Source: a plasmid. From it: a stretch of 64,000 nt of DNA. Below the pieces are notes generated by a model. It had not been told where the DNA came from. It did not search any database and saw only the letters and a list, made by a program, of their open reading frames with translations. Shown here piece after piece: positions 1-64,000 of the stretch. Numbering within the stretch: the first letter of the stretch is position 1; every line of letters starts with the position of its first letter. A program made the translations under genes and the position numbers. The stretch lies in assembly GCF_053078305.1 (NCBI RefSeq), contig NZ_CP166875.1, one strand, 5' to 3'.

Positions 1-582
1 AGTCACAAATTTTACATTATCTTGATGTGTTTTTTTCTCCTGTTTATTAGTCTCTTTAGGTGACAGGAGTATGGTTAGAATGCTAAATGCACCCATTACA
101 ATAAATATTACATTCCAGTTATAATAATCAAGTATTAATGCTCCGGCCAGAGGTGCTATTAATGGTATTATCGCACTTGTTGATGATATGTCAGAAAGTG
201 CTCTTTTTAGCTTTAGTGGTGGAAAAGACTCTTTAGCAATGGCTTTTGATATTACAGGTCCGGCACCTGCACCTATTGCCTGTAGAATTCTACCCAAAAG
301 AAGCATATTTAAATCATTGGCCATAAAACATACAATACTGCCAATAAGAAATATAATTAAGCATATAGTCATTACGCGTACTTTTCCGAAATAATCACCT
401 ATGGTTCCTGATATCAGTTGACTAAATGCAAATACAATAAGAAATCCACTAATACTTAGTTGAATTAATGAGTAGTCAGCATGAAATGCTTTCTGTAGTT
501 CTGGTAACGCAGGCACAATCATGTCAGTTGATAATGCCGATAATGATGCAGCAAGAACAAGGTAAATATATAGTTTTGTCAT
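1..582 (-). CDS. MFS-type transporter, N-terminal part (gene continues beyond window start)
   Basis: Uninterrupted reverse-strand frame from ATG at 580-582 (AGGGA Shine-Dalgarno upstream) to position 1; translation MTKLYIYLVLAASLSALSTDMIVPALPELQ... is strongly hydrophobic with several predicted TM helices, typical of major-facilitator transporters. Not in ORF track because no stop in window. Confidence 0.5.
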   Translation of the reverse strand, partial: MTKLYIYLVLAASLSALSTDMIVPALPELQKAFHADYSLIQLSISGFLIVFAFSQLISGTIGDYFGKVRVMTICLIIFLIGSIVCFMANDLNMLLLGRILQAIGAGAGPVISKAIAKESFPPLKLKRALSDISSTSAIIPLIAPLAGALILDYYNWNVIFIVMGAFSILTILLSPKETNKQEKKTHQDNVKFVT

Positions 583-979
583 AATTAATCCCTGATAAAA
601 ATATTCTTATTTATCATATTTAAAATGCTTACGCCATCGGTATGTTTTATATTTTGAGATAGCACTACGATAGTGTTTGAGTAGAAACTAATGGGTACTC
701 CCAGATGCATATTCAGGTTGATGGAAGGGGGTAAAAATCCCCGTGCTGAACCTTCCATCCGGAGGGAGGAAACTTATCATTTTAACCTGTTCGTCCGTCG
801 GAATAGTCGAAATCGATCGCGCATCGCTTTTGTGAATAGTTATGCAAGTACCTGAAAACGATTCTGACGCATTTTTTCGGTTTAGCCTGGGGTTTCCTTG
901 TCTTTTTGCGTTTTTGCGTCAGAACGCGTATGAGAGCGTTTCAGCGGTACGTACAATTAAGGGATTATGGTAAATCCCC

Positions 980-1408
980 TTACTGTCTGCCCTCGTATCC
1001 ATCGAGATAAACCGCAGAAATGGTGTCTGCCATTAGTTTCATTTTTTTCGGCGACGGCATATCGCTGTTTGTGTATTTTCTGCCAGCAAAGGTTGTTGTG
1101 CTCCGGAGTGAGTGAAAAAATTTTTCTGAGTGGAATTCTTTTATACGTTGCTGTGCCGTTTCTGCTGATACTCCGGCTGCTTTGTCTTTCACCCCCATAT
1201 CCCGGAACTGCTGAAAGAACGGGAGCATCATACGTATGGTGTCTGCTTTCTGGGTGTAGAAGTTAGGATCAAATCCATCATCTGAAGCATAAACATAATG
1301 CCGGGTATGTCGTTCCAGGCTGGTCTTTGGTGTGCATCCTGTAAGAACGATTGTTGCTGTTATCAGAGGTATCAGAAGCAGCCTGGCAACGGCAGATCTC
1401 ATAAACAT
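980..1408 (-). CDS. putative lipoprotein
   Basis: 142-aa ORF with N-terminal signal peptide and lipobox LTGC (MFMRSAVARLLLIPLITATIVLTGC). Confidence 0.4.
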   Translation of the reverse strand: MFMRSAVARLLLIPLITATIVLTGCTPKTSLERHTRHYVYASDDGFDPNFYTQKADTIRMMLPFFQQFRDMGVKDKAAGVSAETAQQRIKEFHSEKFFHSLRSTTTFAGRKYTNSDMPSPKKMKLMADTISAVYLDGYEGRQ

Positions 1409-1522
1409 CTCCTTGCGTTTTTAATCTTGATACTCAGGGAGTTATATTTCCGAAGAGTATCTCTTATCATACGTCGGTTTACCCCAATGTGATTTGATGG
1501 TCAATGAGTCAGGAATAATCCC

Positions 1523-1801
1523 GTGAAAAAATGTGTGCCAGTCCTGCTTTTTAGTGTTCTTTCTGCTTCGGTTGCCAGTCATGCGGACAGCAATGTTTTT
1601 CAACAAAAGGCCGAGAAGACAAAAAATGGCATTGTTGCGGATGTTAATGCCAGACAGAAAATGTTCAGTAACAGACTGAAGATACAACTTCAGATCGATG
1701 AGTTGAGGGCATCTCTGGCTGGCACCAGAGATGCCCAAAAAAGAGAGGATTTGCGTAAAAAACTGGAGTCTCTGGAGCGGCAAAAGAAATCCTTACGCTG
1801 A
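1523..1801 (+). CDS. small secreted protein, function unknown
   Basis: 92-aa ORF with N-terminal signal peptide (MKKCVPVLLFSVLSASVASHA) followed by a charged, coiled-coil-like C-terminus. Confidence 0.3.
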   Translation: MKKCVPVLLFSVLSASVASHADSNVFQQKAEKTKNGIVADVNARQKMFSNRLKIQLQIDELRASLAGTRDAQKREDLRKKLESLERQKKSLR

Positions 1802-2083
1802 TGGGGGCGTATTTTCCCCGGTTTCTTCCATAACCTTTTTACCGTTCAGATATTTACGGGCGAGGCGAATGCGTCTTGCCTGGTATACCGCCGAGTAAGC
1901 CTGGGTGGGATTCACACCGTTACTGATTTCACTGACCACATGGCGCTGATCAGCCAGTGTCAGCGTGTAAACCTGTTTCTGGATGAGGTCACGGGCTTTG
2001 TCATGCTCATATCCGGCAGCAACAAGGGTGTCGAGAAGTCGTTTGTCTGTTTTGTTCAGTTTATGGCGGGGTGATTTGCTCAC
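1793..2083 (-). CDS. hypothetical protein
   Basis: 96-aa ORF, basic and hydrophilic; no recognisable motif. Confidence 0.25.
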   Translation of the reverse strand: MSKSPRHKLNKTDKRLLDTLVAAGYEHDKARDLIQKQVYTLTLADQRHVVSEISNGVNPTQAYSAVYQARRIRLARKYLNGKKVMEETGENTPPSA

Positions 2084-2214
2084 ATCGTTCTCCGTTTTTC
2101 ATGATCCAACAGTTTTATATCTCATCCTGATTTGCTCCGGTGTTCTGTTTCGACGTTCTCAATGCCTGCCTCCCCATAGTGTGATCCTTATTGCAAAAAT
2201 GAAAATCCATGCTC

Positions 2215-2277
2215 TTGACATGGACAATGGTGAGTAGTAGGTTTTTCTGTACATAAAACCAGTGGTTATATGTACAG
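2215..2277 (+). promoter_or_regulatory. SOS-regulated colicin promoter with tandem LexA boxes
   Basis: Perfect -35 TTGACA at 2215-2220; sequence CTGTACATAAAACCAGTGGTTATATGTACAG (2247-2277) matches the paired overlapping LexA operators (CTGT-N8-ACAG) typical of colicin promoters; AAGAGG Shine-Dalgarno before ATG 2322. Confidence 0.55.
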
Positions 2278-2321
2278 TGTGTTGTTTTTAATTTATTGTT
2301 TTAATTATCAAAGAGGAATTT

Positions 2322-3818
2322 ATGGCTAAAGAACTAAGTGGATATGGCCCAACTGCTGGTGAGTCTATGGGGGGAACAGGGGCGAATCTGAATCAGCAAG
2401 GTGGAAATAATAATAGTAATAGTGGGGTTCACTGGGGTGGTGGTTCAGGCTCTGGTAATGGAGGTGGTGAACATGGAAGTCAGACGGGGTGGGGATGGAG
2501 TAAAACCAATAATCCGGATGTGCCGCCTTATGTTGATGATAATGGGCAGGTGCGCATTACCATTACAAATGGTCTGGTAAAAACGCCTGTATATGGAGTT
2601 CCTGAGGCTGGCGGAAATAGTGATGTTCAGGGGGGCTATATTCCTGAAAATCCTAATGATGAAGTTGCTCGTAAGTGGGATAAAAACAACTTACCGCGAG
2701 AGATTGATGTGAGTATCGATGGTTTTAAATATCGTGTAACGCTTAATGATAATGGTAGAGCTATCGGTATTCTTCGAACAGGTGTCCGTCCTTACGTAGG
2801 GAGTGAAAAAGCTAAGGCGGGTATTATGGAAAAAATCAATCATAAAACACCTGAGGAGATATATGAGGCGTTAGGTTTTAATAAAGATGAATCTCAGCGG
2901 CAGGAAAAAGCAAAACAACAGGCTGAAGATGCGTGGGATCGTTTGCCTCCTAATGTGAGAAAATTTGATGTTGATGTTGAACAGTTCCACTATTTAGTGG
3001 TGCTTGATGATTATGGTAATGTTTTATCTGTAACTAGAACAGCTGTTCGTCCTTATGTAGGGAGTGAAAAAGCTAAGGCTGGTATTATGGATAAAGTCGA
3101 CCATAAGACCCCGGAAGAGATATACGAGGCATTAGGATTTAATAATGAAGAGCCTCAACGACAGAATCAAGCTAAAAAAGCTGCTTATGATGTATTTTAT
3201 TCTTTCAGTATGAACCGTGACCGGATTCAGAGTGATGTGCTAAATAAAGCAGCTGAACTTATATCTGATATGGGTAACAAGATCGGTGATTATCTTGGTG
3301 AATCTTATAAGTCGTTAGCAAGAGAAATTGCTGATGATATCAAAAATTTCCAGGGGAAAACCATCCGTAGCTACGATGATGCAATGGAGTCATTAAATAA
3401 AATTTTGTCTAATCCTAGTTTTAAAGTTAACAGAGCAGACCGTGATGCACTGGTGAACGCCTGGCGAAGTCGTGATGCTCAGGATATAGCAAATAAACTG
3501 GGGAATATCAGTAAGGCTTTCAAAGCTGCCGATGTAATTATGAAGATTGAGAAGGTCAAGGAGAAAAGCATCGAGGGATATGAAACTGGAAACTGGGGGC
3601 CGCTGATGTTGGAGGTTGAGTCTTGGGTTCTCAGTGGTATGGCCGCAAGCGTTGCCATGACATTGCTTAGTGCTATAATTGGATCATTCACACTACCGGC
3701 GTTAGCATTAACTGCAATAAATATTGCAGGTATTATGGGAATTAGTTACCTTGCATCATATATTGATGCAAGTGTGGCTGAAAAAATAAATAATAAATTG
3801 GTTCATTTTACTCATTGA
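2322..3818 (+). CDS. csa: pore-forming colicin, colicin S4-like
   Basis: 498 aa. Gly-rich N-terminal translocation domain (GGTGANLNQQGGNNNSNSGVHWGGGSGSGNGGGEHGS), internally duplicated central segment (TGVRPYVGSEKAKAGIM.K..HKTPEEIYEALGFN occurs twice), C-terminal A-type pore domain with hydrophobic hairpin (GYETGNWGPLMLEVESWVLSGMAASVAMTLLSAIIGSF...). Length and duplicated receptor domain fit colicin S4 as recalled; not verified by search. Confidence 0.85.
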   Translation: MAKELSGYGPTAGESMGGTGANLNQQGGNNNSNSGVHWGGGSGSGNGGGEHGSQTGWGWSKTNNPDVPPYVDDNGQVRITITNGLVKTPVYGVPEAGGNSDVQGGYIPENPNDEVARKWDKNNLPREIDVSIDGFKYRVTLNDNGRAIGILRTGVRPYVGSEKAKAGIMEKINHKTPEEIYEALGFNKDESQRQEKAKQQAEDAWDRLPPNVRKFDVDVEQFHYLVVLDDYGNVLSVTRTAVRPYVGSEKAKAGIMDKVDHKTPEEIYEALGFNNEEPQRQNQAKKAAYDVFYSFSMNRDRIQSDVLNKAAELISDMGNKIGDYLGESYKSLAREIADDIKNFQGKTIRSYDDAMESLNKILSNPSFKVNRADRDALVNAWRSRDAQDIANKLGNISKAFKAADVIMKIEKVKEKSIEGYETGNWGPLMLEVESWVLSGMAASVAMTLLSAIIGSFTLPALALTAINIAGIMGISYLASYIDASVAEKINNKLVHFTH

Positions 3819-3840
3819 TAGAAAAAGAGAGGTGATCATA

Positions 3841-4374
3841 TCACTTCTCTTTAAACGACCTATAGGAACCAATACAAAACCAAAAATACAAATATGAGAA
3901 TATAAAAATAATGGAATGTAAGCTAATGTAAAAAAACGATAGGAGGATTATATTTACAGACATCAGTTTTAGCATTTTTGCAGAACTGGTTAGCTCCGTA
4001 TCAGCAAATAAAAAAGCATATATTAAGATAGCATAAAAAAAAGTGAAAAAAATATTTATTTTCAGTAGTTGCCATGGAGATTTATCATTTTTTAATCTAA
4101 GATTTTTACATGTGTTTAAAAATAAAAGAATGGCAGTGAAAGGAGCTGTTTTTACATACAGACTCAATGTTTTGCTAAATACTGGGGTGTTTTGTGAGTA
4201 TATGGCAGGTAGGTCATTTGCTCTCAATGCTATATAGTTTAATATATTGGATGTTGGATTGTGGATATATATAATGATTATTGAGAACATTGGGATTAGT
4301 GAAATTATAAGGAAGTAAAACATCTTTGTTGCTATTTTATTTCCTTTGTCTGTTTGGTGGTGTTTATTTATCAT
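3841..4374 (-). CDS. csi: colicin immunity protein (A-type, polytopic membrane)
   Basis: 177-aa ORF convergent with and immediately downstream of the colicin gene; four hydrophobic segments; size typical of A-type pore-colicin immunity proteins; AT-rich. Confidence 0.7.
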   Translation of the reverse strand: MINKHHQTDKGNKIATKMFYFLIISLIPMFSIIIIYIHNPTSNILNYIALRANDLPAIYSQNTPVFSKTLSLYVKTAPFTAILLFLNTCKNLRLKNDKSPWQLLKINIFFTFFYAILIYAFLFADTELTSSAKMLKLMSVNIILLSFFYISLHSIIFIFSYLYFWFCIGSYRSFKEK

Positions 4375-4425
4375 CTGTTTACCTGTAAATTTATTATATT
4401 AAAGATTTTGATGAATGGCTATGGT

Positions 4426-4716
4426 TTATTTTCTCTTTAGAGAGTAATATATGAAACTTGGCAATCCTACTGGGATTGCCATTAATAAATAGAACAATGC
4501 AGATAACTTGCATAAGTACCAGGGCTCTTTTTTTAACTTTGTATTTTCTTTGATATATCTAGATATGGTTAATTTAGAGTATGGATATAGCAATACATAT
4601 ATTGACGATATAAAGATAAATAACAAAGGAGTGTTATCAGTGTCGTTAAATATTAAAATAAGAATCCATGGTATAAGTGATTCAGGTAAATTATGTAGGT
4701 AGTATTTTAAATGCAT
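4426..4716 (-). CDS. small polytopic membrane protein, possible second (E1/K-type) colicin immunity protein
   Basis: 96-aa ORF with about three hydrophobic segments, same orientation as the immunity gene, lying between it and the lysis gene; size matches E1/K-type immunity proteins. Confidence 0.35.
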   Translation of the reverse strand: MHLKYYLHNLPESLIPWILILIFNDTDNTPLLFIFISSIYVLLYPYSKLTISRYIKENTKLKKEPWYLCKLSALFYLLMAIPVGLPSFIYYSLKRK

Positions 4717-4745
4717 AAGTATTTTTACTTTTGTCGGAAAGGGAT

Positions 4746-4877
4746 ATGAAAATAATAATTTTTCTAATTAAAATATTATTCTTGTCAGGATGTCAAGCAA
4801 ACTATATTCGTGATGTACAATGAGGAACCGTTGCGTCATCTTCGTCTTCTGAACTGACGGGGATCGCGGTTCAGTAG
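4746..4877 (+). pseudogene. csl: colicin lysis lipoprotein gene interrupted by in-frame TGA
   Basis: ATG 4746 encodes [25 protein letters not shown] (lipobox LSGC), then TGA at 4821-4823, then in the same frame [18 protein letters not shown] and TAG at 4875-4877. The stop sits where colicin lysis proteins have the first Gly of the conserved ...[12 protein letters not shown]... motif. Confidence 0.6.
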
Positions 4878-5076
4878 AAAAGATCAAAGGATCTCTTGAG
4901 ATGGGGTCCCAAGCCGGAAACCTGGATTTTTCCGCTGGATTTTTCCGCGACCAGTAACGGCGTGGGGTGTCACATAAATGACCGATTGAGTGACTGTCAC
5001 TGAAACAACGATTTCTACATCAGATTTCGTCACATAACCCGTCACCTATTGGGGTCAGTTTGGATATAGAGAATTA

Positions 5077-5114
5077 GGGGGCTGGCGCTCAGTGGAACGA
5101 AAACTCACGTTAAG
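5077..5114. repeat. Tn3-family 38-bp terminal inverted repeat
   Basis: GGGGGCTGGCGCTCAGTGGAACGAAAACTCACGTTAAG, near-identical to the Tn3 terminal IR as recalled (about 36/38). Confidence 0.6.
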
Positions 5115-5468
5115 CAATGTTTTCTTCCTCCGATGCCTCTTTTTGCCCTTTAGTCACCAGTTCTGCCAGCGTGAAGGAATATGGCCGAGCATATTGATGT
5201 GTCCGTGGCAAAGTGGTGAGAGGCGTGCGATATCTTCATCATTCACGATTTCCCCCTGTGCCCTGAAATGGTCCAGGGCAGCCTGCATATAAATAGTGTT
5301 CCATAATACGACGGCGTTAGTCACCAGCCCCAGTGCGCCCAGTTGATCTTCTTGACCATCGGTATATCGCTTTCTTATCTCACCTTTCTGACCGTGACAG
5401 ATAGCTCTGGCAACGGCATGGCGACTTTCTCCCCGGTTAAGTTGGGTCAGGATGCGCCAGCGGTAACG
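5110..5468 (-). pseudogene. tnpA: Tn3-family transposase, 3'-terminal fragment (truncated and frameshifted)
   Basis: Reverse-strand translation gives ...RYRWRILTQLNRGESRHAVARAICHGQKGEIRKRYTDGQEDQLGALGLVTNAVVLWNTIYMQAALDH...LSPLCHGHINMLGH, then after a 1-nt frameshift ...YSFTLAELVTKG...EENIA-stop ending inside the IR. Only about 119 codons remain. Confidence 0.55.
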
Positions 5469-5492
5469 GTGATTTCATATTGAAGATAACTG

Positions 5493-5513
5493 TTGTACAA
5501 TTTAATTGTACAA
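5493..5513 (+). promoter_or_regulatory. palindromic operator / promoter upstream of phd-doc
   Basis: Inverted repeat TTGTACAAT..ATTGTACAA containing a TACAAT -10-like hexamer, about 20 bp upstream of the phd start. Confidence 0.4.
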
Positions 5514-5530
5514 CTCAAAGAGGAAGCACT

Positions 5531-5755
5531 ATGTTTACATGTAACTATAGCCATGCTCGCGATAACCTGGCCTCGTTGCTCGAGCTGGCGGTTGATGAAA
5601 ATCAGCCTGTTGAGATTCAGCGCCGTAAAGGTGGCGCGGCTGTACTGGTTGATAAAGACGCTTTTGAACGATACCGTAAAGCGGCTCTTGATGCTGAGTT
5701 TGCTGAGATCATGCAAAGTCATGGGACGGCCTATACGGAGCTTTCTAAGCGATGA
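5531..5755 (+). CDS. phd: Phd/YefM-family antitoxin
   Basis: ATG 5531 with AAAGAGGAAG Shine-Dalgarno; small acidic protein MFTCNYSHARDNLASLLELAVDENQPVEIQRRKGGAAVLV...; stop overlaps the doc start (ATGA at 5752-5755). Confidence 0.75.
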   Translation: MFTCNYSHARDNLASLLELAVDENQPVEIQRRKGGAAVLVDKDAFERYRKAALDAEFAEIMQSHGTAYTELSKR

Positions 5756-6138
5756 AATTCGTTAGTTCACAGGAAATGATTGAGTTTCATGACCGCTTGA
5801 TTTCGCGTGATGGTGGCGTGGCGGGTATGCCAGAACCCGGTCGCGCTGACGCGATCATTCATCGTGTTTTGAACATGTATCATTATGAAGGTGTGACAGA
5901 TATTATGGATCTGGCTGCCGTGTATTTAGTTGCTATTGCTCGTGGTCACATTTTCAACGATGCAAATAAGCGAACAGCCTTGTTTGTTGCACAGGTTTTT
6001 TTAAAACGGAATGGTATACATATTATTAGTTCGCGTATTTCGTTTGATGAAATGCAAATTATCGCTTTGAATGCTGCAACAGGAGAATATAACTGGAAGA
6101 TGGTTTCTGACCATCTTAAAGCCATTATTTTAAATTAG
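5752..6138 (+). CDS. doc: Doc (death-on-curing) toxin, Fic/Doc family
   Basis: 128 aa with the Fic/Doc motif HIFNDANKRTA; translationally coupled to phd. Confidence 0.85.
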   Translation: MKFVSSQEMIEFHDRLISRDGGVAGMPEPGRADAIIHRVLNMYHYEGVTDIMDLAAVYLVAIARGHIFNDANKRTALFVAQVFLKRNGIHIISSRISFDEMQIIALNAATGEYNWKMVSDHLKAIILN

Positions 6139-6709
6139 ATATAGATATCCAATCAGCAGCATTTTACAATCTACTGAGCAATGTAAAAATCATATATCTT
6201 TTTGCTATATAATTTCTGGCGTATGTGCTCAATTCAGACCTGACACTTTTCCGCTTCCTCGCCCACTCGCTCACTACGTTCGGTCGCTGGGGCTGCGGCG
6301 AGCGTTTGTAAGTTTTCTCCAATACTGACGACGTGCTTCCTAGGACAATGAGTCTCTCAGAATCGGTTTCTCGAAGTGACGAGCGATCAGAATGGAGACA
6401 AATAAATTCGGGAAACGAACCTTCACGGTAAGTTTTGTCACATTTATCATCCCTAAACATGAGAATTATCACCAAAACTAACCACCCAACAAACAGCAGC
6501 GCCGGGAGCAGCATTATAAAATCATGTACAGTGTTGCGTAACGACATGATAAGTTCTCAATATGCTCTTTACCAGATTATACCAGTGATACTTTAACGCA
6601 CCATCATTAATGCTAATGTATGCATACATTAGCATTAACATGCTGACAGCAACAAGCGGCGGATTTACGTCTGGATAACGTAAATGATTGCGGTATACAG
6701 GCCAGGCGG

Positions 6710-7558
6710 TCAGATTTTCAGCCGTGCCTGTTCCTGCAGCAGTTCCAGATGATATGTAGCAATAGCGTTTACCACCCCTGCCGTCATCCGTGCGTCGGCG
6801 ATCGCTGAGTGTGCCTGCCCTTCCCAGGTCAGTCCGGCCTGGCTGGCAGCACAGGCCAGTGAAATCGTGCCATAGCGGTTGGTGGCCCCATAATATCCTG
6901 CAGCCAGCTCCATCGCACAATATACCGTCAGTTCTTCCAGCCAGTCAGCCGGATCGCTATGTGCGGCAGCAGTCTGTTTCAGAATGCGGATATCGAACCG
7001 GGCATTAAAGATAATTACTGGTCGGTCCCCGATTGCATGCCGCAGTTGCCGCGCCACATCTGTCCATGATGGTGCGCCGCAGAGTGCCTGCTCACTGATA
7101 CCATGCACGGCGGCGGCCTGCGCCCCGATGGCGACCGTGGGCTTCAGCCTGGTTTCAAACACCACCTGACCGGCCGCATCGGTCAGGCCGATTTCCAGGG
7201 CTTCCGAGGTATTATCCAGTCCTGTCGTTTCAGTATCCAGAAAGAGTGGTGCCAGACTCAGCCAGTCATATGCCTGCCGTGCCATCCGGCCACTGGTGCT
7301 GTTTAGTCGGGATAAAACGGAAAGCCGCTGGCCAGCCAGCTGTTGTTTACTCGTCAGAGGGCGTTTCTCACGCATCGGAACACAATCTGCAATTCGGTAT
7401 ACAGCGAACCTGCCACCATAAGTATTTTTATACCACTTAACCGGCTCAGCACCGGGGGCTGGCTTCATTCTGAATTCATCGCGCAGACGTCCTTTCGAGA
7501 AACACCTGTCTTCGGCAATCGCCTGCGCACGTCTGGTGACCAGCTCATCATTATTCAT
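6710..7558 (-). CDS. DEDDh 3'-5' exonuclease (DnaQ-like) with about 100-aa N-terminal extension
   Basis: 282 aa; Exo I motif FLDTETTGL, Exo II IIFNARFDIRIL, Exo III HSAIADARM; same strand and 45 bp downstream of the RelE/ParE-like toxin gene. Confidence 0.75.
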   Translation of the reverse strand: MNNDELVTRRAQAIAEDRCFSKGRLRDEFRMKPAPGAEPVKWYKNTYGGRFAVYRIADCVPMREKRPLTSKQQLAGQRLSVLSRLNSTSGRMARQAYDWLSLAPLFLDTETTGLDNTSEALEIGLTDAAGQVVFETRLKPTVAIGAQAAAVHGISEQALCGAPSWTDVARQLRHAIGDRPVIIFNARFDIRILKQTAAAHSDPADWLEELTVYCAMELAAGYYGATNRYGTISLACAASQAGLTWEGQAHSAIADARMTAGVVNAIATYHLELLQEQARLKI

Positions 7559-7603
7559 GGTTCTTGCATCTCCGTCAGACGTTTTTATATCCGGACAGCC
7601 CCT

Positions 7604-7885
7604 CTATGGCCACTTCTGTGCAGTATGCAATACTCGCAGGATATACACTTTTCCCCACTGGCTGTCGACCTCATAAACCAGAACAAAATGCGGGTGAATA
7701 ACCAGTTCCCGGGTACCTTCCACACGACCGTTGCGGCCTTTATACGGCTGCCCGGCCAGGCTGCTGGCTGAATAACCAATCCGTTCGTCCAGTTCAATGG
7801 CAGCCATCAGGTTCTGCTCCGCAATGTACTCACGAATGCGCTTCCTGTCCTGGCTGGCCAGCATGGTCCAGAATATCTCCATCAT
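7604..7885 (-). CDS. RelE/ParE-family toxin
   Basis: 93 aa; C-terminal ...HFVLVYEVDSQWGKVYILRVLHTAQ typical of the RelE/ParE fold; start overlaps the upstream antitoxin stop by 4 nt. Confidence 0.75.
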   Translation of the reverse strand: MMEIFWTMLASQDRKRIREYIAEQNLMAAIELDERIGYSASSLAGQPYKGRNGRVEGTRELVIHPHFVLVYEVDSQWGKVYILRVLHTAQKWP

Positions 7886-8151
7886 TTACCGGCAACCTTC
7901 CTGCTCATTTCATCCCGCCATGCTGCAGCAGAGGATTCGACCATGTCATGGGGAAGCACATCGCCGTGCTCGAGTTGCTGACGTCCTGCCGCAACCTGGT
8001 CACGGAACCAGGTATTATGCTGCCGTTCAACGGTCTGGCGCATAAAATCCCGGATTAACTGGGAGCCATTACGGTCCATGCTTTTTGCAGCGGCCATAAA
8101 AGCATCCTTCAGTTCAGCGTCGATTCTTAAACTCATATTAACCTGTGCCAT
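7882..8151 (-). CDS. RelB/ParD-family antitoxin (ribbon-helix-helix)
   Basis: 89 aa; N-terminal RHH signature MSLRIDAELKDAFMAAAKSMDRNGSQLIRDFM; first gene of the operon. Confidence 0.7.
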   Translation of the reverse strand: MAQVNMSLRIDAELKDAFMAAAKSMDRNGSQLIRDFMRQTVERQHNTWFRDQVAAGRQQLEHGDVLPHDMVESSAAAWRDEMSRKVAGK

Positions 8152-8874
8152 TTATCACCTCGTCATTACTACGTATATACACAGTATATAACGATTCAGA
8201 TATCGTCACCAGGATATGCCGCGCCAGCGGCATGGAAGGCGGCGCTCTGTTGTTTCATATGATACCGGAGTAAAACCGCCGAAGCCCGGCGTAAGCCGGT
8301 ACTGATTGATAGATTTCACCTTACCCACCCCCATCCCTGCCAGACCATACCCACTTTCAGCCATGAGAGAGCTTCTGTGCGCGGTCGGAGTGGTCCCGAC
8401 GAGGGTTTACCCGAAGTCGGGGCGTATCTCCGCGTTAGCGGGCCGTCAGGGCCGCTTACGAGCGTGTATTCAACACTTCCAGCGAGAAGACTGACAGCGA
8501 TGATGCTATTTAGTTACAACATTCATAATTAAAAGCGATGTTGTTCCCGCCCTTCGGGCGGGGGCGGCCTCGCTTTTCAGTTATGAGAGGTGAGCACGGT
8601 GCTGCGTTTGTGTGGTGTTTTTATTCCTGATGTCTTTTTGCTGTGGTTTCAGAACGGTGAGGTTCGGGGCCCGCGCGTTAGCGTGGGAGGTGCATATTTG
8701 CTTGTCCACAGGACAGGCACTGAATAGGTTTTCTTTTCAAATGGAAGTAATTAAGTAGTTTAAAGGAAATACAGTACTGGGGTTTAAAAGAAACATTGCA
8801 CCCTGTAACGCCTGCGGCTGGCGCTTTATAGCATTAACGGTTGTAATCTTACGGAGAAGTCCCTTGCAGTTAAA

Positions 8875-8883
8875 TGTGGATAA
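8875..8883. promoter_or_regulatory. DnaA box in putative oriR downstream of repA
   Basis: TGTGGATAA (complement of TTATCCACA) about 180 bp downstream of the repA stop, where RepA1-type replicons place their origin. Confidence 0.35.
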
Positions 8884-9058
8884 ACAGAATTCCCCGTCTG
8901 TGAGACGTGTTTTGCGTGAAAAACAGGGGGAGCAAGGCGAGCCGGAAGGCAGATGATGAGGCTGTTTTTTGTGTGCTGTGCTGCTTTTTTGTGCGTCGCC
9001 GGGCTTCAGACGTGCGGAAGCCTCCGGCGCAGGCCGGATTATTCAGATGAGGTCAAAC

Positions 9059-9931
9059 TCAGGGTGAGGCTGTGGCCAGCCGTGTGTAGTTGTTGTTCCG
9101 CGACATTATCATGCGTTCCTTCACGCGACGGTCGATTTCGCGCTTCACGGCCTCCAGGCTTCCCCGGAAACGCCCTTCCGCGATTTCACGTGTCAGCTGC
9201 CGTTTCACCAGGGTGACAATGTCCTGACGGGTCCTGCCTGCATCGCGGCGCGCACGGGCACGTTTCATGCCGTGGGACTTAAGCTCTGCCTGATAACTGC
9301 GGAAACGCTCGCGCACAAAACGCCAGGCTCTCGCTATCAGTTCATCCATACCCAGCGCATCCAGCCCCTGCTTTTTGCGCAGCTTGTTTTCCCATTCCAC
9401 GCGGCTGCGGCGTGCGGAAGCCACTGCCTCTTCTGAGATATCAAGTGAGTCAAACAGTGCCGGCGTGAACGTGATGTCGGTCGGGATGTTACAGCCAATT
9501 GTCGGGTCGTATTCCGTCTGGTAGGTTATCAGCCCCAGCTCAGACAGGAACTTCAGGGCACGGGTGGCACGGGTGATGGAGAGTTTCCCGGCCTCAGACT
9601 CCGTCGCCAGTCCGCACTCAATGGCCAGCGTGGTGATGGAGCACTGGACGCGGTTGGCCAGCGGATCGTAGTGGAAACACAGCCCCTGCAGCAGCGCATC
9701 AATCGCCCGGCGGCGCAGCACCGGCGGCATACGCCGGCGCAGGCCGCGCGAACGGGCATACGCCACATGCGCGGCAAAATCAAAACGGGAGGTGAAGCCC
9801 ACCGCCTTTTCCATCAGTTTTTCGCAGAACTTCAGCGTCCCGGCATCTTCACGGGGTGTGAAGACCGGATTCGGGTTCTTTACCTGACGGTATGTGCTTT
9901 CAGTAAATGAGGTCTGGTTCAGGGCCGCCAC
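9059..9931 (-). CDS. repA: RepA1-type replication initiator (IncFII / I-complex family)
   Basis: 290 aa; ...[99 protein letters not shown]... closely matches IncFII RepA1 as recalled; start codon uncertain (GTG in ORF track). Confidence 0.85.
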
Positions 9932-10130
9932 AAGCTGTCGCTTATGGCGGAAACAGAATGCCGTGCGTTAATGCACTGCGAAGGGTTGAATCTCTGGTAC
10001 GGTTTCATATATACTTATCCCGTATTCTGTGAGGCCCCCATTATCTTTCTCTGATTCCGCCAAGTTTCGTGGAAAGATGATGGGGGTTTTCCTTTATGGC
10101 CTTCTGAAACTTTTTTCAGCCTTCCGGCCC
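9932..10130 (-). promoter_or_regulatory. repA leader / antisense-RNA control region (inferred)
   Basis: Region upstream of repA on the coding strand; contains 5'-TTGGCG-3' on the repA mRNA strand (window 10057-10062), the loop hexanucleotide used in antisense-RNA control of I-complex/IncFII replicons. No copB/repA2 ORF upstream. Confidence 0.35.
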
Positions 10131-10633
10131 CGGCAAACTGCCGTCGTTTCTGCCATACATCCTGAATGCCTTATGGCGCATTCTGCCGTTTTCTGGCTTT
10201 CCGGACCGCGAGGATCCCAAAAGCCACTGAATAACGATCCGCAATATACCCCTTTTCCACCGCTTTGAAAAGCCGACACGATTTCTCTGATTTACCAGGC
10301 CTCTCATTAACCACCTAAAAAACGTCGTTTTTTTGAACTATGTCAAAAAAATAGACAATTCCACAAACGATCTTTTATGCTGTGTTTTTCATCATTTTTA
10401 GTAGAAGAGATCGCCTAAAATTTTTAAACGATCTAATCCTCCAGACACCGCACACAAATCAGCATAATATGCTGCTTTATCAAATATAACGATCTATTTA
10501 ACTGCTTATCTTCACTCTTGCCACAGATACATCCTTATGTAATATATTTGCCAGCCATTAATCCTGTTTGCAGGAGTTGTCGGTTTTCGCCCGCCTCGAA
10601 ACCGTCCACAAGGCTTACAAGAGTGCGTAAATC

Positions 10634-11275
10634 ATGTGCCTGTCAGAACTGCAGGCCGGGCTGAACGAGGGTCAGCCGCTGTTTCCGACACATGCTTTAT
10701 GTATTCGCCGTTCACAACAACATCGAAGCCCCTCTGCGGGGATCGATTTTCGCGGAGCGTTCCGGATTTTGAATATCAGTGAATTACATCAACGCAACTG
10801 GTATCTGGCTCAGTACATCCCTGCCGGCAAAAACCGCGAACATCTCTTTTCCTGGCTTTCCGAACAACACGTCCTTCCCTGGACACCCCTGATACTGAAA
10901 AAGGTCCGCCGCACGGATAAAGTCTGTGGTTACCGTCGACATATACACGCCGTGTTTCCCGGTTACTTTTTCCTGAAAGCAGACCCCGAACGCCACAGCT
11001 TCACTCACCTTCGCCGTCACAGTGCCTTTCTGGACTTCGTGAAAATGGCCGGTGAAATCAAAACCGTCAGGGAGGATATCGTTCAGTCTTTGATGAAAGT
11101 GTACCCGGATCCTGCGCTCAATCCGGCAGCCAGGGAGGAGCTGGATGCTGCCTCCACCCTCTGGCTGACAAAAGCGCGTTACCAGTACCTCCTCCGGCTT
11201 GATGCACAGCCTCTGCCGGAGTCGAGGATCGCCCTGCTCCTGCACCTGGTATCTGATGACGGAGCGTTGACATGA
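10634..11275 (+). CDS. NusG/RfaH-like (NGN domain) protein, possible transcription antiterminator
   Basis: Segment NWYLAQY...LPWTPLILKKVRRTDKVCGYRRHIHAVFPGYFFLKADPE...FLDFVKMAG parallels the RfaH/NusG NGN domain (FPNYLFVEFDPE); no clear KOW domain; start uncertain. Confidence 0.45.
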   Translation: MCLSELQAGLNEGQPLFPTHALCIRRSQQHRSPSAGIDFRGAFRILNISELHQRNWYLAQYIPAGKNREHLFSWLSEQHVLPWTPLILKKVRRTDKVCGYRRHIHAVFPGYFFLKADPERHSFTHLRRHSAFLDFVKMAGEIKTVREDIVQSLMKVYPDPALNPAAREELDAASTLWLTKARYQYLLRLDAQPLPESRIALLLHLVSDDGALT

Positions 11276-11415
11276 AAATTGCTGTCTTAATTTGACGACT
11301 TTTCCCGGCCTTTATGGCCGGGATTTTTTTCCCTTCTGTTTCCACAATGCCCGGCACCGGTGACACCTGAGGGTGTACGGAGAGCGGCTGTCGGGCATTT
11401 TTTCAGGACGCCTTT

Positions 11416-12081
11416 ATGACCATTCTATCCCAGGAAAACCCTGTCATTCTGTTACTGGAGAATATGCTCGAAGCACTCTCCACCGCCCCGGACAACATAA
11501 ACAACGAACGGCGTCGCCGGCGTTACCTGCTGAACTGGCTTGACACTGCCCGTCAGATGCGCGAGTTCAGAGGAATGGCTGAAGAGTTCACTACCCTGCG
11601 AAAACTGCTGGCCACCAATTCAGACATACCGGTAGCAAACACCCTGAAATCACTGCTGGAAAGTGGCAATAACGCAGCATTATACGACCTGTACCGCTTC
11701 CGCTCGGCTCTTTCCGCGTGCAGAAGTCTGGGATGGCAGATTGGCACGTGCGCATGGAACGACCAGCTGCTGAGTGAGACACTTTCCCGTGCGCAAACAG
11801 GTAAACGTCATATCCTGCAGCTGAACAGTACCAGAGACACCTTTTCCACCACGGGCAGAATGCTCAGACCGGTGGCATTTTCATTAATTCATCCGGCATC
11901 CCTCGAATCTTCAGAAGTGGAAGAGATATTCCGGGATGAAGGTTTTATACTCGCGCACGGACGCGAATGCAGCCTGAACGGCAGCGGCAGAAACATGCTG
12001 TCACGCATTCTTCATGTGGGGCATTCAGGTTTACCGAAAGCCGAATGGGGCATAGATCACAGCAATCACCTGTTACACTGA
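11416..12081 (+). CDS. hypothetical protein
   Basis: 221-aa ORF, no recognisable motif. Confidence 0.3.
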   Translation: MTILSQENPVILLLENMLEALSTAPDNINNERRRRRYLLNWLDTARQMREFRGMAEEFTTLRKLLATNSDIPVANTLKSLLESGNNAALYDLYRFRSALSACRSLGWQIGTCAWNDQLLSETLSRAQTGKRHILQLNSTRDTFSTTGRMLRPVAFSLIHPASLESSEVEEIFRDEGFILAHGRECSLNGSGRNMLSRILHVGHSGLPKAEWGIDHSNHLLH

Positions 12082-12347
12082 AATACCGGGACAGCCACAA
12101 CGGCAGCCACTCTCCGCTGACTTTTTTTCGCAAATCGCGGTTTGCTGATGTGGATGTCCCATTTTTTATTATCCGTCCTCTCCGGTTGTCATAAAGCGCA
12201 TTCCGGCGTGAGGCTTCTGTTGTTATCATCCCCTCCTGCAGACATCCCCTTGTCTTCTGATGACTGACGATATGCTTCTTCTGACAATTAAAGAAGCGGA
12301 AGCTTCACGCCATAATGTTGTTTGACTGACCTGCCACAGGAGGAAAA

Positions 12348-12968
12348 ATGACACTGACGTTACTTACCGCGTATAACGCACCCTATCTGGCAGCCCTGAC
12401 TTTTGTTCTGCTTACTGGTATCGCTGAACTTATCGCCCTGCTCTGCGGACACTCCCTCTCTTCAGCTATGGATACACCTGATTTACCGGAGGGGCTGACA
12501 GGAGAGGCGCTGGACTGGCTGAACATCGGACGGATCCCCCTGCTGATCGTCCTCTGTATACTGGCAGGTTTTTTTGGTATATCCGGCATTCTCCTGCAGG
12601 GTCTTATTATTCATCTGCTGCAGGCTCCTGCCCCGAACATTCTCCTTGCACCACTTTGCCTGCTGCTGACATGTCCTCTCGTACACCGCACCGGCAGACT
12701 GATTGCCCCCTGGTTACCCCGTGATGAAACAACGGCGCTCACCGAGGAGGCATTCATCGGGTGTATGGCCACCATCACCGGTTATCACGCAGTGGCGGGT
12801 TCCCCCTGTGAAGGTCGCTTCACAGACCGCTTTGGGCAGGTTCATTACCTGTTGCTGGAGCCGGAGGCCGGGAAAGAATTCAGACGAGGAGACAAAGTGA
12901 TTATTGTCTGCCGTCTTTCCGGTTCCCGCTGGCTGGGCGAACTGAATCCCTGGCCGGATGTTCTTTAA
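12348..12968 (+). CDS. yqiJ: NfeD-like membrane protein (YqiJ-like)
   Basis: 206 aa; N-terminal TM helices plus C-terminal soluble domain (...GQVHYLLLEPEAGKEFRRGDKVIIVCRLSGSRWLGEL); upstream of an SPFH/flotillin gene as in the yqiJ-yqiK pair. Confidence 0.55.
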   Translation: MTLTLLTAYNAPYLAALTFVLLTGIAELIALLCGHSLSSAMDTPDLPEGLTGEALDWLNIGRIPLLIVLCILAGFFGISGILLQGLIIHLLQAPAPNILLAPLCLLLTCPLVHRTGRLIAPWLPRDETTALTEEAFIGCMATITGYHAVAGSPCEGRFTDRFGQVHYLLLEPEAGKEFRRGDKVIIVCRLSGSRWLGELNPWPDVL

Positions 12969-12971
12969 TCC

Positions 12972-12979
12972 CGACATAT
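12972..12979. repeat. 8-bp target-site duplication (left) of IS66 element
   Basis: CGACATAT immediately left of the IS terminus; identical copy at 15513-15520. Confidence 0.7.
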
Positions 12980-13009
12980 GTAAGCGTCAACGGAGCACCG
13001 TATTGACGC

Positions 13010-14623
13010 TTATTTATTGGTGAGTACTACGTTCCATGGCAGGAGTTCATCAACTCGGTTGGAAGGCCATTCTGGCAGTACGCTCAGGATATGGCGCAGA
13101 TACGCTTCCGGATCGATACCGTTCAGACGGCAGGTGCCGATCAGCCCGTACAACAGTGCTCCACGCTCGCCGCCGTGATCGCTGCCAAAGAACATAAAGT
13201 TTTTCTTTCCGAGACAGACTGCACGAAGCGCTCTTTCCGCAGCATTATTATCCGCCTCCGCCAGACCGTCATCACTGTAATAACAGAGGGCATCCCACTG
13301 ATTCAGTACATAGCTGAACGCTTCGCCCAGTCTGGATTTTTTCGACAGCGTACCATTCTTCTCCACCATCCATTCATGCAGTGACGTCAGTAACACTTTG
13401 CTTCGCTGCTGCCTGACGGCAAGACGCTCTGACTCCGGTAATCCCCGTATTTCATCCTCGATGGCGTACAGTTCACTGATTCGCTTCAGGGCTTCTTCTG
13501 CCGTCGCACTTTTGCTGCTGATGTATACATCGTGGATTTTTCGCCGGGCATGGGCCCAGCACGCAACTTCTGTCAGTGCACCACCTTCACGTTCTGCACT
13601 GAACAGCCGATCGTAACCGCTGAACGCATCCGCCTGCAGGATACCCCGGAAGGGACGAAGGTGTTGTACCGGATGTTTTCCCTGCCTGTCTGGTGAGTAG
13701 GCGAACCAGACCGCCGGTGGCTCTGATGAGCCCGCATTCCGGTCATCCCGGACATACGTCCAGATGCGTCCTGTTTTTGCCTTTTTTCTGCCCGCTGCCA
13801 GCACTTTTACTGGTGTGTCGTCAGTGTGAACCTTGCGGGTGTTCATCACGTAACGGTACAGGGTATCATTCAGCAGAGTCATTAACTGACAACATGCGTC
13901 AACCCAGTTGGAGAGTAATGCCCGGCTCAGTTCGATGCCCTGGCGGGCAAAGATTTCACTCTGACGATACAGTGGCAGGTGTTCGCAGTATTTTCCCGTT
14001 AACACGCGGGCAAGTAATCCGGAGCCCGCGATGCCGCGCTCTATCGGGCGGGACGGCGCTGGCGCTTCAACTATACAGTCACATTTTGTACAGGCTTTTT
14101 TTACCCGAACAGTGCGGATCACTTTCAGGGCGCTACTCACCAGTTCCAGCTGCTCAGCACTGACTTCCCCCAGATAATCCAGCTCACTGCCACACTCCGG
14201 GCAACAACTTTCTTCAGGCTCCAGACGGTGTATTTCACGGGGAAGATGTGCCGGTAACGGACGACGATGACGTGACTGTCGCAACTGGCGGGGAACCTGC
14301 GGGTCATCCTCACGCCCACTGTAACGATCGCTTTCCTGTTCGCGTTGTTTCAGTTGGGCCTCAGCCTGTTCAACCTCACGCTGCAGTTTTTCAGAACGGG
14401 TACCGAACAACATCCGGCGCAGTTTTTCTATCTGGGCCCTCAGATGTTCTATTTCCCGCTCCTCCTCTTCGATCTTTTCCTCGGCACGTGCCAGTGCAGA
14501 GCGCAGGAAGGCCTCCGTCTCTTCAACCAGACTCAGTTGCTGATCTTTCTGACGGAGGGCTTCAGCCTGCTCAGAGAGCAGCCTTTCCAGCTCAGTGATA
14601 CGAATGAGGTATTTCCGACTCAT
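13010..14623 (-). CDS. tnpC: IS66-family transposase (TnpC)
   Basis: 537 aa with N-terminal coiled-coil / leucine zipper, Cys-rich zinc-finger (CCPECGSELDY...CTKCDC) and a long catalytic region typical of IS66 transposases. Confidence 0.9.
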   Translation of the reverse strand: MSRKYLIRITELERLLSEQAEALRQKDQQLSLVEETEAFLRSALARAEEKIEEEEREIEHLRAQIEKLRRMLFGTRSEKLQREVEQAEAQLKQREQESDRYSGREDDPQVPRQLRQSRHRRPLPAHLPREIHRLEPEESCCPECGSELDYLGEVSAEQLELVSSALKVIRTVRVKKACTKCDCIVEAPAPSRPIERGIAGSGLLARVLTGKYCEHLPLYRQSEIFARQGIELSRALLSNWVDACCQLMTLLNDTLYRYVMNTRKVHTDDTPVKVLAAGRKKAKTGRIWTYVRDDRNAGSSEPPAVWFAYSPDRQGKHPVQHLRPFRGILQADAFSGYDRLFSAEREGGALTEVACWAHARRKIHDVYISSKSATAEEALKRISELYAIEDEIRGLPESERLAVRQQRSKVLLTSLHEWMVEKNGTLSKKSRLGEAFSYVLNQWDALCYYSDDGLAEADNNAAERALRAVCLGKKNFMFFGSDHGGERGALLYGLIGTCRLNGIDPEAYLRHILSVLPEWPSNRVDELLPWNVVLTNK

Positions 14624-14653
14624 GACCGTTTTTATAATCCGGCCATGACATTT

Positions 14654-15004
14654 TTACAACATTGTCAGTGCATTAAGGCGGGATGTTTTGGGCTGACGCC
14701 AGTCCAGTTTATCGAGGAGCATTGCCAGCTGCGAGCGGGTAATGGATACCTTACCGTCACGCACCGCAGGCCAGATAAACTGGCCTTCCTCCAGACGTTT
14801 GGTGAACAGGCACAGACCATCAGCATCAGCCCACAGAATTTTAATCGTGTCACCCCGTCGGCCGCGAAAGATAAACAGGTGACCGGAGAAGGGGTTCTCA
14901 TCCAGCACATGTTGTACCTGTTCTCCCAGACCGTTGAAGGATTTACGCATATCAGTAACGCCGGCAACCAGCCAGATTCGAGTGCCTGATGGGAGCGAGA
15001 TCAT
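14654..15004 (-). CDS. tnpB: IS66 Orf2 (TnpB) accessory protein
   Basis: 116 aa, MISLPSGTRIWLVAGVTDMRKSFNGLGEQV..., the conserved IS66 Orf2. Confidence 0.85.
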   Translation of the reverse strand: MISLPSGTRIWLVAGVTDMRKSFNGLGEQVQHVLDENPFSGHLFIFRGRRGDTIKILWADADGLCLFTKRLEEGQFIWPAVRDGKVSITRSQLAMLLDKLDWRQPKTSRLNALTML

Positions 15005-15426
15005 CGTCCCCTCCCGGTCAGTTCACGGATCAACACCGTGAGCAGCTCTGGTGAAGGATTTTCCAGCGTCATGTTACCGTGGCGGAACTCAACTTTACAG
15101 GAACTGGCACTGACTGTGCTTTGTGAAGGAGTGGATAAAAGCGGAGTAAGAGCCGCCACAGGCTCTTTCTGCTCATCAGGCGTTATCTCAACAGGTAATA
15201 ATTCAACGCCAGCGCCAGAAGAGGTTGTTACCGGAAGACGCCGCGATATACGCCCTTCGTTCTGCCAGAGCCTGAGCCATTTGAACAGGAGGTTATCATT
15301 GATATCGTGTTCCCGGGCAATACGGGCAACAGAGGCTCCTGGTTGTGAAGCCAGTTTAACCATTTGAAGTTTAAACTCATTTGAAAATGATCTGCGGGGT
15401 TCTGAGGATAATATTTTCTGTTCCAT
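15001..15426 (-). CDS. tnpA: IS66 Orf1 (TnpA) HTH protein
   Basis: 141 aa with HTH (FSNEFKLQMVKLASQPGASVARIAREHDINDNLLFKWLR); stop overlaps the Orf2 start. Confidence 0.8.
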   Translation of the reverse strand: MEQKILSSEPRRSFSNEFKLQMVKLASQPGASVARIAREHDINDNLLFKWLRLWQNEGRISRRLPVTTSSGAGVELLPVEITPDEQKEPVAALTPLLSTPSQSTVSASSCKVEFRHGNMTLENPSPELLTVLIRELTGRGR

Positions 15427-15512
15427 AACAGGTGTCCACTAGTTGAAAAGGTGGGCACCTACGTTACCAATACTGGCTTAATGGCTACATACGGCGGTCA
15501 GTTTACGCTTAC

Positions 15513-15520
15513 CGACATAT
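15513..15520. repeat. 8-bp target-site duplication (right) of IS66 element
   Basis: CGACATAT, identical to 12972-12979. Confidence 0.7.
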
Positions 15521-15535
15521 ACAGAGGTTCTCACT

Positions 15536-17230
15536 ATGTTTAATCTTCCGGGATGGTTGTTTACCGTTATTTCGCTGGTCCTCACCCTGTTCGTTATCGG
15601 GCTGATATTTGCCCGCCTGTACCGTCGGGCATCGGCAGAGCAGGCCTTTGTCCGCACAGGTCTGGGAGGCCAAAAAGTGGTAATGAGTGGCGGTGCAATT
15701 GTTATGCCCATTTTTCACGAAACAATTCCCGTCAACATGAACACCCTGAAGCTGGAAGTCAGTCGTGCAGCGGCTGAAAGTCTCATTACCCGCGACCGCA
15801 TGCGTGTTGATGTTGCCGTTGCCTTTTTTCTTCGGGTAAAACCATCAGCCGAAGGAATATCCACTGCAGCCCAGACGCTGGGACAACGCACGCTCACACC
15901 TGAAGATCTGCGTAGTCTGGTCGAGGATAAATTTGTTGATGCCCTGCGGGCCACGGCGGCCAGAATGAGCATGCAGGATTTACAGGATGCCCGCGAGAAC
16001 TTTGTTCAGGGTGTGCAGAACACCGTTGCGGAAGACTTATCCAAAAACGGTCTGGAGCTTGAAAGTGTGTCGCTGACAAGTTTCAACCAGACTGCACGGG
16101 AACATTTTAATCCTGACAATGCCTTTGATGCTGAAGGCCTGACCCTTCTGACCCAGGAAACAGAACGTCGTCGCCGCGAACGTAACGAAGTTGAGCAGGA
16201 TGTTGAAGTGGCCATCAGGGAAAAAAACCGGGATGCACTCTCCCGACGTCTGGAGATTGAACAGCAGGAAGCCTTCATGACTCTGGAGCAACAACAACGG
16301 GTAAAAACCCGTACGGCAGAGCAGAGTGCCAGTATTGCTGCTATTGAAGCTGAACGACGTCGTGAAGCAGAATCCGCGAGAATTCTGGCTGAACGTAAGA
16401 TAGAGGAAGCCGAAATCGAACGACAGCAGATAGTGCGTACCCGCCAGGTCGAAGCCGAACGGGAAGTGGCCATACGGGAAATTGAGCAACAGCAGGCAAC
16501 CGAAATCGCCAGCCAGGCCAGAGCCATTGCCGTGGCTGCAAAATCGGAAGAGCAGTCACAGGCAGAAGCCCGGGCAAGTAAAGCACTGGCTGAAGCCGTA
16601 CAGGCCCAGCAGGATGTGGAAACCACCCGCCAGACTGCGGAGGCCGACCGTACCAAACAGGTTGCCCTGATTGCTGCTGCTCAGGAAGCTGAAACGAAAG
16701 CGGTTGAACTGACGGTTCGCGCACAGGCTGAAAAAGAAGCAGCCGAACTCCAGGCAGCAGCAATTATTGAACTGGCGGAGGCCACCCGTCAGAAAGGTCT
16801 GGCAGAAGCAGAAGCACAGCGCGCACTGAACGATGCCATTAACGTGCTTTCGGATGAGCAGACCAGCCTCCGCTTCCGTCTTGCCCTGCTGGATGCATTA
16901 CCTGCCGTCATAGAGAAGTCCACAGAACCAATGAAATCCATTGACGGCATTAAAATCATTCAGGTGGATGGCCTGAATGGCGGTGTTACCCGTGGTAAAA
17001 CAGCAACAACCGACATAAGTGGCGGAAATCTCGCTGAACAGGCGGTAACCGCCGCTCTGGCTTACCGTACACAGGCTCCGCTCATCGACTCCCTGCTGAA
17101 GGAGGTGGGGTTATCCGGTGAAGGACTTACAGCCCTGACACGTCCACTGGTCATGCCAGCCCCGGAAAAGGTCCCGGATGTCAGCGAACCGGTAACCGCT
17201 CCGGATAACTCAGAACCACAACAGGTTTAA
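15536..17230 (+). CDS. yqiK: flotillin-like SPFH/band-7 protein (YqiK-like)
   Basis: 564 aa; N-terminal TM anchor, SPFH domain, then long Ala/Glu/Gln-rich coiled-coil (AEAERRREAESARILAERKIEEAEIERQQIV...); AGAGG Shine-Dalgarno before ATG 15536. Confidence 0.75.
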   Translation: MFNLPGWLFTVISLVLTLFVIGLIFARLYRRASAEQAFVRTGLGGQKVVMSGGAIVMPIFHETIPVNMNTLKLEVSRAAAESLITRDRMRVDVAVAFFLRVKPSAEGISTAAQTLGQRTLTPEDLRSLVEDKFVDALRATAARMSMQDLQDARENFVQGVQNTVAEDLSKNGLELESVSLTSFNQTAREHFNPDNAFDAEGLTLLTQETERRRRERNEVEQDVEVAIREKNRDALSRRLEIEQQEAFMTLEQQQRVKTRTAEQSASIAAIEAERRREAESARILAERKIEEAEIERQQIVRTRQVEAEREVAIREIEQQQATEIASQARAIAVAAKSEEQSQAEARASKALAEAVQAQQDVETTRQTAEADRTKQVALIAAAQEAETKAVELTVRAQAEKEAAELQAAAIIELAEATRQKGLAEAEAQRALNDAINVLSDEQTSLRFRLALLDALPAVIEKSTEPMKSIDGIKIIQVDGLNGGVTRGKTATTDISGGNLAEQAVTAALAYRTQAPLIDSLLKEVGLSGEGLTALTRPLVMPAPEKVPDVSEPVTAPDNSEPQQV

Positions 17231-17235
17231 TCCCC

Positions 17236-17553
17236 GTGCCGGAATTTTTCCGGCATCTTTTTCACAAAGAATGCCCTCACGGGATATTCTGGTTTAAAAG
17301 AGGATTGAAAATGTCCGCAGAAAAATTCAGAGTTGTCATATACACCAATACATGTGAAAAGAAAGTCAGTTATATTCCTGCAACAGAAGATATAAACATC
17401 GCTATAATGCCATTTCAGACGGCAGACAATGGCTTAATTATTGTGTGTCAGAACTCCCGTATAATACGACGCAAAGAGCGTATACCCGGAAGCAGCTGTG
17501 AATGGAAAGATGTGACATTAGCACTAAAATCCAGAAACCGCGTTCAGTTATAG
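17236..17553 (+). CDS. hypothetical protein
   Basis: 105-aa ORF between yqiK and the pil operon; start may be the internal Met (MSAEKF...). Confidence 0.25.
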   Translation: MPEFFRHLFHKECPHGIFWFKRGLKMSAEKFRVVIYTNTCEKKVSYIPATEDINIAIMPFQTADNGLIIVCQNSRIIRRKERIPGSSCEWKDVTLALKSRNRVQL

Positions 17554-17648
17554 CCTGACAGCCTGCTTTTTATCCCTCAGAAAAGGGGGATAAAAATTAA
17601 ATATTTCACAACCGAGATATTTTTCAGGAATGCAGATTATTTTATGTT

Positions 17649-18005
17649 ATGACCAACAGAGAAACAGGCATGAGAACAATCACAACGCGTGAACAATTAT
17701 TAATTAATGGGAGAGTCCACGAAAGAATCGCCACACATATAGTTACAGGAGCTCATGGGTATGAAACGCTTTGCACAAATGGCTATAACGTCAGATACAA
17801 CAAGGCGCAGCAACTGGTTGAAAGCTGCGAAAAAATAGCTGAAGGCAAACTACCTGTTACCTGTCCTGTCTGTTTCGCCATATGGCAGGATGTACACAGG
17901 TTCACCCACGTTGACTTTGACACACAATCGGGGAAAAGTGATTTTATTGATACCTGCCATTCGGAGATCATAACCGGAAATGTTTCAATAACAGGCAAGA
18001 AATAA
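17649..18005 (+). CDS. hypothetical Cys-rich protein
   Basis: 118-aa ORF (CPVCF...C..E) directly upstream of pilL. Confidence 0.25.
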   Translation: MTNRETGMRTITTREQLLINGRVHERIATHIVTGAHGYETLCTNGYNVRYNKAQQLVESCEKIAEGKLPVTCPVCFAIWQDVHRFTHVDFDTQSGKSDFIDTCHSEIITGNVSITGKK

Positions 18006-18161
18006 AATAATGCTCCAGTTCTGAAATGCAATTCACTCTTATAATCCCCCCACGAACATGAACGTTCATTATCAATAACCCGATGAAATGATATTCATCT
18101 GAAGGCCAGTTACCCGCCACCTGTCTTATACCGTAACCCGTAATATACCGGATTTTATTCT

Positions 18162-19232
18162 ATGCAAAAAAAATCACTTACACTCCTTCTGCCGTCATTA
18201 CTCAGCGGCTGTACGGCATTTAATGCCACGCCTGTTCCTGACACCACACCTCCGGCTCTGGTGTTCGTCGACGGACAAATTCGCGAAAGCGCTGCCATTA
18301 TCGCCCATACGCAAAAACGTCTGCTTCCGCCACCGGTGACCCGCCCTGTGACGCCGCCCCGCCCGACAACAACAGCGACGCCCACAACCGCAGTCAGCAG
18401 CCAGAGTACCGCACTGCCTCCCCGCCCGCTCCTTCAGGCCACACAGCTGCCCGCACTGGTTATGACCGGTAAACCCGGTCAGTCATCCGTCGTTTATTTA
18501 CGTGAGGCACGTCAGCGCTCCGTCAGTGACTGGATACGCCAGTTGCTGCCACCCGGCTGGCAGTTCCGGCAACAGAACGCTGCCATACCGGCACTGAACA
18601 AACGCCTCCCCGTCTGGTCCGTTAATGACCAGTGGCACCGGGCACTGAATACTCTGCTGACCGGGCAGCAACTGTACGGACATATGGACTGGAACAGGAA
18701 AATACTGACTGTCACGACCACTGCAGCACCGCCTGTTGACCTCACGGCACCGCAGGGTTCACAGAAAACAGCGGACACACCACGTAATCCGTTCAGGAGC
18801 ACAACCGGAACAGCGGCAGACCAGGCACAGGTACCACCTGCCGTCAGCGCTTCCCGGGTTCAGAGCACAACAGGGACATCCGGTACATCTGCGCCCCGCA
18901 CAACCACGCCAGCCCCAGTGGTCACGAAACCGGTAGCGCCACCACCACAGAAGGTCACACCGCCACGGCAGTGGAAAATGGAAAAAGGGACCACGCTGAA
19001 GGACGGACTGGCCCGCTGGACGTCGTCCGAAAAATGCCCCCACGGCACCTGGACGCTGCGCTGGGAAACGCCCGTTAACTACAGTATCGATGCCCCTCTG
19101 GTTTTCACCGGCAGTTTCCGCCAGGCGCTGGAACAGCTCTTCGCACTCTACACCCCGGTGGAAAAACCGCTGTATGCCCGGACCAGCACTGCACAATGTC
19201 TGCTGCGGGTGACAGATCGTCCACAGGAATAA
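18162..19232 (+). CDS. pilL: thin-pilus lipoprotein PilL
   Basis: 356 aa; signal peptide plus lipobox LLSGC; Pro/Thr-rich linkers; first gene of a pilL-pilV order matching the R64 thin-pilus operon as recalled. Confidence 0.7.
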   Translation: MQKKSLTLLLPSLLSGCTAFNATPVPDTTPPALVFVDGQIRESAAIIAHTQKRLLPPPVTRPVTPPRPTTTATPTTAVSSQSTALPPRPLLQATQLPALVMTGKPGQSSVVYLREARQRSVSDWIRQLLPPGWQFRQQNAAIPALNKRLPVWSVNDQWHRALNTLLTGQQLYGHMDWNRKILTVTTTAAPPVDLTAPQGSQKTADTPRNPFRSTTGTAADQAQVPPAVSASRVQSTTGTSGTSAPRTTTPAPVVTKPVAPPPQKVTPPRQWKMEKGTTLKDGLARWTSSEKCPHGTWTLRWETPVNYSIDAPLVFTGSFRQALEQLFALYTPVEKPLYARTSTAQCLLRVTDRPQE

Positions 19233-19236
19233 CCTT

Positions 19237-19674
19237 ATGGGCTGGTTCATCGTGTTCATCATGGTCATCACGACCACAGGCAATTTCTGGTTCACCAGTC
19301 AGCTCTCCCGCAGCGAACACCGTCATCAGGCCGCAGAAAACACACAACAGGCAGCAACGTTCATTCGTTATATGAACGCCATCAATGATTACCTGCATCA
19401 GCATCCGGAACGACGGACAGCCGGAGGGCGGCTGACATCCGCTCAGCTCGGGATTCCCGGGACGGATACCGTCAGTCATATCATCAGCCAGCAACGTGTT
19501 TTTGTCTGGGCTACAGAAACCCCGGGCCTGATGGCCGCGCTCAGGGAACAGAGTAATGACTCTGCTCTGCTCGGCAGGGTGGAAAACGGCCGACTGCTGG
19601 ACACAGCCGGCAGAGCGCTTTCCGTCACACTTCCGTCAGTGATCCCCGATCACGTCATCCTCTGGATGAATTAG
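19237..19674 (+). CDS. pilM: thin-pilus biogenesis protein PilM
   Basis: 145 aa with N-terminal TM anchor; position in operon. Confidence 0.55.
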   Translation: MGWFIVFIMVITTTGNFWFTSQLSRSEHRHQAAENTQQAATFIRYMNAINDYLHQHPERRTAGGRLTSAQLGIPGTDTVSHIISQQRVFVWATETPGLMAALREQSNDSALLGRVENGRLLDTAGRALSVTLPSVIPDHVILWMN

Positions 19675-19704
19675 TCACGAATCTGAATAAATCACGGATC
19701 TCCC

Positions 19705-21324
19705 ATGAATAAAAAAATTCTTGCCATTATGATTGCCGCCGCTCTGTTACAGGGCTGTGCCAGTTACAGACAGCTTGAGAGCACAAGAAAGGAAGCCGTT
19801 GCGGAACAACAACGGGCACGGGAAATGATGTCTGATCTGCGAACCCGGACGCCGGTTGTTAAGGAATCCTCACGACAATGGATCAATCCCCGTCCGGTCA
19901 TGGATAAAAACACCGGCAAAACCGTTCCCGGTTGTCCCATTGTCATTCATACCCGTCAGAGCATCACCCTTCAGCAGGTGGTTCAGCGGATCACGGAAAG
20001 CTGCCATATTCCGGTACGGATCACACCTGATGTACTGACATACCTGAATACATCCACAACCGGCAGCACACAACAAATCCAGGGCGCATTACCCCCACCG
20101 GATGCGAGCGGCATGGTTCCCCTTGCCGCCATTGGCGCATCTGACACGCCACCATCCCGTCTGCCGGGAAATACCGCAGCACTGTCTGAACTGAATGCCT
20201 CCGGCCTGACGACCCTGCTGAATGCGGTCTCCTCCCGTCTCGGTATATCCTGGCGCTATGACGGCTCGCATATCATCTTCTATTATCTCGAGACACAGAC
20301 CTTCCCCATCACCTATATGGACAGTCAGGTGGCCTATAACGCCACTGTGGTCAGCGGCACCATGTCCTCAAACGGCTCATCAGGAGGCAGTGCATCAGAT
20401 GCCATTTCCGGTGATGCCAGCAATACCCAGACCACCACCGTGGATATGAAGTCTGCGCTGTATCAGGATGTGAAAAATGCGGTCACATCAATGCTGACCC
20501 CGGGTATCGGACGCATGTTCATGTCCACGGGCTTTATCACCGTCACAGATAATCCACAGGTTCTGGAAACGGTCCGGGCATTCATTGAAAAACGCAATGA
20601 AGAGATGAAACGTCAGGTGGTGCTGAATGTGGAAATTCTGAGTATCCGGAAAACCCGCAATGAGCAGGCCGGTATCGACTGGAACGCAGTCTTCAGCGAC
20701 AGAACGCTGGGACTGAGTCTCGGCAGCACATTCACCAGTGCAGCCAGTGATGCCATCACAGGTGGTGTTTCCATTGTGGACGGTAAACTCACCGGTTCAA
20801 AAGCCTTCCTGAAAGCATTGTCTTCCCAGGGGGATGTCAGTGTGGTGACCCAGAACTCTGCCGTCACCAAAAACCTGACGCCGGTGCCAATGCAGATCGC
20901 CAATCAGCAAAGTTACATCGAGAGTGTGACGACGGATACCACAGCCAATGTCGGCTCATCCACCTCTCTGAATGCGGCCACCATCACCACCGGTTTTAAC
21001 ATGACCCTTCTGCCGTTCATTCTCCCGGACTCACAGACACTGCAGTTGCTCTATTCCATGAGTCTCTCCGACAAACCGGTTATTGAGAATTATGAGAGCG
21101 GTGGAAGTAAAGCCCAGCTGCCGAATGTGGATCTGAAAACCATCAATCAGACCGTGGATCTGAAATCCGGGCAGACGGTCATTATCAGTGGCTTCCAGCA
21201 GTCAGGACGTCGCAGCGGAAAACAGGGTGTAGGTACGCCGGGATTCTTCGGTCTTGGCGGTGGGATCAACAGTGAAAACGACGACACCATTCTCGTGGTG
21301 CTGATCACGCCCAATATCATCTGA
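19705..21324 (+). CDS. pilN: type IVb pilus secretin lipoprotein PilN
   Basis: 539 aa; lipoprotein signal (LLQGCAS); C-terminal secretin-like region ending ...GTPGFFGLGGGINSENDDTILVVLITPNII. Confidence 0.8.
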   Translation: MNKKILAIMIAAALLQGCASYRQLESTRKEAVAEQQRAREMMSDLRTRTPVVKESSRQWINPRPVMDKNTGKTVPGCPIVIHTRQSITLQQVVQRITESCHIPVRITPDVLTYLNTSTTGSTQQIQGALPPPDASGMVPLAAIGASDTPPSRLPGNTAALSELNASGLTTLLNAVSSRLGISWRYDGSHIIFYYLETQTFPITYMDSQVAYNATVVSGTMSSNGSSGGSASDAISGDASNTQTTTVDMKSALYQDVKNAVTSMLTPGIGRMFMSTGFITVTDNPQVLETVRAFIEKRNEEMKRQVVLNVEILSIRKTRNEQAGIDWNAVFSDRTLGLSLGSTFTSAASDAITGGVSIVDGKLTGSKAFLKALSSQGDVSVVTQNSAVTKNLTPVPMQIANQQSYIESVTTDTTANVGSSTSLNAATITTGFNMTLLPFILPDSQTLQLLYSMSLSDKPVIENYESGGSKAQLPNVDLKTINQTVDLKSGQTVIISGFQQSGRRSGKQGVGTPGFFGLGGGINSENDDTILVVLITPNII

Positions 21325-21344
21325 TTTGCACAAGGAGGACGATC

Positions 21345-22640
21345 GTGACGGATATTTCACCGACAGGGCGGCAGGTGTTTCCGCTGACGGCAGGGCGCAA
21401 TGTGTTTCTGGCCGGTCTGGAATGGAAAACACTGCCCTCACAGTACCGGCATGCCCGCGACTTTGCCCGGGCACAGAAAGCCGACCTTTTCCTGGCCTGT
21501 CAGTATCTCAGTAATGAAGATGCCGATACCCACACCATGGTAGCCACTGTCAGTCGCCGCATACTGCCCGGAAAACCCCGTCAGTGCTTCTCCCTCGCCC
21601 TGCTGATCCTGCCACTGCTTGAACATGGCGGCTATGCCATCACGGAACTGACGTTACCCGGAGAAACACCGCGCTATAGCTTTGTTTCCGTTGTCGACGG
21701 TGTTCTCGTCAGTGACCTGGTGGGAAGCGGGGAAGAGGTTCGGGAAGCCCGGGATACCTTTCTTTCCATCAACACCGAACCAACTCAGGGCTGGATACAC
21801 TATGCACCGGCGGCATTTTCAGCAGGCGATCAGAATCAGCACCTGCCGCTGGCCTCCCTGACTGGCTCTGGTAAACATCCGGCTGCCGCACGCCTGAATC
21901 CGGTATCCCGGGGACCGCAGTTCATCACTGTCTCTCTGATCATCGCCCTTCTCGGCACTGCATGGTACGGCTGGCAGTATTATGAACGCTGGCAGACAGA
22001 AAAAGCCGCGCAGGCAGCGGTTGCCCGACAGGCCACAGAGGAACGAATCACTCCCCCCTGGCCCGGACTCCCTGAAACAGACGCGTTCATCCGGGGATGT
22101 GCTGATATATGGACTTCACTGCCACTGTCTGCTGCCGGATGGCGTTATTCGCTGGCAGAATGCTCGACTGACGGTGGCAGCGGCAATCTTCGCGCATCGT
22201 ACACCAATACTGCGGGCGCGACAGTGACTGACTTCATCCGGCGCATCAGTGATATGACAGACAGCCGACCGTTTATTGTGATGCCGGAAGGAAAGACCGG
22301 CGGCATTGGCCTGCCGGTCACCTTCCGGCTGTCTGAAAACGCCGTCACAGTTGATGCACTACCGGAAACCGCTGTCCTGCAGGAACGACTGACCTCGCTG
22401 GCTCAGTCAATGCAACTGAAACTGGACTGGCAGGAAGTTAATAACAGCCTCACTGATGAGAACGGACAGATCATTCAGCCCCCATGGAAAGAGTATGACC
22501 TTCAGATGCAGACCACACTCCCTGCACACCATCTGGCTGAACGCCTGAAAGAGCCTTCTGTCCGTTTTATCTCTGTCACACGGCAACTGGAGAACGGTCG
22601 TTTCCACTATCAATTTACAGGTAAATATTATGCCCGATAA
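21345..22640 (+). CDS. pilO: thin-pilus biogenesis protein PilO
   Basis: 431 aa with one internal TM segment; position in operon. Confidence 0.55.
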   Translation: MTDISPTGRQVFPLTAGRNVFLAGLEWKTLPSQYRHARDFARAQKADLFLACQYLSNEDADTHTMVATVSRRILPGKPRQCFSLALLILPLLEHGGYAITELTLPGETPRYSFVSVVDGVLVSDLVGSGEEVREARDTFLSINTEPTQGWIHYAPAAFSAGDQNQHLPLASLTGSGKHPAAARLNPVSRGPQFITVSLIIALLGTAWYGWQYYERWQTEKAAQAAVARQATEERITPPWPGLPETDAFIRGCADIWTSLPLSAAGWRYSLAECSTDGGSGNLRASYTNTAGATVTDFIRRISDMTDSRPFIVMPEGKTGGIGLPVTFRLSENAVTVDALPETAVLQERLTSLAQSMQLKLDWQEVNNSLTDENGQIIQPPWKEYDLQMQTTLPAHHLAERLKEPSVRFISVTRQLENGRFHYQFTGKYYAR

Positions 22641-23082
22641 AGCCAAAACCCTTCTGTTTTCAGTCCTGCTGTTACCGGCCACGGCAATGGCCACAACCGG
22701 AAATGCAGAGCAACAGAACACACAGCAAATAAGGATTGAACAGATACAGGAAGAGACAGCCCTGTATGAAGCTATGCTGGCGAGAGAGAAGATCCGCCAT
22801 GAACTGCGAACACTTGAGCAGGGCGTTCCCGCAGAGGCCGGACGTCAGCAGGAAAGCATTTCCGCAGTTACAACAAATGTACAGGCATTACCATCCCCCC
22901 GCCTGACAGCAATATTCGGTGTTCATCCTCAGCTGACTGCCCGGATAGAACTTCCGGGGGGAAGCATCTCCGATGTGAAGGCGGGCCAGAACATCCCCGG
23001 AACCACTTATCACGTGGAAAAAATCACGCCGGACAGTGTGGTGCTGGAACAGTCTGGCACCAGAAAAACCCTGCGACCATGA
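22630..23082 (+). CDS. pilP: thin-pilus biogenesis protein PilP
   Basis: 150 aa with signal peptide; start overlaps pilO stop. Confidence 0.5.
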   Translation: MPDKAKTLLFSVLLLPATAMATTGNAEQQNTQQIRIEQIQEETALYEAMLAREKIRHELRTLEQGVPAEAGRQQESISAVTTNVQALPSPRLTAIFGVHPQLTARIELPGGSISDVKAGQNIPGTTYHVEKITPDSVVLEQSGTRKTLRP

Positions 23083-23166
23083 GACCGGCCGCCGTAACTG
23101 GCGGCTGTCAAAAATAAAAGGATGAAAGACATATTTTCCGGGCACCGCTGCCCGTAAGGAGGCTTT

Positions 23167-24675
23167 ATGCTGGATCCAGCAGACCTGCCGCCGGATGACA
23201 TTCTGGATTATGTGGCCATCGACACCGATAACGCCGGACAACTGCGGATCAGGGTTGTTGAGGGAAAAAAACATCTGCGTGCCGTCCAGGAATATCTGAC
23301 CCGCCTTCGCGCACGCTATCAGGGGCGTGTGGGAGACTTTGAGTTCACCACGCTGGATGTGATAGCCCGCCTCAGACAGGACGCCACAACGACAGGCGAT
23401 GAAAACGCTATTAACCCGATACAGCAGAAAATGCTCGGCTATATCCGCCATTCTGCCTCCCTTGGTGCCTCCGACCTTCATATGACGCCAGGGCGGGACA
23501 ACACAGACTTCACCTATGTGGAAGCCCGGGTTCATGGCGAACTGGAAGTGCTCGATATCCTCCGGAAAGAAGAAGGTCTGGAATTACTGGGGGCTACCTA
23601 TTCCGGCATGACGGATGTCATCAAGGGCACACAATTTGATCCCGGGGTTCCACAGGACGCACGTCTCTCTGAACAGTACCTGAAACTGGCTGGCCTGTTT
23701 GGCGCACGCTACTCCCACTACCCCTGCGTGGGAGGCCTCTATGCTGTTCTCCGTCTGATCAAGGATGACAGCCAGCAAATCCCGACCTTCAGTATGCTGG
23801 GTTATCACCCGGATCAGGAGTGCACCCTGCGCCGTATCCTGCAACGCCCTGAAGGCATTATCACCCTCTCTGGCCCCACCGGCTCGGGAAAATCCACCAC
23901 GCTGAGAACCGCCTCTGCGGCATACCTTGAACAATACGGCTTCAACAACACCGGCGGTATTCTTCTGCCACGGCGCAGGTTGTTCACGATTGAATCCCCG
24001 CCGGAAGGCCGTATCCCCGGAGCAATTCAGACAGCCGTTATGGATACCACCCGGGGCTGGGTGGACTCCATCAAGTCAGCACTGCGTCTTGATCCTGACA
24101 GCATCCTGAACGGTGAAATCCGCGATCACGATTCCGCCATTACGGCAATAAAAGCCGCCATGACCGGGCATCTGATGCTGACCACCATCCATGCGAACGA
24201 CCCGATTAACATCCTCGAACGCCTTGAGATGGAGGGTGTTCAGGCCAGGATGATTGCAGACCCGCAGTTGTTCATCGGACTGCTCAGTCAGCGTCTGGTT
24301 CAGCTGATATGTCCCCACTGTCGTCATCCATGGAATGACGTAGCATCCAGTCGTACAAAGGATGAGCGACATCTGGTGGAAACCTTCTGTAATGCTGATG
24401 CGGTATATCTGAGAAACCATGAAGGCTGTCCACACTGCTGGCGTGGTGTCACAGGGCGTACAGTGATTGCAGAAGTCATCTCTCCTGACGCCAGATTTTT
24501 TCAGTTATACCGGGAAAAAGGCCGTATCGAAGCCAAAACCTACTGGCACAGGGAACTGGGCGGAATGACGCGTAATCAGCATCTGCTGGGAAAAATCAAC
24601 AGCGGACTGGTTGACCCTCTGGCGGCCCATTACATCTCTCCCATTGATGAGGACAGCTATACGCTGCTGCGCTGA
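23167..24675 (+). CDS. pilQ: type IV pilus assembly ATPase PilQ (GspE/PilB family)
   Basis: 502 aa; Walker A GPTGSGKST, Asp box and Cys-x-x-Cys tetracysteine motif (CPHCRH...CPHC). Confidence 0.85.
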   Translation: MLDPADLPPDDILDYVAIDTDNAGQLRIRVVEGKKHLRAVQEYLTRLRARYQGRVGDFEFTTLDVIARLRQDATTTGDENAINPIQQKMLGYIRHSASLGASDLHMTPGRDNTDFTYVEARVHGELEVLDILRKEEGLELLGATYSGMTDVIKGTQFDPGVPQDARLSEQYLKLAGLFGARYSHYPCVGGLYAVLRLIKDDSQQIPTFSMLGYHPDQECTLRRILQRPEGIITLSGPTGSGKSTTLRTASAAYLEQYGFNNTGGILLPRRRLFTIESPPEGRIPGAIQTAVMDTTRGWVDSIKSALRLDPDSILNGEIRDHDSAITAIKAAMTGHLMLTTIHANDPINILERLEMEGVQARMIADPQLFIGLLSQRLVQLICPHCRHPWNDVASSRTKDERHLVETFCNADAVYLRNHEGCPHCWRGVTGRTVIAEVISPDARFFQLYREKGRIEAKTYWHRELGGMTRNQHLLGKINSGLVDPLAAHYISPIDEDSYTLLR

Positions 24676-24676
24676 T

Positions 24677-25777
24677 ATGAAATTTCTGGAAAAACTCAAC
24701 AGTACTGAACTGGATCTGTCTGCCCTGAACAGCTGGACAGCCAGAAAAACCTTCGGTCTTAAGCGTGCCGAGTTCTATGAGTCCCTCGGCGGAATGATAC
24801 GTGACGGAACGCCGTCACTGCGCGCCCTGGAGTTTATCTGTAATGTCGAAACTGACTTTGGCACCCGAAAAGGAACATCCGGCATGTACTTTCTGGCCAG
24901 AGAATGTATTGCCTCCCTGAAAGCCAGCGGTATGCTGTCGGGGGCCCTGCCCACATGGGTTCCCCCGGAAGAAGCGGCACTGATCAGGAACGGTGAAGAA
25001 CGCGGGAACATCGCCGAAGCCCTGTTCCAGGTCGCAAAAACCATGAAAGCACGGCGGGAAATGGTGAGCAGTCTCATCACACTCTGTCTTTATCCCCTTC
25101 TGCTGCTTTCACTCTGTGTGGAGAATATGTACAACGCACATACCCGCCTCATCCCCATTGTCAGCGCTTTTGCACCGGAGGAGAAATGGTCATTCCAGAT
25201 GAAAGTCCTTGCAGCCATGTCAGAGCTTGTCATCGGCTATGGTCTGTGGATCAGTGGTGCCATCATCACGCTTGTCATCATCATCCGCTTCTCACTCAGT
25301 CGCTATACCGGCCCGGGACGCAGGCTTCTTGACAAACTGCCACCATGGTCGCTCTATCAGACTTTTCATGGTGTGAATTATCTGTTCAGCATATCGTCAA
25401 TGCTGCAGATAAATATTCCGCTTTCACAGGCGCTGCTCAGAATTGAAAAAAGTGCAGAGCATAATAAATGGTTAAAGGAGAGAATTCAGGCAATAAGAAA
25501 AAATGTATTATCCGGTCAGAATCTGGCCACCGCCATGCGCAATTCTGACTATGATTTTCCTTCAAAAATATGCATCAATAAACTTCTCTTAAATTCTGAA
25601 AGGGAAGACAGCGTATCTGCAATGAATACCTATGCCGGACAGTGGCTGGAAGATGCAAAAAATAGCGTCAGAAAAAGTGGATTAATTATCACCGGTATTT
25701 CAGGAGGTTTTGTATTCTTTTTTATTCTTAACATGATTAGCGCGATATACAGTATCAGCGATATGCTCAAGCAATAA
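24677..25777 (+). CDS. pilR: type IV pilus inner-membrane platform protein PilR (GspF/PilC family)
   Basis: About 366 aa from ATG 24677 (just after the pilQ stop); polytopic membrane protein; the ORF-track start at 24611 overlaps pilQ. Confidence 0.75.
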   Translation: MKFLEKLNSTELDLSALNSWTARKTFGLKRAEFYESLGGMIRDGTPSLRALEFICNVETDFGTRKGTSGMYFLARECIASLKASGMLSGALPTWVPPEEAALIRNGEERGNIAEALFQVAKTMKARREMVSSLITLCLYPLLLLSLCVENMYNAHTRLIPIVSAFAPEEKWSFQMKVLAAMSELVIGYGLWISGAIITLVIIIRFSLSRYTGPGRRLLDKLPPWSLYQTFHGVNYLFSISSMLQINIPLSQALLRIEKSAEHNKWLKERIQAIRKNVLSGQNLATAMRNSDYDFPSKICINKLLLNSEREDSVSAMNTYAGQWLEDAKNSVRKSGLIITGISGGFVFFFILNMISAIYSISDMLKQ

Positions 25778-25850
25778 TACCTGCCGTCACACTAAAACGC
25801 CCTTCAATATACTTTCATTAACGTAATAACCATTAATACAGGAGTCATAT

Positions 25851-26387
25851 ATGAACTTCAGAGCACGTCTGTCTTCTTATTTTTCTTTAAAAAAAGATAA
25901 AGAAGATGATAAAGGTTTAACATTATTAGAAATTGCCGGCGCAATGATTATCATCGCAATAGTTGTCGCGCTCGCGATGAGCCAGATGTCCAGCACAATG
26001 GCCTCCAGTGACAACCAGCGCGAACTGAAAAACCTGCAGACAATTGCAACCAAAATGAAGCAATACAAGTTCCAGGGAAGATATACCGGAACGGATTATA
26101 TCAAAACCCTGACGGAAAGCGGTGCATTGCCTGCTGATATGATTGCAGGAGGCAACAAAGCCAAAAACGCATGGGGTGGTGATGTCACGATTGCTGCCAC
26201 AGCAGACAAATATGGCTACATTATCACCAGTAATAATGTTCCTAAAACAAACTGTGTTGAGCTGATTAACAGCCTGCGCAGTTCGTCCATATTTACCAAA
26301 ATTATGAACACAGCCCCGAACACGGTGGATCCCGTTACCGTCTGCAGTAGCGATAAAAACAATATCAAGCTGGAAACCAACAGCTAA
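25851..26387 (+). CDS. pilS: type IVb prepilin PilS (major thin-pilus subunit)
   Basis: 178 aa; long basic leader ending ...DDKG followed by LTLLEIAGAMIIIAIVVALA with Glu at +5. Confidence 0.8.
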   Translation: MNFRARLSSYFSLKKDKEDDKGLTLLEIAGAMIIIAIVVALAMSQMSSTMASSDNQRELKNLQTIATKMKQYKFQGRYTGTDYIKTLTESGALPADMIAGGNKAKNAWGGDVTIAATADKYGYIITSNNVPKTNCVELINSLRSSSIFTKIMNTAPNTVDPVTVCSSDKNNIKLETNS

Positions 26388-26440
26388 TGCCCTGCCACAC
26401 AGCACTCCCTCCGGGGTGCTGTTTCCCGGAGCACATAATC

Positions 26441-26914
26441 ATGAAATGGTTTTATCTCTCATCTCTTTTCTTATTCTGTCTCCCGGCGACTGCCGCCGTA
26501 AACAGTAACACACTGGATAGCTGCTTTATTCAGGCAGGAAAACGTTACTCCATCGATCCCGGACTACTGAAAGTAATTGCCCGTAAAGAAAGCAGCCTGA
26601 ATCCCCGGGCCATCAATCATAACAGAAATGCCAGCGGAAAAATTATCAGCACAGATTATGGCCTGATGCAGATTAATTCCACACATATTCCCGGACTGAA
26701 AAGAATGGGAATTATCCGAAGTGAAAATGAACTGCTCAGTAATGTTTGCCTGAATATACAGACAGGTGCATGGATCCTTGCCCGGCATTTTCAGCAGTGT
26801 GGTGTGAACTGGGAGTGTCTCGGTAGCTACAACGCCGGATTTAATAAAAATAACACTCACCGCAGAATGAAATATGCCCGGCTGATTTATGCCGCATATA
26901 TGCAGGGACGTTAA
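26441..26914 (+). CDS. pilT: lytic transglycosylase PilT (SLT domain)
   Basis: Signal peptide then SLT motifs ...RKESSLNPRAIN...DYGLMQINSTHI; start taken at ATG 26441. Confidence 0.8.
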   Translation: MKWFYLSSLFLFCLPATAAVNSNTLDSCFIQAGKRYSIDPGLLKVIARKESSLNPRAINHNRNASGKIISTDYGLMQINSTHIPGLKRMGIIRSENELLSNVCLNIQTGAWILARHFQQCGVNWECLGSYNAGFNKNNTHRRMKYARLIYAAYMQGR

Positions 26915-26932
26915 TAACGGAGAATACGAGCC

Positions 26933-27568
26933 ATGTTCCTCATCATCTTACTCGTGATCTCCGCTACGCTGACCATACAGTTACTTGCCATCAGAGTGGC
27001 CGGACATTATCTCATGCAGGTGCATACCCTCCGGCTTCCACGTCACCTCTCCCTGCTCTGTGTTGTTCTGGCACTCACCGCCACCATTACGCACATCATC
27101 CGGGGGACAGACATTACCGGACTTTGCTTTCTGTTGCTGATGGCAGGCTGCATGACACTGATGACACTAACTGACGCAACCTCCTGCCGTCTTCCCCGTC
27201 CCTTCACCCTCACATTCCTGATGCTGGGTGTGGCGTTTCGTTTATGGCAGGGCGATGCTGCTATTGCGCTTGCCTGTGCTCTGTTCTGGTTTCTCCTGTT
27301 ATATCTCCTGAGGCGCTACACCTCATACCGCAAGGGAGTGGAGACGCTGGGACTGGGGGACGTGTTTCTGATTGCAGGTGTGGCCATGTGGTCATCTGCC
27401 AACAGCACTCCGTGGATCATCGGTATTGCCGCCACCGGCACCATGGTCTGTATGTCGCTGTTCCCGCGCAGTAATACAGGGGCCGCTATCCCATTTGGTC
27501 CGTTTATCTGTGCATCACTGTACATTTTCACTTTTTTTCCTGGTGCCATTTTTCACACCGGAGGGTAA
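26933..27568 (+). CDS. pilU: prepilin peptidase PilU (A24 family)
   Basis: 211-aa polytopic protein with GLGDVFL and PFGP motifs. Confidence 0.8.
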   Translation: MFLIILLVISATLTIQLLAIRVAGHYLMQVHTLRLPRHLSLLCVVLALTATITHIIRGTDITGLCFLLLMAGCMTLMTLTDATSCRLPRPFTLTFLMLGVAFRLWQGDAAIALACALFWFLLLYLLRRYTSYRKGVETLGLGDVFLIAGVAMWSSANSTPWIIGIAATGTMVCMSLFPRSNTGAAIPFGPFICASLYIFTFFPGAIFHTGG

Positions 27569-27572
27569 CACC

Positions 27573-28937
27573 ATGCAAAAAGACGACGATAAAGGTTTTG
27601 TTCTGTTTGAAATTCTGGCCGGACTGATTGTGATCGGTATCGCCACACCAATGATTTATTCAGAAATTGAAAACTGGCTGAATGAGCAGCTTTACCAGAG
27701 TGCTGCATATCATGCAGATGCCTACAATACCGCAGCCAGAAACTATATTGCCGACAACAATGCCCGTCTGCATAGCGGCAGCCTTCCGGCAAATTTCACG
27801 GCTGATGATCTGATTCGTCAGGGATATCTGAAACAGGGGTTTAACCATTCTCCGTTTGGTCAGAGTTATATCACCGGTATCCGCCGTAACCAGACCACCG
27901 GGCGTCTGGAAGCCCTGACCTGCTCAACTGGAGGGCAGACAATCAAAGAAGAAGGGCTGCGTAGTGTGGCGGGTCAGTTGCCGGGGCTGGGTGGATTTAT
28001 CAGCAAAAACGGAACGGCAACAGGCGCATTCGGAGCCTGGACAGATAAACCGGGAGACTACGGACTTACCTGTTCGACAGGTCACATCGCCGTCGTCATG
28101 AGCGGTGATGACCTGCAGGAAAGTGACCGTCTCTACCGTTTTCAGGTAGCAGGTCGTCCTGAACTGAATCAGATGCATACTGCAATAAATATGGGCGGGA
28201 ATAACATAAACAACACCGGCAATATCAATGGTCAGAGTGCCACACTGAAAGGTGATATTACGAGTGAAGACGGCTGGCTAATCACCAGAAACAATAAGGG
28301 ATGGATGAATATCACACATGGTGGTGGATTCACCATGACGGACAGCCAGTGGATACGCGCGGTTAATGGCAAAGGCATCACAACCACCGGGGAAATCAAA
28401 GGGGGGAAAGTCAGTGGTGGTACAGTCCGGTCTGACGGTCGTCTTTCAACCGGGGAGTATTTACAGCTTGATAAAACAGCTACGGCAGGCACAAAGTGTT
28501 CACCGGACGGACTTGTAGGCCGCACCAGTACAGGGGCCATACTTTCGTGCCAATCCGGTATGTGGGCAGGTTTTGAATCCTACCCTGTCGGAAGCCCTAT
28601 ACCGTGGCCATCAGCCACCCCTCCACAAGGCTACCTGGTGATGAACGGGCAGTCATTTTCATGTTCCCGGTATCCTCAGCTTGCCCGTGCTTATCCCGGG
28701 TGTAAGCTGCCGGATTTGCGCGGTGTTTTTATCCGTGGCTGGGACAACGGACGTGGGCTGGATGGAGATCGGAACAGACATCTCCTGAGTTATCAGGCCG
28801 ATCAATCCGGTGTCTATCATGAGCGTGGGGGATGGCTGAAAGGGCATCACAGCGGTATGCCTTACTGGGCCCAGGGAAGCACAACGGAAATGCGCCCCAA
28901 AAACATTGCCTTTAACTACATCGTCAAAGCAAGCTGA
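27573..28937 (+). CDS. pilV: minor pilin / adhesin PilV (shufflon-variable C-terminus)
   Basis: ATG 27573 with GGAGGG Shine-Dalgarno; prepilin-like leader MQKDDDKG followed by FVLFEILAGLIVIGIA; constant region ends at the 19-bp sfx repeat at 28547-28565. Confidence 0.8.
   Translation: MQKDDDKGFVLFEILAGLIVIGIATPMIYSEIENWLNEQLYQSAAYHADAYNTAARNYIADNNARLHSGSLPANFTADDLIRQGYLKQGFNHSPFGQSYITGIRRNQTTGRLEALTCSTGGQTIKEEGLRSVAGQLPGLGGFISKNGTATGAFGAWTDKPGDYGLTCSTGHIAVVMSGDDLQESDRLYRFQVAGRPELNQMHTAINMGGNNINNTGNINGQSATLKGDITSEDGWLITRNNKGWMNITHGGGFTMTDSQWIRAVNGKGITTTGEIKGGKVSGGTVRSDGRLSTGEYLQLDKTATAGTKCSPDGLVGRTSTGAILSCQSGMWAGFESYPVGSPIPWPSATPPQGYLVMNGQSFSCSRYPQLARAYPGCKLPDLRGVFIRGWDNGRGLDGDRNRHLLSYQADQSGVYHERGGWLKGHHSGMPYWAQGSTTEMRPKNIAFNYIVKAS
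28547..28565 (+). repeat. shufflon 19-bp recombination site (sfx) inside pilV
   Basis: GTGCCAATCCGGTATGTGG; inverted copies at 29183-29201 and 29471-29489. Confidence 0.8.
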
Positions 28938-28942
28938 TGCAT

Positions 28943-29182
28943 TTAAGGCGTATTAACTTTTAACTTACAGCAACGTATTTTGACCCAGACCATGCTTCCC
29001 GAATACCCCGGTTTACCTCTGTACGCTCTGAATCCTGCCGCACCATAGCCTGCTTTGCCGTCACAGACGGCAAAGCCGTTTGAGCCACTACCCCAGTTCG
29101 CATAAACCGGTTTTCTGGAGTCTTCTTCTGCGTCATAACAGGCCGAATAATCAAAAACCAGTGCATCGCTGATATTATTCTT
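28943..29182 (-). other. alternative pilV C-terminal coding segment (shufflon segment, currently inverted)
   Basis: Reading the reverse strand from sfx 29183-29201 in the pilV codon phase gives an open frame CQSGVWKNNISDALVFDYSACYDAEEDSRKPVYANWGSGSNGFAVCDGKAGYGAAGF... ending at TAA (28943-28945). Confidence 0.5.
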
Positions 29183-29201
29183 CCAGACACCGGATTGGCA
29201 C
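29183..29201 (-). repeat. shufflon 19-bp recombination site (sfx)
   Basis: Reverse complement GTGCCAATCCGGTGTCTGG; inverted relative to 28547-28565. Confidence 0.8.
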
Positions 29202-29224
29202 GCTGGCTACTGCCTGACGCTTAA

Positions 29225-29470
29225 TTAAATACCGGCCCCAGGTATATTGAGACACGTAACAGATATCGTTCCACCTGACTCATAATTACCCCACGCATAA
29301 TTATTGACATACCAGACATTATTTTTATCGGAATAAACCTGCTGAAAACCACCGAAAGGAGAACCATTAAGATACGTCCATGCACAATATGCATGGACAC
29401 CAAGTCTGAAATTACGAATATTTTTTCCGATGTTATAGGTCTGCGTTGTGAATTTAATTTCAGTTGACCG
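29225..29470 (-). other. second alternative pilV C-terminal coding segment (shufflon)
   Basis: Reverse-strand frame in phase with sfx 29471-29489 encodes [91 protein letters not shown]. Confidence 0.5.
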
Positions 29471-29489
29471 CCAGACACCGGATTGGCAC
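29471..29489 (-). repeat. shufflon 19-bp recombination site (sfx) adjacent to rci
   Basis: Reverse complement GTGCCAATCCGGTGTCTGG, identical to the copy at 29183-29201. Confidence 0.8.
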
Positions 29490-29551
29490 GAAAGTATTGC
29501 ATTTCTGTATCCAGCCTCCTACCTTCCCCGTTTTTATCGTGGAAGGCAGAT

Positions 29552-30721
29552 ATGTTTCAAAAAAACAAAACTCGCAAAATGTCCCTCAGCCGGGCACTGG
29601 ACAAATACCTGAAGACTGTTTCCGTCCATAAAAAAGGTCATCTGCAGGAGTTTTATCGCGTCAATGTGATTAAACGTCACCCTATGGCCGATCGCTATAT
29701 GGATGAAATCACTACCATTGATATCGCCAGTTACCGGGATCAGCGTTTAGCTCAAATTAACCCACGAACAGGGCGTCAAATCACCGGAAATACCGTCCGT
29801 CTTGAACTTGCCCTTTTATCATCATTATTCAATATCGCCCGTGTGGAATGGGGAACATGCCGTATGAATCCTGTTGAACTGGTCCGAAAACCGAAAATCA
29901 GTAATGGCCGCGACCGCCGACTGACTTCTGGTGAAGAACGCCGCCTTTCCCGCTATTTCAGGGACAAAAATCCGCAGCTCTACGTTATCTTCCATCTGGC
30001 TCTGGAAACAGCAATGCGCCAGGGAGAAATTCTCTCATTACGCTGGGAACACCTCGATTTGCAGCACGGCGTGGCGCATCTTCCTGAAACGAAAAATGGC
30101 TCACCACGCGATGTCCCACTCTCCCGGAAAGCACGTAACTACCTGCAAATTCTGCCACAACAGATAAACGGCAATGTGTTCAGTTACACCTCGTCCGGTT
30201 TCAAAAGCGCCTGGCGTACCACTCTTCTGGATCTGAAAATAGAAAATCTGCATTTTCACGATCTCCGCCATGAGGCCATCAGCCGTTTGTTCGAGCTCGG
30301 CACACTGAACGTTATGGAGATTGCAGCCATTTCCGGTCACCGCTCCCTGAACATGTTGAAACGGTACACACATCTCCGGGCATATCACCTGGTCAGTAAA
30401 CTCGATGCAAGGCGTAAACAGACCAGCAAAATTTCCCCTTATTTTGTTCCCTACCCTGCAACTGTCAGAAACAGAAACGGAGTGTTCATTGTGACACTGC
30501 ACGATTTCGACCTTGAAAGCCGTGCTGAAACCCGGGAACTGGCAATATCTCACGCCAGCGTATTGTTGCTGCGCGCACTGGCCCAGGCTGCTCAGCGGGG
30601 TGAACGCGTCCCCACACCAGGCGAGCTACCCGCAAACATTGATGAACGGGTCATGATTTGTCCGTTAACAAACAGCCAGTTCATGACAAAAGCGAACAGT
30701 ATTTTCATATCCTCCTCCTGA
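29552..30721 (+). CDS. rci: shufflon-specific tyrosine recombinase Rci
   Basis: Tyrosine-recombinase motifs (...[20 protein letters not shown]..., [17 protein letters not shown], ...LKRYTHL); located just past the last sfx repeat; start taken at ATG 29552 (GGAAGG Shine-Dalgarno). Confidence 0.85.
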
Positions 30722-30732
30722 ACAAATAATTT

Positions 30733-31053
30733 TTGTTCAAAATTAACGCTATGAGACCCTTTATGAAACACTTATCCTCCCGTGCAGCCACTGCGGATAA
30801 TAATCGTATCGTAACAATTGAAGACGTTTACACAATCGCATTCTCGCAACCAATTCACACCGAATCAGCGTTGGGGCAAAGGTGGATGTTGATCCATACT
30901 GGTGAATATGAAAGTGCCAGCGATGCAAAACGCTTCCTTGATACGCTCGTCACCGGGCACTGTGCTTGCATGGTAACACCATCACCTGTTCTGGATCATG
31001 ACACCTGGCTGCGTATCCGCCTGCTGATGGGCGAGATAAGGGATGCCAAATAA
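30733..31053 (+). CDS. hypothetical protein (traE position of I-type transfer region)
   Basis: 106-aa ORF directly after rci. Confidence 0.3.
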   Translation: MFKINAMRPFMKHLSSRAATADNNRIVTIEDVYTIAFSQPIHTESALGQRWMLIHTGEYESASDAKRFLDTLVTGHCACMVTPSPVLDHDTWLRIRLLMGEIRDAK

Positions 31054-31144
31054 ACATTCATGGCCCCAACACATAAAAATAACGCCGGGGACTCTGGCAG
31101 AGGTACCATTCTTTTTACATAGAGCCAATATATAAACAACTTTT

Positions 31145-31465
31145 CTATGATAATATCTTTATCATGTTATAAATAATTGCCCCCTCAGCAGAAAGGGCCC
31201 AAATAGAAAAAGCAAAAATCCTTATAAAAATATTCTTTACAAGCGTTCCTATATACAAACAAACTATATAAACCAGCCAGAACAGAATGACTGCAAAAGA
31301 AACACACACGGCCCCCATAAAAATAAATGTCATCGAATCCCATGGTTTCACCAGTACAACCGGAACCATGGCTGCCAGAACAATAAGAGCAGCATTACCC
31401 AACAGCGTCTCTCGAATAATATCCCTTATAATCTCCAGTTTTTCTTTATGCTGTTTAATTTTCAT
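31145..31465 (-). CDS. small polytopic membrane protein, opposite strand
   Basis: 106-aa AT-rich ORF with three hydrophobic segments, antisense to the transfer operon. Confidence 0.3.
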   Translation of the reverse strand: MKIKQHKEKLEIIRDIIRETLLGNAALIVLAAMVPVVLVKPWDSMTFIFMGAVCVSFAVILFWLVYIVCLYIGTLVKNIFIRIFAFSIWALSAEGAIIYNMIKILS

Positions 31466-31724
31466 ACGAACCTCGTTGATTTCATCCCGAAAAGGAAAAG
31501 ATTATATAACGAAATACTTTCAATCTCCTGACTCCGTCTGCTCTGCAGCATAATGCCAGACCAGCGGCATGCTAAATCACGTCCTGTCCGAATCCTTTTC
31601 ATTCACGCTTAAAACAGAGTTAAAAGCACTCTTGAAACACACTCGATCATAACGATCGAAATAACTCGTTTCCGTTCAGTAAACACGCTCTTTAGACTTA
31701 ACATATGAACCGCACGGAGGTGAA

Positions 31725-32546
31725 ATGAAACCCAACAGCACAGGCATTGCTGCCCGCATGATGCTCTCCATTGACAGGGCCCGGATTAGCGAAGCTCTGC
31801 TCAATAACCGCCAGTTGCAGTCCACTCCCCTGCAGATCCGTTATCCGCAGGGCGTCAGAGAAGCACTCGGAATAATGAGCGAGCAACTCTCCCTTTCTGT
31901 ATCCGACCTGACGCGTATCCTGGTCGAAGATGCATTAACTGAAATGTTTCTCCCGGCTGAAAACATCGTTCACCGTCTTATCTGCCGGACAGAACACATC
32001 ATGCAGGCACATGATGTCTGCGTAACAACGATGACAACGTTACTGGCTCCCTGGAATATCCGTCCTGCCGTTTTCCGTGACCCGGACAAACTCGCAGATT
32101 ATCTGACAGGAGAGATTCTGACGGCTCTGGCTGACTGGTTTTATCTCAACCCGGAATGGCTGAACGGCAGGGTACGTTATCCTTTAAGCCGTGCCGGTGA
32201 GTGGCCAGCAACACAGGATGCGTTCTGCCAGCTTATTTCAGCCAGCGATAATGTGGATATTATTCTCTGGCACAGTTTTCCTTTTGCCGGTGTTCATTCA
32301 CAGGAATATTGCGGTGTACTGTTCCGCAAGAAAAAAGAAATTAATAAAGCCATCATTTATCCTGTACTTTCTTTATCACCTGTAAGAATGAATAAGGAAA
32401 AAGAAAACTGGTTTCACACTGCCCGCAATTTATATGCAAAGACATCCGTCCGGACCGTAACGCTTCGTCCGGCACAGGCAGAATATCTGATGACAGGAAA
32501 AATATTACCTGCTGAGTTATTCAGTATACCGTTATTACCCTGGTAA
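31725..32546 (+). CDS. conjugal transfer protein, function unknown
   Basis: 273-aa ORF in the tra gene array. Confidence 0.35.
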   Translation: MKPNSTGIAARMMLSIDRARISEALLNNRQLQSTPLQIRYPQGVREALGIMSEQLSLSVSDLTRILVEDALTEMFLPAENIVHRLICRTEHIMQAHDVCVTTMTTLLAPWNIRPAVFRDPDKLADYLTGEILTALADWFYLNPEWLNGRVRYPLSRAGEWPATQDAFCQLISASDNVDIILWHSFPFAGVHSQEYCGVLFRKKKEINKAIIYPVLSLSPVRMNKEKENWFHTARNLYAKTSVRTVTLRPAQAEYLMTGKILPAELFSIPLLPW

Positions 32547-32635
32547 TAACGCAGAGAAAAAACCAATAAATTTTTAATGGCACAGTCGTGTCATACCGTT
32601 GCTGTACCCAAAACACCTCAAACCAGGAAACTGAA

Positions 32636-33838
32636 ATGATGATGAATATGCACATTACCCGAACTCTCATCGCATCTGCTGTTTTATTTTCCTTTAATTC
32701 AACAGCCGCAACTTCATATTTTGAAGCCCGCAATGATGCAATGGGGGGAACCGGGGTAGCCTCCTCTCACTACGGTGTGGCACCTCTGGCAAACCCGGCC
32801 CTGCTGACAAAAGCCGGTCCGGAAGATGACTTCAGTCTTCTGCTTCCGTCCGTTGGTGGGCAATTGTCCGATCCGGGTAATATCAGTGACAACGCAGACA
32901 AAATCAGTGATGACTGGAAAGCCTTTGATCGTGCCATCGACAGTCAGAGCAACGTGTCGCAGACTGCTGCACGTCTGAAGACGCGACTTCAGGACTTCCG
33001 TCACACACATGCTGACGCACAGGTGGGAACATCTGCTGTGGCGACTCTTCCCGGTGACACCCTCGCTGCCGCTCTGATGCTGAAAAGCTACGGTACGATC
33101 AGTGTCGACGGTAAAGTCAGTGATGCCGACCTGAACTATCTGGAAAGCATTGCAAACAGTAACGGTCAGGATGTGGATAAAGACAGACTGACCTCTCAGG
33201 CTTTTGCCCGTGCCGCACTGGTCACCGATGTGGGTATTGCTCTGGCTACTGAACTGGAAACGGCCGGACAAAAGTGGTCTCTGGGCTTCACACCAAAATT
33301 CCAGCGTGTTGACCTGTTTAACTACAACGTGCTGGTTAAAAATTACGACAGCAGCGCTTTCAAAGGCGACCGTTACCACAACACCAGAAACGGCATTAAC
33401 GCTGATATCGGGGCCAGCATGGACCTGGATGACAACTGGACACTGGGTCTGGTCGCACAGAACCTGCTCCCCCGCAGTATTGAGACAAAGGAAGTGAACG
33501 GTGTCACAGAAACTTTCAGGATCCGCCCGCAGGTGACTGCCGGTGTCTCCTGGCACAACGACATGTTCACTACAGCACTGGATGTTGACCTGACCCCGGC
33601 CAGTGGCTTCACATCAGACAGTAAACGTCAGTTTGCTGCCATTGGTGCTGAATTTAATGCCTGGAAATGGGCACAGTTACGTGCAGGCTACCGCCAGAAT
33701 CTGGCCAGCAATGATGGCAGTGCGTTCACCGCCGGGCTGGGTATCTCACCATTTGATGTCGTCCATATTGATGTGGCGGGTATAGCAGGCACAGACAACA
33801 ACTACGGTGCCGTTGCACAACTGCAGTTCACATTCTGA
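32636..33838 (+). CDS. outer-membrane beta-barrel-like transfer protein
   Basis: Start at ATG 32636 (AGGAAA Shine-Dalgarno); signal peptide; C-terminus ...AVAQLQFTF ends in Phe with alternating hydrophobic pattern typical of outer-membrane barrels. Confidence 0.45.
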   Translation: MMMNMHITRTLIASAVLFSFNSTAATSYFEARNDAMGGTGVASSHYGVAPLANPALLTKAGPEDDFSLLLPSVGGQLSDPGNISDNADKISDDWKAFDRAIDSQSNVSQTAARLKTRLQDFRHTHADAQVGTSAVATLPGDTLAAALMLKSYGTISVDGKVSDADLNYLESIANSNGQDVDKDRLTSQAFARAALVTDVGIALATELETAGQKWSLGFTPKFQRVDLFNYNVLVKNYDSSAFKGDRYHNTRNGINADIGASMDLDDNWTLGLVAQNLLPRSIETKEVNGVTETFRIRPQVTAGVSWHNDMFTTALDVDLTPASGFTSDSKRQFAAIGAEFNAWKWAQLRAGYRQNLASNDGSAFTAGLGISPFDVVHIDVAGIAGTDNNYGAVAQLQFTF

Positions 33839-34196
33839 TCATCTCTGCCCCGGTACTGACCGGGGTATCCAGACCTGCATCCTCGCGTTTTCCGACCATC
33901 AAACGACACAGCCAGACCTGTAGTGCTGCCTCTGATCTGGCTGTTATCTGACATATCATTTTCGCATGAGGAAATGCATGTTTAACAAAAATAAAACGCA
34001 TATCGAAAACAAAGCCTTTATGGTGGAACCGTTCCGGGATCCGACAGCTAACGAATGTAATGTCGTGATAGCAAACGATATTTGTATCCGGGTAGCACTG
34101 TCTCCCTCTGAGGTGCTCCAGCCATTCAGCAAAAACACGAACCAGTAAATCCTCCCCACAACGCTTTCTTCTTTCACTGCTCAGGAAAAATACACC

Positions 34197-34649
34197 ATGA
34201 ACCGTATGATACCTGCGGGATGTCTCGCCGTACTCTGCCTGAACGGCTGCCATCTCCCCCCGGATAATACAGCTCCGACCAGAAAGTATGGTGCTGCCTC
34301 TGATGTCGCCGTCGCCCGGCATGCGCAGTATCAGCTATGGGGGCAGGGAATTTACTCTGCAGCCCTTCCGGAGCGTCAGTCCGGCGGCAGTCTGAAGGCT
34401 CACAGCGACCGTGTTTCCTTTGACTGGGAAGGCGATGCCCTGGAATTGCTCAACGAACTGGCCCGTCTGCGCGGCCAGCAGTTCAGCTACAGCGGCGTCC
34501 GTCTCCCCTTACCCGTCTCACTGCACGTCCGCGACATGACCTTTGCTGATGTCCTTCGTATCACTGAAGCCCAGACTGCCTGGCGGGCAACACTCTCGCA
34601 GTCAGCCGGGCGTTTACATCTGTCTTTTATGACGCCGGAGAAAAAATGA
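34197..34649 (+). CDS. traH: small transfer lipoprotein (DotD/TraH-like by size and position)
   Basis: 150 aa, signal peptide plus lipobox LNGC; the name is by analogy with R64 gene order only. Confidence 0.45.
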   Translation: MNRMIPAGCLAVLCLNGCHLPPDNTAPTRKYGAASDVAVARHAQYQLWGQGIYSAALPERQSGGSLKAHSDRVSFDWEGDALELLNELARLRGQQFSYSGVRLPLPVSLHVRDMTFADVLRITEAQTAWRATLSQSAGRLHLSFMTPEKK

Positions 34650-35482
34650 AAACACACCTGTGTCTCCTGCTGTCTGCTCTCCTGCTTACAGGCTGTGCCG
34701 GACAGCATCACCGTTCTTCTGCCGTCATGACAGAAAACGCACCGCCCCCGGATATCCGTGCATGGCTGACGCCCTCCGGAAACCAGGATGATGGTATTTC
34801 AGATACCCGTCGTCAGATGCTCACGGATGCCGGCAGAACGCTGGGATTCCGTGGTGGAAAAGCACAGCGCTCATGGGAACTGATTCAGGCACTGAATGCC
34901 CGGGAAAGTACCCTGAATGCCCTGTATGATTTCCGGCCTCTCATCAGCAAGGAAGGCTGGCTGCCTCCTGTTATCGATGAAGCGCAGGATGTTGCACACA
35001 TCAGACCGGACCAGATAAGAACAGCCTCCCGTGTCTGGACCATCCTCCGCCCGGAACGCTTTGTCAGTAATCCACCTGGATGGCGTGACTGGCTGCTGAA
35101 AGGACTCTCAACCACCGCCACACCAGGCACTGAAGGCCGGGTTGTGCCGGAAGACCGGGCACAACGCAGACTATGGGAAAACGCCTTACGTCAGGGATGG
35201 CAGGAAGGGCGCCTCAACGCAGATCTCACACTGGAAGCTAATCAGAAGCGCCTGACCCGTGATTACCGGGGCATGATGCTTTACGCCCTTCTGTGGCGTC
35301 AGGGCATGATCACACGTCCAGATGTCACAGAGCAGATGCAGACGGTTACCGGCAACGGGCAAAAACTCATCACTGGCGATCGCGTCCGCCGCCTGAAAAC
35401 ACATGCTGAATTTACGCTGCAGAAATCGCGCTGGCGCCCTCTTGTCAGCACCGAAGGAGAGAAAAATGATATCACCAGATGA
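34646..35482 (+). CDS. traI: transfer lipoprotein (DotC/TraI-like by size and position)
   Basis: 278 aa, lipobox LLTGC; start overlaps previous stop. Confidence 0.45.
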   Translation: MKTHLCLLLSALLLTGCAGQHHRSSAVMTENAPPPDIRAWLTPSGNQDDGISDTRRQMLTDAGRTLGFRGGKAQRSWELIQALNARESTLNALYDFRPLISKEGWLPPVIDEAQDVAHIRPDQIRTASRVWTILRPERFVSNPPGWRDWLLKGLSTTATPGTEGRVVPEDRAQRRLWENALRQGWQEGRLNADLTLEANQKRLTRDYRGMMLYALLWRQGMITRPDVTEQMQTVTGNGQKLITGDRVRRLKTHAEFTLQKSRWRPLVSTEGEKNDITR

Positions 35483-36614
35483 CTTCGGTACCTTCCCCTT
35501 CTCCCGTTTTACGGCAGAAGAGTTTCGCCATTTTTTTGCCTGGTGTGCCCGCCACCGCGTCAGTGATATTGATCTGACCGGCGGTTCACCGGTATCCGTC
35601 AGTCGCTTTGGACGGCGGGTTCGCTCATCCGTAAATCCCCTTCCGTCTTCCATCATGATGGCACTGAGTGATGAGCTGTTTGGGCGGGAGGTTCTTCCCC
35701 GGGTTCTGTCAGGTCATCCCGTGGATCGTACCATTCAGGTCAGCGGAGATGCCTCCGGCCGCTATGGCCTGCAGCGAGGTCAGCGTGTTCGCCTGCGCTG
35801 CCACCTGATACAGGGAACATCGGCAACAGAAGAAAAAGCCATTTCCGTCACCATGCGGGTGATCCCGTCAGATATTCCGGACATCCTCACTATGAATATT
35901 GAACCGGATCTGCTGGATGCCATGCTCAGAAAAACCGGCCTGGGCTTCATCTGCGGAGAAACCGGCTCCGGGAAATCCACACTGGCGGCGGCACTGTATC
36001 GCCACATTCTGAAAAATTTCCCCGATCGCAAAATAGTGACCTATGAAGATCCGGTGGAATACATTCTGGGCGGAGAGAATGACCTTCTGCCTCCCCATCA
36101 GGCCGAAATCGGGCGCGATGTGGAAAGTTTTGCTGCAGGACTTCGCTCTGCCGTTCGCCGTAATCCGGACATCATTGGTATCGGTGAAATCAGGGATTAT
36201 GAAACAGCAGATGCCGCAGTCCAGGCGGGTAATACCGGACACTTTTGTATCGGCACCATGCACACAAAATCACCCGGAGAAACCTTTGCCCGCCTGCTGG
36301 GATTGTTTCCTCCTGAAATCAGGGATTCGATGGCTGCAGCCACGCTTTCCCTCGTACAGTTCATTCTGGTGCAGGTACTGGTCAGAACAAATGACGGCGG
36401 CAGGCAGGCTGTCCGGGAATACATCGTCATAACTGACGAACTGCGCAATACGCTCTCCGGACAATCCCATGCAACATGGGGACATTACATTGACGAAATC
36501 ATTCGTCAGGAAAAACGGCGGATAAGGGATCAGGTTCTGACCATGTATCAGAACGACCGCATTGAGAAATCAGAAGCAGCGCTCTTCATCCCGGCCGGAG
36601 AGTTCCCCCGATGA
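35466..36614 (+). CDS. traJ: T4SS secretion ATPase (VirB11/DotB/TraJ family)
   Basis: Walker A GETGSGKST, Asp box IGEIRDYETA and His box ...GHFCIGTMHT; start at ATG 35466 with GGAGA Shine-Dalgarno, overlapping the preceding gene. Confidence 0.85.
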   Translation: MISPDDFGTFPFSRFTAEEFRHFFAWCARHRVSDIDLTGGSPVSVSRFGRRVRSSVNPLPSSIMMALSDELFGREVLPRVLSGHPVDRTIQVSGDASGRYGLQRGQRVRLRCHLIQGTSATEEKAISVTMRVIPSDIPDILTMNIEPDLLDAMLRKTGLGFICGETGSGKSTLAAALYRHILKNFPDRKIVTYEDPVEYILGGENDLLPPHQAEIGRDVESFAAGLRSAVRRNPDIIGIGEIRDYETADAAVQAGNTGHFCIGTMHTKSPGETFARLLGLFPPEIRDSMAAATLSLVQFILVQVLVRTNDGGRQAVREYIVITDELRNTLSGQSHATWGHYIDEIIRQEKRRIRDQVLTMYQNDRIEKSEAALFIPAGEFPR

Positions 36615-36901
36615 AACGCGAAGGCTTCTGGCGGGATGTAACACCACCGCTCAACATTTATGGTGTCCCCCTGCCGTTTACCATGATTTACCTGCTGTTG
36701 TTTCCGTATCCGTCAAAAACGACATTCTGGGTGTGCAGCGGCATTCTGCTGTTTTTTATGCTCCTGGGATATTCCGGCTGGACAGTCCGCACCCTCTGTA
36801 TACGTCTGTACAGCCTGCTTCAGGGTAAGCAGGCATCGGGACGTCCCTGGTGGTACCGACACCGCACAGAATTACCCCGTGAATGGCACGGACCAGAATA
36901 G
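36611..36901 (+). CDS. small integral-membrane transfer protein (TraK position)
   Basis: 96 aa with two hydrophobic segments; start overlaps the traJ stop. Confidence 0.4.
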   Translation: MKREGFWRDVTPPLNIYGVPLPFTMIYLLLFPYPSKTTFWVCSGILLFFMLLGYSGWTVRTLCIRLYSLLQGKQASGRPWWYRHRTELPREWHGPE

Positions 36902-36964
36902 CCCTCTTTTGTCCATCATCCCGGCGTATCACAACGCCCTCATATTTAATCCCCGGAGAACGAC

Positions 36965-39900
36965 ATGAAGTCCAGATATCGTACCTGGCTTGCTGTCCCG
37001 CCTGAGGAGACAGAAGCCGTAAAAAATGCAGTCCCCCCGTTAAATGGCCGCAAAGCTGTCGCATGGGATCCAGAAAAAAAACTCTGGTATGCCCGGGCGG
37101 GTACCGAACTTTCACTGCTGGAGCGCTGGTTACCCCGGCCGCAGGAACTGTCGATGGATGCCGGCGATCCGGTCACCGAATTTGCTCAGGTCCTGGAAAA
37201 CGCCGGACTGGTTATTCAGGGATTGCCACAGATGGATGGCGCCATACACAGAGTCGCCACCCGGGATGACAAAAAAGGGGCCAAAAGTGGCGCATACAAG
37301 GCCTATCTTGATGGGCGCCCCGCCGGCTGGTACCGCGACTACCGGAGCGCCGATGACAGTCCCACAAACTGGGTATTTTCCGGCGGAGAACAACACGATC
37401 CTCTGGCCAGACTGCATCTGCGGGCATTCGCTCAGCAACAGCGCGATGATAACGCACGTAAACTGCAGCAACAGTACAACAAACAGGCCCGGTATGCCCG
37501 CTCCTATATTAACCAGTTACCACAGGCAACAGAGCATGAATACCTGACCCGAAAAGGGATCCTTGCCGCACCGGGCGTCCGTCTGAATAACAAGAATGAA
37601 CTCGTCATCCCTTTCAGTAACAGCCGGGGAGAAATACGTTCATACCAGCGTATTCCTGTCACCGGCGGGAAGGATGCCCGCATTCTGAAAGACTCAGAGA
37701 AAACCGGTAACTGGTTCACCTTCGGAACCCCGGAAAATGGCCGTCCCCTGTTATTTGCGGAAGGTTACGCAACTGCAGCCTCCCTGCACGAAGCCACCGG
37801 CCTTCCGGTTCTGATGACAGTTGATGCCGGCAATATGATTGACGTGGCAGAAAATGCCCGCCAAATCTGGACTGACAGCCCCTTTGTCTTCTGTGCCGAC
37901 AACGACCATCAACGGAAAATTAACAAAGGTGTTTCAAGTGCCCAAAAAGCTGCCGCAAGCACGCATGGCGAAGTCATTATTCCGGCCTTTACGGAGGCGG
38001 AAAAAGCACAGGGACTGACCGATTTCAATGACCTGGACGCCAGCAGGGGACGAGACGCCTTTCAGCGAGCCATGAACGCACAGTTAGAATATATCGGTAT
38101 CCCCACGCCCAACAATGACACTACTGACCGCCGTGAAGCTATCGTGATCGGCAACCTGATATTCACACCGGTAAAAGATGAGAAGCCACAAGTGTACCCT
38201 GAAAACAGACAGAGCACAGCCCCTGAACCGGCAGTGTCGGAACAGAATCATCCTTATGACATCCCTGCAGAAGAGACAGACAATCAGGCATATGAAGATG
38301 ACTATGCAGCATATGCATCCCTGCAGTCGGTAACTGCAGGGACAGCCTCCCCGAATGAACCGCAGGTGAATGCTGTTTCTGCCATTGACAGCAACGCAAA
38401 GAATACCTCTGCCGCCACCACTGACGACCGAAATGTATTAGCACAAGAACCCAATGCTGACGCCACAGTTACGACCACGGCTCACGACACCGGCACAGCA
38501 GAAACAGATTCACCTTCTGAACCTGCAGAGATTCAGCCAGTGCAGCAGGCCAGTCCTGAACCATCGGCTAAAGATAAACCACAGGAGAACGTAGTGTCTG
38601 CTACTGATAATGACGCAGAGAACACCTCTTCCGCCACCACTGCCCTCCGGAGTTACGACACACCGGAAACATCCGTCTCCGACGCAACCGGGACACAGCA
38701 CACCGCCACAACGCAACCTGAAGAACCACAGCAGGTCTCCATGGGCAGCGCTGACGACTGGAGCGCATTTGCGGAAGACCTCAATGCTGATGCTCCGGGG
38801 AATGCCACTGTTCACAGCACCGACAACGCGGAGACAAAGACACTTTCTGAACCTGCCGGGATGCAGCCTGTTCAACAGGCAACCCCTGAACCAACGGAAG
38901 AAAATAAACCTCAGGAAGAGGGCGTTATGTCTGCCACTGATACAGGTGAAGAGAGTGCCGCTGCCGCTATCGATGACGACCTGGACACAGTTGCGGAAGA
39001 CCTCAATGCTGATGTTACTGTGATGACCACAGCTCACCACACCGATACAGCAGAAACAGCCTCACCTTCTGAACCTGCAGAAATTCAGCCCGTACAGCAG
39101 GCAACCCCTGAACCAACGGCAGAAGATAAACCGAAGGAAGAGCGTCCAGTGTCTGCCACTGAGACCAGCACAGCGAATGAAACAGCCCGCCCTGAAACAG
39201 CATCGCTTTTCAGCCGCCTGCGCCGTTTTCTGACCGGTGGAAAATCACGTACCGCCGAACCTCCCGTTATTCAGGAGAACAAGCTTACGGAGGCCGAAAC
39301 TGCGACAGAGGCCGCAGCACCACCGTCACCACCTGAAACCAGCCCGGAAGACACATCGTCAGCAGAACCGGACACGATTATCTTTGCGCCCCGCCGGCCC
39401 AACAGTCCGCAGCGGCACAACCTGGACGAGATTATTAAAAATCTTACATACGATGAGTTACCCGACAATACTGCGCTCTGCCGCGTCGACGGCGAACCGG
39501 CATTCCTGGATAAACTCAACCGTCTGGAAATGGTGGATGGTGCCAGCACTGATGACAAAAAGGTCCTGGCTGCCCTTGCTGTGGCCACCAACTTCTATGG
39601 CGGCGTTATCGAGCTGACCGGCAGTGATGCCTTTAAACAAAAAGCCATGCAGCTGATTGTCGAATATGACATCAAGGTTCGCATGAAACTCCCGGTCCAG
39701 AGGGCTGCGCTGGAAAAACTCCGCCAGGAGAAAGGGATGGCGCATGATGCCATCGTCACCCACAGACCCACGCCGGAACTCAACCGCCTGTCACCGGAAG
39801 AGACAACAATGGCACAACCGGCCCCCCCTGTGTCACCGAAAGCAGAAACAGAGCAAACTGCAGGCAGTACGGCTGAAACACCGCATCCGGAAGCGCCGGT

Positions 39901-40981
39901 CACGGCAAAAGCTGAAGCCCCCCGGGCCGGCACACCGGAACAACCAGCCGCCCCGTCATCGTCAGCAGGAAACGTCGCTGTCAGTGCACAGCCACAGCAA
40001 CCCGACACACCGGAGGAAGAGCCCCCCGGCAAACTCAGACCCGGTGAAAGTGTGACTGCCGTCCTGACAAACTACGGAGAAAAAGAGTATGCGCCCGGAA
40101 AAGGGCGCTGCTTTTTTGTGGAGCTCACCAACCGCAGTGGCAAACGGGAATACTGGGGAAACGGCCTGGAAGAACTGGTCAAAAACCACCAGAAAGGCAA
40201 CCCCGTCACACTGACGCTGCAGGCGAGAGAAACATTCCGGCTGTCCGGTGAAACACGGGATCGTATCCGTAATATCTGGGCCATGACTCCTGTCAGTAAC
40301 GGCATTACCGTCGATAATGACCATCCTCATGCTGGTCAGCATATCCTGGATTTTCCGATGGCAACATTCAGCCAGGTGATGTTACAGATGCAACAACACT
40401 GGCCACAGATAATGCAGGAAGTTCGCTCCCCCAAAAATCCTCCCAATAATCTGTACATTGGTGAAGACAGGCAACCTGCATCAGCACCTCAGGATCAATC
40501 AATGCGACTCCCCCTCGCTGGTAATGCCCCCAATGAACTGATACCAGCCATCGCCTCTGCCGATAAGGACAATCGTCAGTTGAATCTTCTGCTGGTCCAC
40601 AGCGCAGATGATCATCTGCAGGGCGTGGTCCGCCTGAACGGCACCCTTTACCCGGCACTGGCCACCCCGTCAGCTGACAACCGTCAGCTGGTCATCAATG
40701 CCCTGACGGATAACGGTCTGCAGTTTGCCGGTTACGGTGAAGCTGTTAACCATGATGAGAATAATCATCAGCGTCCGTCCCCACAAATAATGCAGTTTCA
40801 CCTGAAGCAACAGGACTCCCCGTTGTTTGCCGCCATCCACAAACCGGAAGAGCAACCGGACAAGCTTTTCCGCTCTCTGGGTTTTGAGCAGACCTGGAAA
40901 GAGTGGTCTGACAGCCAAAAGGCGGAGGACAGGCAGGAAAAAACTCTGCAACAGGCACAATCCCACAGCCCCGGCCGATGA
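36965..40981 (+). CDS. sog: conjugative DNA primase, Sog-like (TOPRIM domain plus long repetitive acidic linker)
   Basis: 1338 aa; N-terminal TOPRIM signature (LLFAEGYATAASLHE...VDAGNM...FCADNDH...GLTDFNDL); central Pro/Glu/Thr-rich region with about 80-bp imperfect tandem repeats encoding SPSEPAEIQPVQQA.PEP....KP. Confidence 0.8.
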   Translation: MKSRYRTWLAVPPEETEAVKNAVPPLNGRKAVAWDPEKKLWYARAGTELSLLERWLPRPQELSMDAGDPVTEFAQVLENAGLVIQGLPQMDGAIHRVATRDDKKGAKSGAYKAYLDGRPAGWYRDYRSADDSPTNWVFSGGEQHDPLARLHLRAFAQQQRDDNARKLQQQYNKQARYARSYINQLPQATEHEYLTRKGILAAPGVRLNNKNELVIPFSNSRGEIRSYQRIPVTGGKDARILKDSEKTGNWFTFGTPENGRPLLFAEGYATAASLHEATGLPVLMTVDAGNMIDVAENARQIWTDSPFVFCADNDHQRKINKGVSSAQKAAASTHGEVIIPAFTEAEKAQGLTDFNDLDASRGRDAFQRAMNAQLEYIGIPTPNNDTTDRREAIVIGNLIFTPVKDEKPQVYPENRQSTAPEPAVSEQNHPYDIPAEETDNQAYEDDYAAYASLQSVTAGTASPNEPQVNAVSAIDSNAKNTSAATTDDRNVLAQEPNADATVTTTAHDTGTAETDSPSEPAEIQPVQQASPEPSAKDKPQENVVSATDNDAENTSSATTALRSYDTPETSVSDATGTQHTATTQPEEPQQVSMGSADDWSAFAEDLNADAPGNATVHSTDNAETKTLSEPAGMQPVQQATPEPTEENKPQEEGVMSATDTGEESAAAAIDDDLDTVAEDLNADVTVMTTAHHTDTAETASPSEPAEIQPVQQATPEPTAEDKPKEERPVSATETSTANETARPETASLFSRLRRFLTGGKSRTAEPPVIQENKLTEAETATEAAAPPSPPETSPEDTSSAEPDTIIFAPRRPNSPQRHNLDEIIKNLTYDELPDNTALCRVDGEPAFLDKLNRLEMVDGASTDDKKVLAALAVATNFYGGVIELTGSDAFKQKAMQLIVEYDIKVRMKLPVQRAALEKLRQEKGMAHDAIVTHRPTPELNRLSPEETTMAQPAPPVSPKAETEQTAGSTAETPHPEAPVTAKAEAPRAGTPEQPAAPSSSAGNVAVSAQPQQPDTPEEEPPGKLRPGESVTAVLTNYGEKEYAPGKGRCFFVELTNRSGKREYWGNGLEELVKNHQKGNPVTLTLQARETFRLSGETRDRIRNIWAMTPVSNGITVDNDHPHAGQHILDFPMATFSQVMLQMQQHWPQIMQEVRSPKNPPNNLYIGEDRQPASAPQDQSMRLPLAGNAPNELIPAIASADKDNRQLNLLLVHSADDHLQGVVRLNGTLYPALATPSADNRQLVINALTDNGLQFAGYGEAVNHDENNHQRPSPQIMQFHLKQQDSPLFAAIHKPEEQPDKLFRSLGFEQTWKEWSDSQKAEDRQEKTLQQAQSHSPGR

Positions 40982-40997
40982 GCCGGTAAGGACGACC

Positions 40998-41348
40998 ATG
41001 AACATGAAAAAAACGCTGCTGGTCATACTGACCGGCATCACCCTGGCATCACCGGTGGCAGGTGCCGCCACCTGCCGGGCGGGGGCCGCTGCCGAAGCCG
41101 GCAGCAAAGCAGCCTGGGAGCGGGCGCGCACAGCCAGCCAGGCATGGTCACAGCGAGAAAACGACGTCGCCTCCTCCCTGCAGTCCTGCCTGTCCCGCAT
41201 TAAGGACGTCAGCATCACTCTTCCGCAATTCCCCAGTCTGGACAAAATCCTTCGCGATCTGGAAAACCAGGTCTGTGATGCCGTCGTGGATCGGGTGAAT
41301 GAACATCTGCCGGGGAATATCGACCCCTGGAAAGACTATAACCTCTGA
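40998..41348 (+). CDS. secreted transfer protein (TraL position)
   Basis: Start at ATG 40998 (AAGGA Shine-Dalgarno); signal peptide MNMKKTLLVILTGITLASPVAGAA; the ORF-track N-terminus overlaps the sog 3' end. Confidence 0.4.
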   Translation: MNMKKTLLVILTGITLASPVAGAATCRAGAAAEAGSKAAWERARTASQAWSQRENDVASSLQSCLSRIKDVSITLPQFPSLDKILRDLENQVCDAVVDRVNEHLPGNIDPWKDYNL

Positions 41349-41359
41349 ACAGGAGCCCC

Positions 41360-42055
41360 ATGAGCGAAGCACACCCCACATCCCCTGTCTCTCCGGAAAC
41401 AGATAACAGCGGAGATATTTATAAACAAACGCTCAGTACCATTGCACAGTCAGAACAACGGGCCGCACTGGTTCCCGGACTTGTCAGGGCCTTGCTGTGT
41501 AGCAGCGCAGCTCTCGTCATCAGTCTGACCGGCAATATCATACAGTACTGGCATAACAGCAACGTAACGCGTGAATACTTTGCCACCGACAATGGCCGGC
41601 TGGTCCGCCTGGCCCCCACCAGTCAGCCAGCCTGGAGTCAGAGCGACGTCATGACGTTTGGCAGCATGACGCTGAGCGAAGCTTTTAATCTGGATTTTGT
41701 CCACTACAGGAAACAAATCACGACACTGGCCCCCCGCTTTTCCGAAGCCGGTTTTGCCGGCTATGTGAATGCTCTTCAGGCCTCCAACATTCTGGACACC
41801 ATTAAAAAGGAGAAATTTAACCTCACGGCCACCATCGGGGCCGGCACGCTGGTGAATCAGGGCCAGATGGAAAACGGCATCTGGTTCTGGAAATTCCAGT
41901 ATCCGGTCAGGATGCGTCTGGTCGGTCAGAGCAGCACCCGCCCCGAGCAGGCCTTCACCTTTGAAATCACTGTCCGGCGCGTTGACCCACGAATCAAACC
42001 CGGCGGCATGGAAATCAGCCAGATGGTTTCCCGTAACGCCGCATCAGGAACCTGA
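41360..42055 (+). CDS. membrane-anchored transfer protein (TraM position; IcmL/DotI-like)
   Basis: 231 aa with one N-terminal TM helix. Confidence 0.4.
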   Translation: MSEAHPTSPVSPETDNSGDIYKQTLSTIAQSEQRAALVPGLVRALLCSSAALVISLTGNIIQYWHNSNVTREYFATDNGRLVRLAPTSQPAWSQSDVMTFGSMTLSEAFNLDFVHYRKQITTLAPRFSEAGFAGYVNALQASNILDTIKKEKFNLTATIGAGTLVNQGQMENGIWFWKFQYPVRMRLVGQSSTRPEQAFTFEITVRRVDPRIKPGGMEISQMVSRNAASGT

Positions 42056-42065
42056 GACTCATATC

Positions 42066-43040
42066 ATGCAAATACATCATCTTCTTGGCGCACTGCTTAT
42101 TGTGTGCGGCACTGTCACGGCTGCAGATAACCCGAGCTGGCAGAACGCACGAACCCCACAGGCTGGCGGAAAGACAGGACAGGCTCCCGGGAACGCCCCC
42201 GCAGGCGGCCCCCCGCCTGCCACACAACTCACAGGCCCCCTGCCGCCACCTGCCTCTCCCCTTGTTCAGGAAGCCGCATCACTGGATTCCCCCCTGAATG
42301 CAGGTGAAATTCGGGAACTGCGGGGACGAATGGCCGATAACGAACGGGCCATCAGCGCACCTGTCACCAGTGTGGTGCCCCGTATCAGCTCCCTCACAGT
42401 AAATCTGTCACCCGGGGCCAGTCTGCCGCTTGTCCGAACCGCACTGCATAACGTCAGCGTGGTAACGTTCACGGACATCAACGGCTCCCCGTGGCCTCAG
42501 TCGGATCCGCCTTATAACGCGGCACCCGGTCACTTTGATGTGCAGTTCAACGGCAATATGGTCTCCGTCACTCCCCTGCGCGCCTGGGCTGCAGGGAATG
42601 TAACGGTCTACCTCAAAGGACTGTCTGTACCGGTCATTCTGAATATCACCAGTGGTGAAACCGACACCAATACCCTGAGTCAGGAGATCGACAGCCGTCT
42701 GGATCTGCGCATTCCCCGTCAGGGACCTGTCAGTCCTGTGGTAGCCGTACCATCAGAGAAGATTGCCCTGCATGATGCCACCCTGCAGGCCTTTCTGGAC
42801 GGTGTTCCTCCCGATGATCCCACCGTGCGTCGGCTGAAATTCTCCGGAAATGTTCCGGACACCACCATCTGGCAGCACGGCGATGATCTGCTCGTGCGAT
42901 CGCGGGCCATGCTGCGGGATGAATTTGAACAGACGCTGGCATCTGCTGACGGTACGCGTCTGTGGAAACTGCCGGTGACTCCCTTACTCACCTTCTCCGT
43001 GAATGGTCAGTCCATTCACGTCACCCCTGAACTGGAGTAA
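42066..43040 (+). CDS. secreted transfer protein (TraN position)
   Basis: Start at ATG 42066; signal peptide MQIHHLLGALLIVCGTVTAA, then a Pro/Gly-rich linker. Confidence 0.45.
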   Translation: MQIHHLLGALLIVCGTVTAADNPSWQNARTPQAGGKTGQAPGNAPAGGPPPATQLTGPLPPPASPLVQEAASLDSPLNAGEIRELRGRMADNERAISAPVTSVVPRISSLTVNLSPGASLPLVRTALHNVSVVTFTDINGSPWPQSDPPYNAAPGHFDVQFNGNMVSVTPLRAWAAGNVTVYLKGLSVPVILNITSGETDTNTLSQEIDSRLDLRIPRQGPVSPVVAVPSEKIALHDATLQAFLDGVPPDDPTVRRLKFSGNVPDTTIWQHGDDLLVRSRAMLRDEFEQTLASADGTRLWKLPVTPLLTFSVNGQSIHVTPELE

Positions 43041-43043
43041 ATC

Positions 43044-44375
43044 ATGAGCGCAGAACAGGACACAGCCGCAAAGTCCGGCAAAAAACTGTCAGCCCTGCTG
43101 GTTCTCGGGGGCGTGATTATCATCGGGGGCGGATACCTGCTGCTCACCTGGCTTTCCCCCGAAAACAGCGCATCGCTCTCGTCAGTCAATATCAACAGCA
43201 CGACAACAGGCAGCGGGCGGACCGTGGTGGAGTCACAGCACTACCGGGATTTACTGCGTGCTGACAATGAGCGCGGGGCCGCAGAAGCATTACGTAATAA
43301 CCAGACGTTCATCGCCAGTCTGCCCAGGGGACTGGATACTGATCACGGAAAGAATCAAAGTAGGGATACTCAGCCTGCTGACCAGGCCGAGGGTTCTGGT
43401 CAACCATCAACGCCCCCTCAGGCAGATCAAACAGCCCGGGAAAAACAGCGGGAAGCGTTACAAAAACTGCTTGCCCGCATCAACACACAGCATCCTGACG
43501 CCCGCCCCCCGGTAGTGGCGGCTGCAATGTGGGGTACCACTGGTGCTCCCGGGATAAGCTCACACGCCTCACCACCCGGTACCGGCACATCACCACAACC
43601 ACGTCTGCAGGAGGCCAGTCTGGCAACCCCGGCAGCTCGTACAGGGATACAGCTGATACCGGCACTGACCCGCGTACCTGCCTTCATTGATACGGAAGTG
43701 GACTCTGACAATGCTGTCTCCCGCGTGGTGGCCTCCGTACCTGCCGGCCCATGGGCCGGGGCAGTCCTCTACAGCCAGGACGCCAGACTCGCCGGCAAGG
43801 GAATGGATATCCACTTTGACCGGATGATGTGGCGGGGCATGTTTCTGAAAGTCAATGCATATGCCCTGAATGAACATACCGGCATGTCATCCGTGGCCAG
43901 CGACGTGAACCACCGCTGGTTTAAGCATATCGTTCTGCCGTCTGTGCTCGGTGGGGTGGGCAGTGTCGGAAGTCTTTACAAAGACGCCAACACACAGGTC
44001 ATTCAGGGAAACTACGGCAGCATTACCGGCAGGGTGGGAATGCCTGATGGCGAGGCGCTGGCTGGCGTCATTGCAGGCGGCATGGCCGAACGGGGCAGTC
44101 AGTTGCTGACCCGCCAGGCGGAGAGCGAACCTTACCGGCAGGTGACAGTGTCACGCGGAGAGGTTGTCTCCATTCTGTTTGTTGAGCCGGTCATGAGCAA
44201 CGATATCAGTCCCCCCTCCTCCGGCACTGCCCCTTCTGTGCCACCGCCCTCCGGACGCCCGCTCACCCAGGAAGAAGCAGAGCGTCAGGCGTCTGACAGG
44301 ATCCAGGCAGCTGTCATGCGTAAACAGAACGAAATGCGGCAACGTTACGGAATACAACAGGAAAGTCATCCATGA
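43044..44375 (+). CDS. traO: VirB10/DotG-like transfer protein (TraO position)
   Basis: 443 aa; N-terminal TM anchor, Pro/Gln-rich periplasmic linker, Gly-rich C-terminal domain; name by position. Confidence 0.45.
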   Translation: MSAEQDTAAKSGKKLSALLVLGGVIIIGGGYLLLTWLSPENSASLSSVNINSTTTGSGRTVVESQHYRDLLRADNERGAAEALRNNQTFIASLPRGLDTDHGKNQSRDTQPADQAEGSGQPSTPPQADQTAREKQREALQKLLARINTQHPDARPPVVAAAMWGTTGAPGISSHASPPGTGTSPQPRLQEASLATPAARTGIQLIPALTRVPAFIDTEVDSDNAVSRVVASVPAGPWAGAVLYSQDARLAGKGMDIHFDRMMWRGMFLKVNAYALNEHTGMSSVASDVNHRWFKHIVLPSVLGGVGSVGSLYKDANTQVIQGNYGSITGRVGMPDGEALAGVIAGGMAERGSQLLTRQAESEPYRQVTVSRGEVVSILFVEPVMSNDISPPSSGTAPSVPPPSGRPLTQEEAERQASDRIQAAVMRKQNEMRQRYGIQQESHP

Positions 44376-45085
44376 AAAACGAACATGAAGATCCCGGCAG
44401 TTTTGGCGAAACAACGACACCGGCATCCGGCAAATCCTTCCTGAAACGCCAGTATATGGGATACAGCCTGCCAGTCTGGGCCGGCTGTGTCCTCATCATC
44501 CTGGCCGCAGTCTGGTACAAGTTTCTGCGGACACCCTCAGAGCCCCCTGCAGATGCAGGCTTCGCTGTCACACCGCCCGCAGCCGAAAGCTGGGCAGAGC
44601 CCATGCCCATGACGGAGACCGGGAGCGGAAACACCATGTCCGCGCCTCCTGTCTCCCCACAGGCAGACATGCAGCAGCTTGCCCGTGACCTGAAAGCAGA
44701 GCTGGACAGGCGGGATGAGGAAATCCGACGTACCCTGACCATGCTGAAAGAGAGCATCACAACCCTTGGCGACACCATACGGAAAGATGAGGCCTGGGCA
44801 CAGGAAACCCGTCAGTTGCTTGATGAAACCCGTAAGCAGGTGCATGCCCTGCAGATGCAGGGACCACTGCAAATCCCGACCGGGAATAACGGCCAGTCAA
44901 CGAAAACCCCGCCTTCCCGCCTGCAGGGCATGCAAATCATGTCGGTGGAAAAAGGAATGGCCTGGATCCGCTGGCAGGGTAGCGCCTGGGCAGTACGGGA
45001 AGGTGACAGGCTGGGGAATATCACCATCACCCGGATTGAACCGTCCAGCCGCTCAGTCATCACCTCTGCCGGTACATTACGATGA
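44372..45085 (+). CDS. membrane-anchored transfer protein (TraP position)
   Basis: 237 aa, single TM segment, coiled-coil region; start overlaps previous stop. Confidence 0.4.
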   Translation: MKNEHEDPGSFGETTTPASGKSFLKRQYMGYSLPVWAGCVLIILAAVWYKFLRTPSEPPADAGFAVTPPAAESWAEPMPMTETGSGNTMSAPPVSPQADMQQLARDLKAELDRRDEEIRRTLTMLKESITTLGDTIRKDEAWAQETRQLLDETRKQVHALQMQGPLQIPTGNNGQSTKTPPSRLQGMQIMSVEKGMAWIRWQGSAWAVREGDRLGNITITRIEPSSRSVITSAGTLR

Positions 45086-45612
45086 TGAGCATTGATGCCC
45101 TGACAGCCATAGAGAACTTTGCCAGCGGTATATTCAGTGCAGGCATGGAGTTTCTCTTCACCTGGGGAGAGCTGCTGGGGATTATCGGCCTGATTGGTCA
45201 TCTGATGCGTGCCCGGGCTGAAGGGCGTCACAGTATGGGACCGGGAAAATTTATCGCCGGTATCGTCATCTGCGGCATGCTGGTCGCCCTGCCATCCTTC
45301 ATCAATGCCGGGGGTACCCAGATGGGATTCAGGGCAGATTCCTTCGGCCCTATCGCTTATGTACAACCAACCACCTTTGGTGCCGCTGCCGGTGCCGCCA
45401 ATGCCATGCTCTCACTGGTAAAACTGGCCGGAGTGGGGTTTGCCATGAACGGCATTTCCATCTGGCGTAAATCCCTGCTGGACGGGCATACCGCCCTGAG
45501 CAGCAGTGAGTCCATCAGCAAAGGAAACGTCAAGTTTGTTGCCGGCGTTCTGCTGGTTTTTATCGATCGCGTCATCGATGCCTCTCTGGCGAGTCTTGGT
45601 CTCGCCTTCTGA
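45082..45612 (+). CDS. integral-membrane transfer protein (TraQ position)
   Basis: 176 aa, several hydrophobic segments; overlapping start/stop. Confidence 0.4.
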   Translation: MMSIDALTAIENFASGIFSAGMEFLFTWGELLGIIGLIGHLMRARAEGRHSMGPGKFIAGIVICGMLVALPSFINAGGTQMGFRADSFGPIAYVQPTTFGAAAGAANAMLSLVKLAGVGFAMNGISIWRKSLLDGHTALSSSESISKGNVKFVAGVLLVFIDRVIDASLASLGLAF

Positions 45613-45658
45613 TCCACATCCTTTTTCAGTAATTCAGTCTGTTAGTTAAGGAGACTAT

Positions 45659-46057
45659 ATGTCACGATTCCGTGCCATGGCGGCGCGTCTGTGCGCTGCA
45701 TTTATTTATGTTCAGTTATGCCTGGTGGCCTGCCGTGATCGGCTGATACGCCTGTTACTTCTGCTTCCCGTGATACTGCTGCCCCACACAGCGATGGCAA
45801 ACACCCTATTCGATATGATCAAAACCGTTGGCGATGGTGCAAAAGGCTCCAGCAGTTCATTTGTGGCTATCGGTCAGGTTATTGGCCTGGTGCTCTTTAT
45901 CGGCGGCCTGCTTGGCCTCAAACAAATCGGTAAAAAACCCGGTGCCGGGCTGGCCTGCCTGCTGTCAATTCTGGTCGGCCTCTGCCTTGCCGTCGTACCG
46001 GAACTGATGGGTAGCGGACAGAAAACGCTCGGTCTTTCTCCGGTTTCAATCAGTTAA
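45659..46057 (+). CDS. small integral-membrane transfer protein (TraR position)
   Basis: 132 aa with hydrophobic segments. Confidence 0.4.
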   Translation: MSRFRAMAARLCAAFIYVQLCLVACRDRLIRLLLLLPVILLPHTAMANTLFDMIKTVGDGAKGSSSSFVAIGQVIGLVLFIGGLLGLKQIGKKPGAGLACLLSILVGLCLAVVPELMGSGQKTLGLSPVSIS

Positions 46058-46113
46058 TCCGCAAAGGCACCGGGAAACCGGTGCCGTCTTCACACAATGA
46101 GGAGGACCAGACC

Positions 46114-46365
46114 ATGTCCTGTGAGCTGCCCCCTTTCACCCTGCTCAGAACAGAGCACGGCAACGTGATTGCCCGCGACAACCGGGATAATCAGGAGTTT
46201 GTGTTTGCAGAATGTTATTCCACCGCCATCGCAGCACTGATTCTGGCTGCCGTCACCCTGTATACAGAGAGAAAAACGTATGAACAAAACACCGCCACTC
46301 ATCGCCCCGGTCCGGGAACGCTGGCTTTTCCCGCTCCCGCAACCGGACACGGTATTCAGCGGTGA
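46114..46365 (+). CDS. small membrane protein (TraS position)
   Basis: ATG 46114 with strong GGAGGA Shine-Dalgarno; one TM segment; its 3' end overlaps the next ORF by about 86 nt. Confidence 0.3.
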   Translation: MSCELPPFTLLRTEHGNVIARDNRDNQEFVFAECYSTAIAALILAAVTLYTERKTYEQNTATHRPGPGTLAFPAPATGHGIQR

Positions 46366-47098
46366 ATCCCTGCTGCCACCACCAGTGCTCTCAACACCCG
46401 GACGCTGTCCCTGCTGTCGCAGGACCGTCACTCACCGCTTCATTCTGGAGGATTCATGGCCATTACAGCAGATGGCTGACACCTGCCGGGATACGGTCGT
46501 CCTGCTGGAAAAAAACCTCACCCGGGTGATGCGCCTGAAAAAACATCCGGTACCGGAAAATGCTGACGAAAAAAAGAAACACACCCGAACCCTGCAGGAT
46601 GCGGAGCGGTCCCTGGCACAGGCCCGCCTGTCGGCCAGGCGACTGGCCCTGCGTCATGTGGAAAAGTCACAAATCGTCACAACAGATGCACTCAGCGAAA
46701 ATGAAAGTGAACTGCTGCAGCCGGAAGGCCCGCCCTTTCATCTCTGTGCCTTCTGCCACGCCTGGCACTGCCTGAACGGCTACGCTGCCGCACAGGGGGT
46801 GATGGTCTGGCTCCCTGATTTGCATCCGGCCTCGGTAGTTGCTCTCAATGCACGGGCACTGAAGGAAATTTTCAGCGATGAGCGTAAGCGAGTCAGACAG
46901 GGACGGGCCGTACTGAATGCCCTGGTACAGAACCGCCTGGCCGTTGAGGAGAAATTTCGCACCTGGCGTCCGGCGGATTTTGCTGATGCACTGCGCCGCT
47001 GGCCGCCGGCACAGCGTAAAACGTTGAGGGAGAAAATGGACGGGGTGGCGCTCATTCTGCTGCCGGATTCGTTTCCTGACAAAAAGTACGTCATGTGA
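46280..47098 (+). CDS. Cys-rich transfer protein (TraT position)
   Basis: 272 aa with CPCC and CAFCHAWHC cysteine clusters; start uncertain (could be ATG 46469). Confidence 0.4.
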   Translation: MNKTPPLIAPVRERWLFPLPQPDTVFSGESLLPPPVLSTPGRCPCCRRTVTHRFILEDSWPLQQMADTCRDTVVLLEKNLTRVMRLKKHPVPENADEKKKHTRTLQDAERSLAQARLSARRLALRHVEKSQIVTTDALSENESELLQPEGPPFHLCAFCHAWHCLNGYAAAQGVMVWLPDLHPASVVALNARALKEIFSDERKRVRQGRAVLNALVQNRLAVEEKFRTWRPADFADALRRWPPAQRKTLREKMDGVALILLPDSFPDKKYVM

Positions 47099-47156
47099 CA
47101 CACACCGGTACCGATGACATTCTGCCGGCACACATTCAACTTACAGAGGAACAAAA

Positions 47157-47516
47157 ATGGATACACACTCTGCCGGATATCAGTTCACTGCAGATTCATT
47201 CCGGCGTTTTATTATACGGACGCTGACTGACAATATTCCGCCTGACGGAGATGAAAAAGAAATTGCCCGGTTCATTCTCCGCCACCCGGCATTTAACGGC
47301 GGCTGGCTGCTCTTTCTGGCTGCAGAAATTCATGAAAGATCCCGTACCCATAAAAGCATCACCGTCACAGTGAGCGTCGATAACTATCTCTCATGGATGG
47401 ATATTGCCGTATCCGGTCTCCCGGAATTACCGGATATGCCCTTCTGTGATTTTTTCATTCGCCGCCAGCAGTTTATCTATCCGGGTGTGCCCCCGACAAA
47501 ATCAGGAGAAGAATGA
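47157..47516 (+). CDS. hypothetical protein
   Basis: 119-aa ORF in the tra array. Confidence 0.3.
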   Translation: MDTHSAGYQFTADSFRRFIIRTLTDNIPPDGDEKEIARFILRHPAFNGGWLLFLAAEIHERSRTHKSITVTVSVDNYLSWMDIAVSGLPELPDMPFCDFFIRRQQFIYPGVPPTKSGEE

Positions 47517-47896
47517 TGAAAATTCACCGCATATCCCCGGAGATGCTTATAACACTCATCCACGCACACCTGGCCGGAAAAACTGACAGTACCGCCAAAG
47601 AAGAGCACCGGCTACTCCGTCGTTTCCTGCGGGATGATGACGGCAGGCTGGCCGGCGTACTGCTGAATATTGCCGGAATACTTCAGTTCAACAGGGAATT
47701 AAGTGCGCGGCATAATTATCCGGCCACACCCCTGACTGAATTTTCATTAAGGAAACGGGGAAAACAACTTCATCTCTGTCTCTGCAGTCTCCGTTTCTTT
47801 TATATTCCTCCGGTATTTATACAAAACAAAAGAAGAAAATCTATTGTTGTACATCTTAATAAGATCACTTATAAACAAACCCATTCAATACGCTGA
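47513..47896 (+). CDS. hypothetical protein, 3' end replaced by AT-rich insertion
   Basis: 127-aa ORF whose first ~75 codons have normal GC while the 3' part runs into AT-rich DNA (from ~47740). Confidence 0.3.
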   Translation: MMKIHRISPEMLITLIHAHLAGKTDSTAKEEHRLLRRFLRDDDGRLAGVLLNIAGILQFNRELSARHNYPATPLTEFSLRKRGKQLHLCLCSLRFFYIPPVFIQNKRRKSIVVHLNKITYKQTHSIR

Positions 47897-48414
47897 CGAA
47901 GTGATTCATACTGATTATACTCATCTTTGCCTATATGTTTTTTAAGCGTATTAACAATATCATATTGAGGATGTCCTGAATTGTCAGTATACAGTGTTGT
48001 TGCAGGAAGGACTGCATAATCTGATATTTCACAACCTGTATACAGTTCTTTGTCAGTTCGGCAGGAATGGCAAAGAGAAAGACATGTATACAGGTCTGTG
48101 TTTTCTGCCTCCTCAGGAGATAACCACGACACATATTGCAAATCATCTGTATCAGGATAACAATTTTCTTCCTGAACCTGAACTCTGAAAATATAGAAAA
48201 ATAATTCATCTTTTGAAAGGCATGCTATTTTATTCCCCCAATGCACCGCATTATCAAGTTGATCCGATAAATAAATCCATCCTGGTGTCGTCTCTAACGA
48301 CCAGCATATAACAGAAGGAGCATCAGTTCTTATTTTCCCATCTTTTATTATTTGCAGACCTCTGCTCATTGTTGTCGCATGAAAAAGATTTAATATTTTA
48401 TTTTCAGCCTTCAC
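47869..48414 (-). CDS. opposite-strand protein in AT-rich cassette; possible ADP-ribosyltransferase-fold enzyme
   Basis: 181-aa ORF; N-terminal LFHATTMSRGLQIIKDGKI resembles the H-G/A-T motif region of Tpt1/KptA-type and ART-fold proteins (weak, from memory). Confidence 0.45.
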   Translation of the reverse strand: MKAENKILNLFHATTMSRGLQIIKDGKIRTDAPSVICWSLETTPGWIYLSDQLDNAVHWGNKIACLSKDELFFYIFRVQVQEENCYPDTDDLQYVSWLSPEEAENTDLYTCLSLCHSCRTDKELYTGCEISDYAVLPATTLYTDNSGHPQYDIVNTLKKHIGKDEYNQYESLRQRIEWVCL

Positions 48415-48483
48415 TCTATTTCCTCATTTCCCAAGAAACATATTAAAAACGGAAAACATTACACATAACCTGGAGGACAAATC

Positions 48484-48576
48484 ATGACTTTAAATTTCCC
48501 TGCCGGGGAAACTACACTATTCTCAGCAAAAAACATCCTGACAGCAATACTCACTCTGCACAACTTACACGCATAG
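48484..48576 (+). CDS. 30-codon small ORF with strong RBS upstream of the traU-like gene
   Basis: GGAGGA Shine-Dalgarno 8 nt before ATG 48484; MTLNFPAGETTLFSAKNILTAILTLHNLHA-stop; not in ORF track (<60 aa). Confidence 0.2.
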   Translation: MTLNFPAGETTLFSAKNILTAILTLHNLHA

Positions 48577-48614
48577 CGTTCCCATTTGAATACAGTTGCA
48601 GCCCGCGATTTATT

Positions 48615-51600
48615 TTGTCTTCCGGAGCCACCTCTGCCATGAATATCAACCGCATTATTTTTGCCATTGAAGACTGTATCAGTACCCTGTCACGGTATTC
48701 CGTTTCCGCATTCTTCCCCGATTACTGTGATCTGCACACCGTCATCGGTCTGGACCAGCAGGACCGCGAACGCCGCCCCTGGCTGAAAGCCCCCTACATT
48801 GCCACCACAAAACAGGGGTATTACCTTTCCGTCTTTGAAATCAGCGGTGCCCTGAAAGAAATGGATGAAAACCCGGACCTGACAGCCCCCGGCACACTGG
48901 AATCACTGATTACAGCGCTGGCAGAGCGAATGAACACTGCCTATAAAAACACCGGTCACAAAATCAGTTTTGTTTTCGAACGCGATCCGGAGCGTGGAAG
49001 GGATGAAATCGAAGCCATGCTCTTACCCCAGCGAAAATCCATCGCACGCACGGGGATCCTGCTTCAGGACGTTCTGGATGAAAAAGTCACCACGCTCACC
49101 CCCTGGCTTGTCCGGGAACGCTGCTGGCTGACCGTCTGGAGCTCTGAAGAACTGCTGAGCCGGACCGATCGCAAGGACCACCAGACCCGTATCAGGAAAC
49201 TCGCTGAACACGCTCCGCCAGCCCGATTTGCGCAGGATCCATGGCGCTGGACACTTTCCGCACTCAAAATACGGCATGACGCCTTTCTGGACACGCTGGA
49301 GCAGGCCCTGACACATGATTCTGATGGTCTGCTGGTTCGCCTGATGGATATTCATGAAGTGGGACGGGAAATCCGCCGTCAACTGGAGCGCAACAGCACA
49401 CCTGCAGTATGGCAGCCTCATCTGCCTGAAGATGCCCGTCCTGCCGGCTGGCGACAGGGCGAGGATACCTCTGTATTCCACGCACCGTCGCTGAATCTGC
49501 AGTTATTCACCACACAGCCTGAAACACACGGCAGCCTGATAAAGGCCGGTGACCTCTGGCACGGTATGGTCGCCATTACCCTGCCACCCCAGAATCTGCG
49601 GACATTCAACCAGCTGGTCAGGGATGTGCCCCGCGCAATCCCCTGGCGTATCCGGATGGATCTGATGCCCGGCGGCATGAAGGCGCTTGGGGTCAAGAAA
49701 ACCCTGCTGACCTACAGCAGCTTTATTTCCCCTCTCCGGCCCATGTATGACTCGGTGATGATGCTGAATGACATCAACAAACATGATCCGGTCTGTATCA
49801 TGACCATTGTTGCCACCACATGGGGAAACAGCCGGGAAGTCTGTACCCGCAACCAGGCTCTCCTGAAATCTGCGCTGGAAGGCTGGGGAGTATGCGGCAC
49901 CACCACCACCTTCGGTGATCCGAGACGTGCCTGGGTGAACACGGTTCTGGCGGCCTCCCACGGTTCCGGTCCAGTCCCCCTTTACCCGCCCCTTTCACAC
50001 GCCCTTTCCCTGTTTCCCCTGAACAGGGCCGGCTCTGTCTGGCGGGGACAGGGAAATCTGATGATGCACACCGAAGACGGCTCTGCATGGGAGGTCGCGC
50101 TGGCATCGTCACAACAGAACAAGCACACGGAACTGACGCCCGGCGCACCCGGTCTGGGCAAATCGGTACTCATCAACGCACTGTCGGAGATCCAGATAGC
50201 CTCAGCCCAGAAGAACCTGCCTTTCATTGCCTATATCGACAAGGGATTCAGTGCACAGGGACTGGTACAGCTTATCCGTGACAGCCTGCCGGAGCAGAGA
50301 AAGGACGAAGCCGTGGGGATCATTCTGAGCAATGATCCGGAACACACCCGTAACCTGTTTGATGTGATGTACGGTGCTAAAAAACCCGCCACCCCGGAAA
50401 AGAACTTCATGGTATCTGTACTCTGCGCACTGTGCGTGGATACCGGCACCGGTCAGCCCTGTAATCCCGGTGACACCCGGCAAATCATAAGCAACCTGGT
50501 GGATCTGGCCTTCAGGGAGTATGGCGAAAACAACCCCAGACTGTACCGTGCAGGAACAGAGCCCCTTGTGGATCTCGCCCTGGAAGAGAGTGGCATCGCA
50601 GAACAACATGACGCTGGATGGTGGAATGCTGCCACCTGGTTTGAAATCAGGGACATGCTGCATATGGCTGGCAATATCCCCGCAGCCCAGCGGGCACACT
50701 ACCAGGCCATGCCCCTGCTGGCTGAAATGTCCGCCCTGCTGGGACAGCCATCCATCCGGGATGTGTTCGGCACAGTTCAGCGCGATAACTCAGCAGAATT
50801 GTTACTGGACTACATCCGCCGTGCCCTCGATCAGGGACACAGTGACTACCCGATGATGTCCGGCTGTACCCAGTTTATGCTCAGCCCCGACACCCGCGTC
50901 GTGGCCGTTGATCTGAACAATGTGGCCGGTGACAAGACACCTGCCGGGCGTCTGCGCACCGGCATCATGTACCTGCTGGCAGGACAAATCGCCGGAGGGG
51001 ATTTTGTCCTGCCGCAGTATCAGGAGGAAATACGGAAAAATCTCGACCCACGCTACCATGAGGTGATTTTCCGCCGCATTGAACAGCTTGATCAGGAGGT
51101 CAAGACCAAAGTCTATGACGAACTGCACAATGCAAAAGGGATCAATTTCATCTGGGAAGCCCTGGACACCCAGGAGCTGGAGCAGCGTAAGTTCGGGATA
51201 CGCACAGTGCTGAGCACCCAGCTATTGCAGGACTATCCACCGGCAGTTCTCAAATCCGCCAACACCCTCTGGTTGCTGCGTTACCGCCCTGACGAAATTC
51301 CGTTTCTGCGGGATAATTTTGGTGTCCCTGAAGTCACCCTGCGGCGCTTCCTGAAAATGCCGGAAGGGGCTGCACCGGATGGCAGCGGTGTCCCGGTACT
51401 GGCGGTGTTCCGTGTAAAAAACGGTACGCTGGCCCGGATCCTGAAATTCACTCTCGGTCCACTGGAGCTGTGGGCACTGAATTCCTCACCCAAAGACAGC
51501 GCCCTGAGACGTGCGCTGACGCAGGAGCTCGGGTCACTGCGGGCACGCCAGATCCTGGCAGAAAACTTTCCCCGTGGTTCAGCCACCTCACTGATAGAAC

Positions 51601-51683
51601 ACCGCGCCCGTACACATGACAGTGAAAACGTCATCCATGATCTGGCTGCGGAACTCATCCGTAAGCAGGGATATCACCTCTGA
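48615..51683 (+). CDS. traU: large T4SS ATPase (TraU / DotO-IcmB-like)
   Basis: 1022 aa; Walker A-like TPGAPGLGKSVLINAL; size and position match TraU of I-type systems. Confidence 0.75.
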   Translation: MSSGATSAMNINRIIFAIEDCISTLSRYSVSAFFPDYCDLHTVIGLDQQDRERRPWLKAPYIATTKQGYYLSVFEISGALKEMDENPDLTAPGTLESLITALAERMNTAYKNTGHKISFVFERDPERGRDEIEAMLLPQRKSIARTGILLQDVLDEKVTTLTPWLVRERCWLTVWSSEELLSRTDRKDHQTRIRKLAEHAPPARFAQDPWRWTLSALKIRHDAFLDTLEQALTHDSDGLLVRLMDIHEVGREIRRQLERNSTPAVWQPHLPEDARPAGWRQGEDTSVFHAPSLNLQLFTTQPETHGSLIKAGDLWHGMVAITLPPQNLRTFNQLVRDVPRAIPWRIRMDLMPGGMKALGVKKTLLTYSSFISPLRPMYDSVMMLNDINKHDPVCIMTIVATTWGNSREVCTRNQALLKSALEGWGVCGTTTTFGDPRRAWVNTVLAASHGSGPVPLYPPLSHALSLFPLNRAGSVWRGQGNLMMHTEDGSAWEVALASSQQNKHTELTPGAPGLGKSVLINALSEIQIASAQKNLPFIAYIDKGFSAQGLVQLIRDSLPEQRKDEAVGIILSNDPEHTRNLFDVMYGAKKPATPEKNFMVSVLCALCVDTGTGQPCNPGDTRQIISNLVDLAFREYGENNPRLYRAGTEPLVDLALEESGIAEQHDAGWWNAATWFEIRDMLHMAGNIPAAQRAHYQAMPLLAEMSALLGQPSIRDVFGTVQRDNSAELLLDYIRRALDQGHSDYPMMSGCTQFMLSPDTRVVAVDLNNVAGDKTPAGRLRTGIMYLLAGQIAGGDFVLPQYQEEIRKNLDPRYHEVIFRRIEQLDQEVKTKVYDELHNAKGINFIWEALDTQELEQRKFGIRTVLSTQLLQDYPPAVLKSANTLWLLRYRPDEIPFLRDNFGVPEVTLRRFLKMPEGAAPDGSGVPVLAVFRVKNGTLARILKFTLGPLELWALNSSPKDSALRRALTQELGSLRARQILAENFPRGSATSLIEHRARTHDSENVIHDLAAELIRKQGYHL

Positions 51684-52300
51684 TGTACAGCATACACATC
51701 ACTCCCCGCTGCCGGCGTCCTGCACGGGGACAGGTCTTCCTGAAAACGCTGCGCGTGGACGGTGACAGTTTCAGCTTCACCCTGCCGTCCGCCTGCTTCA
51801 CGCTGCGTCCCTCCCCCAATCCCCGGGTCATTTTCGCCAGTGACAGACGGGCTGACGGGGAAATGAGTGGCGTTCGCCTGGCTCTGCCCGGAGAGACAGG
51901 CACGCTGATAACAACGGCCACCTGGCAGGTCAACGTGCCGGAGCGGCCTCCTTTTGATATACAGCATGTCATTCACTGGCTCCTGCCCTCGCCTCTCACG
52001 GCGCTGATGTCCGACAACACCTGGCTGTGGCCGGATAGCCCCGGCACACCGGCACTGACGGCGGGAGACTGGCCGGTAATGGAAACCGATACCCCGACGC
52101 TGAAACGCGTGAAGCGTCGTACCTTCACGCTCATCGATAACCGCAACCGTCAGGGATGGATCACCCGTCGCTTCCAGTGCTTCCCGCTGGCTCCGCTGCC
52201 GGAATCACACAGTCACCGCGTACCAGACATCCTGTATCCCCTGAAAACGGAGAAAAAAGAATGCAAAGACAACCAGCAACCACACTGCTTGCACTCCTGA
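51683..52300 (+). CDS. transfer protein (TraV position)
   Basis: 205-aa ORF; 3' end overlaps the next gene. Confidence 0.4.
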   Translation: MYSIHITPRCRRPARGQVFLKTLRVDGDSFSFTLPSACFTLRPSPNPRVIFASDRRADGEMSGVRLALPGETGTLITTATWQVNVPERPPFDIQHVIHWLLPSPLTALMSDNTWLWPDSPGTPALTAGDWPVMETDTPTLKRVKRRTFTLIDNRNRQGWITRRFQCFPLAPLPESHSHRVPDILYPLKTEKKECKDNQQPHCLHS

Positions 52301-53466
52301 TAGGCTGTACGGTTATCCCGTCCACCCACGCCTATCCTGTGACCGTAGTGGCCAGCCAGCCTGTCACCACACAAATCATGCCGGAGCTGGCCGCCATTCA
52401 GGGCGTGATGGCAGAGATGGTCCGTATGCAGACAGCCACCGGCACAGCCATCAACCAGAGTTCAGAGAAGCTGGCCTCTGTCATCGCACAGGATGGGCAG
52501 GCCACCCGTCAGCAGATGATATTCAGTAATGAAACCCGCCGGCTTGAGGAAGCCCGGAAGAGCTTCAGCGTGCCGGACTCCATCTGCAGTGAATCCGCCT
52601 CCGGAGTTGCAGCTGAAAGTCGCCGTGCAGCAGCGTCTGCGGCTGCACGTCTGAGTCAGGGAGGAGGCGTCAGCAGTAAACCCATCCGTGAACGTCTCTC
52701 CCGGGCAGCAGACTCACCAACCCGCGAGGCATATGACAGTGCAGGCATTCATGCCGGTTACTGCACGGAAGCTGAATATGCCCGCTTTGGCGGAACCGAT
52801 GTCTGCCCTGCCGTGGGCGAGCTGCCGGGCGGAGACAGCCAGGTGCGATCGCTCTATCAGGGTGCAGGCACAGCAGATAGCCCTGCCGCCCTCACCTGGG
52901 ATCAGAAACAGATTGATGCTGCCACGGCTTACATGAAAAACACCGCCAGACCGTCAGCGGGTCGTGCCCCGGGGAAAGGTGAAGTGGGAACACAGACCGG
53001 GCGCACGTATGTGGGCCTGCAGAATGAATACAACGGCATCATCGATGCCGCTTCTCATCCGCAACTGTCACTGATAGCTGACAGCACCCCTAATGAGGCC
53101 ACCCGTGGAGCGCTGACTGAAGCCCTGCAGTCACCATCCGCTGCGGCATATTTTGACCGGACCGCATCATCAGAGGCCCGCACCCGTGGTCACATGAGCC
53201 AGCGGGAGTTTGAGGCCTTTGAAGCCGGCAGACGCTATGCAAACACCGACTGGCAGCAGGATCTGCAGGGCATGGAAGGCGATAACCTTCTCCGTGAACT
53301 GCTGCGCACTACCGCCCTGCTGAACTGGCAGATGAACGACCTGAAAGAGCAGATACGCCAGGGTAATGTTATCGCCGGGCAGCAGCTGGCACTGGCGGCA
53401 CGACAGTATTACGGACAGCGTCTCGGTGAACTGTCACAGGCCATGAGCCAGGGGAGCGTAAGATGA
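52261..53466 (+). CDS. transfer lipoprotein (TraW position)
   Basis: Start at ATG 52261; signal peptide plus lipobox LLIGC (MQRQPATTLLALLIGC). Confidence 0.45.
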   Translation: MQRQPATTLLALLIGCTVIPSTHAYPVTVVASQPVTTQIMPELAAIQGVMAEMVRMQTATGTAINQSSEKLASVIAQDGQATRQQMIFSNETRRLEEARKSFSVPDSICSESASGVAAESRRAAASAAARLSQGGGVSSKPIRERLSRAADSPTREAYDSAGIHAGYCTEAEYARFGGTDVCPAVGELPGGDSQVRSLYQGAGTADSPAALTWDQKQIDAATAYMKNTARPSAGRAPGKGEVGTQTGRTYVGLQNEYNGIIDAASHPQLSLIADSTPNEATRGALTEALQSPSAAAYFDRTASSEARTRGHMSQREFEAFEAGRRYANTDWQQDLQGMEGDNLLRELLRTTALLNWQMNDLKEQIRQGNVIAGQQLALAARQYYGQRLGELSQAMSQGSVR

Positions 53467-54032
53467 AAGACGACAACAGCACCGACAAAAAAAAACCGGC
53501 CCCCCGTCTCCGCCGCATCGGTGACATCGGGATAAACCTGTTCGCACCACTGGCAGAAACCCGGTGGATGCTGCGCAGCTGCCACCATATGCTGGGCCAG
53601 CATAAAACGCGCCTGAAGCGCCTCATGCCCGACCGGCAACCGGAGAGTCCGGTCTGTATGACCTGGGAAGAAGCCGTCAGGGCCAGCGGCCTTACGGTCA
53701 ACGAACTGGATCGGCGTCTGCGACGTCGCAGGATGTTCTGGCGGACAGGATTCTGGCTGATGATGATACCGGTACTTCTGCTGTGCGGCATGGCCCTTGC
53801 TGCCACAGCGCTTCCGGCCATCACCCTGATACGTATACTGGCCTGCCTGTTACTGATGAGTGCCATTGCAGCACTGTGTGCCTCAAAAACCCTGATTGTG
53901 TCATACCGCCTCTGGCAACTGAATGAACGGCGGGTCAGCGAGGACGAACAGGGCACCTTCCCCGATTACCTGCAGGCCCGGCACGGCTGGAAACAGGCCA
54001 CATGGCTGGCCATTACCCACCGGCAGTACTGA
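53463..54032 (+). CDS. integral-membrane transfer protein (TraX position)
   Basis: 189 aa with two long hydrophobic segments; overlapping start/stop. Confidence 0.4.
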   Translation: MKDDNSTDKKKPAPRLRRIGDIGINLFAPLAETRWMLRSCHHMLGQHKTRLKRLMPDRQPESPVCMTWEEAVRASGLTVNELDRRLRRRRMFWRTGFWLMMIPVLLLCGMALAATALPAITLIRILACLLLMSAIAALCASKTLIVSYRLWQLNERRVSEDEQGTFPDYLQARHGWKQATWLAITHRQY

Positions 54033-54104
54033 CCGTCCGGTCTGCAATTCCTTTTCCTCATTCCGGAGGCTGATGCCCTGCATCCCTTCGGTTCCGGAGT
54101 TATC

Positions 54105-56270
54105 GTGAAAATCATACCCAGAGCACTGAGTGCGGGTCTGGCGCTGGCTGCCGTACCTGCACAGGCATTCGTCACCTATCAGGACATTGTGAGCGCCGCC
54201 ACCAATCCGGATGACCTGTCGCGCCAGGCACTGGTCACCATTTTTGGCGACGTGGTCACAAATCCCCTGACAGCCAGCAGCAACACCATTATCGGCAACC
54301 TGTTCATGGTGTTTAACGCAATTATCGCCATTATGGGGATAGTCTGGTTCCTGTTTATTGGAATCCGCCATGTTGTCCGCACCGGCCACCAGGGCAATGT
54401 CTTTAACAACGGGCGGGACGTCGTCGGAATGCTCAGTATTGTGAGCGGTTTTATGATGATTGTGCCCACCGCTTCCGGCTGGAGCCTGGCACAACTGGTC
54501 ATGCTCTGGGGCGCATCCATCATGGGCATTGGTTCCGCCAATATCATGGTTCAGACGGCTGCAGAAAACATCGCTGAAGGCTATTCAATGACCGTACAGC
54601 CAGTTCATGTCTCCACCCGCACGGCAGCACGGGGAATACTGGAGATGGCGCTGTGCAAACACGCCATGAATGCAGGCCTCGATGACTTTAACCGTACTGC
54701 CCGTTCATCAACGCCCCCCATGAGCGAATCCTCACGGACAGAGAACGGCAGGTATACCATCACCGTTTCAAATGGCAGTGCCACCTGCGGTAGTGTGAGT
54801 CTCTCCGTAAAAGGGAATGGCAGCAACAACCAGTCCGCACTGGACTATTTTTTCAATCCCTTCATTGAAACGGAGTATCAGGGTGTCCTGACGGCACAAC
54901 GCTCCGCCATGGATACCATGCTCCGTGACCTGGACAGCGCAGCACAGGAATTTGTGTCAGCGTACCGGACCCGACGCGACACGGGTAACGGCAACCTGCC
55001 GGATATTGAAAGCCGTATTCAGAAGGCTGCCAACAGGTATGAAGAAACGGTGCAGAAGGCGTTGCCAACAGATAACGCAGAAACTGAGCGCAGGGAGCAG
55101 CTGAAATCCTACCTGACCACCTACGGCTGGGTTGCCCTGGGGGCCTGGTACCAGACCTTTGCCACTGCCAACCAGCGACTGGCAGAACTGGCCGACCGTG
55201 CCCCCACTGTGAGTGGAGTTTCATCGCAGGGCGAAGCAGGGGATACTGAATTCCTGAAGGAAGTAAAAGGAGCTTACCAGGCACAGTTGCAAAACTCACC
55301 ATATACACCTGCACTGGGAACAGCCACCTCCGCCAGTGAATACCAGGCATCTAATACACAGAATCCTCAATCAGCCCTGTTAGAGTTCATAGGGCCAGGG
55401 TTAACTCGATTTTCAAATAAAGTAGCAACCATACATTCAGGAACAGGAACAACGAGTCAGCAGGCAAATCCTCTGCTGAAAATGAAGGACATTGGTGATT
55501 ACACCATGGTCACAACCGAAACCATCTGGGCGGGTTATACCACTGTCAGGGTGCTTTCAACTGCCGGCAGCAACTCCGTTTTTGGCCGACTGGTCAATGC
55601 CGTCAGCGGCTTATCTGATGCCGCAAAGGCTTTTCTGGAAGCCTCCGCACCACCACTCTACTTCCTGCTGTTTTTGCTGTTCTGTGCCGGTTTTTCGTTG
55701 TCCATTTACCTGCCGTTTATCCCGTTTATCTTCTGGATGACCGGCATCGGCAACTGGATAGTCAGCGTACTGATTGGATGCGCCGCCGGCCCCCTGTGGG
55801 CCGCAACCCACCTGGGAACAAGTCAGGACAGAGGAAGTCGGGCCGCTTACGGTTACATCTACCTGATAGACAGCATGATCAGGCCTCTGTTGATGGTGTT
55901 CGGGTTCTTTTTTGCATCGGTCGCCATCGTGGCTGGCGGCACCATACTGAATGCTCTGTACGCTGCAGCACTAATGAATGTCCAGATAAATTCTGTGACG
56001 GGCGTGTTCAGCATGGCGGGATTTTTGATGATTTATGCCCGCGCCTGTACCACACTGGTTGCGGGCGTTTTTGCACTTCAGGCTTATCTGCCAGACCATG
56101 TGATTAATTTTCTGGGCGGACGTGATGGCGTTAATATGCTGGGGAATATGGTTTCTTCCGTCAAAGATATTATTGCCGGCGGAAACACCAATATACGCAG
56201 AACACCTGGCGTTCGTGAAGATAAACTGAAAAATATTAATAGAGATGATAAGGACGGAATAAAACAATAG
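54105..56270 (+). CDS. traY: large polytopic inner-membrane transfer protein (TraY / DotA-like)
   Basis: 721 aa, GTG start, signal peptide, several hydrophobic blocks; size and position match TraY. Confidence 0.6.
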   Translation: MKIIPRALSAGLALAAVPAQAFVTYQDIVSAATNPDDLSRQALVTIFGDVVTNPLTASSNTIIGNLFMVFNAIIAIMGIVWFLFIGIRHVVRTGHQGNVFNNGRDVVGMLSIVSGFMMIVPTASGWSLAQLVMLWGASIMGIGSANIMVQTAAENIAEGYSMTVQPVHVSTRTAARGILEMALCKHAMNAGLDDFNRTARSSTPPMSESSRTENGRYTITVSNGSATCGSVSLSVKGNGSNNQSALDYFFNPFIETEYQGVLTAQRSAMDTMLRDLDSAAQEFVSAYRTRRDTGNGNLPDIESRIQKAANRYEETVQKALPTDNAETERREQLKSYLTTYGWVALGAWYQTFATANQRLAELADRAPTVSGVSSQGEAGDTEFLKEVKGAYQAQLQNSPYTPALGTATSASEYQASNTQNPQSALLEFIGPGLTRFSNKVATIHSGTGTTSQQANPLLKMKDIGDYTMVTTETIWAGYTTVRVLSTAGSNSVFGRLVNAVSGLSDAAKAFLEASAPPLYFLLFLLFCAGFSLSIYLPFIPFIFWMTGIGNWIVSVLIGCAAGPLWAATHLGTSQDRGSRAAYGYIYLIDSMIRPLLMVFGFFFASVAIVAGGTILNALYAAALMNVQINSVTGVFSMAGFLMIYARACTTLVAGVFALQAYLPDHVINFLGGRDGVNMLGNMVSSVKDIIAGGNTNIRRTPGVREDKLKNINRDDKDGIKQ

Positions 56271-56340
56271 AGTACAAAACAGTATTGCCATATTCACCTG
56301 AAGAGTTTAAAATATATTCAGGTGAATATGGAGGTTTATT

Positions 56341-56991
56341 ATGAACAAAACGAAAAGCAGATATCCTTCCTGGTGGGCATATTACCACTTGGCCCGCAAC
56401 GCTTATTTCTTATTAGGAATACCGTGTTTACTTTTATACTCAGCCGCTTATACATCAGATTTATTAGATGATAATCTAAGACATTCAACAAGCCTTTTTA
56501 TTTTGGCATATGGATGTTATTTTCTTCTTTTTATTCCCCCACTCTGGCTATATCTGAGAACTAAGGCAAAGAAAAAGAAAATCCTACAGGTTGTTAAGAA
56601 GATAAAAGAAAGCAGTCCCTTTGCGCCGACCAGCGATTACGAGCAACTGTCATTCTCGAAGAGTTGCTATTTCGGGATCGACATTAAAAACGGCACCATG
56701 CTGTATGTGCGCATTTACCCAAACAATGTCATGGATGTGATTGGTCTGGATATTCACAACTTCACCCGAACAGTTGCTGAAGACGGCAAGCTGGAAATCC
56801 ACACCACCTATGTGAGTCTGCCGATGATCCCTCTTGAAATCTCCGGCATCTCAGCAAGGACGCTGGCCAACACCATGCACACCATGGCTGCACGTGGATA
56901 TGAGTACAAGGAACGTTTCCCACAGATGATCCGGTATCGGGTTAAAGAGTGGGAAAAAGTTGCCGGTGTTCCTGTTGCAGAAGTATTTTGA
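56341..56991 (+). CDS. excA: entry-exclusion protein ExcA-like
   Basis: 216 aa with N-terminal TM helices, directly after the traY-like gene as in IncI plasmids; 5' half AT-rich. Confidence 0.5.
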   Translation: MNKTKSRYPSWWAYYHLARNAYFLLGIPCLLLYSAAYTSDLLDDNLRHSTSLFILAYGCYFLLFIPPLWLYLRTKAKKKKILQVVKKIKESSPFAPTSDYEQLSFSKSCYFGIDIKNGTMLYVRIYPNNVMDVIGLDIHNFTRTVAEDGKLEIHTTYVSLPMIPLEISGISARTLANTMHTMAARGYEYKERFPQMIRYRVKEWEKVAGVPVAEVF

Positions 56992-57023
56992 GGTAGCTAT
57001 CAACTGTTAGACGATAATCCGTC

Positions 57024-57056
57024 AGCCGGTTTTCTCTGAACCGGCTTTTTCTTTTC
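57024..57056 (+). terminator. rho-independent terminator after the transfer operon
   Basis: Perfect 8-bp stem AGCCGGTT / AACCGGCT with 7-nt loop followed by TTTTTCTTTT. Confidence 0.5.
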
Positions 57057-57176
57057 AGGCAGAATGCCTGTCTGCCGTCTATCTCAGGACGCCGCATGGA
57101 GTCTCTATGTTTTCCCCACAAATTCTTAGCACTGTCTTGCCCACTGTAGACAAAATCAATACAATTCTGCATATCA

Positions 57177-57195
57177 GTTATCTATAAAAGATAAC
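57177..57195. promoter_or_regulatory. palindromic operator-like site upstream of the 527-aa gene
   Basis: GTTATCT-ATAAA-AGATAAC, perfect 7-bp inverted repeat about 70 bp upstream of ATG 57265 in AT-rich DNA. Confidence 0.35.
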
Positions 57196-57264
57196 AATAT
57201 CATTATAAATAATTATCATATCCACACACTCAAGGCAGTACCTAGAAAACATAAAGATAAAATC

Positions 57265-58848
57265 ATGTCTACCCGCAGCAATTTTCCAGCACGACATGGT
57301 ACTCCATGGAATACTGAAGAGTTACAGCGTCTTCTCGTATCCATAGCGGAGGGCGTCTCGCTAAAAAAACTTACTCAAACACATCAACGATCGTCCGGGG
57401 GAATACGTGGAGCAATCAAACGCCTGCTTCCTTCTGAGTTTCTTGAGTTCAACGATATAAACACGGTGAATGATCTCAGCAATTACTTCAACAAGATTCC
57501 TCGCCAAGAACACAATAGTATCATCAATAATTTAATATCATTGAGCACTGCAAAAACAATTGCTCATGATAAAGTTGAAATACAAAAGAATAGTTTTAAA
57601 CAAAATACCCCACTCCCCCTCTGCCAACCCAATACAGATTTTAAAGATTATATAGCCGATGAACATGATGTCATTATGCTAATTCATTCTGCTATCGAAA
57701 GTTTATCTAATAAACGACATCAATATATTCTTCTAATGCGACTCGGCACAGATGATTCACCTCATTCTCTGGCAGATATTGCCGTCAAATTAGGAATTTC
57801 CCGTGAAAGGGTAAGACAACTTCAGGAACGAGCCCTTGGCTTACTAGCTGCTAAATCTCGCTATGAAGGGACACCTGGAGCTTGCCTTAAAGCCCTTATT
57901 AACTCAATAGGTAATTCACCATATGATATAGCAGTATGGATTTATCGTATTGTTCATCGGGATTTCGTTACATCCTCTGACTTAGCCGCCAAATTCATTA
58001 TTTTTACCGCAGGCATTCCTAAAGCAAGACGAGATGAAATAAAAAGTTCGCTCTCATTAATATCACAATTACAAAAGCAGAGGTTACGTGAACGAAGAGC
58101 AGAATTAGCACACGCTCGCGCTCAGGAAAGAGCCCGAATCAAGAAAGAAAGAGTTGAGTTCATATTCAGTAAATGGCTAGACAATACACATTGGCCAAAA
58201 TATATCGCACCTCCTCCCCCCGTAGAACAGCTATGTTCACAGAGAGCGGTTAATGATACTGACATATCTGGATTCTTTTACTCTCAAAAATTAGGTCGTA
58301 CAGTCCAGTACGAATCAGGGCTTGAGTTTAAAATAATGAATCTATTAGAATGTTGCGATCAGGTTCTTTTCTATCAAGAACAACCATTTTCTATTCCATA
58401 TTGTTTTAAAAACAAATCAAAAAAATACTATCCAGATTTACTCATTGCGACAGTTGATGGTCGGTGCCTACTTATGGAAGTGAAGCCAACAGACCGAATG
58501 ACCTTGAGTCTCACGAGAATAAAAAGTAATGCAGGTCGCAAATGGGCACATACTCGAGGATGGGGATGGTTGGTCATTAGTGATAGGTTCTCGTTACGTC
58601 AGCTGGAAGAACATGCCATCTCAACAAACACATGGAAACTTATAGAGGCTGAACTGAAAACATCAAGGATTTTAGCATGGCGTGAAATGATGGAGTTACG
58701 TACACGATACGAGATTCATCGTTTAGATCTTATTGCATATATCATTCAGTCTGGTGCTGAAGTGGATAACTTTTATCGAATTACCCCGAAAATATCTAAT
58801 AATACATCTAACCAGAGACAACTAAATGAGAGCGACTGTCATAATTGA
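57265..58848 (+). CDS. multidomain protein: N-terminal HTH, sigma-70 region-4-like HTH, C-terminal PD-(D/E)xK nuclease-like domain
   Basis: 527 aa, AT-rich. Residues ~10-50 HTH-like (WNTEELQRLLVSIAEGVSLKKL); ~150-210 sigma region-4 pattern (HQYILLMRLGTDDSPHSLADIAVKLGISRERVRQLQERALGLL); C-terminus has E...PD-x13-E-x-K (GLEFKI...YYPDLLIATVDGRCLLMEVKP). Confidence 0.6.
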   Translation: MSTRSNFPARHGTPWNTEELQRLLVSIAEGVSLKKLTQTHQRSSGGIRGAIKRLLPSEFLEFNDINTVNDLSNYFNKIPRQEHNSIINNLISLSTAKTIAHDKVEIQKNSFKQNTPLPLCQPNTDFKDYIADEHDVIMLIHSAIESLSNKRHQYILLMRLGTDDSPHSLADIAVKLGISRERVRQLQERALGLLAAKSRYEGTPGACLKALINSIGNSPYDIAVWIYRIVHRDFVTSSDLAAKFIIFTAGIPKARRDEIKSSLSLISQLQKQRLRERRAELAHARAQERARIKKERVEFIFSKWLDNTHWPKYIAPPPPVEQLCSQRAVNDTDISGFFYSQKLGRTVQYESGLEFKIMNLLECCDQVLFYQEQPFSIPYCFKNKSKKYYPDLLIATVDGRCLLMEVKPTDRMTLSLTRIKSNAGRKWAHTRGWGWLVISDRFSLRQLEEHAISTNTWKLIEAELKTSRILAWREMMELRTRYEIHRLDLIAYIIQSGAEVDNFYRITPKISNNTSNQRQLNESDCHN

Positions 58849-59467
58849 TGACGCACAGGACGGAAAAAATAATAGCTGCCGGACAGCAGCAACCAGCAGT
58901 CGTCCGGTAAAAAAGACAAACAAGGCGCATTGAGGTCAGCCTTCGCAACAATCCGGCGGCAGATTCTCTACCGCCGTGTTGCCCGTTAACGTTTAACTTC
59001 GTAGGCTAACGTTGCCACAAGCACCGTATTTCCCTGCTCGATACGAAATCCGCAAAGCGAATCCCTCACCATCCAGACAAAACACAGTATCGTCACACAG
59101 ACGACGATTAACATCATTAAAAACGTTCGTTGTGGCATCGCAGCCCCTCCATTGCCTTTCGGCCGTCATCGGGCTACTATAATGTTGTTGAGGCATTACA
59201 GTGGGCCCTGGGTTGATTGATAAAAAAATCGCCTGGGGCTTTCTGCTACATGCCGTCCACAAAACGCTTTCGGCATACAGCCTCAAGCGCCCGCCGCTAT
59301 TCTAATCGTTTTCCAGTCCGCCACAATCCTTTTCATGCCACCACGTATTTTGTGTCAGGGACAGAAATAAAGCCGGAAAGTGACTACGTGTGCACACATC
59401 TGTTTTCCGGGCTGCAGGCATCGTGTTATTTTCTGAAATGCAAAATAATAAAAAACAAGGACACATC

Positions 59468-59710
59468 ATGAAGGATGAAATACACAGTACCAGCATTAAC
59501 CCGGATGTTGTTGAGCAGTTTCTGGCCCTTATGAACACACATTGTAAATCCTCAGAAGAGGCACTCGCCATGCTGAGTACGCTTTGTTACAACCTGATGA
59601 TGACATGCGGTATCCATTCCATGGACAGCCAGATGCTCAATGGGCATGGGATATCCATGCAACTTCAGGGGATTGATATTGCCGAAAGGCCAGGCAAGAA
59701 TATTCACTAA
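59468..59710 (+). CDS. small hypothetical protein
   Basis: 80 aa from ATG 59468 (AAGGA Shine-Dalgarno); first of four consecutive small same-strand ORFs. Confidence 0.3.
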   Translation: MKDEIHSTSINPDVVEQFLALMNTHCKSSEEALAMLSTLCYNLMMTCGIHSMDSQMLNGHGISMQLQGIDIAERPGKNIH

Positions 59711-60009
59711 CCTGAACAGGGTCTGAAAACGCTGATTTTTCAGCGTCTCTGCAGGCTAAAACTGATGATGTAATGACAACAAAATTTCTGCGTTTGTACC
59801 CCACCGATGAAAAAGACAAAAACTCACACCGGGCTTCTCATCATTAAAGATAAAACCCGACGTGTCAGCCTCTACGAAACGCCAACGGCATGGTGTATCA
59901 GGGGGCAGGAGTGCTACAGCAAAAGTACAGGACGCCGCTGTGGCAGCCACGACAGTCTGAGCAGACTGCGCCTGGACAGCATTAAGCCTGTTGAATGAGT
60001 GGTGGCACC

Positions 60010-60378
60010 ATGAAAGATAACAACACAACCTCCACCCCAGAAGCCTGGAAAATGCGTTTTCTGGCCAACGGGACATCCGGCACATGGTTTTACACTGACG
60101 ACATTGCAGTCACTGACGCGTGGCTTCGCGCGCACCCGGATGATGTGGAGGTTATCCCTCTCTGCCGGATACAGCCCCGCCAGCATTCCCATGAACAACA
60201 TATTGAAGAACTCCGCGCAGCCCTGGCCCGGATGCTCCATATGCATCATATGATGCTGGAAACCACACATTACCGGGAAAATATCACCGATGCCCGTTGT
60301 ATCCGTGAAATGCATGAAGCGCCATTACAGGCGCTCAATATTCTGTCCAGATACCCGCATAAAAAGGACGAGGTGTGA
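60010..60378 (+). CDS. small hypothetical protein
   Basis: 122 aa from ATG 60010 (GGTGG Shine-Dalgarno); His-rich (HMHHMMLETTH). Confidence 0.3.
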   Translation: MKDNNTTSTPEAWKMRFLANGTSGTWFYTDDIAVTDAWLRAHPDDVEVIPLCRIQPRQHSHEQHIEELRAALARMLHMHHMMLETTHYRENITDARCIREMHEAPLQALNILSRYPHKKDEV

Positions 60379-60381
60379 CGC

Positions 60382-60597
60382 ATGTGGCTACTGATTTTCT
60401 GGCTTTCATCGCCCTTTAATGTCTCTTCCGGTGATGCCCGTCAGCCCACACTGGCGGTGCACAGCCAGGCCTTTCATACCGAACGGGCCTGCCGCGATGC
60501 ATTGCGCGCCATTAAAAAGGAGAATGTTGGCGAATTTTCTCTGCGGGGCGTTTGTGTTTCTGACGGAAATACGAAGGAGGAGGCTGAGAGCTCATGA
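60382..60597 (+). CDS. small hypothetical protein with N-terminal hydrophobic segment
   Basis: 71 aa; begins 4 nt after the previous stop; MWLLIFWLSSPF hydrophobic N-terminus. Confidence 0.3.
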   Translation: MWLLIFWLSSPFNVSSGDARQPTLAVHSQAFHTERACRDALRAIKKENVGEFSLRGVCVSDGNTKEEAESS

Positions 60598-60845
60598 CGG
60601 ATATTACTGACAGACATACACTTCGCCGTATGTCCTGGTCGGAACTCATCACGGCAGGACAGGAAGCAGAATTTCAGCATGATTACGAGCGTGCCAGAAT
60701 AGTGTGGTCATTCGCCTTACATGTTGCAACAACCACGATTAACAAAAATCTGGCCATAGCTCATATTCGACGCTGCGATACTTTGTTGCATAAATCAAAG
60801 GCTGTACCCGGAAACAACCCGTGTGGTTCCGGTCAGCGAGTCTGA
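60594..60845 (+). CDS. small hypothetical protein
   Basis: 83 aa; ATGA overlap with the previous gene. Confidence 0.3.
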   Translation: MTDITDRHTLRRMSWSELITAGQEAEFQHDYERARIVWSFALHVATTTINKNLAIAHIRRCDTLLHKSKAVPGNNPCGSGQRV

Positions 60846-61475
60846 GACCTCAACATCCCGGGTGATGATTGTCATTCCGGACTGACGCAGCCGCTGCACA
60901 TCTGCGGCAATACGTTGAATACCAAGCCAGAACAGACCATCCAGCGCGGTGACAATTAACCCGCTTTCCAGCGCCAGTTTCAGCCGTGCTGTCGGGGCTT
61001 TAACCTGCCCGGCTATATCAGTGAAACAACGCGTCGTCATGCCATAGCTGTCCGCCCGCCGTATTCGCGTCGCAAGACTGTAACTGAAGCTATCCGGCAC
61101 GCCGGATAAGTCATTCTGCAGACTGTATACACATCCCCGCTGCCGCTCATTGAATACAACTTTTTTCTGGCTGAGCTGCCATTCCCGCCGCACGCTGTCA
61201 ATCATCTGCGGTGTCCGGGTTAACAGCAGACGAAACGGCAGTTCAAAACTGGTCACATAATCAACATTAAGTAAGGCAATCCGCAGCCGCTCCCTGGCTC
61301 CTGCTCCGGTATCACGGCATTCACGCATGACATCTTCCCACTGGCGCATCAGTCGCGGTGACTCATTCCTGGCCCTGAACTGATATTTCTCAATCTGATA
61401 ATCAATATGTTCCTGCATACCGTCACCGGATATCTGTTGCCGTATCATCACGGATATCAGCGTACTGGAATTCAT
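60795..61475 (-). CDS. hypothetical protein
   Basis: 226-aa ORF convergent with the small-gene array; no recognisable motif. Confidence 0.35.
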   Translation of the reverse strand: MNSSTLISVMIRQQISGDGMQEHIDYQIEKYQFRARNESPRLMRQWEDVMRECRDTGAGARERLRIALLNVDYVTSFELPFRLLLTRTPQMIDSVRREWQLSQKKVVFNERQRGCVYSLQNDLSGVPDSFSYSLATRIRRADSYGMTTRCFTDIAGQVKAPTARLKLALESGLIVTALDGLFWLGIQRIAADVQRLRQSGMTIITRDVEVSDSLTGTTRVVSGYSL

Positions 61476-61577
61476 GCCCTGCGTGAAGTATCACACTGCC
61501 AAAAAAAACACACCTGAACGTTATTATTTCGCAATATTAATTGCACCTGTTTTCATAAATAAAAAGGAGACGATGAA

Positions 61578-62045
61578 ATGATAAAATATATCTTTTCACT
61601 CACCATTATTTTTTCCGCTTCTCTCTGTGCTGCACAGATTCAGGGGCACGTCATCCGCGTTCTTGATGGTGATACGCTGGAAATATTACAGGACAAAAAG
61701 CCTGTCAGGGTCCGTCTGGCTAATATTGATGCACCGGAAAAGAAACAGCCCTTTGGACGCTGGTCAGCCACTCAGCTGAAGGACCTGGTGGCCGGAAAGC
61801 CCGTAACCGTGCAATACGCGCAGACAGACAGGTATGGCCGTATTCTCGGCCGGGTCTATACCGCTGACGGCACAGAAGCAAATCGCTGGCAGGTCCGTAA
61901 CGGCGCTGCCTGGGTGTACCCGGACTACAATAATGACTATACTCTCCCGCCGCTCCAGCGTGATGCCCGCGCCCTGAAGCGGGGATTATGGGCAGATAAA
62001 AATCCGGTACCACCATGGACCTGGAGAAAACAGAATAAGAAATAA
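61578..62045 (+). CDS. nuc: secreted staphylococcal-nuclease-like (SNase) endonuclease
   Basis: 155 aa; signal peptide, then SNase pattern ...VIRVLDGDTLEI...VRVRLANIDAPE...YGRILGRVY... Confidence 0.75.
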   Translation: MIKYIFSLTIIFSASLCAAQIQGHVIRVLDGDTLEILQDKKPVRVRLANIDAPEKKQPFGRWSATQLKDLVAGKPVTVQYAQTDRYGRILGRVYTADGTEANRWQVRNGAAWVYPDYNNDYTLPPLQRDARALKRGLWADKNPVPPWTWRKQNKK

Positions 62046-62195
62046 TTATTTGCTGATATGAAGAAAAAAACCATTTCAAAGAAAATAAATGGCAAAAATA
62101 CAGCATGGAAAAAAATTGCCATTTTTACCGCCGCGTTATTTTTAATATTTGCTGTCTGCTGGTCGTAATAAGCAGAATAACAGAAAGGTGTAAAA

Positions 62196-62372
62196 ATGAA
62201 CCTGGTTGATGCATTTGTCACTAAAGTGATATCCGGACCGTATGAAGAATACGGAAAATGGTGGGTGGATGTAGAATATATTTCCTGGGGAGTTCCGGGT
62301 AAAAGCCGGCTCATGTTTGACTCACGGGAACAGGCACAGGAAGTGCAGGAAGGTTTTCGATTTTTAACCTGA
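62196..62372 (+). CDS. small hydrophilic protein (58 aa), part of repeated module
   Basis: ATG 62196 with AAAGGTG Shine-Dalgarno; MNLVDAFVTKVISGPYEEYGKWWVDVEYISWGVPGKSRLMFDSREQAQEVQEGFRFLT; followed by hairpin GGGCAGAAGGCGGTGACCCTCTGCCC; a truncated paralog lies at 62958-63062. Confidence 0.3.
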   Translation: MNLVDAFVTKVISGPYEEYGKWWVDVEYISWGVPGKSRLMFDSREQAQEVQEGFRFLT

Positions 62373-62434
62373 GCATATTTTGTTAAAGGGCAGAAGGCGG
62401 TGACCCTCTGCCCTTAAGTACGTTTCCGGGATTA

Positions 62435-62530
62435 TCAGTCAACCAGTTCCCGGATCAGTTCCAGGAGAGCTATCACTGCGTTAGCCACAGCAACAACCGC
62501 CCTGAGAACGATGATTAACAGGTTAATCAT
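62435..62530 (-). CDS. 31-aa hydrophobic peptide, type I toxin-like (TisB/ZorO-like), copy 1
   Basis: Reverse-strand ATG (62528-62530) preceded by GGAG Shine-Dalgarno; MINLLIIVLRAVVAVANAVIALLELIRELVD; near-identical copy at 63119-63214. Confidence 0.45.
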   Translation of the reverse strand: MINLLIIVLRAVVAVANAVIALLELIRELVD

Positions 62531-62755
62531 CCGCTTCTCCATCAATGGAGAAAGAACACCGTGGTTTGCCCTTACATTGCCTGTCGCCACGTTTTCTATA
62601 GTGTCAGTTATAGACAGTTCTTCTCCGGCCAGAGCACCAAAACCAGCACCACCTGATGTTTTGGCCAGGACTTGCAACCTGTTCATCCCGGTGAACGATA
62701 TGCCGGAAAGAACGTGCCTCAAAGCTGACACACCGAGTATATACTTATACTGTGC

Positions 62756-62784
62756 TTGCAGAAATATTATTTCAGCCGTATTAT
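62756..62784 (+). promoter_or_regulatory. sigma-70-like promoter for a short plus-strand transcript upstream (on the coding strand) of toxin copy 1
   Basis: TTGCAG -35 (62756-62761), 17-bp spacer, TATTAT -10 (62779-62784); about 90 nt downstream is an A-run / hairpin / T-run element (62844-62877). Confidence 0.35.
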
Positions 62785-62957
62785 TTCATAGTCAGTTATA
62801 GGCAGTTATCTTCCGGTCAGGGCTACCAACTTCGATCCGGAATCGCAAAAAAACCGGCCTCACCAGTCGGTTTTTTTGCGTCTGTACCTCCTCCCCGGAC
62901 AGCAGTTCTCTCACTCCCGTTGAATATTTCCTGTTGAATTTTACGAAAATACGGCAA

Positions 62958-63062
62958 ATGGGAGATATCGAATATATTTCCTTGGGTGTAGTCGGTAAAA
63001 ACCAGCTCATGTTTGACTCACAGAAACAGGCTCTGGAAGTACAGAAAGTAATCTGTCCGTAG
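62958..63062 (+). CDS. truncated paralog of the 58-aa small protein (34 aa)
   Basis: MGDIEYISLGVVGKNQLMFDSQKQALEVQKVICP, similar to residues 25-55 of the 62196 ORF; weak RBS, possibly degenerate. Confidence 0.2.
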   Translation: MGDIEYISLGVVGKNQLMFDSQKQALEVQKVICP

Positions 63063-63118
63063 ATTATTAAAGGGCAGAGGGCGGTGACCCTCTGCCCTTA
63101 AGTACGTTTCCGGGATTA

Positions 63119-63214
63119 TCAGTCAACCAGTTCCCGGATCAGTTCCAGGAGAGCTATCACTGCGTTAGCCACAGCAACAACCGCCCTGAGAACGATGATT
63201 AACAGGTTAATCAT
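63119..63214 (-). CDS. 31-aa hydrophobic peptide, type I toxin-like, copy 2
   Basis: Same peptide as 62435-62530 (MINLLIIVLRAVVAVANAVIALLELIRELVD); flanking about 150 bp also duplicated. Confidence 0.45.
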   Translation of the reverse strand: MINLLIIVLRAVVAVANAVIALLELIRELVD

Positions 63215-63748
63215 CCGTTTCTCCATCAATGGAGGAAATCACTGTTGTTTACTCTTACATTGCCTGTCACAACAGCTCTTTCATTGTTAGCTGAAAAGAG
63301 ACTTCCTCCGGCCAGAGCACCAGACGCAGCACCACCTGTTTGTCCGGCCAGGTCTTTGAATAGCACAGATCCATAGTCCCGATGGATTGATGCGAAGGTA
63401 AGTCTCCAGACAAGGCTAACTTGCTGATTATACTTGTTTCAGGCGATATCGCTACTCCCGGAACAATAGACTGTAACGAACAGATTGCGATCAGGTGAAT
63501 ATAACGATATTCTGGTAACGTTAGTTGAAAAGAGACTTCCCCCGGGCCAGAGCCACCCACTCTCCCTGGGATCGCAAAAAAGCCGGCCTCACCAGTCGGC
63601 TTTTTTGTGCCTGTCTCTCACCACCTTCTGCTGTTCCTGTGAAAATGCCCTGCTGAATTCAGCCCTGCCCGGTCATTACCGGCGATTGTTCGCATTAATT
63701 CCACTCAGCCTCATCCCGAAATTTATCTATTTATCGATGGAGGAATCC

Positions 63749-64000
63749 TCGTGTCTTACCAACACTCCCCCACAACAGAAGACCCGATGAACATATGGTA
63801 TATCGTTGGCACCATATGTCTGCTCTTTGCGCTTCTCATCTGGCTCTTTTTACCCGACATCGTCTTTGCCACCTGCCTGATCCTGCACACAATGTGGGGG
63901 ATGACTGACTGGGGGCCTTTTCACCATTTTGCCGCCCCCCGTTACAACCTGCTGGCCATCACTGCTAACAACGCGGCAACCATCACTTTCGGCCAGTGGC
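63749..64000 (+). CDS. membrane protein, N-terminal part (continues beyond window end)
   Basis: Open frame from GTG 63749 (GGAGGA Shine-Dalgarno) or ATG 63787 to the window end; MNIWYIVGTICLLFALLIWLFLPDIVFATCLILHTMWGM... hydrophobic. Confidence 0.3.

What the first reader, a model, noticed from the sequence alone, without database searches (positions are those of the whole stretch)
6710..8151. RelB/ParD-RelE/ParE module co-oriented with a DEDDh exonuclease carrying a ~100-aa N-terminal extension
Antitoxin (7882-8151) and toxin (7604-7885) overlap by 4 nt, and 45 bp downstream on the same strand is a 282-aa DnaQ-like exonuclease with all three Exo motifs. A three-gene arrangement TA plus exonuclease next to the replicon may be a maintenance or anti-phage unit rather than a simple TA pair. 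I have a vague recollection of a yacABC-like cluster on IncI backbones, so this may be known backbone.
Basis: partly seen in the sequence, partly recalled or inferred. Interest (0 to 1): 0.45.

Follow-up and report, generated by a model that had tools for sequence, protein, structure and literature searches.

The report
Known yacABC plasmid backbone block
This is the well-known yacA-yacB-yacC block beside the replication origin of IncI/IncK/IncF plasmids: an already characterised addiction (toxin-antitoxin) pair followed by a widespread exonuclease gene of untested function that is not a conserved partner of the pair.

Summary
On the minus strand lie yacA (7882-8151), yacB (7604-7885, 4-nt overlap) and, 45 nt further on, a 282-aa DEDDh exonuclease (6710-7558). 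Its N-terminal 104 residues form a domain of their own. The block is 100% identical to IncK2/Z plasmid pDW54_2, matches over 5000 plasmid records, and is annotated yacA / yacB / 3'-5' exonuclease (yacC of pS88).

By its published description, the pair appears to be ParDE^I. There the two genes with their own promoter were enough to stabilise test plasmids, and the toxin triggered SOS.

The idea of a three-gene functional unit is not supported:
- Eleven other genomic contexts of exonuclease homologs (32-86% identity) show no RelE/ParE-type pair feeding into the gene.
- The neighbours are instead kfrA/parA, pemIK, ArdA/ArdC/methylase clusters in integrative elements, or a TraC-like primase.
- In an IncL/M-like plasmid, homology starts only 26 nt upstream of the exonuclease start codon.
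- In complete E. coli genomes, yacAB is intact in 1057 records and the exonuclease in 722.

Co-transcription here is plausible (no terminator, no usable promoter in the spacer) but untested. The exonuclease's role is unknown. I infer a DNA 3'-end nuclease used in element establishment or replication. Low interest; already known.

The parts
8167..8190 (-). Overlapping palindromes just upstream of yacA: a perfect TATATAC-N3-GTATATA at 8174-8190 and a 10/12 palindrome at 8167-8186. They overlap a TATACT -10-like hexamer (8183-8188). Probable operator/promoter of the TA operon. A GAGGTG ribosome-binding site lies at 8156-8161.
   Evidence: Sequence read directly. The repeat finder pair I5. The consensus promoter scan did not flag a promoter here. 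Promoter function is inferred from the cloned ParDE^I fragment working with its own promoter (PMC6614396).
7882..8151 (-). yacA (apparently parD^I): an 89-aa antitoxin whose N-terminal part (aa 1-44) resembles RelB/DinJ.
   Evidence: ORF. TIGR02384 E = 2e-5, below the curated cut-off. PHROG 28287 E = 2.5e-47. RefSeq annotation 'antitoxin YacA', WP_000079928.1.
7604..7885 (-). yacB (apparently parE^I): a 93-aa ParE-like toxin of the RelE/ParE superfamily. Its start overlaps the yacA stop (ATGA). RefSeq uses the next ATG, at 7882.
   Evidence: ORF. TIGR02385 31.8 bits, above the 27.9 cut-off. Closest solved structure is ParE2 of E. coli O157 (5cw7, E = 3.5e-8, full length). RefSeq 'toxin YacB', WP_001384452.1. 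Toxicity, SOS induction and absence of the RelE catalytic residues are reported in PMC6614396.
7559..7603 (-). 45-nt yacB-exonuclease spacer. GGAG lies 11 nt before the ATG. There is no terminator. The only promoter-like match (7578-7550) has its -10 hexamer inside the exonuclease ORF.
   Evidence: Sequence. Promoter/terminator scan. RNA fold z-score +0.96. Homology to an IncL/M-like plasmid that lacks yacAB begins at 7584, inside this spacer.
7247..7558 (-). Exonuclease aa 1-104: a family-specific N-terminal domain consisting of one helix, a small beta-sheet carrying the conserved motif RL..EFRMKP...DCVPM, and two long helices.
6710..7246 (-). Exonuclease aa 105-282 plus stop codon: DEDDh (DnaQ/RNase T-like) 3'-5' exonuclease domain. 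Exo I is DTETTGL, Exo II is FNARFDIRIL, Exo III is HSAIADARMT. It ends in a long C-terminal helix.
   Evidence: Pfam PF00929 E = 8e-15. Catalytic residues conserved in at least 90% of sequences. AF2 pLDDT 96.7. Best Foldseek matches are Pol III epsilon, the DinG exonuclease domain, a Streptococcus thermophilus DnaQ domain, ExoX and RNase T.
6607..6638 (.). Perfect 32-bp AT-rich palindrome 72 bp downstream of the exonuclease stop. It is not followed by a T-run. It marks a cassette boundary in related plasmids.
   Evidence: the repeat finder pair I2. Unique in the window, with 0 matches expected by chance. Two copies flank a roughly 550-bp insert carrying a 157-aa ORF in IncI-gamma/K1 plasmid TY474p2.

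Best explanation
The stretch holds two functionally separate modules that lie together in the backbone of I-complex and IncF plasmids.

1. yacA-yacB is an ordinary two-gene type II addiction system, apparently the published ParDE^I. YacA is the antitoxin. It presumably binds the palindromes over its own promoter and neutralises YacB. YacB is a ParE-like toxin which, once freed in plasmid-less daughter cells, damages DNA (probably through gyrase) and induces SOS. The result is that the plasmid is kept.

2. yacC is a stand-alone DEDDh 3'-5' exonuclease with a private N-terminal domain.
- Here it is most likely read from the same transcript as the TA. That would put it under the TA's autorepression and give a burst of expression in a newly entered cell.
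- It is nevertheless an independently mobile gene. Elsewhere it sits behind kfrA/parA or pemIK, inside ArdA/ArdC/methylase clusters of integrative elements, or beside a TraC-like primase.
- I infer that it trims DNA 3' ends for the mobile element during establishment or replication, and that it is not part of the TA mechanism.

What is shown and what is inferred:
- Shown here: gene structure, family membership, catalytic residues, fold, backbone identity, lack of conserved TA linkage.
- Shown by others, for ParDE^I: TA function.
- Inferred: identity of this pair with ParDE^I, co-transcription, operator function, DNA as substrate, the establishment role.
For: Known backbone:
- 100% identity to IncK2/Z pDW54_2, with more than 5000 matching plasmid records annotated yacA/yacB/3'-5' exonuclease.
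- yacA/yacB/yacC appear in the pS88 gene table (PMC3438092).

TA function:
- ParDE^I is a toxin 'variably annotated YacB', with a 282-bp gene, on IncI/IncF plasmids.
- The two genes alone stabilised pACYC184 and pBCSK+, and the toxin induced recA/lexA and cell elongation (PMC6614396).
- YacB is closest to ParE2.

Independence of the exonuclease:
- Neighbours in other elements are kfrA; pemIK plus an unknown ORF; no TA; ArdA/ArdC/methylase/TraI_2 in integrative elements; an ArdC-primase protein and a resolvase; and resA-yacC-traC2 in an IncP-1 plasmid.
- An 85%-identical copy without yacAB has homology starting only 26 nt upstream of the ATG.
- In complete E. coli genomes the TA is intact in 1057 records, the yacB-exonuclease junction in 850 and the exonuclease in 722.

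Co-transcription: 45-nt spacer, no terminator, no usable promoter, no stable RNA structure.

Active DNA-type exonuclease: all five DEDDh residues are conserved, and the model's best matches are Pol III epsilon, the DinG exonuclease domain, a Streptococcus thermophilus DnaQ domain and ExoX.
Against: - No transcript data exist for the junction. A promoter inside yacB cannot be excluded.
- I found no experimental work on YacC, so its substrate and role are inferred only from its neighbours.
- RNase T also appears among the structural matches, so an RNA substrate is not excluded.
- About 40% of E. coli records carrying the exonuclease gene hold only a truncated copy. Whatever it does is dispensable for plasmid survival.
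- Identity of this TA with pJIE512b ParDE^I could not be checked by alignment, because HG970648 is not in the collections. It rests on the paper's description. The same RefSeq protein is present in the IncI-gamma and IncK2/Z plasmids examined here.
- In this plasmid the gene lies next to the replicon, not in an obvious anti-restriction cluster.
Confidence: 0.72

Rival explanations
1. The three genes form one functional unit. The exonuclease would be a third component of the TA, acting with YacB in post-segregational killing or in abortive-infection-type phage defence, for example by degrading DNA ends created by the gyrase poison.
For: - Same strand, 45-nt spacer and no terminator, so probably one transcript.
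- The junction is intact in about 80% of E. coli records that have an intact TA (850 of 1057).
- The exonuclease domain matches the PADLOC models DEDDh (1e-28) and PDC-S48 (5e-22).
- A ParE-type toxin causes DNA damage (PMC6614396), which an exonuclease could in principle act on.
Against: - The TA alone is sufficient for stabilisation (PMC6614396).
- Linkage is not conserved outside the IncI/K/F complex. Eleven other contexts lack a RelE/ParE-type pair feeding into the gene.
- An 85%-identical copy sits in another plasmid without yacAB.
- The TA persists without an intact exonuclease in at least 20% of records.
- The PADLOC hits cover only the generic exonuclease domain of much longer profiles (9-167 of 411).
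Confidence: 0.08
2. YacC is an epsilon-like proofreading subunit. It would join the host replicase at the neighbouring origin and raise the fidelity or processivity of plasmid replication.
For: - The best sequence and fold matches are Pol III epsilon and the PolC exonuclease domain.
- The gene lies beside the replicon.
- Phage homologs (186, N15 gp41, Vibrio phages) are annotated 'DNA polymerase exonuclease subunit'.
- One homolog lies near a Pol III beta-clamp gene.
Against: - It scores far below the curated DnaQ cut-offs (56 vs 222.7 bits).
- Only the catalytic domain of epsilon aligns (residues 9-176 of 243).
- The protein ends in a single helix right after Exo III, with nothing in the position of epsilon's C-terminal alpha-binding segment (model; the role of that segment is from my own knowledge of epsilon). 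It carries an unrelated N-terminal domain instead.
- It is frequently truncated in natural plasmids.
- Many homologs sit in integrative elements that do not replicate autonomously.
Confidence: 0.07
3. YacC is a dedicated anti-defence effector. It would destroy a nucleic-acid intermediate or signal of a host immune system when the element enters a new cell.
For: - In integrative elements the gene lies inside co-oriented clusters with ArdA-like anti-restriction genes, ArdC, DUF1281 and an N6 methylase.
- It is fed by autorepressed genes (TA, kfrA, pemIK), which would give zygotic induction (inference).
- In pDW54_2 it has the same orientation as the ardA/methylase genes about 9 kb away.
Against: - This is pure guilt by association. 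No phenotype is known.
- The leading-region survey I read does not mention such a nuclease (PMC11541004).
- In this window the gene is next to the replicon and a colicin block, not next to anti-restriction genes.
- Many contexts are partition or replication regions instead.
Confidence: 0.1

Closest known systems
ParDE^I (YacA-YacB) toxin-antitoxin system of IncI/IncF plasmids (Kamruzzaman & Iredell 2019, PMC6614396)
   Same: - Gene sizes and order match, with a 282-bp toxin gene.
- The paper gives YacB as one annotation of proteins identical to the ParE^I toxin.
- The location on an I-complex plasmid matches.
- The toxin is ParE-like and the antitoxin is of RHH type.
- The window's YacB and YacA are the RefSeq proteins WP_001384452.1 and WP_000079928.1, found in both IncK2/Z and IncI-gamma/K1 plasmids.
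   Different: Nothing detectable. Direct alignment to pJIE512b was not possible because the record is absent from the collections. That paper does not discuss the downstream exonuclease (0 occurrences of the word).
yacABC cluster of R100/pS88/R64-type plasmid backbones
   Same: Three co-oriented genes directly downstream of the replicon. They are annotated YacA 'possible repressor', YacB 'plasmid stabilization system protein' and YacC 'putative exoribonuclease' in pS88 (PMC3438092). The same block occurs in IncI-gamma/K1 TY474p2 with a 39-nt spacer.
   Different: Here the block sits on an IncK2/Z-type replicon. On its left it is joined, at about 6344, to a colicin/phd-doc block instead of the ProQ/FinO and UvrD-helicase genes of pDW54_2. 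That R100 and R64 also carry this cluster is from my own memory, not tested here.
PaaR2-PaaA2-ParE2 of E. coli O157 (the closest solved ParE; a genuine three-gene TA)
   Same: YacB aligns over its full length with ParE2 (5cw7, E = 3.5e-8). Both loci have three co-oriented genes.
   Different: In the O157 system the third gene is a transcriptional regulator (my own knowledge). Here it is an exonuclease that is not linked to the TA in other elements.
DNA polymerase III epsilon subunit (DnaQ) and other DEDDh exonucleases (ExoX, RNase T, the DinG N-terminal domain, a Streptococcus thermophilus DnaQ domain)
   Same: Same fold and the same five catalytic residues.
   Different: - About 23% identity.
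- Far below the curated family cut-offs.
- No segment in the position of epsilon's C-terminal tail.
- A private 104-aa N-terminal domain found only in the YacC/Ycg4D family.
Exonuclease of P2/186-like phages, N15 gp41 and phiKO2 gp39 (PHROG 192)
   Same: Homologous exonuclease domain at 27-41% identity, encoded by mobile elements.
   Different: Most phage versions lack the first 70-100 or so residues. Only some Vibrio phage proteins align from residue 16. Their function is equally untested as far as I could find.

Membership tests
Type II toxin-antitoxin system, RelE/ParE superfamily (ParDE^I / YacAB) | Two small adjacent co-oriented genes, antitoxin first, with overlapping or abutting stop and start codons | tested here: met
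   yacA is at 7882-8151 and yacB at 7604-7885, with an ATGA overlap.
Type II toxin-antitoxin system, RelE/ParE superfamily (ParDE^I / YacAB) | The toxin belongs to the RelE/ParE fold family | tested here: met
   TIGR02385 scores 31.8 bits, above the curated 27.9. ParE2 (5cw7) matches at E = 3.5e-8 over residues 1-93.
Type II toxin-antitoxin system, RelE/ParE superfamily (ParDE^I / YacAB) | The antitoxin has an N-terminal ribbon-helix-helix DNA-binding domain | tested here: inconclusive
   TIGR02384 RelB/DinJ matches aa 1-44 at E = 2e-5, but 24.7 bits is below the 45.65 cut-off. The protein is described as RHH/COG3905 in PMC6614396.
Type II toxin-antitoxin system, RelE/ParE superfamily (ParDE^I / YacAB) | A palindromic operator overlaps the promoter, allowing autoregulation | tested here: inconclusive
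   Palindromes are present at 8167-8190 over a TATACT hexamer. Binding and repression were not tested, and the consensus promoter scan did not flag the site.
Type II toxin-antitoxin system, RelE/ParE superfamily (ParDE^I / YacAB) | Toxin toxicity, neutralisation by the antitoxin, and plasmid stabilisation | not testable with these tools
   Reported experimentally for ParDE^I in PMC6614396.
DEDDh (DnaQ-like) 3'-5' exonuclease superfamily | Exo I, II and III motifs with D, E, D, H and D catalytic residues | tested here: met
   D108, E110, D189, H250 and D255 are present and conserved in at least 90% of 39 homologs. Pfam PF00929 matches at E = 8e-15.
DEDDh (DnaQ-like) 3'-5' exonuclease superfamily | RNase H-like exonuclease fold | tested here: met
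   The AF2 model has pLDDT 96.7. Foldseek probability is 1.00 to epsilon, ExoX and RNase T, with TM-score about 0.8 on the target.
DNA polymerase III epsilon subunit (DnaQ proper) | Passes the curated DnaQ equivalog models | tested here: not met
   TIGR01406 scores 56 bits against a cut-off of 222.7. NF004316 scores 53 against 196.
DNA polymerase III epsilon subunit (DnaQ proper) | A C-terminal segment that binds the alpha subunit | tested here: not met
   Only residues 9-176 of the 243-aa epsilon align. YacC ends with one helix (aa 252-281) directly after Exo III. The definition of the epsilon tail is from my own knowledge.
Three-component toxin-antitoxin or defence operon (TA plus an obligate third gene) | The third gene is consistently linked to the TA pair among homologs | tested here: not met
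   None of 11 other contexts of exonuclease homologs has a RelE/ParE-type pair directly upstream and co-oriented. In E. coli the TA is intact in 1057 records and the exonuclease in 722.
Three-component toxin-antitoxin or defence operon (TA plus an obligate third gene) | The third gene is needed for the TA phenotype | not testable with these tools
   The literature indicates it is not needed. The two ParDE^I genes cloned alone stabilised test plasmids (PMC6614396).
PADLOC candidate defence system PDC-S48 | A full-length match to the system's protein model | tested here: not met
   Only positions 9-167 of a 411-position profile, and 21-178 of a 512-position profile, are matched. That is the generic exonuclease domain.
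Leading-region anti-defence genes of conjugative plasmids | Location in the first-transferred segment next to oriT, among ardA/psiB/ssb-type genes | not tested
   oriT was not located. In pDW54_2 the gene is about 9 kb from ardA and in the same orientation. In this window its neighbours are the replicon and a colicin/phd-doc block.

The most novel reading that the evidence does not exclude
The YacC/Ycg4D family would be an uncharacterised DEDDh exonuclease restricted to mobile elements, with a private and possibly DNA-binding N-terminal domain.

It would act as an establishment or anti-defence factor, trimming or destroying a DNA 3'-end intermediate on entry into a new host.

It would also be habitually wired behind autorepressed genes (the yacAB TA here, kfrA or pemIK elsewhere), so that it is expressed in a burst before the repressor accumulates.
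Probability: 0.15. Interest if true: 0.55.

Novelty: already known. Interest (0 to 1): 0.14.

Why it matters
As filed, it matters little. The block is standard backbone of thousands of IncI/IncK/IncF resistance and virulence plasmids, and the TA has been characterised.

One point is worth keeping. The third gene is intact in 653 of 5426 complete E. coli genomes (12%) and present at least in part in 1100 (20%). It belongs to a family spread across plasmids, integrative elements and phages of Proteobacteria. It has a confidently modelled and conserved private domain. I could find no experimental study of it.

If it proved to help plasmids establish in new hosts, it would be a target for limiting the spread of resistance plasmids.

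Tried and rejected
- PADLOC defence models: the hits cover only the generic exonuclease domain, so I rejected them as evidence for a defence system.
- Independent promoter in the 45-nt spacer: the only consensus match has its -10 hexamer inside the ORF, downstream of the ATG. I rejected it as a promoter for the full-length protein.
- Terminator or structured RNA in the spacer: none found, z-score +0.96.
- Rfam: nothing lies between 6710 and 8151. The mir-155 'hits' at 6604-6641 are the palindrome and fall far below the gathering score.
- Literature on YacC function: the searches 'yacC + plasmid + exonuclease', 'DnaQ-like + conjugative plasmid', 'Ycg4D' and 'kfrA + exonuclease' returned nothing experimental. 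The RA3 and ArdC papers mention exonucleases only incidentally. The leading-region anti-defence paper does not mention such a nuclease.
- Direct comparison with pJIE512b (HG970648): the record is not in the collections.
- One paper search failed on a syntax error.
- Systematic scan of genome or metagenome collections for a full neighbourhood census: I considered it but did not run it. Eleven independent contexts already answered the linkage question.
Full report
**1.

The minus strand carries three ORFs:
- an 89-aa ORF at 7882-8151;
- a 93-aa ORF at 7604-7885, overlapping the first by ATGA;
- after a 45-nt spacer, a 282-aa ORF at 6710-7558.

The 93-aa protein passes the curated RelE/StbE model (31.8 vs 27.9 bits). 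The 89-aa protein matches RelB/DinJ over residues 1-44, but below the cut-off.

The 282-aa protein has a Pfam RNase_T domain at residues 106-262. In a 39-sequence family alignment the five DEDDh residues (D108, E110, D189, H250, D255) are each conserved in at least 90% of sequences. The first 104 residues have no Pfam match.

An IncFII-family RepA lies at 9059-9931, preceded by the repZ-type regulatory pseudoknot at 9944-10094 (166.7 bits). The block really does sit next to an I-complex replicon.

**2. What it is: known backbone**

Positions 6500-8400 are 100% identical to the IncK2/Z plasmid pDW54_2 and to NC_025145. They match at least 5000 plasmid records, 917 of them over at least 80% of the length.

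RefSeq annotates the genes as yacA (antitoxin), yacB (toxin) and '3'-5' exonuclease'. The same arrangement, with a 39-nt spacer, is present in IncI-gamma/K1 plasmid TY474p2. The pS88 gene table lists YacA, YacB and 'putative exoribonuclease YacC' directly after RepA1 (PMC3438092). Shigella pINV uses yacAB alleles for plasmid typing (PMC9455713).

**3. The TA pair has been characterised**

Kamruzzaman and Iredell described ParDE^I from IncI1 plasmid pJIE512b.
- Proteins identical to its toxin are 'variably annotated' as YacB, among other names.
- The toxin gene is 282 bp.
- The system occurs on IncI and IncF plasmids.

The two genes cloned with their own promoter kept pACYC184 and pBCSK+ in the population. 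The toxin alone inhibited growth, elongated cells and induced recA and lexA. The antitoxin neutralised it. The RelE catalytic residues are absent (PMC6614396).

In agreement, YacB's closest solved relative is ParE2 of E. coli O157 (5cw7, E = 3.5e-8, full length).

Just upstream of yacA there is a perfect TATACAC-type inverted repeat, TATATAC-N3-GTATATA, overlapping a second imperfect palindrome at 8167-8190. They sit over a TATACT hexamer, ahead of a GAGGTG ribosome-binding site. This is the usual look of a TA operator, but I could not test it.

I could not align the window to pJIE512b because that record is not in the collections. The identity therefore rests on the paper's description. The same RefSeq proteins do occur in both the IncK2/Z and the IncI-gamma plasmids examined here.

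**4. Is the exonuclease part of the TA unit?**

*Transcription.* The spacer holds no terminator and no stable structure (z = +0.96). The single promoter-like match places its -10 hexamer inside the ORF. A GGAG lies 11 nt before the ATG. The start codon is supported by the N-termini of homologs. Read-through from the yacA promoter is the simplest reading, but it is an inference.

*Linkage.* I looked at 11 other contexts of homologs.

| Element | Neighbours of the exonuclease |
|---|---|
| 270-kb Salmonella plasmid | follows kfrA with a 4-nt overlap; a divergent parDE lies upstream |
| Metagenomic contig (41% identity) | again follows kfrA, next to parA |
| Photorhabdus | follows pemI-pemK and an unknown ORF |
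| Serratia, Erwinia and Citrobacter elements | no TA |
| Two integrative elements with TraI_2 relaxases | co-oriented cluster with ArdA-like anti-restriction genes, ArdC, DUF1281 and a methylase |
| IncP-like contig | between an ArdC-primase fusion protein and a resolvase |
| IncP-1 plasmid (published table) | resA-yacC-traC2 |
| Phage-plasmid-like contig | follows a ParA-like gene, near a beta-clamp gene and recT |
| IncL/M-like plasmid pEsST80_L1_NDM | 85%-identical copy at the end of a different gene run, no yacAB |

In the last case, homology to the window starts only 26 nt upstream of the ATG.

In complete E. coli genomes, yacAB is at least 80% covered in 1057 records, the yacB-exonuclease junction in 850 and the exonuclease in 722. 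A further 500 or so records hold truncated exonuclease copies.

So the exonuclease, together with its ribosome-binding site, is a module of its own. The synteny with yacAB is a lineage feature of the I-complex/IncF backbone. The TA neither needs it nor always keeps it.

**5. The exonuclease itself**

A search of 1.8 billion cluster representatives found 7702 relatives. About 35 clusters are full length, including the N-terminal part, down to 32% identity.

The AlphaFold model built on 39 sequences is very confident (pLDDT 96.7). Its catalytic domain best matches Pol III epsilon, the DinG exonuclease domain, a Streptococcus thermophilus DnaQ domain, ExoX and RNase T.

It is not DnaQ proper:
- it scores far below the curated cut-offs;
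- only epsilon's catalytic domain aligns;
- the protein ends in one helix right after Exo III.

Phage relatives (186/P2-like phages, N15 gp41, phiKO2 gp39) mostly lack this domain.

I found no experimental work on the protein.

**6. Most likely mechanism**

YacAB acts as a classical addiction module. YacC is a separate DNA 3'-5' exonuclease serving the mobile element. The evidence for this is its catalytic integrity under long-term conservation, its DNA-type structural neighbours, and its recurring company of partition/replication genes and anti-restriction/primase genes.

Being placed behind autorepressed genes (a TA here, kfrA or pemIK elsewhere) would give a burst of expression in a naive cell. 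This is inference.

I rate the rivals as follows:

| Rival | Confidence |
|---|---|
| True three-gene unit | 0.08 |
| Epsilon-like proofreader | 0.07 |
| Dedicated anti-defence effector | 0.10 |

**7. Verdict**

The feature is already known and ordinary.

What remains interesting is that a very common plasmid gene with a private domain has no tested function.

Noticed in passing
window 6607-6638; L017 3114-3145 and about 3668-3699: A perfect 32-bp AT-rich palindrome (TTAATGCTAATGTATG/CATACATTAGCATTAA) lies 72 bp downstream of the exonuclease stop. In IncI-gamma/K1 plasmid TY474p2, two copies (one with two central mismatches) flank a roughly 550-bp insert carrying a 157-aa hypothetical ORF. The palindrome therefore looks like a cassette or recombination boundary.
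   Followed up: partly
window about 6343-6344: A mosaic junction. Positions 1-6344 are 99-100% identical to colicin-type plasmids (colicin-like pore former, cui immunity, MFS transporter, Exc2 lipoprotein, phd/doc). From 6343 onwards the window follows IncK2/Z pDW54_2, which instead has ProQ/FinO and a UvrD-like helicase to the left of the exonuclease.
   Followed up: partly
window 5480-6138 (+): A second type II TA, Phd/YefM-like antitoxin (5480-5755) plus Doc toxin (5752-6138, TIGR01550 at 84 bits), lies about 570 bp from the exonuclease on the opposite strand.
   Followed up: no
window 6164-6547 (-): A 127-aa ORF directly downstream of the exonuclease has a hydrophobic N-terminal segment and no match in NCBIfam, PADLOC or PHROGs.
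   Followed up: no
window 9944-10095: The I-complex replication control elements are present: the repZ pseudoknot (RF01087, 166.7 bits, minus strand) and, overlapping it on the plus strand, a weak CopA-like antisense RNA match (34.6 bits, below the gathering score).
   Followed up: no
L012/L013 5001-5843; L014 3562-4413: In chromosomal integrative elements with TraI_2 relaxases, YacC-family exonucleases sit in co-oriented clusters with ArdA-like anti-restriction genes, ArdC, DUF1281, DUF7706 and an N6 methylase. DUF7706 also lies upstream of the exonuclease in the IncL/M-like plasmid L018.
   Followed up: partly
L002-L005 5039-6858; L015 3891-5876: In two unrelated elements the exonuclease gene directly follows a kfrA-type gene, with a 4-nt overlap in one and a 9-nt gap in the other. 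This suggests a recurrent kfrA-exonuclease operon.
   Followed up: partly
L019 5001-5468 (E. coli ATCC 25922 chromosome): A truncated yacC remnant (96% identity) lies next to a frameshifted Exc2 lipoprotein gene and IS fragments in the chromosome. This is evidence of an old plasmid-derived insertion. In all, 139 chromosomal places match the exonuclease gene in complete E. coli genomes.
   Followed up: no

Follow-up and report, generated by a model that had tools for sequence, protein, structure and literature searches.

I-complex replicons have been described as being composed of repA, repB and RNAI (PMC10286972). In the IncIalpha plasmids ColIb-P9 and R64 (inc-repY-repZ) and the IncB plasmid pMU720 (RNAI-repB-repA), an antisense RNAI and a UUGGCG loop occur together with a 29-aa leader peptide coupled to rep, a stem-loop III and a pseudoknot. 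The IncFII plasmids R1 and R100 follow the order copB-copA-tap-repA1-CIS-oriR. Closest to the locus described here are the IncZ and IncK2 replicons of pIE545, pO26-CRL-125, pTMSA1088 and pL2-87; the replicon of pO26-CRL-125 was reported to be identical to that of the IncZ prototype pIE545, GenBank M93064 (PMC3817090). For the IncK2/Z subgroup we used the criteria of Zhang et al. 2019 (PMC6361801), with pO26-CRL-125 as subgroup reference. The IncK2 reference in our comparisons was pTMSA1088, in place of pDV45 (KR905384).

Here we analyzed 64,000 nucleotides of plasmid DNA, referred to as the window. Positions 8694-10271 very probably constitute the basic replicon of an I-complex plasmid of the IncK2/Z class, including the mechanism known from the model systems. 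An IncFII-like RepA and origin are joined to an I-complex control region with antisense RNA, leader peptide and pseudoknot, a natural mosaic that has long been known. Far from being peculiar to the present plasmid, this layout is how replicons of the IncZ/IncK2 clade are normally built. All control elements listed above for ColIb-P9/R64 and pMU720 have known or predicted counterparts in the window, whose initiator and origin are unrelated to theirs (RepZ/RepA, 343 aa). With R1/R100, the window shares a CIS spacer, DnaA box, AT-rich oriR and downstream region that are collinear at about 85% nucleotide identity. Unlike these IncFII plasmids, it has neither CopB nor Tap, and the I-complex leader replaces CopA/CopT.

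An IncFII-type initiator and origin

The initiator gene and the adjoining origin comprise the following features.

9059-9931, minus strand: repA, IncFII RepA1-type replication initiator, 290 aa, GUG start (ORF, TIGR03474, DNA identity)
8884-9058, minus strand: CIS-like spacer of 175 bp from the repA stop to the origin (collinear with the IncFII repA-ori spacer)
8875-8883, minus strand: DnaA box TTATCCACA at the repA-proximal edge of the origin (sequence, conservation in IncFII-type origins)
8694-8874, minus strand: oriR-like origin body with two 12-nt repeats and an AT-rich stretch (IncFII alignment, GC 0.30-0.42)

The repA gene is a real minus-strand ORF at the position assigned to it by an earlier, sequence-only reading of this DNA, with GTG as start codon. 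In an NCBIfam scan its product scored 565.9 bits against TIGR03474 incFII_RepA (cutoff 446.9), and it also matched Pfam IncFII_repA. Alignment to IncFII RepA1 gave 87.3% amino acid identity over 284 aa, versus only 24% over 100 aa for R64 RepZ; pCT RepA showed no significant match to the window RepA. At the DNA level, repA is 100% identical to that of pL2-87 and 98.74% identical to that of the IncZ reference pO26-CRL-125 (11 differences in 873 nt), where IncK2/Z membership asks for >95% rep nucleotide identity to the latter plasmid. The ribosome-binding site of repA is weak and hard to recognize. In the PGAP annotation, the gene is called 'IncFII family RepA'.

The DnaA box, proposed earlier together with an AT-rich region downstream of repA, is borne out by the sequence and by the alignment, in which it stands in register with IncFII origins. 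Positions 8875-8883 read TGTGGATAA; on the repA strand this gives TTATCCACA, a perfect box 176 bp downstream of repA. Taken by itself the 9-mer is not significant: the window contains it twice where 0.62 occurrences are expected, and 12 of 100 shuffled sequences do equally well. No base of the box differs among the window, pO26-CRL-125, pTMSA1088 and the IncFII plasmid; in pL2-87 it carries one mismatch. Beyond it, the AT-rich stretch at 8700-8800 has a GC content of 30-42% and contains two 12-nt repeats at 8758-8769 and 8782-8793, which read TTTCCTTTAAAC and TTTCTTTTAAAC on the repA strand and conform to TTTC(C/T)TTTAAAC. These putative iterons are located 266-301 bp after the repA stop at 9059. 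IncK2/Z plasmids were described to carry two iteron copies 176-301 bp downstream of rep, and three rather than two were reported for R64 and pCT (PMC6361801); in number and location, the predicted repeats of the window agree with the IncK2/Z description. The role of a CIS-like spacer is known from the literature on R1 and IncB.

An I-complex leader precedes repA

Upstream of repA, the minus-strand transcript would contain a structured leader with these elements.

10035-10086, minus strand: stem-loop I of the rep mRNA leader, the predicted RNAI target (PK-repZ, fold, covariation)
10055-10062, minus strand: putative proximal pseudoknot bases 5'-UGGCGGAA-3' in the loop of stem-loop I (8-nt complementarity to 9945-9952)
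9945-9952, minus strand: putative distal pseudoknot bases 5'-UUCCGCCA-3' in the 5' arm of stem-loop III (complementarity)
9925-9950, minus strand: stem-loop III, an 11-bp hairpin with a GACA loop (MFE and centroid folds)
9919-10008, minus strand: repY/repB-like leader peptide ORF, 29 aa (ORF, length and start comparison)

The leader matches the Rfam family RF01087 (PK-repZ) at 9944-10094 with 166.7 bits, where the gathering score is 44, and the match spans the model from end to end (1-150). The UUGGCG motif recognized by the sequence-only reading is present and belongs to an antisense/pseudoknot-type leader, though one base away from the 10057-10062 given there: its complement CGCCAA occupies 10058-10063 on the plus strand. 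The hexamer alone is meaningless, as it occurs 21 times against 43 expected. What makes it significant is its placement: 5'-UUGGCG-3' forms part of the apical loop of a PK-repZ-matching stem-loop with compensatory changes. In the 15-pair helix of stem-loop I, 95% of cells pair, compared to about 55% when the pairing is slid, and four pairs are changed on both sides, compared to 0-1 with slid pairing. Both folds and covariation thus place the hexamer in a structured element. MFE and centroid folding both recover stem-loops I and III, and the leader has a z-score of -3.76; the MFE fold adds two small pairs within the loop of stem-loop I that are missing from the centroid fold.

Stem-loop III is predicted to hide both the repA GUG and the distal bases of the pseudoknot. 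In pTMSA1088, an A-to-G change in the loop is matched by a U-to-C change in the distal site, a compensatory exchange for the pseudoknot pairing. The leader peptide has the same length and start as those of R64, pCT and p3521, and the equivalent ORF of p2492-1 is annotated 'positive regulator for repZ translation'. Its stop overlaps the repA start, with the UGA 10 nt past the repA GUG at 9931, an overlap that by analogy would couple translation of the two frames.

Module junctions and distribution

Comparison with named plasmids divides the locus into segments of different affinity. From 10700 to 9904, nucleotide identity is 91.2% to pCT (IncK1) and 90.6% to p3521 (IncB/O), while 9892-8400 is 84.6% identical to the IncFII replicon. 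IncFII homology ends at 9892, inside repA and about 13 codons in. Homology to pCT, p3521 and R64 is absent from 9904 to 8693 and resumes at 8693, which marks the module boundary. As judged from this homology map, the exchange is a clean module swap.

The IncZ/IncK2 replicons of pIE545, pO26-CRL-125, pTMSA1088 and pL2-87 are identical to the window in module layout and junctions. Like the window, this clade combines a repA of 98.5-100% nucleotide identity with the PK-repZ leader, the 29-aa leader ORF, the DnaA box and two ori repeats, and lacks copB; the backbone is of the B/O/K/Z type and carries traBC, pil, shufflon and Dot/Icm-like tra genes. The CIS/ori of the window is of the pO26 type, unlike the pL2-87 type. 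MOB-suite assigns pH2332-107, pL2-87, pDW54_2, pMbl536, pTMSA1088 and pO26-CRL-125 to IncK2/Z, and on pL2-87, pH2332-107 and pDW54_2 this is the sole replicon typed. The window is collinear at 99.1% with the pil/shufflon/tra region of pL2-87. An earlier description of the locus as a RepA1-type replicon lacking copB, likely I-complex-like or a hybrid, therefore captured its nature: TIGR03474 and Pfam IncFII_repA are matched, no CopB homologue exists in the 64 kb, an IncFII-like initiator, CIS and ori are combined with a PK-repZ control region, and the closest relatives are typed IncK2/Z, MOBP and MPF_I.

The whole 2.3 kb has no exact match in PLSDB or among complete E. coli genomes, the best match being 98.5%. 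We rejected novelty on this ground, as piecewise comparison reveals allele mosaicism: differences to the pO26 type cluster in RNAI and those to pL2-87 in CIS/ori. The arrangement is already known, because it is also found in 158 PLSDB plasmid records and 136 of 5426 complete E. coli genomes, and explaining the locus takes no new biology.

The RNAI allele

Convergent to the leader lies the candidate gene for the antisense RNA.

10022-10092, plus strand: predicted RNAI (inc) antisense RNA gene, about 70 nt, approximate ends (promoter-like site, hairpin)

It is preceded by a promoter-like TTGAAT-18-TATACT at 9986-10015 on the plus strand and contains a hairpin of -33 kcal/mol (z -5.59) followed by a U-run. 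The RNAI/stem-loop I allele is 9-13 edits away from the IncI1, B/O, K1, K2 and Z references, with 11 edits to pO26-CRL-125 (IncZ) and 10 to pTMSA1088 (IncK2), and it is identical in pL2-87, pDW54_2 and pMbl536. In the same stem-loop comparison, the compatible IncK1 and IncK2 differ by only five edits. By its stem-loop sequence, RNAI would thus belong to neither the phenotypic IncZ nor the phenotypic IncK2 incompatibility group. A literature search returned no paper naming the present allele, which may represent an unnamed incompatibility specificity within the IncK2/Z clade.

The region upstream of the leader

Two further features lie upstream.

10243-10271, minus strand: predicted promoter of the repY-repA mRNA, TTTTCA-17-TATATT (consensus scan only)
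10366-10495, plus strand: array of three AACGATCT copies with a GATC at 10409 (8-mer count, GATC conservation)

The predicted rep promoter region is conserved in pCT, p3521 and pO26-CRL-125, and 10243-10271 would serve as the rep promoter. That no CopB-like ORF precedes repA, as had been noted from the sequence, was confirmed: in tblastn searches of the whole 64 kb, IncFII CopB (best E-value 2.8) and Tap (best E-value 0.86) found no homologue, and the small ORFs upstream of the leader (10029-10314) matched no NCBIfam family.

The sequence-only reading had put a GATC-rich stretch (10300-10560) in the place of CopB. The enrichment stands locally, but the stretch, which is no stand-in for CopB, forms the shared intergenic region of the replicon and a divergent traB-like (NusG/RfaH-like) gene. 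Four GATC sites at 10369, 10409, 10430 and 10491 are enriched for the local composition (P about 0.004). Across the window the cluster is unexceptional, with random placement yielding an equally tight one 54% of the time; since this test is within chance, we retain the GATC richness only as a local, composition-adjusted observation. The sites are conserved in six B/O/K/Z plasmids, and R64 has eight GATC in 280 bp at the equivalent position, in sequence not alignable with the window. AACGATCT occurs at 10366, 10427 and 10488, spaced by exactly 61 bp, the sole three copies in the 64 kb. AACGATCC adjoins the -10 of the predicted rep promoter.

The array probably lies outside the basic replicon. 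It may be an AT-rich, Dam-methylation- or SeqA-sensitive cis element, which may adjust the activity of the divergent promoters of rep and/or traBC once the plasmid has replicated or entered a cell by conjugation. A possible relative is the 'Hft' region upstream of traABC in IncI1 (PMC5801416), the coordinates of which are not mappable onto the cluster; our literature search found no paper discussing the GATC array. Two separate proposals, the array as a Dam/SeqA-sensitive element and the RNAI allele as an unnamed specificity, are tentative, and we consider them rather unlikely. If the first is true, the array would represent a transcriptional layer in CopB-less replicons.

Proposed mechanism of replication control

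The elements themselves, with their homologies, RNA folds and covariation, and the lack of CopB come from the present sequence analysis. For the working of these elements we infer transcript ends, coupling, pseudoknot activation and cis-action from the model systems ColIb-P9, IncB and R1. Minus-strand transcription from the promoter near 10243-10271 would produce an mRNA with the leader, the 29-aa repY/repB-like ORF and then repA. In this mRNA, stem-loop III would lock the repA GUG and the 8-nt distal sequence, and repA would therefore not be translatable on its own. A ribosome translating the leader peptide would terminate 10 nt past the GUG and melt stem-loop III. The freed distal bases UUCCGCCA would then base-pair with UGGCGGAA of the stem-loop I loop, and the resulting pseudoknot would activate repA initiation.

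The antisense RNAI of about 70 nt would be made constitutively from the plus-strand promoter at 9986-10015 and kiss the UUGGCG loop of stem-loop I, blocking both leader-peptide translation and pseudoknot formation. RepA synthesis would therefore drop with rising copy number, and incompatibility would be set by RNAI as well. With control entirely post-transcriptional, a CopB repressor would be unneeded. RepA, as an IncFII RepA1-type initiator, would act preferentially in cis across the 175-bp CIS spacer on the R1-like oriR, where it would open the DNA (DnaA box 8875-8883, two repeats, AT-rich stretch) for theta replication.

Alternative explanations

Given that RepA, CIS and ori are IncFII-like, the locus might be a standard R1/R100-type IncFII replicon whose copB/copA/tap control is merely displaced or diverged, and a weak CopA-like Rfam match on the plus strand would fit this explanation. 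At 34.6 bits, however, that match is sub-threshold, far below the gathering score of 60, and on the same bases PK-repZ reaches its 166.7 bits. IncFII homology stops within repA at 9892, the 64 kb hold no CopB or Tap homologue, and the leader peptide is RepY-like with 29 aa, as opposed to the 24-aa Tap. Rfam scores, homology map and CopB/Tap searches refute a standard IncFII replicon, which we consider practically impossible with an I-complex control region and relatives typed IncK2/Z. The opposite assignment, a classical IncI1, IncB/O or IncK1 replicon with a RepZ-type initiator, draws on the PK-repZ match, a control region about 91% identical to pCT and p3521, and the I-type transfer system. 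It is contradicted by a RepA of 290 instead of 343 aa, by the marginal resemblance to R64 RepZ (24% over 100 aa) and lack of a significant pCT RepA match, and by the missing nucleotide homology to pCT, p3521 and R64 between 9904 and 8693. Homology map and protein comparison refute this assignment too, leaving it next to no probability.

Sharp module boundaries at 9892-9904 and about 8693, no exact full-length match, and visible local mosaicism in RNAI (against the pO26 type) and CIS/ori (against pL2-87) are what a recent one-off recombinant of IncFII and I-complex plasmids, unique to the present plasmid, would leave behind. Yet the IncZ and IncK2 reference plasmids have the same module junctions as the window; junctions and architecture recur in pO26-CRL-125, with its replicon reported identical to pIE545 (PMC3817090), and the arrangement is also present in pTMSA1088, pMbl536, pL2-87, the 158 PLSDB plasmids and the 136 E. 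coli genomes. A one-off event is hence very improbable, and only the allele shuffling within the clade is recent. Equally small is the chance of a decayed, non-functional replicon on a plasmid kept by another replicon outside the window, an idea that our 64-kb view of the plasmid leaves some room for. Every element of the replicon is intact, however. Its repA shares 100% identity with the gene of pL2-87, which MOB-suite classes as conjugative and which measures 87 kb, and IncK2/Z is the sole replicon typed on pL2-87 and pDW54_2. In the related pMS7163B, moreover, TraDIS found the replicon to be essential (PMC10286972). An intact basic replicon of the IncK2/Z class remains the reading that we prefer.

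Implications

The practical value of this assignment lies in annotation and typing. The PGAP label 'IncFII family RepA' is open to misreading as an F-type replicon, whereas control region and backbone mark an I-complex plasmid (IncK2/Z, B/O/K/Z), with RNAI expected to set copy number and incompatibility. Modular evolution of replicons is clearly illustrated by this locus, in which a repA-CIS-oriR cassette was swapped exactly between an I-complex control region and shared downstream sequence. Shuffling of RNAI alleles and ori segments continues within the clade, which explains the inconsistent labels IncB/O, IncK2 or IncZ given to such plasmids.

Replicon organization and module boundaries

By nucleotide and protein homology, the replicon combines an IncFII-like initiator and origin with an I-complex control region. 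Its features are listed below.

8758-8769 and 8782-8793: two 12-nt repeats, downstream of repA
8875-8883: DnaA box, reading TGTGGATAA (repA strand, consensus TTATCCACA)
downstream of repA: CIS, the 175-bp spacer between repA stop and oriR, collinear with IncFII
downstream of repA: AT-rich stretch, GC 0.30-0.42
9059-9931, minus: repA, 290 aa, GTG start, IncFII-type RepA
9919-10008: leader peptide ORF, 29 aa, ending 10 nt beyond the repA GUG
9925-9950: stem-loop III, a perfect 11-bp hairpin enclosing the repA GUG and UUCCGCCA (leader fold)
9986-10015, plus: promoter-like site TTGAAT-18-TATACT, upstream of the RNAI hairpin
10035-10086: stem-loop I, UUGGCG in its apical region (leader fold)
10058-10063: CGCCAA, complement of UUGGCG, within the stem-loop I span
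10634-11275: traB homologue, NusG/RfaH-like (Pfam/NCBIfam), divergent from rep

The RepA1-type ORF proposed in the sequence-only reading is present, and its product matches Pfam IncFII_repA (E = 6.6e-24, profile search) and NCBIfam TIGR03474 (565.9 bits, cutoff 446.9). IncFII RepA1 is 87.3% identical to it over 284 aa; RepZ of R64 (IncI1) shows only 24% identity over 100 aa, and pCT (IncK1) RepA gave no significant match. The segment 3′ of repA is collinear with IncFII through CIS, DnaA box, repeats and AT-rich stretch. The repeats are placed 266-301 bp after repA, which fits the two iterons described for IncK2/Z plasmids 176-301 bp downstream of repZ (PMC6361801).

The DnaA box was likewise found where it had been read, with the consensus on the repA strand. 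Its 9-mer occurs twice in the window (0.62 expected) and the UUGGCG hexamer 21 times (43 expected); neither is significant alone, and the significance of these short motifs comes from their context. The second perfect consensus, at 33172-33180 (minus) within the tra/pil region, is probably a chance match. Adjoining the origin are a 3′-5′ exonuclease gene with an RNase_T domain (6710-7558, minus) and a YacA/YacB type II toxin-antitoxin pair with a ParE-family toxin (7604-8151, minus).

Nucleotide homology reveals a clean module swap. Over 10700-9904, identity is 91.2% to pCT and 90.6% to p3521 (IncB/O), and 9892-8400 is 84.6% identical to an IncFII replicon; pCT, p3521 and R64 become homologous again only from 8693 onward. 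From these breakpoints, the cassette therefore begins at approximately codon 10-13 of repA and takes in CIS and oriR, flanked by the I-complex control region on one side and by a downstream segment common to both plasmid families on the other. The suggestion that the replicon is I-complex-like or a hybrid is thus supported.

Leader, predicted pseudoknot and antisense RNA

The Rfam model of the ColIb-P9 repZ regulatory pseudoknot, PK-repZ (RF01087), matches 9944-10094 on the minus strand over its full length with 166.7 bits (gathering score 44). Other models remained below their gathering scores, i.e., CopA-like (34.6 bits versus 60) and PK-repBA (26.9 versus 45). The control region is accordingly assigned to the I-complex by model and nucleotide similarity.

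Folding of the leader returned two hairpins (z = -3.76), stem-loops I and III. The UUGGCG motif reported earlier is indeed in the apical region of the former, but lies one base further right than had been read. An 8-nt complementarity links UUCCGCCA with UGGCGGAA of the stem-loop I loop, and pTMSA1088 (IncK2) has G in place of A in the loop with a matching C in place of U at the distal site. Among seven I-complex representatives, 95% of cells in the 15-pair stem of stem-loop I are paired and 4 pairs are altered on both sides, versus ~55% and 0-1 pairs in a slid-pairing control. In length and start, the leader ORF agrees with its leader-peptide counterparts in R64, pCT and p3521. On the plus strand, the promoter-like site is followed by a hairpin of -33 kcal/mol with a U-run (z = -5.59), the predicted, expected RNAI of ~70 nt, an antisense RNA against stem-loop I.

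No match to IncFII CopB (best E = 2.8) or Tap (best E = 0.86) was obtained by tblastn over 64 kb, and the small ORFs at 10029-10314 matched no NCBIfam family. The lack of a CopB-like ORF, also noted from the sequence alone, is explained by the I-complex control design, of which the CopB repressor is not part.

Following the models for ColIb-P9, IncB and R1, rep mRNA would start near 10236 from a promoter-like site at 10243-10271, and stem-loop III would mask the GUG and keep repA silent. Translation of the leader peptide would open stem-loop III, allowing the distal bases to pair with the stem-loop I loop in a pseudoknot that activates repA initiation. RNAI binding to the UUGGCG loop would block both leader translation and the pseudoknot, providing copy-number control and incompatibility. 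RepA would then act, probably in cis, with DnaA on the adjacent R1-like oriR.

GATC-rich intergenic region

The GATC-rich stretch is the intergenic region common to rep and the divergent traB homologue. The 64 kb contain exactly three copies of AACGATCT, all on the plus strand (10366, 10427 and 10488) with an exact 61-bp spacing, and AACGATCC at 10233-10240 adjoins the rep promoter -10. GATC sites of the 10366-10495 region are kept in six B/O/K/Z plasmids. The equivalent position of R64 (NC_005014), not alignable with the window here, holds 8 GATC in 280 bp versus 0.72 expected (0 of 20000 shuffles reach 8). Within the divergent promoter region of rep and traBC, the array may act as a Dam- or SeqA-sensitive element. 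A possible relative is 'Hft' of IncI1, a cis region that lies upstream of traABC and modulates transfer (PMC5801416).

Relatives and allele mosaicism

I-complex replicons comprise repA, the repB leader and RNAI (PMC10286972), with repA clades I1/B/O, Igamma/K1 and K2/Z (PMC10286972; PMC6361801). The IncK2/Z reference is pO26-CRL-125, whose replicon reportedly does not differ from that of the IncZ prototype pIE545 (PMC3817090). The closest plasmids include pH2332-107, pL2-87, pDW54_2, pMbl536, pTMSA1088 and pO26-CRL-125, all typed IncK2/Z, MOBP and MPF_I. Among PLSDB records, 158 show the full arrangement, as do 136 of 5426 complete E. coli genomes; the repA-ori part alone is matched by thousands of IncFII plasmids at 80-90% identity. 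The replicon thus belongs to a well-known, already described class, and the sequence-only observation is confirmed and its interpretation supported. Praszkier et al. in 1991 reportedly found IncZ RepA and origin to resemble IncFII and the control region to resemble IncB/K.

The I-type transfer system is confirmed as well, 17864-64000 being 99.1% collinear with pL2-87 (pil, shufflon, Dot/Icm-like tra, excA, trbA). An Rfam sok antitoxin RNA at 59136-59292 (minus; 124.7 bits, gathering score 59) indicates a putative hok/sok-type post-segregational killing locus; the collinear part of pL2-87 has a Hok/Gef gene. An Rfam match to AgrB antisense RNA lies at 62792-62879 (plus; 47.7 bits, gathering score 40), and this region, with repeats at 62244-62673 and 62945-63356, matches two pL2-87 copies of the DinQ-like type I toxin gene dqlB, with ~82% identity to each other's flanks. 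Between the traC-like gene and the pilL-side genes (~12500-17864) the window is ~2.5 kb longer than pL2-87; the extra stretch includes a 537-aa ORF (13010-14623, minus), and an IS66-like IS682 transposase is annotated there in the close relative NZ_CP104118.

The stem-loop allele at 10035-10086 differs by 9-13 edits from those of R64, p3521, pCT, pTMSA1088 and pO26-CRL-125; the stem-loops of IncK1 and IncK2, phenotypically compatible, are only 5 edits apart. The plasmids pL2-87, pDW54_2, pMbl536 and p2492-1 carry the window's allele or one that differs from it by 1 nt, and ~80 PLSDB plasmids match at 95% or above over 131 nt. Plasmids with this allele are labelled inconsistently in papers (pL2-87 as IncB/O, pMbl536 as IncK2).

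No record matches the 2.3 kb replicon exactly. Nucleotide identity of repA is 100% to pL2-87, 98.74% to pO26-CRL-125 and 98.51% to pTMSA1088. Versus IncZ-type plasmids, 17 of 38 differences lie in the stem-loop I/RNAI upper stem (10042-10079); pL2-87 and pDW54_2 are identical in the RNAI region and repA, and their ~43 differences cluster in CIS/ori (8500-9050). The RNAI upper stem resembles pL2-87, pDW54_2 and pMbl536, and CIS/ori resembles pO26-CRL-125 and pH2332-107. At many of the differing CIS/ori sites pL2-87 has the IncFII base. As judged from these alignments, the replicon mosaic reflects allele shuffling within the clade, and the IncFII-like bases in the pL2-87 CIS suggest a continuing exchange with F plasmids.

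Follow-up and report, generated by a model that had tools for sequence, protein, structure and literature searches.

What does a NusG-like protein do when its gene lies between the replicon and the transfer genes of a conjugative plasmid? The question is raised by an open reading frame (ORF) on the + strand at 10634-11275 of the window, by which we mean the whole 64,000-nucleotide stretch of plasmid DNA that was analysed (contig NZ_CP166875.1). The frame runs from ATG to stop, encodes 213 amino acids and includes both ...AVFPGYFFLKADPERHSF... and the stretch FPGYFFLKADPE, as an earlier note on this DNA had quoted them. That note described an RfaH-like protein with an NGN domain, encoded beside the replicon, and supposed that it serves pilus and transfer genes located downstream.

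The frame is, with near certainty, traB of an IncB/O/K/Z (I-complex) conjugative plasmid, and its product, TraB, is a specialized NusG paralogue of the RfaH type. The region 10300-12100 has 100% DNA identity with deposited E. coli plasmids and is at least 90% identical in 551 plasmid records. The matching plasmids are typed as IncI-gamma/K1, which is the IncB/O/K/Z branch of the I-complex, and their annotation at this locus reads “NusG family protein” or “conjugal transfer protein TraB”, with traC as the next gene. A tblastn search with TraB gave matches in 2,414 plasmid records, 2,085 of which are typed as conjugative; the identities reach down to about 26%, and the weakest matches are other NusG paralogues. 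Among 1.84 billion representative proteins, 15 clusters matched at E <= 1e-30 and 203 at E <= 1e-3, and these small numbers suggest that TraB forms a narrow clade within the RfaH-like proteins. Both the gene and its RfaH-like nature are already known and correctly annotated, and our analysis adds no new entity. In the literature that we searched, we found no paper that demonstrates the mechanism of TraB.

On the minus strand upstream of traB are an IncFII-type RepA and the repZ pseudoknot RNA (Rfam RF01087; 9944-10094). Downstream, traC (11416-12081, + strand, 221 amino acids, from the annotation of identical plasmids) is followed by a YqiJ-like gene (12348-12968), a flotillin gene (15536-17230) and the pil genes, with pilL at 18162, after which comes a long run of + strand tra ORFs; nearly all genes between 10.8 and 59 kb are on one strand. 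The traB-traC pair recurs in eight lineages; at least five of them continue with pilus genes, and at least five have an IncFII-type repA upstream. The description of an RfaH-like NGN protein beside a plasmid replicon is correct. The supposed service to the downstream pil and tra genes is likewise supported, by published genetics on the TraB homologues of pESI, pMS7163B and R64. In pESI, where TraB is described as “similar to NusG”, deletion of traB lowers the pilV, pilS and pilT transcripts about 4-fold and leaves no detectable conjugation (PMC5013300). In the I-complex plasmid pMS7163B, traBC are required for conjugation according to TraDIS (PMC10286972), and one paper names the TraB of R64 as a homologue of PrfaH, the RfaH-like protein of IncX plasmids, and as required for transfer (PMC11880322).

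How might TraB exert this effect? By analogy with PrfaH, we estimate at about 60% the probability that TraB is loaded at a signal in its own leader and makes RNA polymerase read through a terminator into traC and the pil and tra genes. We favour this mechanism because the layout is the same in both systems: a leader element, the regulator gene, a terminator and then the transfer genes. The evidence from the protein, the leader and the downstream region is considered in turn below, together with the alternatives that each of them raises.

The extent of the protein has to be settled first. The earlier reading of the ORF was right in frame and stop, and it probably began 135 nt too early. As judged from the comparison of related sequences, the most likely start of traB is the TTG at 10769, not the ATG at 10634, which gives a coding sequence of 168 amino acids at 10769-11275 (+ strand) in the same frame. 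Full-length, non-fused relatives have 163-217 amino acids, mostly 165-181; their alignment begins at the column of TTG 10769, and most of them start at this column with “M[ND]I..”. A 168-amino-acid version is also present in NCBI (P0004). The first 45 codons of the 213-amino-acid ORF show no peptide conservation across lineages: the matching stretch of IncI1 is in a different frame and contains a stop, in Y. ruckeri the frame is closed after 10 codons, and in Citrobacter an ATG is absent. The same stretch is kept at the nucleotide level, as a base-paired leader. We chose the 168-amino-acid coding sequence because of these three observations, namely the starts of the relatives, the non-conserved upstream peptide and the paired upstream nucleotides.

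It is very improbable, in our opinion, that the 213-amino-acid protein with its 45-residue N-terminal extension is the true product. The frame is indeed open from 10634, NCBI annotates a 213-amino-acid protein (WP_000335846.1) on several plasmids, and open upstream frames are also found in a few divergent relatives. However, an open run of 45 codons is expected by chance in about 11% of cases, the ATG at 10634 lies within a helix of the paired leader, and the MNI column is where most relatives begin. The longer reading was therefore rejected, as its additional peptide is not conserved and the same stretch is conserved as paired leader.

The NGN domain claimed for this protein was recovered by profile searches. 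It occupies residues 10-108 of the 168-amino-acid protein (10796-11092, + strand), as delimited by Pfam, AlphaFold and Foldseek, and carries an FPGYFF motif. The Pfam NusG model PF02357 matches the 213-amino-acid ORF with E = 8.6e-5 and 23.4 bits, above the gathering cut-off of 22.2 bits, and the 168-amino-acid form with 24.2 bits; all 30 aligned family members match it, with a best E of 2.8e-9. The NCBIfam RfaH models match TraB at E = 1e-9, in an alignment that spans model positions 2-147 of 162, and the score of 38.5 bits is far below the RfaH equivalog cut-offs of 144.5 and 124 bits (TIGR01955 and NF006534). In a phmmer search against the PDB, PrfaH (IncX3; 9ik0) ranks first with E = 1.8e-7, and E. 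coli RfaH follows at 6e-4 to 2e-3. An AlphaFold model of TraB built from the 30-sequence alignment (mean pLDDT 87, pTM 0.82) has an NGN fold at residues 10-111, for which Foldseek finds matches in the NGN domains of RfaH, PrfaH and NusG. The FPGYFF patch, which is the RNA-polymerase-binding patch, is invariant in the family alignment. The assignment of an NGN domain is solid and well beyond chance.

The remainder of the protein was said to contain no obvious KOW domain. This is correct in that no KOW motif is detected: the Pfam KOW model matches 0 of 30 family members at E <= 10, a weak test in which RfaH itself reaches a sub-threshold E = 0.016 and PrfaH gives no match. TraB nevertheless possesses a homologue of the RfaH C-terminal domain, as the sequence indicates. 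This domain covers residues 119-162 (11123-11254, + strand) and has three helices in the AlphaFold prediction, at residues 119-128, 135-146 and 150-162; in the HMMER alignment, residues 156-208 of the 213-amino-acid ORF align with RfaH 99-148, including the C-terminal domain of the latter. The top ranks of a Foldseek search against the PDB are autoinhibited E. coli RfaH (5ond, 8pfg, 8pib and 2oug, with E down to 2.9e-9), followed by PrfaH 9ik0. The model superposes on 5ond, 8pfg and 2oug over about 156 columns that include both domains, with target-normalised TM-scores of 0.73-0.79. In the model, the helical C-terminal hairpin is thus predicted to pack against the NGN domain, which is the arrangement of autoinhibited RfaH. 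Three invariant residues, R198, L202 and L205 in ORF numbering, align with three from the interdomain interface of RfaH, namely R138, L142 and L145.

In RfaH, this domain can also take a β-barrel form. The glycines of the KOW signature (GxFxG), RfaH G121 and G125, are replaced in TraB by A181 and Y185 (ORF numbering), the position of RfaH G135 is a nearly invariant proline in the TraB family, and TraB ends about 9 residues short of the end of RfaH, so that the last strand of the β-barrel form is missing. The absent glycines and the missing last strand argue, at the level of sequence, against refolding of the TraB domain into an S10-binding KOW β-barrel.

If TraB is kept closed in this manner, what would open it? 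In RfaH the signal is the ops element, and the earlier note had suggested that ops-like elements be sought in the 5' leaders of the pil and tra operons. No canonical ops (GGCGGTAGnnTG) is present in a + strand leader of the window, either exactly, with one mismatch or with up to two mismatches, and nothing leader-like was found upstream of 18162. The sole exact copy of ops is on the minus strand at 33684-33695, about 0.12 copies being expected by chance. The residues with which RfaH reads ops, which we take to be K10, H20, R23, Q24 and R73, are also changed: four of these five positions differ in TraB in the HMMER alignment (K10 to P, H20 to W, R23 to E and R73 to S), and three ops-reading positions are occupied by residues that are conserved and specific to TraB, W74, H129 and S130. 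The absence of canonical ops from + strand leaders is what would be expected from a protein whose DNA-reading residues have changed. The same four changes count against the PrfaH-like mechanism favoured here.

The nucleotide sequence preceding traB offers a candidate of its own. A putative sigma-70 promoter (TTGCCA-16 nt-TAATAT; 10518-10545, + strand), proposed from a consensus scan, would place about 215 nt of 5' UTR before traB, and most related loci have a promoter-like site with a -10 element ending 186-226 nt before the traB start. A -10-like AAGAGT at 10620-10625 was rejected as a promoter, as it is the 5' arm of a covarying helix of the stem-loop HP1 described below. We compared the leaders of 15 lineages (the window, IncI1, Yersinia, Citrobacter, Pectobacterium, Klebsiella, Kluyvera, Pluralibacter, Erwinia, Enterobacter, Cedecea and others). 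In all of them, traB is preceded by a leader of about 150 nt that is conserved in blocks. The nucleotide identity of this leader to the window is 51-71%, about the same as the 59-67% of the coding sequence, and it is lower further upstream (30-61%) and in the traB-traC spacer (30-42%).

Two hairpins are recognized in this leader. The first, HP1 (10621-10706, + strand; RNAalifold and pair counts), has outer helices formed by 10621-10638 with 10689-10706, contains the conserved blocks CTGTCAGAACTGCAG (10640-10654) and CTGTTTC, and spans the ATG at 10634. Over the 15 lineages, 87% of the cells in the outer helices are paired, vs 30-45% in slid controls, and 30 cells show double changes vs 11.5 +/- 3.0 in shuffles, none of 500 shuffles reaching 30. 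G-U pairs exceed A-C pairs by 35 to 9, which favours the sense strand as the RNA; an antisense-RNA reading of HP1 is disfavoured by the same counts. The alignment also admits an inner helix (GAAC.GCAG with CTGTTTC), which is too conserved to covary much. The second hairpin, HP2 (10722-10747, + strand; AUCGA-AG-CCCC-UCUGC-GGGG-AUCGAU), appears in folds of the window and of the alignment, and we hold its structure with moderate confidence, given its few compensatory changes. Folded as a single sequence, the leader is no more stable than its shuffles (z = 0.45); the support for structure comes from covariation only. In an Rfam search, neither the traB leader nor the traC leader matched a family, the only matches being PK-repZ, sok and AgrB.

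The most conserved block of the leader in the alignments of the 15 lineages is GGGGATCGATTTTCGCGGAGCG (10738-10759, + strand), whose GGAT is invariant and which includes a candidate Shine-Dalgarno sequence, GGAG, at 10754-10757. It is our best guess for an ops-like loading site of TraB. PrfaH binds an ops-like hairpin of the non-template strand at -42 to -25 in its own 5' UTR (PMC11880322), and the TraB block, CGGGGATCG...GCGGAGCG at -33 to -10, is like that mapped site, TCGGGGTCATCCGAG..GAGAGAGCG, in sequence and in its distance from the start codon, although the likeness is short and imperfect. In the IncX3 leader, TTCGGGGTCATCCGAGTCGAGAGAGCGCC resembles the CGGGGATCG(R)TT..GCG(G/A)GAGCG of the TraB block.

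The block occurs once in the window. Searches of the 64 kb with patterns and an nhmmer profile, including the region upstream of pilL at 18162, gave no further copy of the leader or of its motifs, and one loading site per operon is therefore unsupported for this plasmid. In IncI1 plasmids, on the other hand, a second copy of the leader lies in front of traA, about 1 kb further upstream; all the blocks are retained in it, with a compensatory change of CAG/CUG to CGG/CCG, and its existence suggests that the leader behaves as a modular cis element. In pESBL-EA11 this second copy occupies 35703-35857 and stops 40 nt short of the published Hft region (35394-35663). For the favoured mechanism, the single copy in the window is a difficulty, since several transfer transcription units, if present, could not all load TraB alike.

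The leader also raises the possibility that RNA, not DNA, is the relevant signal. TraB might be recruited by or through the structured leader RNA, in the manner of LoaP, which uses a leader RNA hairpin, or the hairpins might be an independent riboregulator of the translation or stability of traB. HP1 is about 86 nt long, far above the size of a transcription bubble, and its covariation and G-U bias point to the sense RNA; the residues with which RfaH reads DNA are not conserved in TraB, and the compensatory change in the second IncI1 copy keeps the structure. The size of the hairpins, which is that of an RNA element, has to be counted against the favoured mechanism as well, as RNA-based control fits them at least as well. 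Yet the nearest characterized relatives, RfaH and PrfaH, read single-stranded non-template DNA, the LoaP model scores TraB at 22 bits against a cut-off of 125, and the most invariant bases (GGATCG) belong to the 3' arm of HP2 and its immediate downstream flank, which is the position of the DNA site of PrfaH. Taken with these points, recruitment or control through the leader RNA seems unlikely to us.

Returning to the loading of TraB in the PrfaH manner, we next consider the terminator that it would have to overcome. A strong intrinsic terminator, T1 (11303-11330, + strand), was found by a scan 28 nt past the traB stop; it consists of TCCCGGCC-TTTAT-GGCCGGGA followed by T7, with a stem of 8 bp that includes 7 G-C pairs. 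A hairpin and T-run with a different stem sequence is present 10-62 nt past the traB stop in 11 of 13 lineages, and in the remaining two the only terminator match overlaps the end of traB. Between T1 and traC, a long-range helix (AAUGCCCGGCA...CUGUCGGGCAUU; 11346-11400, + strand) appears in minimum free energy (MFE) folds, and is a shortened version of a domain of 110-130 nt in other lineages; in such folds, all 12 traB-traC intergenic regions close with a long helix, the sequences of which differ.

Wherever sequence downstream of traB is available, a traC homologue comes next. The product of traC, reported in earlier work as a second positive regulator, has no relative in Pfam or the PDB and no recognizable fold, family or DNA-binding domain. 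Regarding the distance to the targets, pilL does start about 7 kb downstream of traB, at 18162, as had been stated, but the target genes begin directly after traB, with traC at 11416. The gap to pilL is inflated by the two accessory genes and by an IS66-family insertion of 2,532 bp (12980-15511, minus strand; Pfam IS66 domains), whose junctions, determined by comparison with pO113, show an 8-bp target duplication, CGACATAT. This insertion sits between traB and pil in the orientation opposite to the supposed transcript, and such a 2.5-kb element within the path of the transcript speaks against the favoured mechanism.

These observations can also be arranged as a cascade, in which TraB only lets the polymerase past the terminator between traB and traC, and the promoters of pil and tra are then activated by TraC; the role of TraB would be a local relief of attenuation, not processive action over the 48-kb region. 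The terminator lies precisely between the two genes in most lineages, traC follows traB with the constancy noted above, the leader of traC has a conserved structure of its own, and the traB leader is present in a single copy in the window. Both genes are needed for transfer, and in the TnSeq analysis of the IncI1 plasmid pESBL, where TraB and TraC score as transfer genes, traC scored more strongly than traB (0.88 vs 0.56; PMC4288162). It counts against a cascade that TraC has no DNA-binding or other recognizable domain, and that nearly all genes from 10.8 to 59 kb are co-directional, as long transcription would predict. RfaH-type factors normally remain on the polymerase across a whole operon, which also goes against a purely local role. 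We regard the cascade as a real though rather doubtful alternative.

In the favoured, PrfaH-like mechanism, a promoter near 10518-10545 would produce the leader of about 215 nt with its two conserved hairpins. TraB (168 amino acids) would remain in the closed state, locked by its helical C-terminal hairpin, until it encounters RNA polymerase at the leader signal, the best candidate for this opening and loading signal being the block at 10738-10759. The NGN domain would then bind the β' clamp helices via the FPGYFF patch and stay on the polymerase, which would transcribe past the terminator at 11303-11330, and past later termination signals, to reach traC, the pil genes and probably also the tra genes. 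From the examples of PrfaH and RfaH we infer that TraB would act by antitermination; its sequence-specific loading, and the set of genes that it would reach directly rather than through TraC, are inferred as well. A further point against this mechanism comes from RfaH itself, which works mainly on Rho-dependent termination and on pausing and only weakly on intrinsic terminators.

Finally, TraB might be an activator of initiation, or a general competitor of NusG that relieves silencing of AT-rich plasmid DNA by Rho or H-NS without a specific loading site. Older literature calls TraB and TraC “positive regulators” and gives no mechanism, and the window has neither ops in a + strand leader nor a repeated recruitment motif. 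We know of no NGN protein that acts at initiation, however, and the closed, RfaH-like state predicted by the model implies a specific opening signal. PrfaH leaves promoter activity unchanged and raises expression past a stem-loop before virB1 (PMC11880322). The conservation of a leader and a terminator around traB also speaks against such a role, and we consider an effect on initiation or a general competition with NusG the most improbable of all the explanations discussed here.

What would be gained if TraB acts as a PrfaH-like antiterminator? The I-complex plasmids (IncI1 and IncB/O/K/Z) rank among the major carriers of ESBL and other resistance genes, and the master switch of their transfer is traB/traC. 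Confirmation would bring two large unrelated groups, IncX and the I-complex, under one logic, and would make TraB a plausible target against plasmid spread. To the known gene we add a corrected start, a covarying leader, a candidate loading site, a traB-traC terminator and the IncI1 leader copy by Hft. The features of the leader, the terminator and the C-terminal domain make the mechanism of TraB directly testable.

We may speculate further that TraB is an RfaH-type factor whose C-terminal domain is unable to become a KOW barrel, and is in other words a pure lock and not a transformer, and that it is loaded via a previously undescribed structured leader cassette of about 150 nt; the series leader, traB, terminator, traC leader and traC would then be a distinct antitermination switch. 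The cassette has no Rfam family, is conserved across plasmids of the Enterobacterales and is present twice in IncI1. We put this forward tentatively, as a possibility that we would still bet against. If true, such a switch would control the spread of I-complex plasmids, and it could also explain the high-frequency-transfer (Hft) phenotype of pESBL.

Among known systems, the closest are of course the TraB proteins of other I-complex plasmids. The TraB of R64, pESBL-EA11, pESI and pMS7163B is the product of the same gene, in the same place between the replicon and traC-pil; the window TraB has 60-64% identity to the 177-amino-acid IncI1 proteins and 98-100% to IncB/O/K/Z entries. Compared with IncI1, the subgroup of the window has neither traA nor the second leader copy, its TraB starts with TTG and ends 9 residues earlier, and its traB-traC spacer is 140 nt long vs 200-250 nt.

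PrfaH, or ActX, of the IncX plasmids (9IK0) is also a plasmid-encoded, RfaH-like NGN protein with a helical C-terminal domain, which has two helices in PrfaH. Its gene heads the transfer genes, a stem-loop terminator precedes the next genes, and its deletion abolishes transfer. The PrfaH signal is in its own 5' UTR, where TraB has only a candidate, and the two leaders resemble each other in a motif, CGGGG(A)TC...GAG(A)GCG, that lies about equally far from the start codon in both. The proteins are 28% identical over 99 residues of the NGN domain (pairwise E = 2e-11), and BLAST leaves their C-terminal domains unaligned; by sequence, TraB belongs to a clade separate from PrfaH, even though PrfaH is the top PDB sequence match. 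Unlike PrfaH, TraB has an extra predicted linker helix, a much longer structured leader and the partner TraC, and the systems that it serves are a type IVb pilus and an I-type secretion system, whereas PrfaH serves VirB.

E. coli RfaH has the two-domain closed-state fold that is predicted for TraB, and also the FPxYxF patch and the R..LL..L interface helix; its KOW glycines, its last strand and four of its five ops-reading residues are different or missing in TraB. The relationship to LoaP of the Bacillota is very weak in sequence, the model in question being NF033641. In LoaP, and in UpxY of Bacteroides, the regulator gene adjoins its target operon, as traB does, and both act on the terminators of leaders or operons. 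They are nevertheless found in other taxa and serve other target genes than TraB, and both keep a normal KOW domain.

Immediately 5' of the putative traB promoter, the sequence AACGATCT is repeated in three exact copies on the plus strand (10366-10373, 10427-10434, and 10488-10495), which are spaced by exactly 61 bp, each contain a GATC Dam site, and have no further copies anywhere in the 64-kb window. The triplet is also found in pO113, and partial sets occur at the IncI1 and Citrobacter loci. These repeats could serve as regulator-binding or methylation-sensitive sites.

Downstream of traB, the traB-traC spacers of the compared loci (L003-L021) carry a traC 5' leader domain with a long closing helix, which is present in a shortened form in the window (11346-11400). 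The sequence of this helix varies by lineage (for example, UAUCCGGAAUGGCGUCUG...CAGACGCCAUUCCGGAUA in Citrobacter), and a small conserved hairpin, GAACAcCCUCUGUUC, lies inside the domain. No Rfam family matched the traC leader.

Between traC and pilI, the window encodes a YqiJ-like (NfeD-type, OB-fold) membrane protein (12348-12968) and a flotillin/SPFH protein (15536-17230). The pair occupies this interval in the window's plasmid group, and an SPFH and NfeD pair is located at the same position in a Citrobacter plasmid. These genes are a conserved accessory pair within the transfer regulon. The 26-bp spacer separating them is the insertion site of a 2532-bp IS66-family element (12980-15511), which is flanked by an 8-bp target duplication, CGACATAT (12972-12979 and 15512-15519). 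Its ORFs are on the minus strand (13010-14623, 14654-15004, and 15001-15426). The element lies within the presumed traB-to-pil transcription path and is oriented against it. The insertion may have a polar effect on pil expression in this plasmid.

Terminator-like hairpins followed by T-runs are also found on the plus strand in three intergenic regions: 3' of the flotillin gene (17236-17256), 5' of the 1338-aa ORF at 36965 (36735-36752), and 3' of the ORF ending at 56991 (57024-57046). A processive factor would need to pass through these signals. The single exact match to the E. coli ops element, GGCGGTAGCCTG, is on the minus strand (33684-33695), antisense to the plus-strand tra ORF at 32588-33838, and it is probably fortuitous because approximately 0.12 exact matches are expected by chance. 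Elsewhere, Rfam matches to the sok antitoxin RNA (59136-59292, minus strand; 124.7 bits) and the AgrB antisense RNA (62792-62879, plus strand; 47.7 bits) mark toxin-antitoxin modules within the leading/maintenance region of the plasmid.

In IncI1 plasmids, the traB leader cassette occurs a second time, 5' of traA (1286-1440 in the IncI1 locus L003, and record coordinates 35703-35857 in pESBL-EA11). The window's plasmid contains neither traA nor this additional copy. Transposon insertions in the 270-bp “Hft” region of pESBL-EA11 cause 20-fold higher transfer. In the same plasmid, the second leader copy ends 40 nt before this region.

Follow-up and report, generated by a model that had tools for sequence, protein, structure and literature searches.

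We found that a single copy of IS682 has very probably inserted into the spacer between a yqiJ-like gene and a flotillin gene on a conjugative plasmid common in E. coli, with a likely polar reduction of flotillin expression and a small effect on the cell. In the window, the whole 64,000-nucleotide stretch of plasmid DNA that was analyzed, a complete IS66-family element of 2,533 bp occupies positions 12980-15512 and carries three intact open reading frames (ORFs) on the minus strand. The features of the locus are listed below.

12322..12349, plus strand: promoter-like site, TTGACT-16-AAAAAT, candidate native promoter of the gene pair (consensus scan, 9 of 12)
12348..12968, plus strand: intact gene for a yqiJ-like (NfeD2-type, OB-fold) inner-membrane protein (Pfam YqiJ_N 5e-16, YqiJ_OB 1e-14)
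12972..12979, no strand: left copy of the 8-bp target-site duplication, CGACATAT (single copy in empty-site plasmids)
12980..15512, minus strand: complete IS66-family insertion sequence, IS682 or a close isoform (identity to IS682-annotated copies; boundaries from the empty-site alignment)
12980..13003, no strand: terminal inverted repeat IRR at the tnpC-distal end, GTAAGCGTCAACGGAGCACCGTAT (inverted-repeat search)
12980..13017, plus strand: hairpin in the IS end with a U-rich tract, possible terminator for yqiJ transcripts (RNA fold -21.9 kcal/mol, z = -3.67)
14623..13010, minus strand: tnpC, DDE transposase, 537 aa (Pfam DDE_Tnp_IS66 3e-95; NCBIfam NF033517 equivalog, 442.7 bits, cutoff 180)
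15004..14654, minus strand: tnpB, IS66 accessory protein, 116 aa (Pfam TnpB_IS66 8e-37; NCBIfam NF033819, 121 bits, cutoff 50)
15426..15001, minus strand: tnpA, HTH accessory protein, 141 aa (Pfam HTH_Tnp_1 7e-15; NCBIfam NF047595, 85.5 bits, cutoff 74)
15489..15512, no strand: terminal inverted repeat IRL at the tnpA-proximal end (inverted-repeat search)
15513..15520, no strand: right copy of the 8-bp target-site duplication, CGACATAT (sequence read)
15536..17230, plus strand: intact yqiK-like flotillin (SPFH2) gene (Pfam Flot 1e-38, Band_7 6e-19)
17236..17256, plus strand: terminator-like hairpin at the end of the two-gene unit (9-bp stem then T-run, just past the flotillin stop codon)

A sequence-only reading of this DNA had described a complete IS66-family element with terminal repeats, three intact ORFs and perfect 8-bp direct repeats, without giving the element a name, and all of its coordinates held. 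Family domains and ends were present, and the minus-strand ORFs encode products of 141, 116, and 537 aa. The sequence CGACATAT at 12972-12979 is repeated perfectly at 15513-15520, on the other side of the IS; an 8/8 match at two fixed positions has a chance of about 1 in 65,536. The terminal inverted repeats (12980-13003 and 15489-15512) are imperfect, 24 nt long and 83% complementary, and form the longest inverted pair in the region. Both ends begin with GTAAGCGT, which contains the GTAAGCG start and has only two copies in the 64-kb window.

The family assignment was evaluated from the proteins and the ends. TnpA, TnpB, and TnpC all scored above the curated cutoffs of their NCBIfam equivalogs. 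The Pfam profile DDE_Tnp_IS66 was covered at positions 1-283 of 284 by TnpC (E = 2.8e-95), which also contains zf-IS66, LZ_Tnp_IS66, and IS66_C domains (Pfam) and a CWAH motif at residues 355-358. tnpA and tnpB overlap by ATGA at 15004-15001, read on the plus strand as TCAT at 15001-15004. The IS66 family, reportedly described by Han and colleagues in 2001 and by Gourbeyre and colleagues in 2010, is said to carry consecutive tnpA-tnpB-tnpC genes on one strand. TnpC of the IS66 type belongs to the DDE transposases and carries a conserved CwAH motif, and the ATGA overlap of the tnpA stop and tnpB start is suggestive of translational coupling. The ends of such elements are imperfect inverted repeats of about 20-30 bp with a 5'-GTAAGCG start, and their usual length is about 2.4-2.7 kb. 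The target duplication of IS66 has been reported as 8 bp (PMC6778807). Here, the gene order, CWAH motif, ATGA overlap, GTAAGCG ends, 8-bp duplication, and length of 2,533 bp were all found, and the element belongs to the IS66 family.

Judged by identity to RefSeq-labelled copies, the element is IS682 or a very close isoform. Over its full 2,533 bp, it showed 99.7-99.8% DNA identity to the IS682-annotated copies in NZ_OQ420472.1, NZ_CP124742.1, and NZ_CP104118.1. TnpC was identical at 537/537 residues to WP_044186286.1, annotated as 'IS66-like element IS682 family transposase', and the ORF lengths (1614, 351, and 426 nt) were the same as in IS682. Isoforms in ISfinder are defined by at least 95% DNA identity to the reference sequence; IS682 is used here as the ISfinder name applied by RefSeq/PGAP and MobileElementFinder. 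No structural difference from the IS682-labelled copies was observed, and the insertion site alone is new, with no occurrence in the four collections searched. ISEc23 and ISEc8, sister IS66-family elements of E. coli, resemble it in their three-gene layout, their GTAAGCG ends, and their 8-bp duplications. Copies labelled ISEc23 shared 92.5-93.2% identity with the element overall, rising to as much as about 99% over the tnpC-distal 500 bp; with overall identity below that of the IS682-labelled copies, ISEc23 and ISEc8 are relatives and not the same element. IS682 occurs commonly on both the chromosomes and the plasmids of E. coli (PMC8386418), and IS66-family copies in general were abundant, with matches in 4,598/5,426 complete E. 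coli genomes.

An uninterrupted plasmid (L001) provided an independent check of the IS boundaries: it aligns to window position 12979 and resumes at 15512, the alignment overlap of 9 nt representing the 8-bp duplication plus one chance base. The IS begins 11 nt past the yqiJ-like stop codon (12966-12968), ends 23 nt ahead of the flotillin start codon, and is antisense to both genes. A search of related plasmids for the uninterrupted yqiJK junction, suggested in the sequence-only reading, recovered the empty junction TTCTTTAATCCCGACATATACAGAGG at 100% identity in many plasmids (400-nt query). The occupied junction was absent from 5,426 complete E. coli genomes and 72,556 plasmids (PLSDB), searched with junction-spanning queries, and from 100,044 species-representative genomes and metagenome contigs, scanned for exact 30-mers. 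Given that many plasmids match the empty site at 100% identity and that the occupied junction occurs in none of the four collections, the insertion is, on these comparisons, recent and private to the source plasmid lineage. The recent transposition proposed earlier is supported, and the insertion is a simple one. The occupied junction AATCCCGACATAT/GTAAGCGTCAACGG represents a precise strain- or lineage-specific marker that is usable for plasmid tracking.

We also considered the spacer as an IS hot spot and rejected it: about 105 genomes contained split empty-site matches, but the breaks were at other positions. These matches are short yqiJ-3'/yqiK-5' remnants, present as inverted copies around espP in STEC virulence plasmids. 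One break lies inside yqiJ, beside a different IS66-type end, and the other lies 24 nt into yqiK, beside a non-IS66 transposase remnant.

The yqiJ-like and flotillin genes are presumably co-transcribed in their uninterrupted form, because the spacer is short, a single promoter-like site lies upstream, and a terminator-like hairpin follows the second gene. The earlier description of the site as the short spacer of a two-gene unit was confirmed, with a yqiJ-yqiK-type spacer of 26 nt. The layout is that of an NfeD2-SPFH2 operon, with an NfeD-like OB-fold gene directly upstream of flotillin on the same strand and this 26-nt spacer at the empty site; such an operon type has been described for E. 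coli yqiJ-yqiK (Hinderhofer et al., 2009; PMC2636767). The plasmid pair shares its domain pairs (YqiJ_N/YqiJ_OB; Band_7/Flot) and its one-strand gene order with chromosomal yqiJ-yqiK, and its flotillin gene shows about 75% nucleotide identity to chromosomal yqiK over about 90% of the length. Unlike the chromosomal genes, the plasmid paralogue is located between tra regulators (NusG/RfaH-like TraB, TraC-like) and the pil thin-pilus operon, and here it is split by the IS. The yqiJ-like product is annotated in relatives as 'OB-fold-containing protein'. The flotillin protein is 100% identical in uninterrupted plasmids, and the flotillin Shine-Dalgarno sequence AGAGG (15522-15526) is kept despite the IS. 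Beyond the terminator-like hairpin, a promoter-like site was observed at 17261-17290, ahead of pilI. A NusG/RfaH-like protein is encoded upstream of the pair, at 10634-11275.

In the mechanism that we propose, the 26-nt spacer of a conjugative plasmid, probably of the IncB/O/K/Z type, very probably received one IS682 copy by transposition. TnpC, the DDE transposase, would have acted with TnpA and TnpB to make a staggered 8-bp cut at CGACATAT, and gap repair would have duplicated this sequence. Both genes remain intact, and flotillin now lies 2.5 kb further from the promoter presumably shared with yqiJ. The antisense, untranslated IS, with its entry hairpin and U-rich tract, stands between this presumed promoter and flotillin, and polarity would much reduce flotillin expression while yqiJ expression would be kept. 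Reduced flotillin expression through polarity is the most likely outcome predicted from the sequence, because the IS is antisense and untranslated, the entry hairpin has a U-rich tail, and no convincing promoter faces flotillin. On the plus strand, each of the three frames across the IS is stop-rich (18-31 stop codons). The candidate native promoter overlaps the annotated yqiJ-like start codon and is only a 9/12 consensus match. The uncoupling of flotillin from its native promoter, as suggested in the sequence-only reading, is a plausible view and in line with the signal scans.

A less probable outcome, which nevertheless deserves some weight, is that the insertion is transcriptionally neutral or activating, so that flotillin expression would be near normal or higher via read-through or via a weak promoter, outward-facing or hybrid, in the tnpA-proximal end. 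Weak plus-strand promoter-like sites matching at 8/12 positions lie at 15364-15412, inside the IS at its tnpA end, and a standard scan found no canonical intrinsic terminator on the plus strand inside the IS, both of which favor such expression. However, no promoter-like site facing yqiK reached at least 9/12 in the promoter scans; a relaxed scan in this direction gave 7-8/12 matches only, and a weak 8/12 promoter-like site across the junction (15512-15540) is too near the ATG to be useful. The hairpin and U-rich tract at the entry end of the IS also argue against read-through, although the hairpin, which has a 4-nt apical loop, may fail to terminate transcripts because it contains internal mismatches and its tail, UUAUUUAUU, is not a clean U-run. 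The upstream NusG/RfaH-like protein is a possible antiterminator that could render transcription termination-resistant and aid read-through. Against this, no RfaH-type ops motif was found near the locus; a single perfect match lay at a distance, at minus-strand position 33684, and the total count was not above chance. Moreover, Rho-dependent polarity classically acts on untranslated antisense RNA, and the 2.5 kb of such RNA expected across the IS suits this process.

Two further explanations concern the insertion itself. It is very improbable that a repeated IS was misplaced during assembly and that the real plasmid has an uninterrupted junction. The abundance of IS66-family copies, the frequent misassembly of repeats, and the failure to find the occupied junction elsewhere would fit such an artefact, but a misplaced repeat would not leave the target perfectly duplicated over 8 bp right at the ends of the IS. 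In addition, the flanks are otherwise collinear with, and 100% identical to, empty-site plasmids, and the length of the duplication fits the IS66 family (PMC6778807). Even harder to credit is that the IS is a relic of an IS-mediated rearrangement (deletion, inversion, or composite transposon end) and not a simple insertion. IS66-family elements do bound the rearranged yqiJ/yqiK remnants around espP in STEC plasmids; here, however, the two flanks adjoin each other in empty-site plasmids, the IS lies between identical direct repeats, and no second IS copy, as donor or composite partner, was found in the 64-kb window. The empty-site matches and the flank alignment to L001 effectively refute this explanation.

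The plasmid that received IS682 probably has, by the type of its closest relatives, an IncB/O/K/Z (IncK2/Z-type) I-complex conjugative backbone. Such a backbone combines an IncB/O/K/Z replicon with an I-type transfer system (MPF_I, MOBP) and a shufflon-bearing pil thin-pilus operon. These relatives are typed IncK2/Z, MOBP, MPF_I, or named IncB_O_K_Z, and the window carries an IncFII_repA-family RepA and pilI/TcpQ-type genes. pEc1-50748 (NZ_CP104118.1) and p550_IncB_O_K_Z (NZ_CP058225.1) showed 99.9% identity over 24.5 kb of the pil/tra backbone. Both have the order repA - nusG-like - hypothetical - yqiJ - flotillin - pilI...pilV and, unlike the plasmid studied here, an uninterrupted yqiJ-flotillin spacer. 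pEc1-50748 carries IS682 downstream of the shufflon recombinase gene, with its own 8-bp direct repeat, TGCTAAAT, present twice; this site is empty in the plasmid studied here. Two independent IS682 insertions in near-identical backbones suggest that IS682 is currently mobile on IncK2/Z-type plasmids.

An NfeD/SPFH pair on a conjugative element had been called unusual in itself. This is true across plasmids overall, where flotillin was detected in 494/72,556 records, but not among IncB/O/K/Z plasmids, in which the pair is a conserved and published backbone feature. yqiJ/yqiK are already labelled on maps of Shigella sonnei IncB/O/K/Z plasmids (PMC8549364). The pair was matched in 333 of the 5,426 complete E. 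coli genomes, always on plasmids, and many plasmids keep only short flotillin remnants.

The effect of the IS682 insertion on the cell is probably small, because a chromosomal yqiJK paralogue is present in nearly all E. coli (yqiK in 5,423/5,426 complete genomes). On IncB/O/K/Z plasmids, the pair holds a conserved place between transfer regulators and thin-pilus operon. This raised the idea, which we regard as a long shot, that the plasmid YqiJ/flotillin pair scaffolds a membrane microdomain for the type IV pilus or the type IV secretion machinery of the plasmid itself. The IS-split copy would then represent a natural allele with polar knock-down and altered mating efficiency. Both the short remnants in many plasmids and the universality of the chromosomal paralogue speak for a dispensable pair. 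The event is clean but ordinary: the element and the yqiJ/yqiK pair on these plasmids were already known, and it has little import beyond annotation. For study of the uncharacterised plasmid flotillin module, the plasmid offers a ready natural allele in which yqiJ would be expressed and yqiK is probably down.

The yqiJ-like gene (NfeD2-type; 12348..12968, plus strand) and the yqiK-like flotillin gene (SPFH2; 15536..17230, plus strand) are separated by a 2,533-bp insertion sequence (IS; 12980-15512, minus strand). The terminal repeats claimed for it by the sequence-only reading were recovered as a 24-nt, 83%-complementary inverted repeat beginning GTAAGCGT, the longest inverted pair of the region; this 8-mer occurs twice in the 64-kb window, both times at the IS ends. 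The direct repeats were likewise found to be perfect (CGACATAT at 12972-12979 and 15513-15520), and the three ORFs, described as intact, are all uninterrupted:

15426..15001, minus strand: ORF 1 (tnpA), 141 aa, Pfam HTH_Tnp_1
15004..14654, minus strand: ORF 2 (tnpB), 116 aa, Pfam TnpB_IS66
14623..13010, minus strand: ORF 3 (tnpC), 537 aa, Pfam DDE_Tnp_IS66, zf-IS66, LZ_Tnp_IS66 and DDE_Tnp_IS66_C

The tnpA stop overlaps the tnpB start in an ATGA (15004-15001). ORF 3 covers the full-length DDE_Tnp_IS66 profile (E = 2.8e-95), TnpC residues 355-358 read CWAH, and the NCBIfam equivalog models for IS66 TnpA, TnpB and IS66 transposase exceeded their curated cutoffs. The element belongs to the IS66 family: all of the sequence-level features tested, reportedly set out by Han et al. 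in 2001 and Gourbeyre et al. in 2010, were found, including GTAAGCG ends, the 8-bp duplication and the 2.5-kb length. An 8-bp duplication has been described for this family (PMC6778807). A Megablast search of 72,556 plasmids returned end-to-end matches labelled 'IS66-like element IS682 family' by RefSeq at 99.7-99.8% identity, whereas ISEc23-labelled copies showed ~93% identity, and TnpC was identical to WP_044186286.1 (537/537). Because of these DNA and protein matches, the element is identified, by the RefSeq labels of its matches, as IS682 or a very close isoform. IS682 is a routinely reported E. coli IS.

The empty site was rebuilt by joining 200 nt of each flank around a single CGACATAT copy. 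The proposed search for an uninterrupted junction in relatives succeeded, as many E. coli plasmids matched this site at 400/400 nt; the full site was present in 228 of 5,426 complete E. coli genomes, each time plasmid-borne. The alignment of p550_IncB_O_K_Z (NZ_CP058225.1), an IncB/O/K/Z plasmid with an empty spacer, runs to 12979 and restarts at 15512. The occupied junction had no match in PLSDB or in the complete E. coli genomes (n=5,426), and as an exact 30-mer it was absent from 100,044 species-representative genomes and from JGI metagenome contigs. The perfect duplication, the unaltered flanks and the privacy of the junction indicate a recent event within this plasmid's own lineage, in line with the recent transposition originally claimed. 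No second copy was found within the 64-kb window, so the IS donor would lie elsewhere in the source genome.

The surrounding backbone includes the following genes:

9059-9931: repA, IncFII_repA-family
10634-11275, plus strand: NusG/RfaH-like gene
11416-12081: hypothetical gene
17311-17553: pilI, 3' of the yqiJ-like and flotillin genes
18162-19232: TcpQ/PilL-like gene

Downstream of the IS, 24.5 kb of sequence shares 99.9% identity with conjugative plasmids of the IncK2/Z and IncB/O/K/Z groups, which are typed as MOBP and MPF_I. One such relative, pEc1-50748 (NZ_CP104118.1), differs from the window plasmid in having an intact yqiJ-flotillin spacer; its own IS682 lies at 19058-21590, ~16 kb downstream of the spacer, with TGCTAAAT (8-bp duplication) on each side. 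The two copies are oriented alike with respect to the backbone, each target ends in AT beside the same IS end, and the pEc1-50748 target is empty in the window (31562-31589). That IS682 has inserted twice, independently, into backbones this similar indicates indirectly that it is active in this plasmid population. The observation is correct and cleanly documented; the event is ordinary, with IS and plasmid backbone both already known, and the insertion site is its sole novelty. The NusG-family gene matched the RfaH models weakly (38.5 bits vs cutoffs of 124 and 144.5), and its start codon is uncertain, the protein being 213 aa in the window ORF and the pEc1-50748 annotation vs 168 aa in p550_IncB_O_K_Z.

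The empty-site spacer is 26 nt. In the occupied site, 11 nt separate the yqiJ-like stop codon (12966-12968) from the IS and 23 nt separate the IS from the flotillin ATG (15536), and the flotillin Shine-Dalgarno (AGAGG, 15522-15526) is undisturbed. Two signals flank the genes:

12322-12349: a single promoter-like site 5' of yqiJ
17236-17256: terminator-like hairpin directly 3' of the flotillin stop codon

A further promoter-like site lies between this hairpin and pilI. The pair appears to form a self-contained unit of two genes, matching the NfeD2-SPFH2 type that Hinderhofer et al. described (PMC2636767).

The IS genes are antisense to this unit. The tnpC-distal end (12980-13017) folds into a stable hairpin (-21.9 kcal/mol, z = -3.67), and UUAUUUAUU comes next, U-rich on the inward-reading strand; transcription arriving from outside the element could be blocked there. 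A transcript leaving yqiJ would meet this hairpin and then 2.5 kb of IS, which holds 18-31 stop codons per frame in that direction. Such a stretch lends itself well to Rho-dependent polarity. A consensus scan found no promoter-like site of at least 9/12 facing the flotillin gene. Because of the antisense IS, the entry hairpin, the stop-closed 2.5 kb and this lack of a promoter-like site, reduced flotillin expression with yqiJ expression kept is the most likely outcome, and a reasonably probable one. The main rival, read-through of the IS or a weak outward promoter, appears unlikely; a relaxed scan toward the flotillin gene gave 7-8/12 matches only. Even if flotillin expression is reduced, the phenotype is probably small and the plasmid copy looks dispensable, since chromosomal yqiK (~75% nt identity to the plasmid copy) is present in 5,423/5,426 E. 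coli genomes and several I-complex plasmids retain just short flotillin remnants.

The pair had also been called unusual on a conjugative element. This holds for plasmids overall: by tblastn, flotillin was detectable in 494/72,556 plasmid records, of which most are conjugative plasmids from Escherichia or Shigella, with distant homologues (~44% identity) on alphaproteobacterial megaplasmids. It does not hold for the IncB/O/K/Z group, in which the pair belongs to the fixed backbone and has already been drawn as yqiJ/yqiK on published maps of S. sonnei plasmids (PMC8549364). In many Escherichia and Shigella plasmids the flotillin survives only as short pieces (residues 417-464 or 531-564; 94-100% identity; examples of the remnant type are NZ_CP080167.1, NZ_CP097366.1 and NZ_MG299139.1), which implies that the yqiJK module has been deleted repeatedly from related backbones.

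In STEC virulence plasmids (O145, O121 and others), espP lies between two inverted copies of a remnant (5923-6240 and 11833-12099 in pRM9872-1, NZ_CP028380.1) that spans the final ~267 nt of yqiJ, the adjoining spacer and the initial 24 nt of the flotillin gene and matches the window at 100% identity. Seen in ~105 E. coli genomes, each remnant adjoins an IS66-type end (...GCGCTTAC) on one side and a truncated transposase gene on the other. They have the appearance of relics of an I-complex backbone on either side of the espP module.

Upstream of the replicon lie colicin and immunity genes, with two further genes between this module and repA:

2322-3818, plus strand: pore-forming colicin, 498 aa, colicin S4-type translocation domain (Pfam PF22512, PF01024)
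3841-4374, minus strand: colicin immunity gene, convergent with the colicin gene (PF03857)
5752-6138, plus strand: short Fic/DOC-family protein, 128 aa
6710-7558, minus strand: RNase_T-type exonuclease, 282 aa

Of window 1-8215, p550_IncB_O_K_Z shares just a 248-nt patch.
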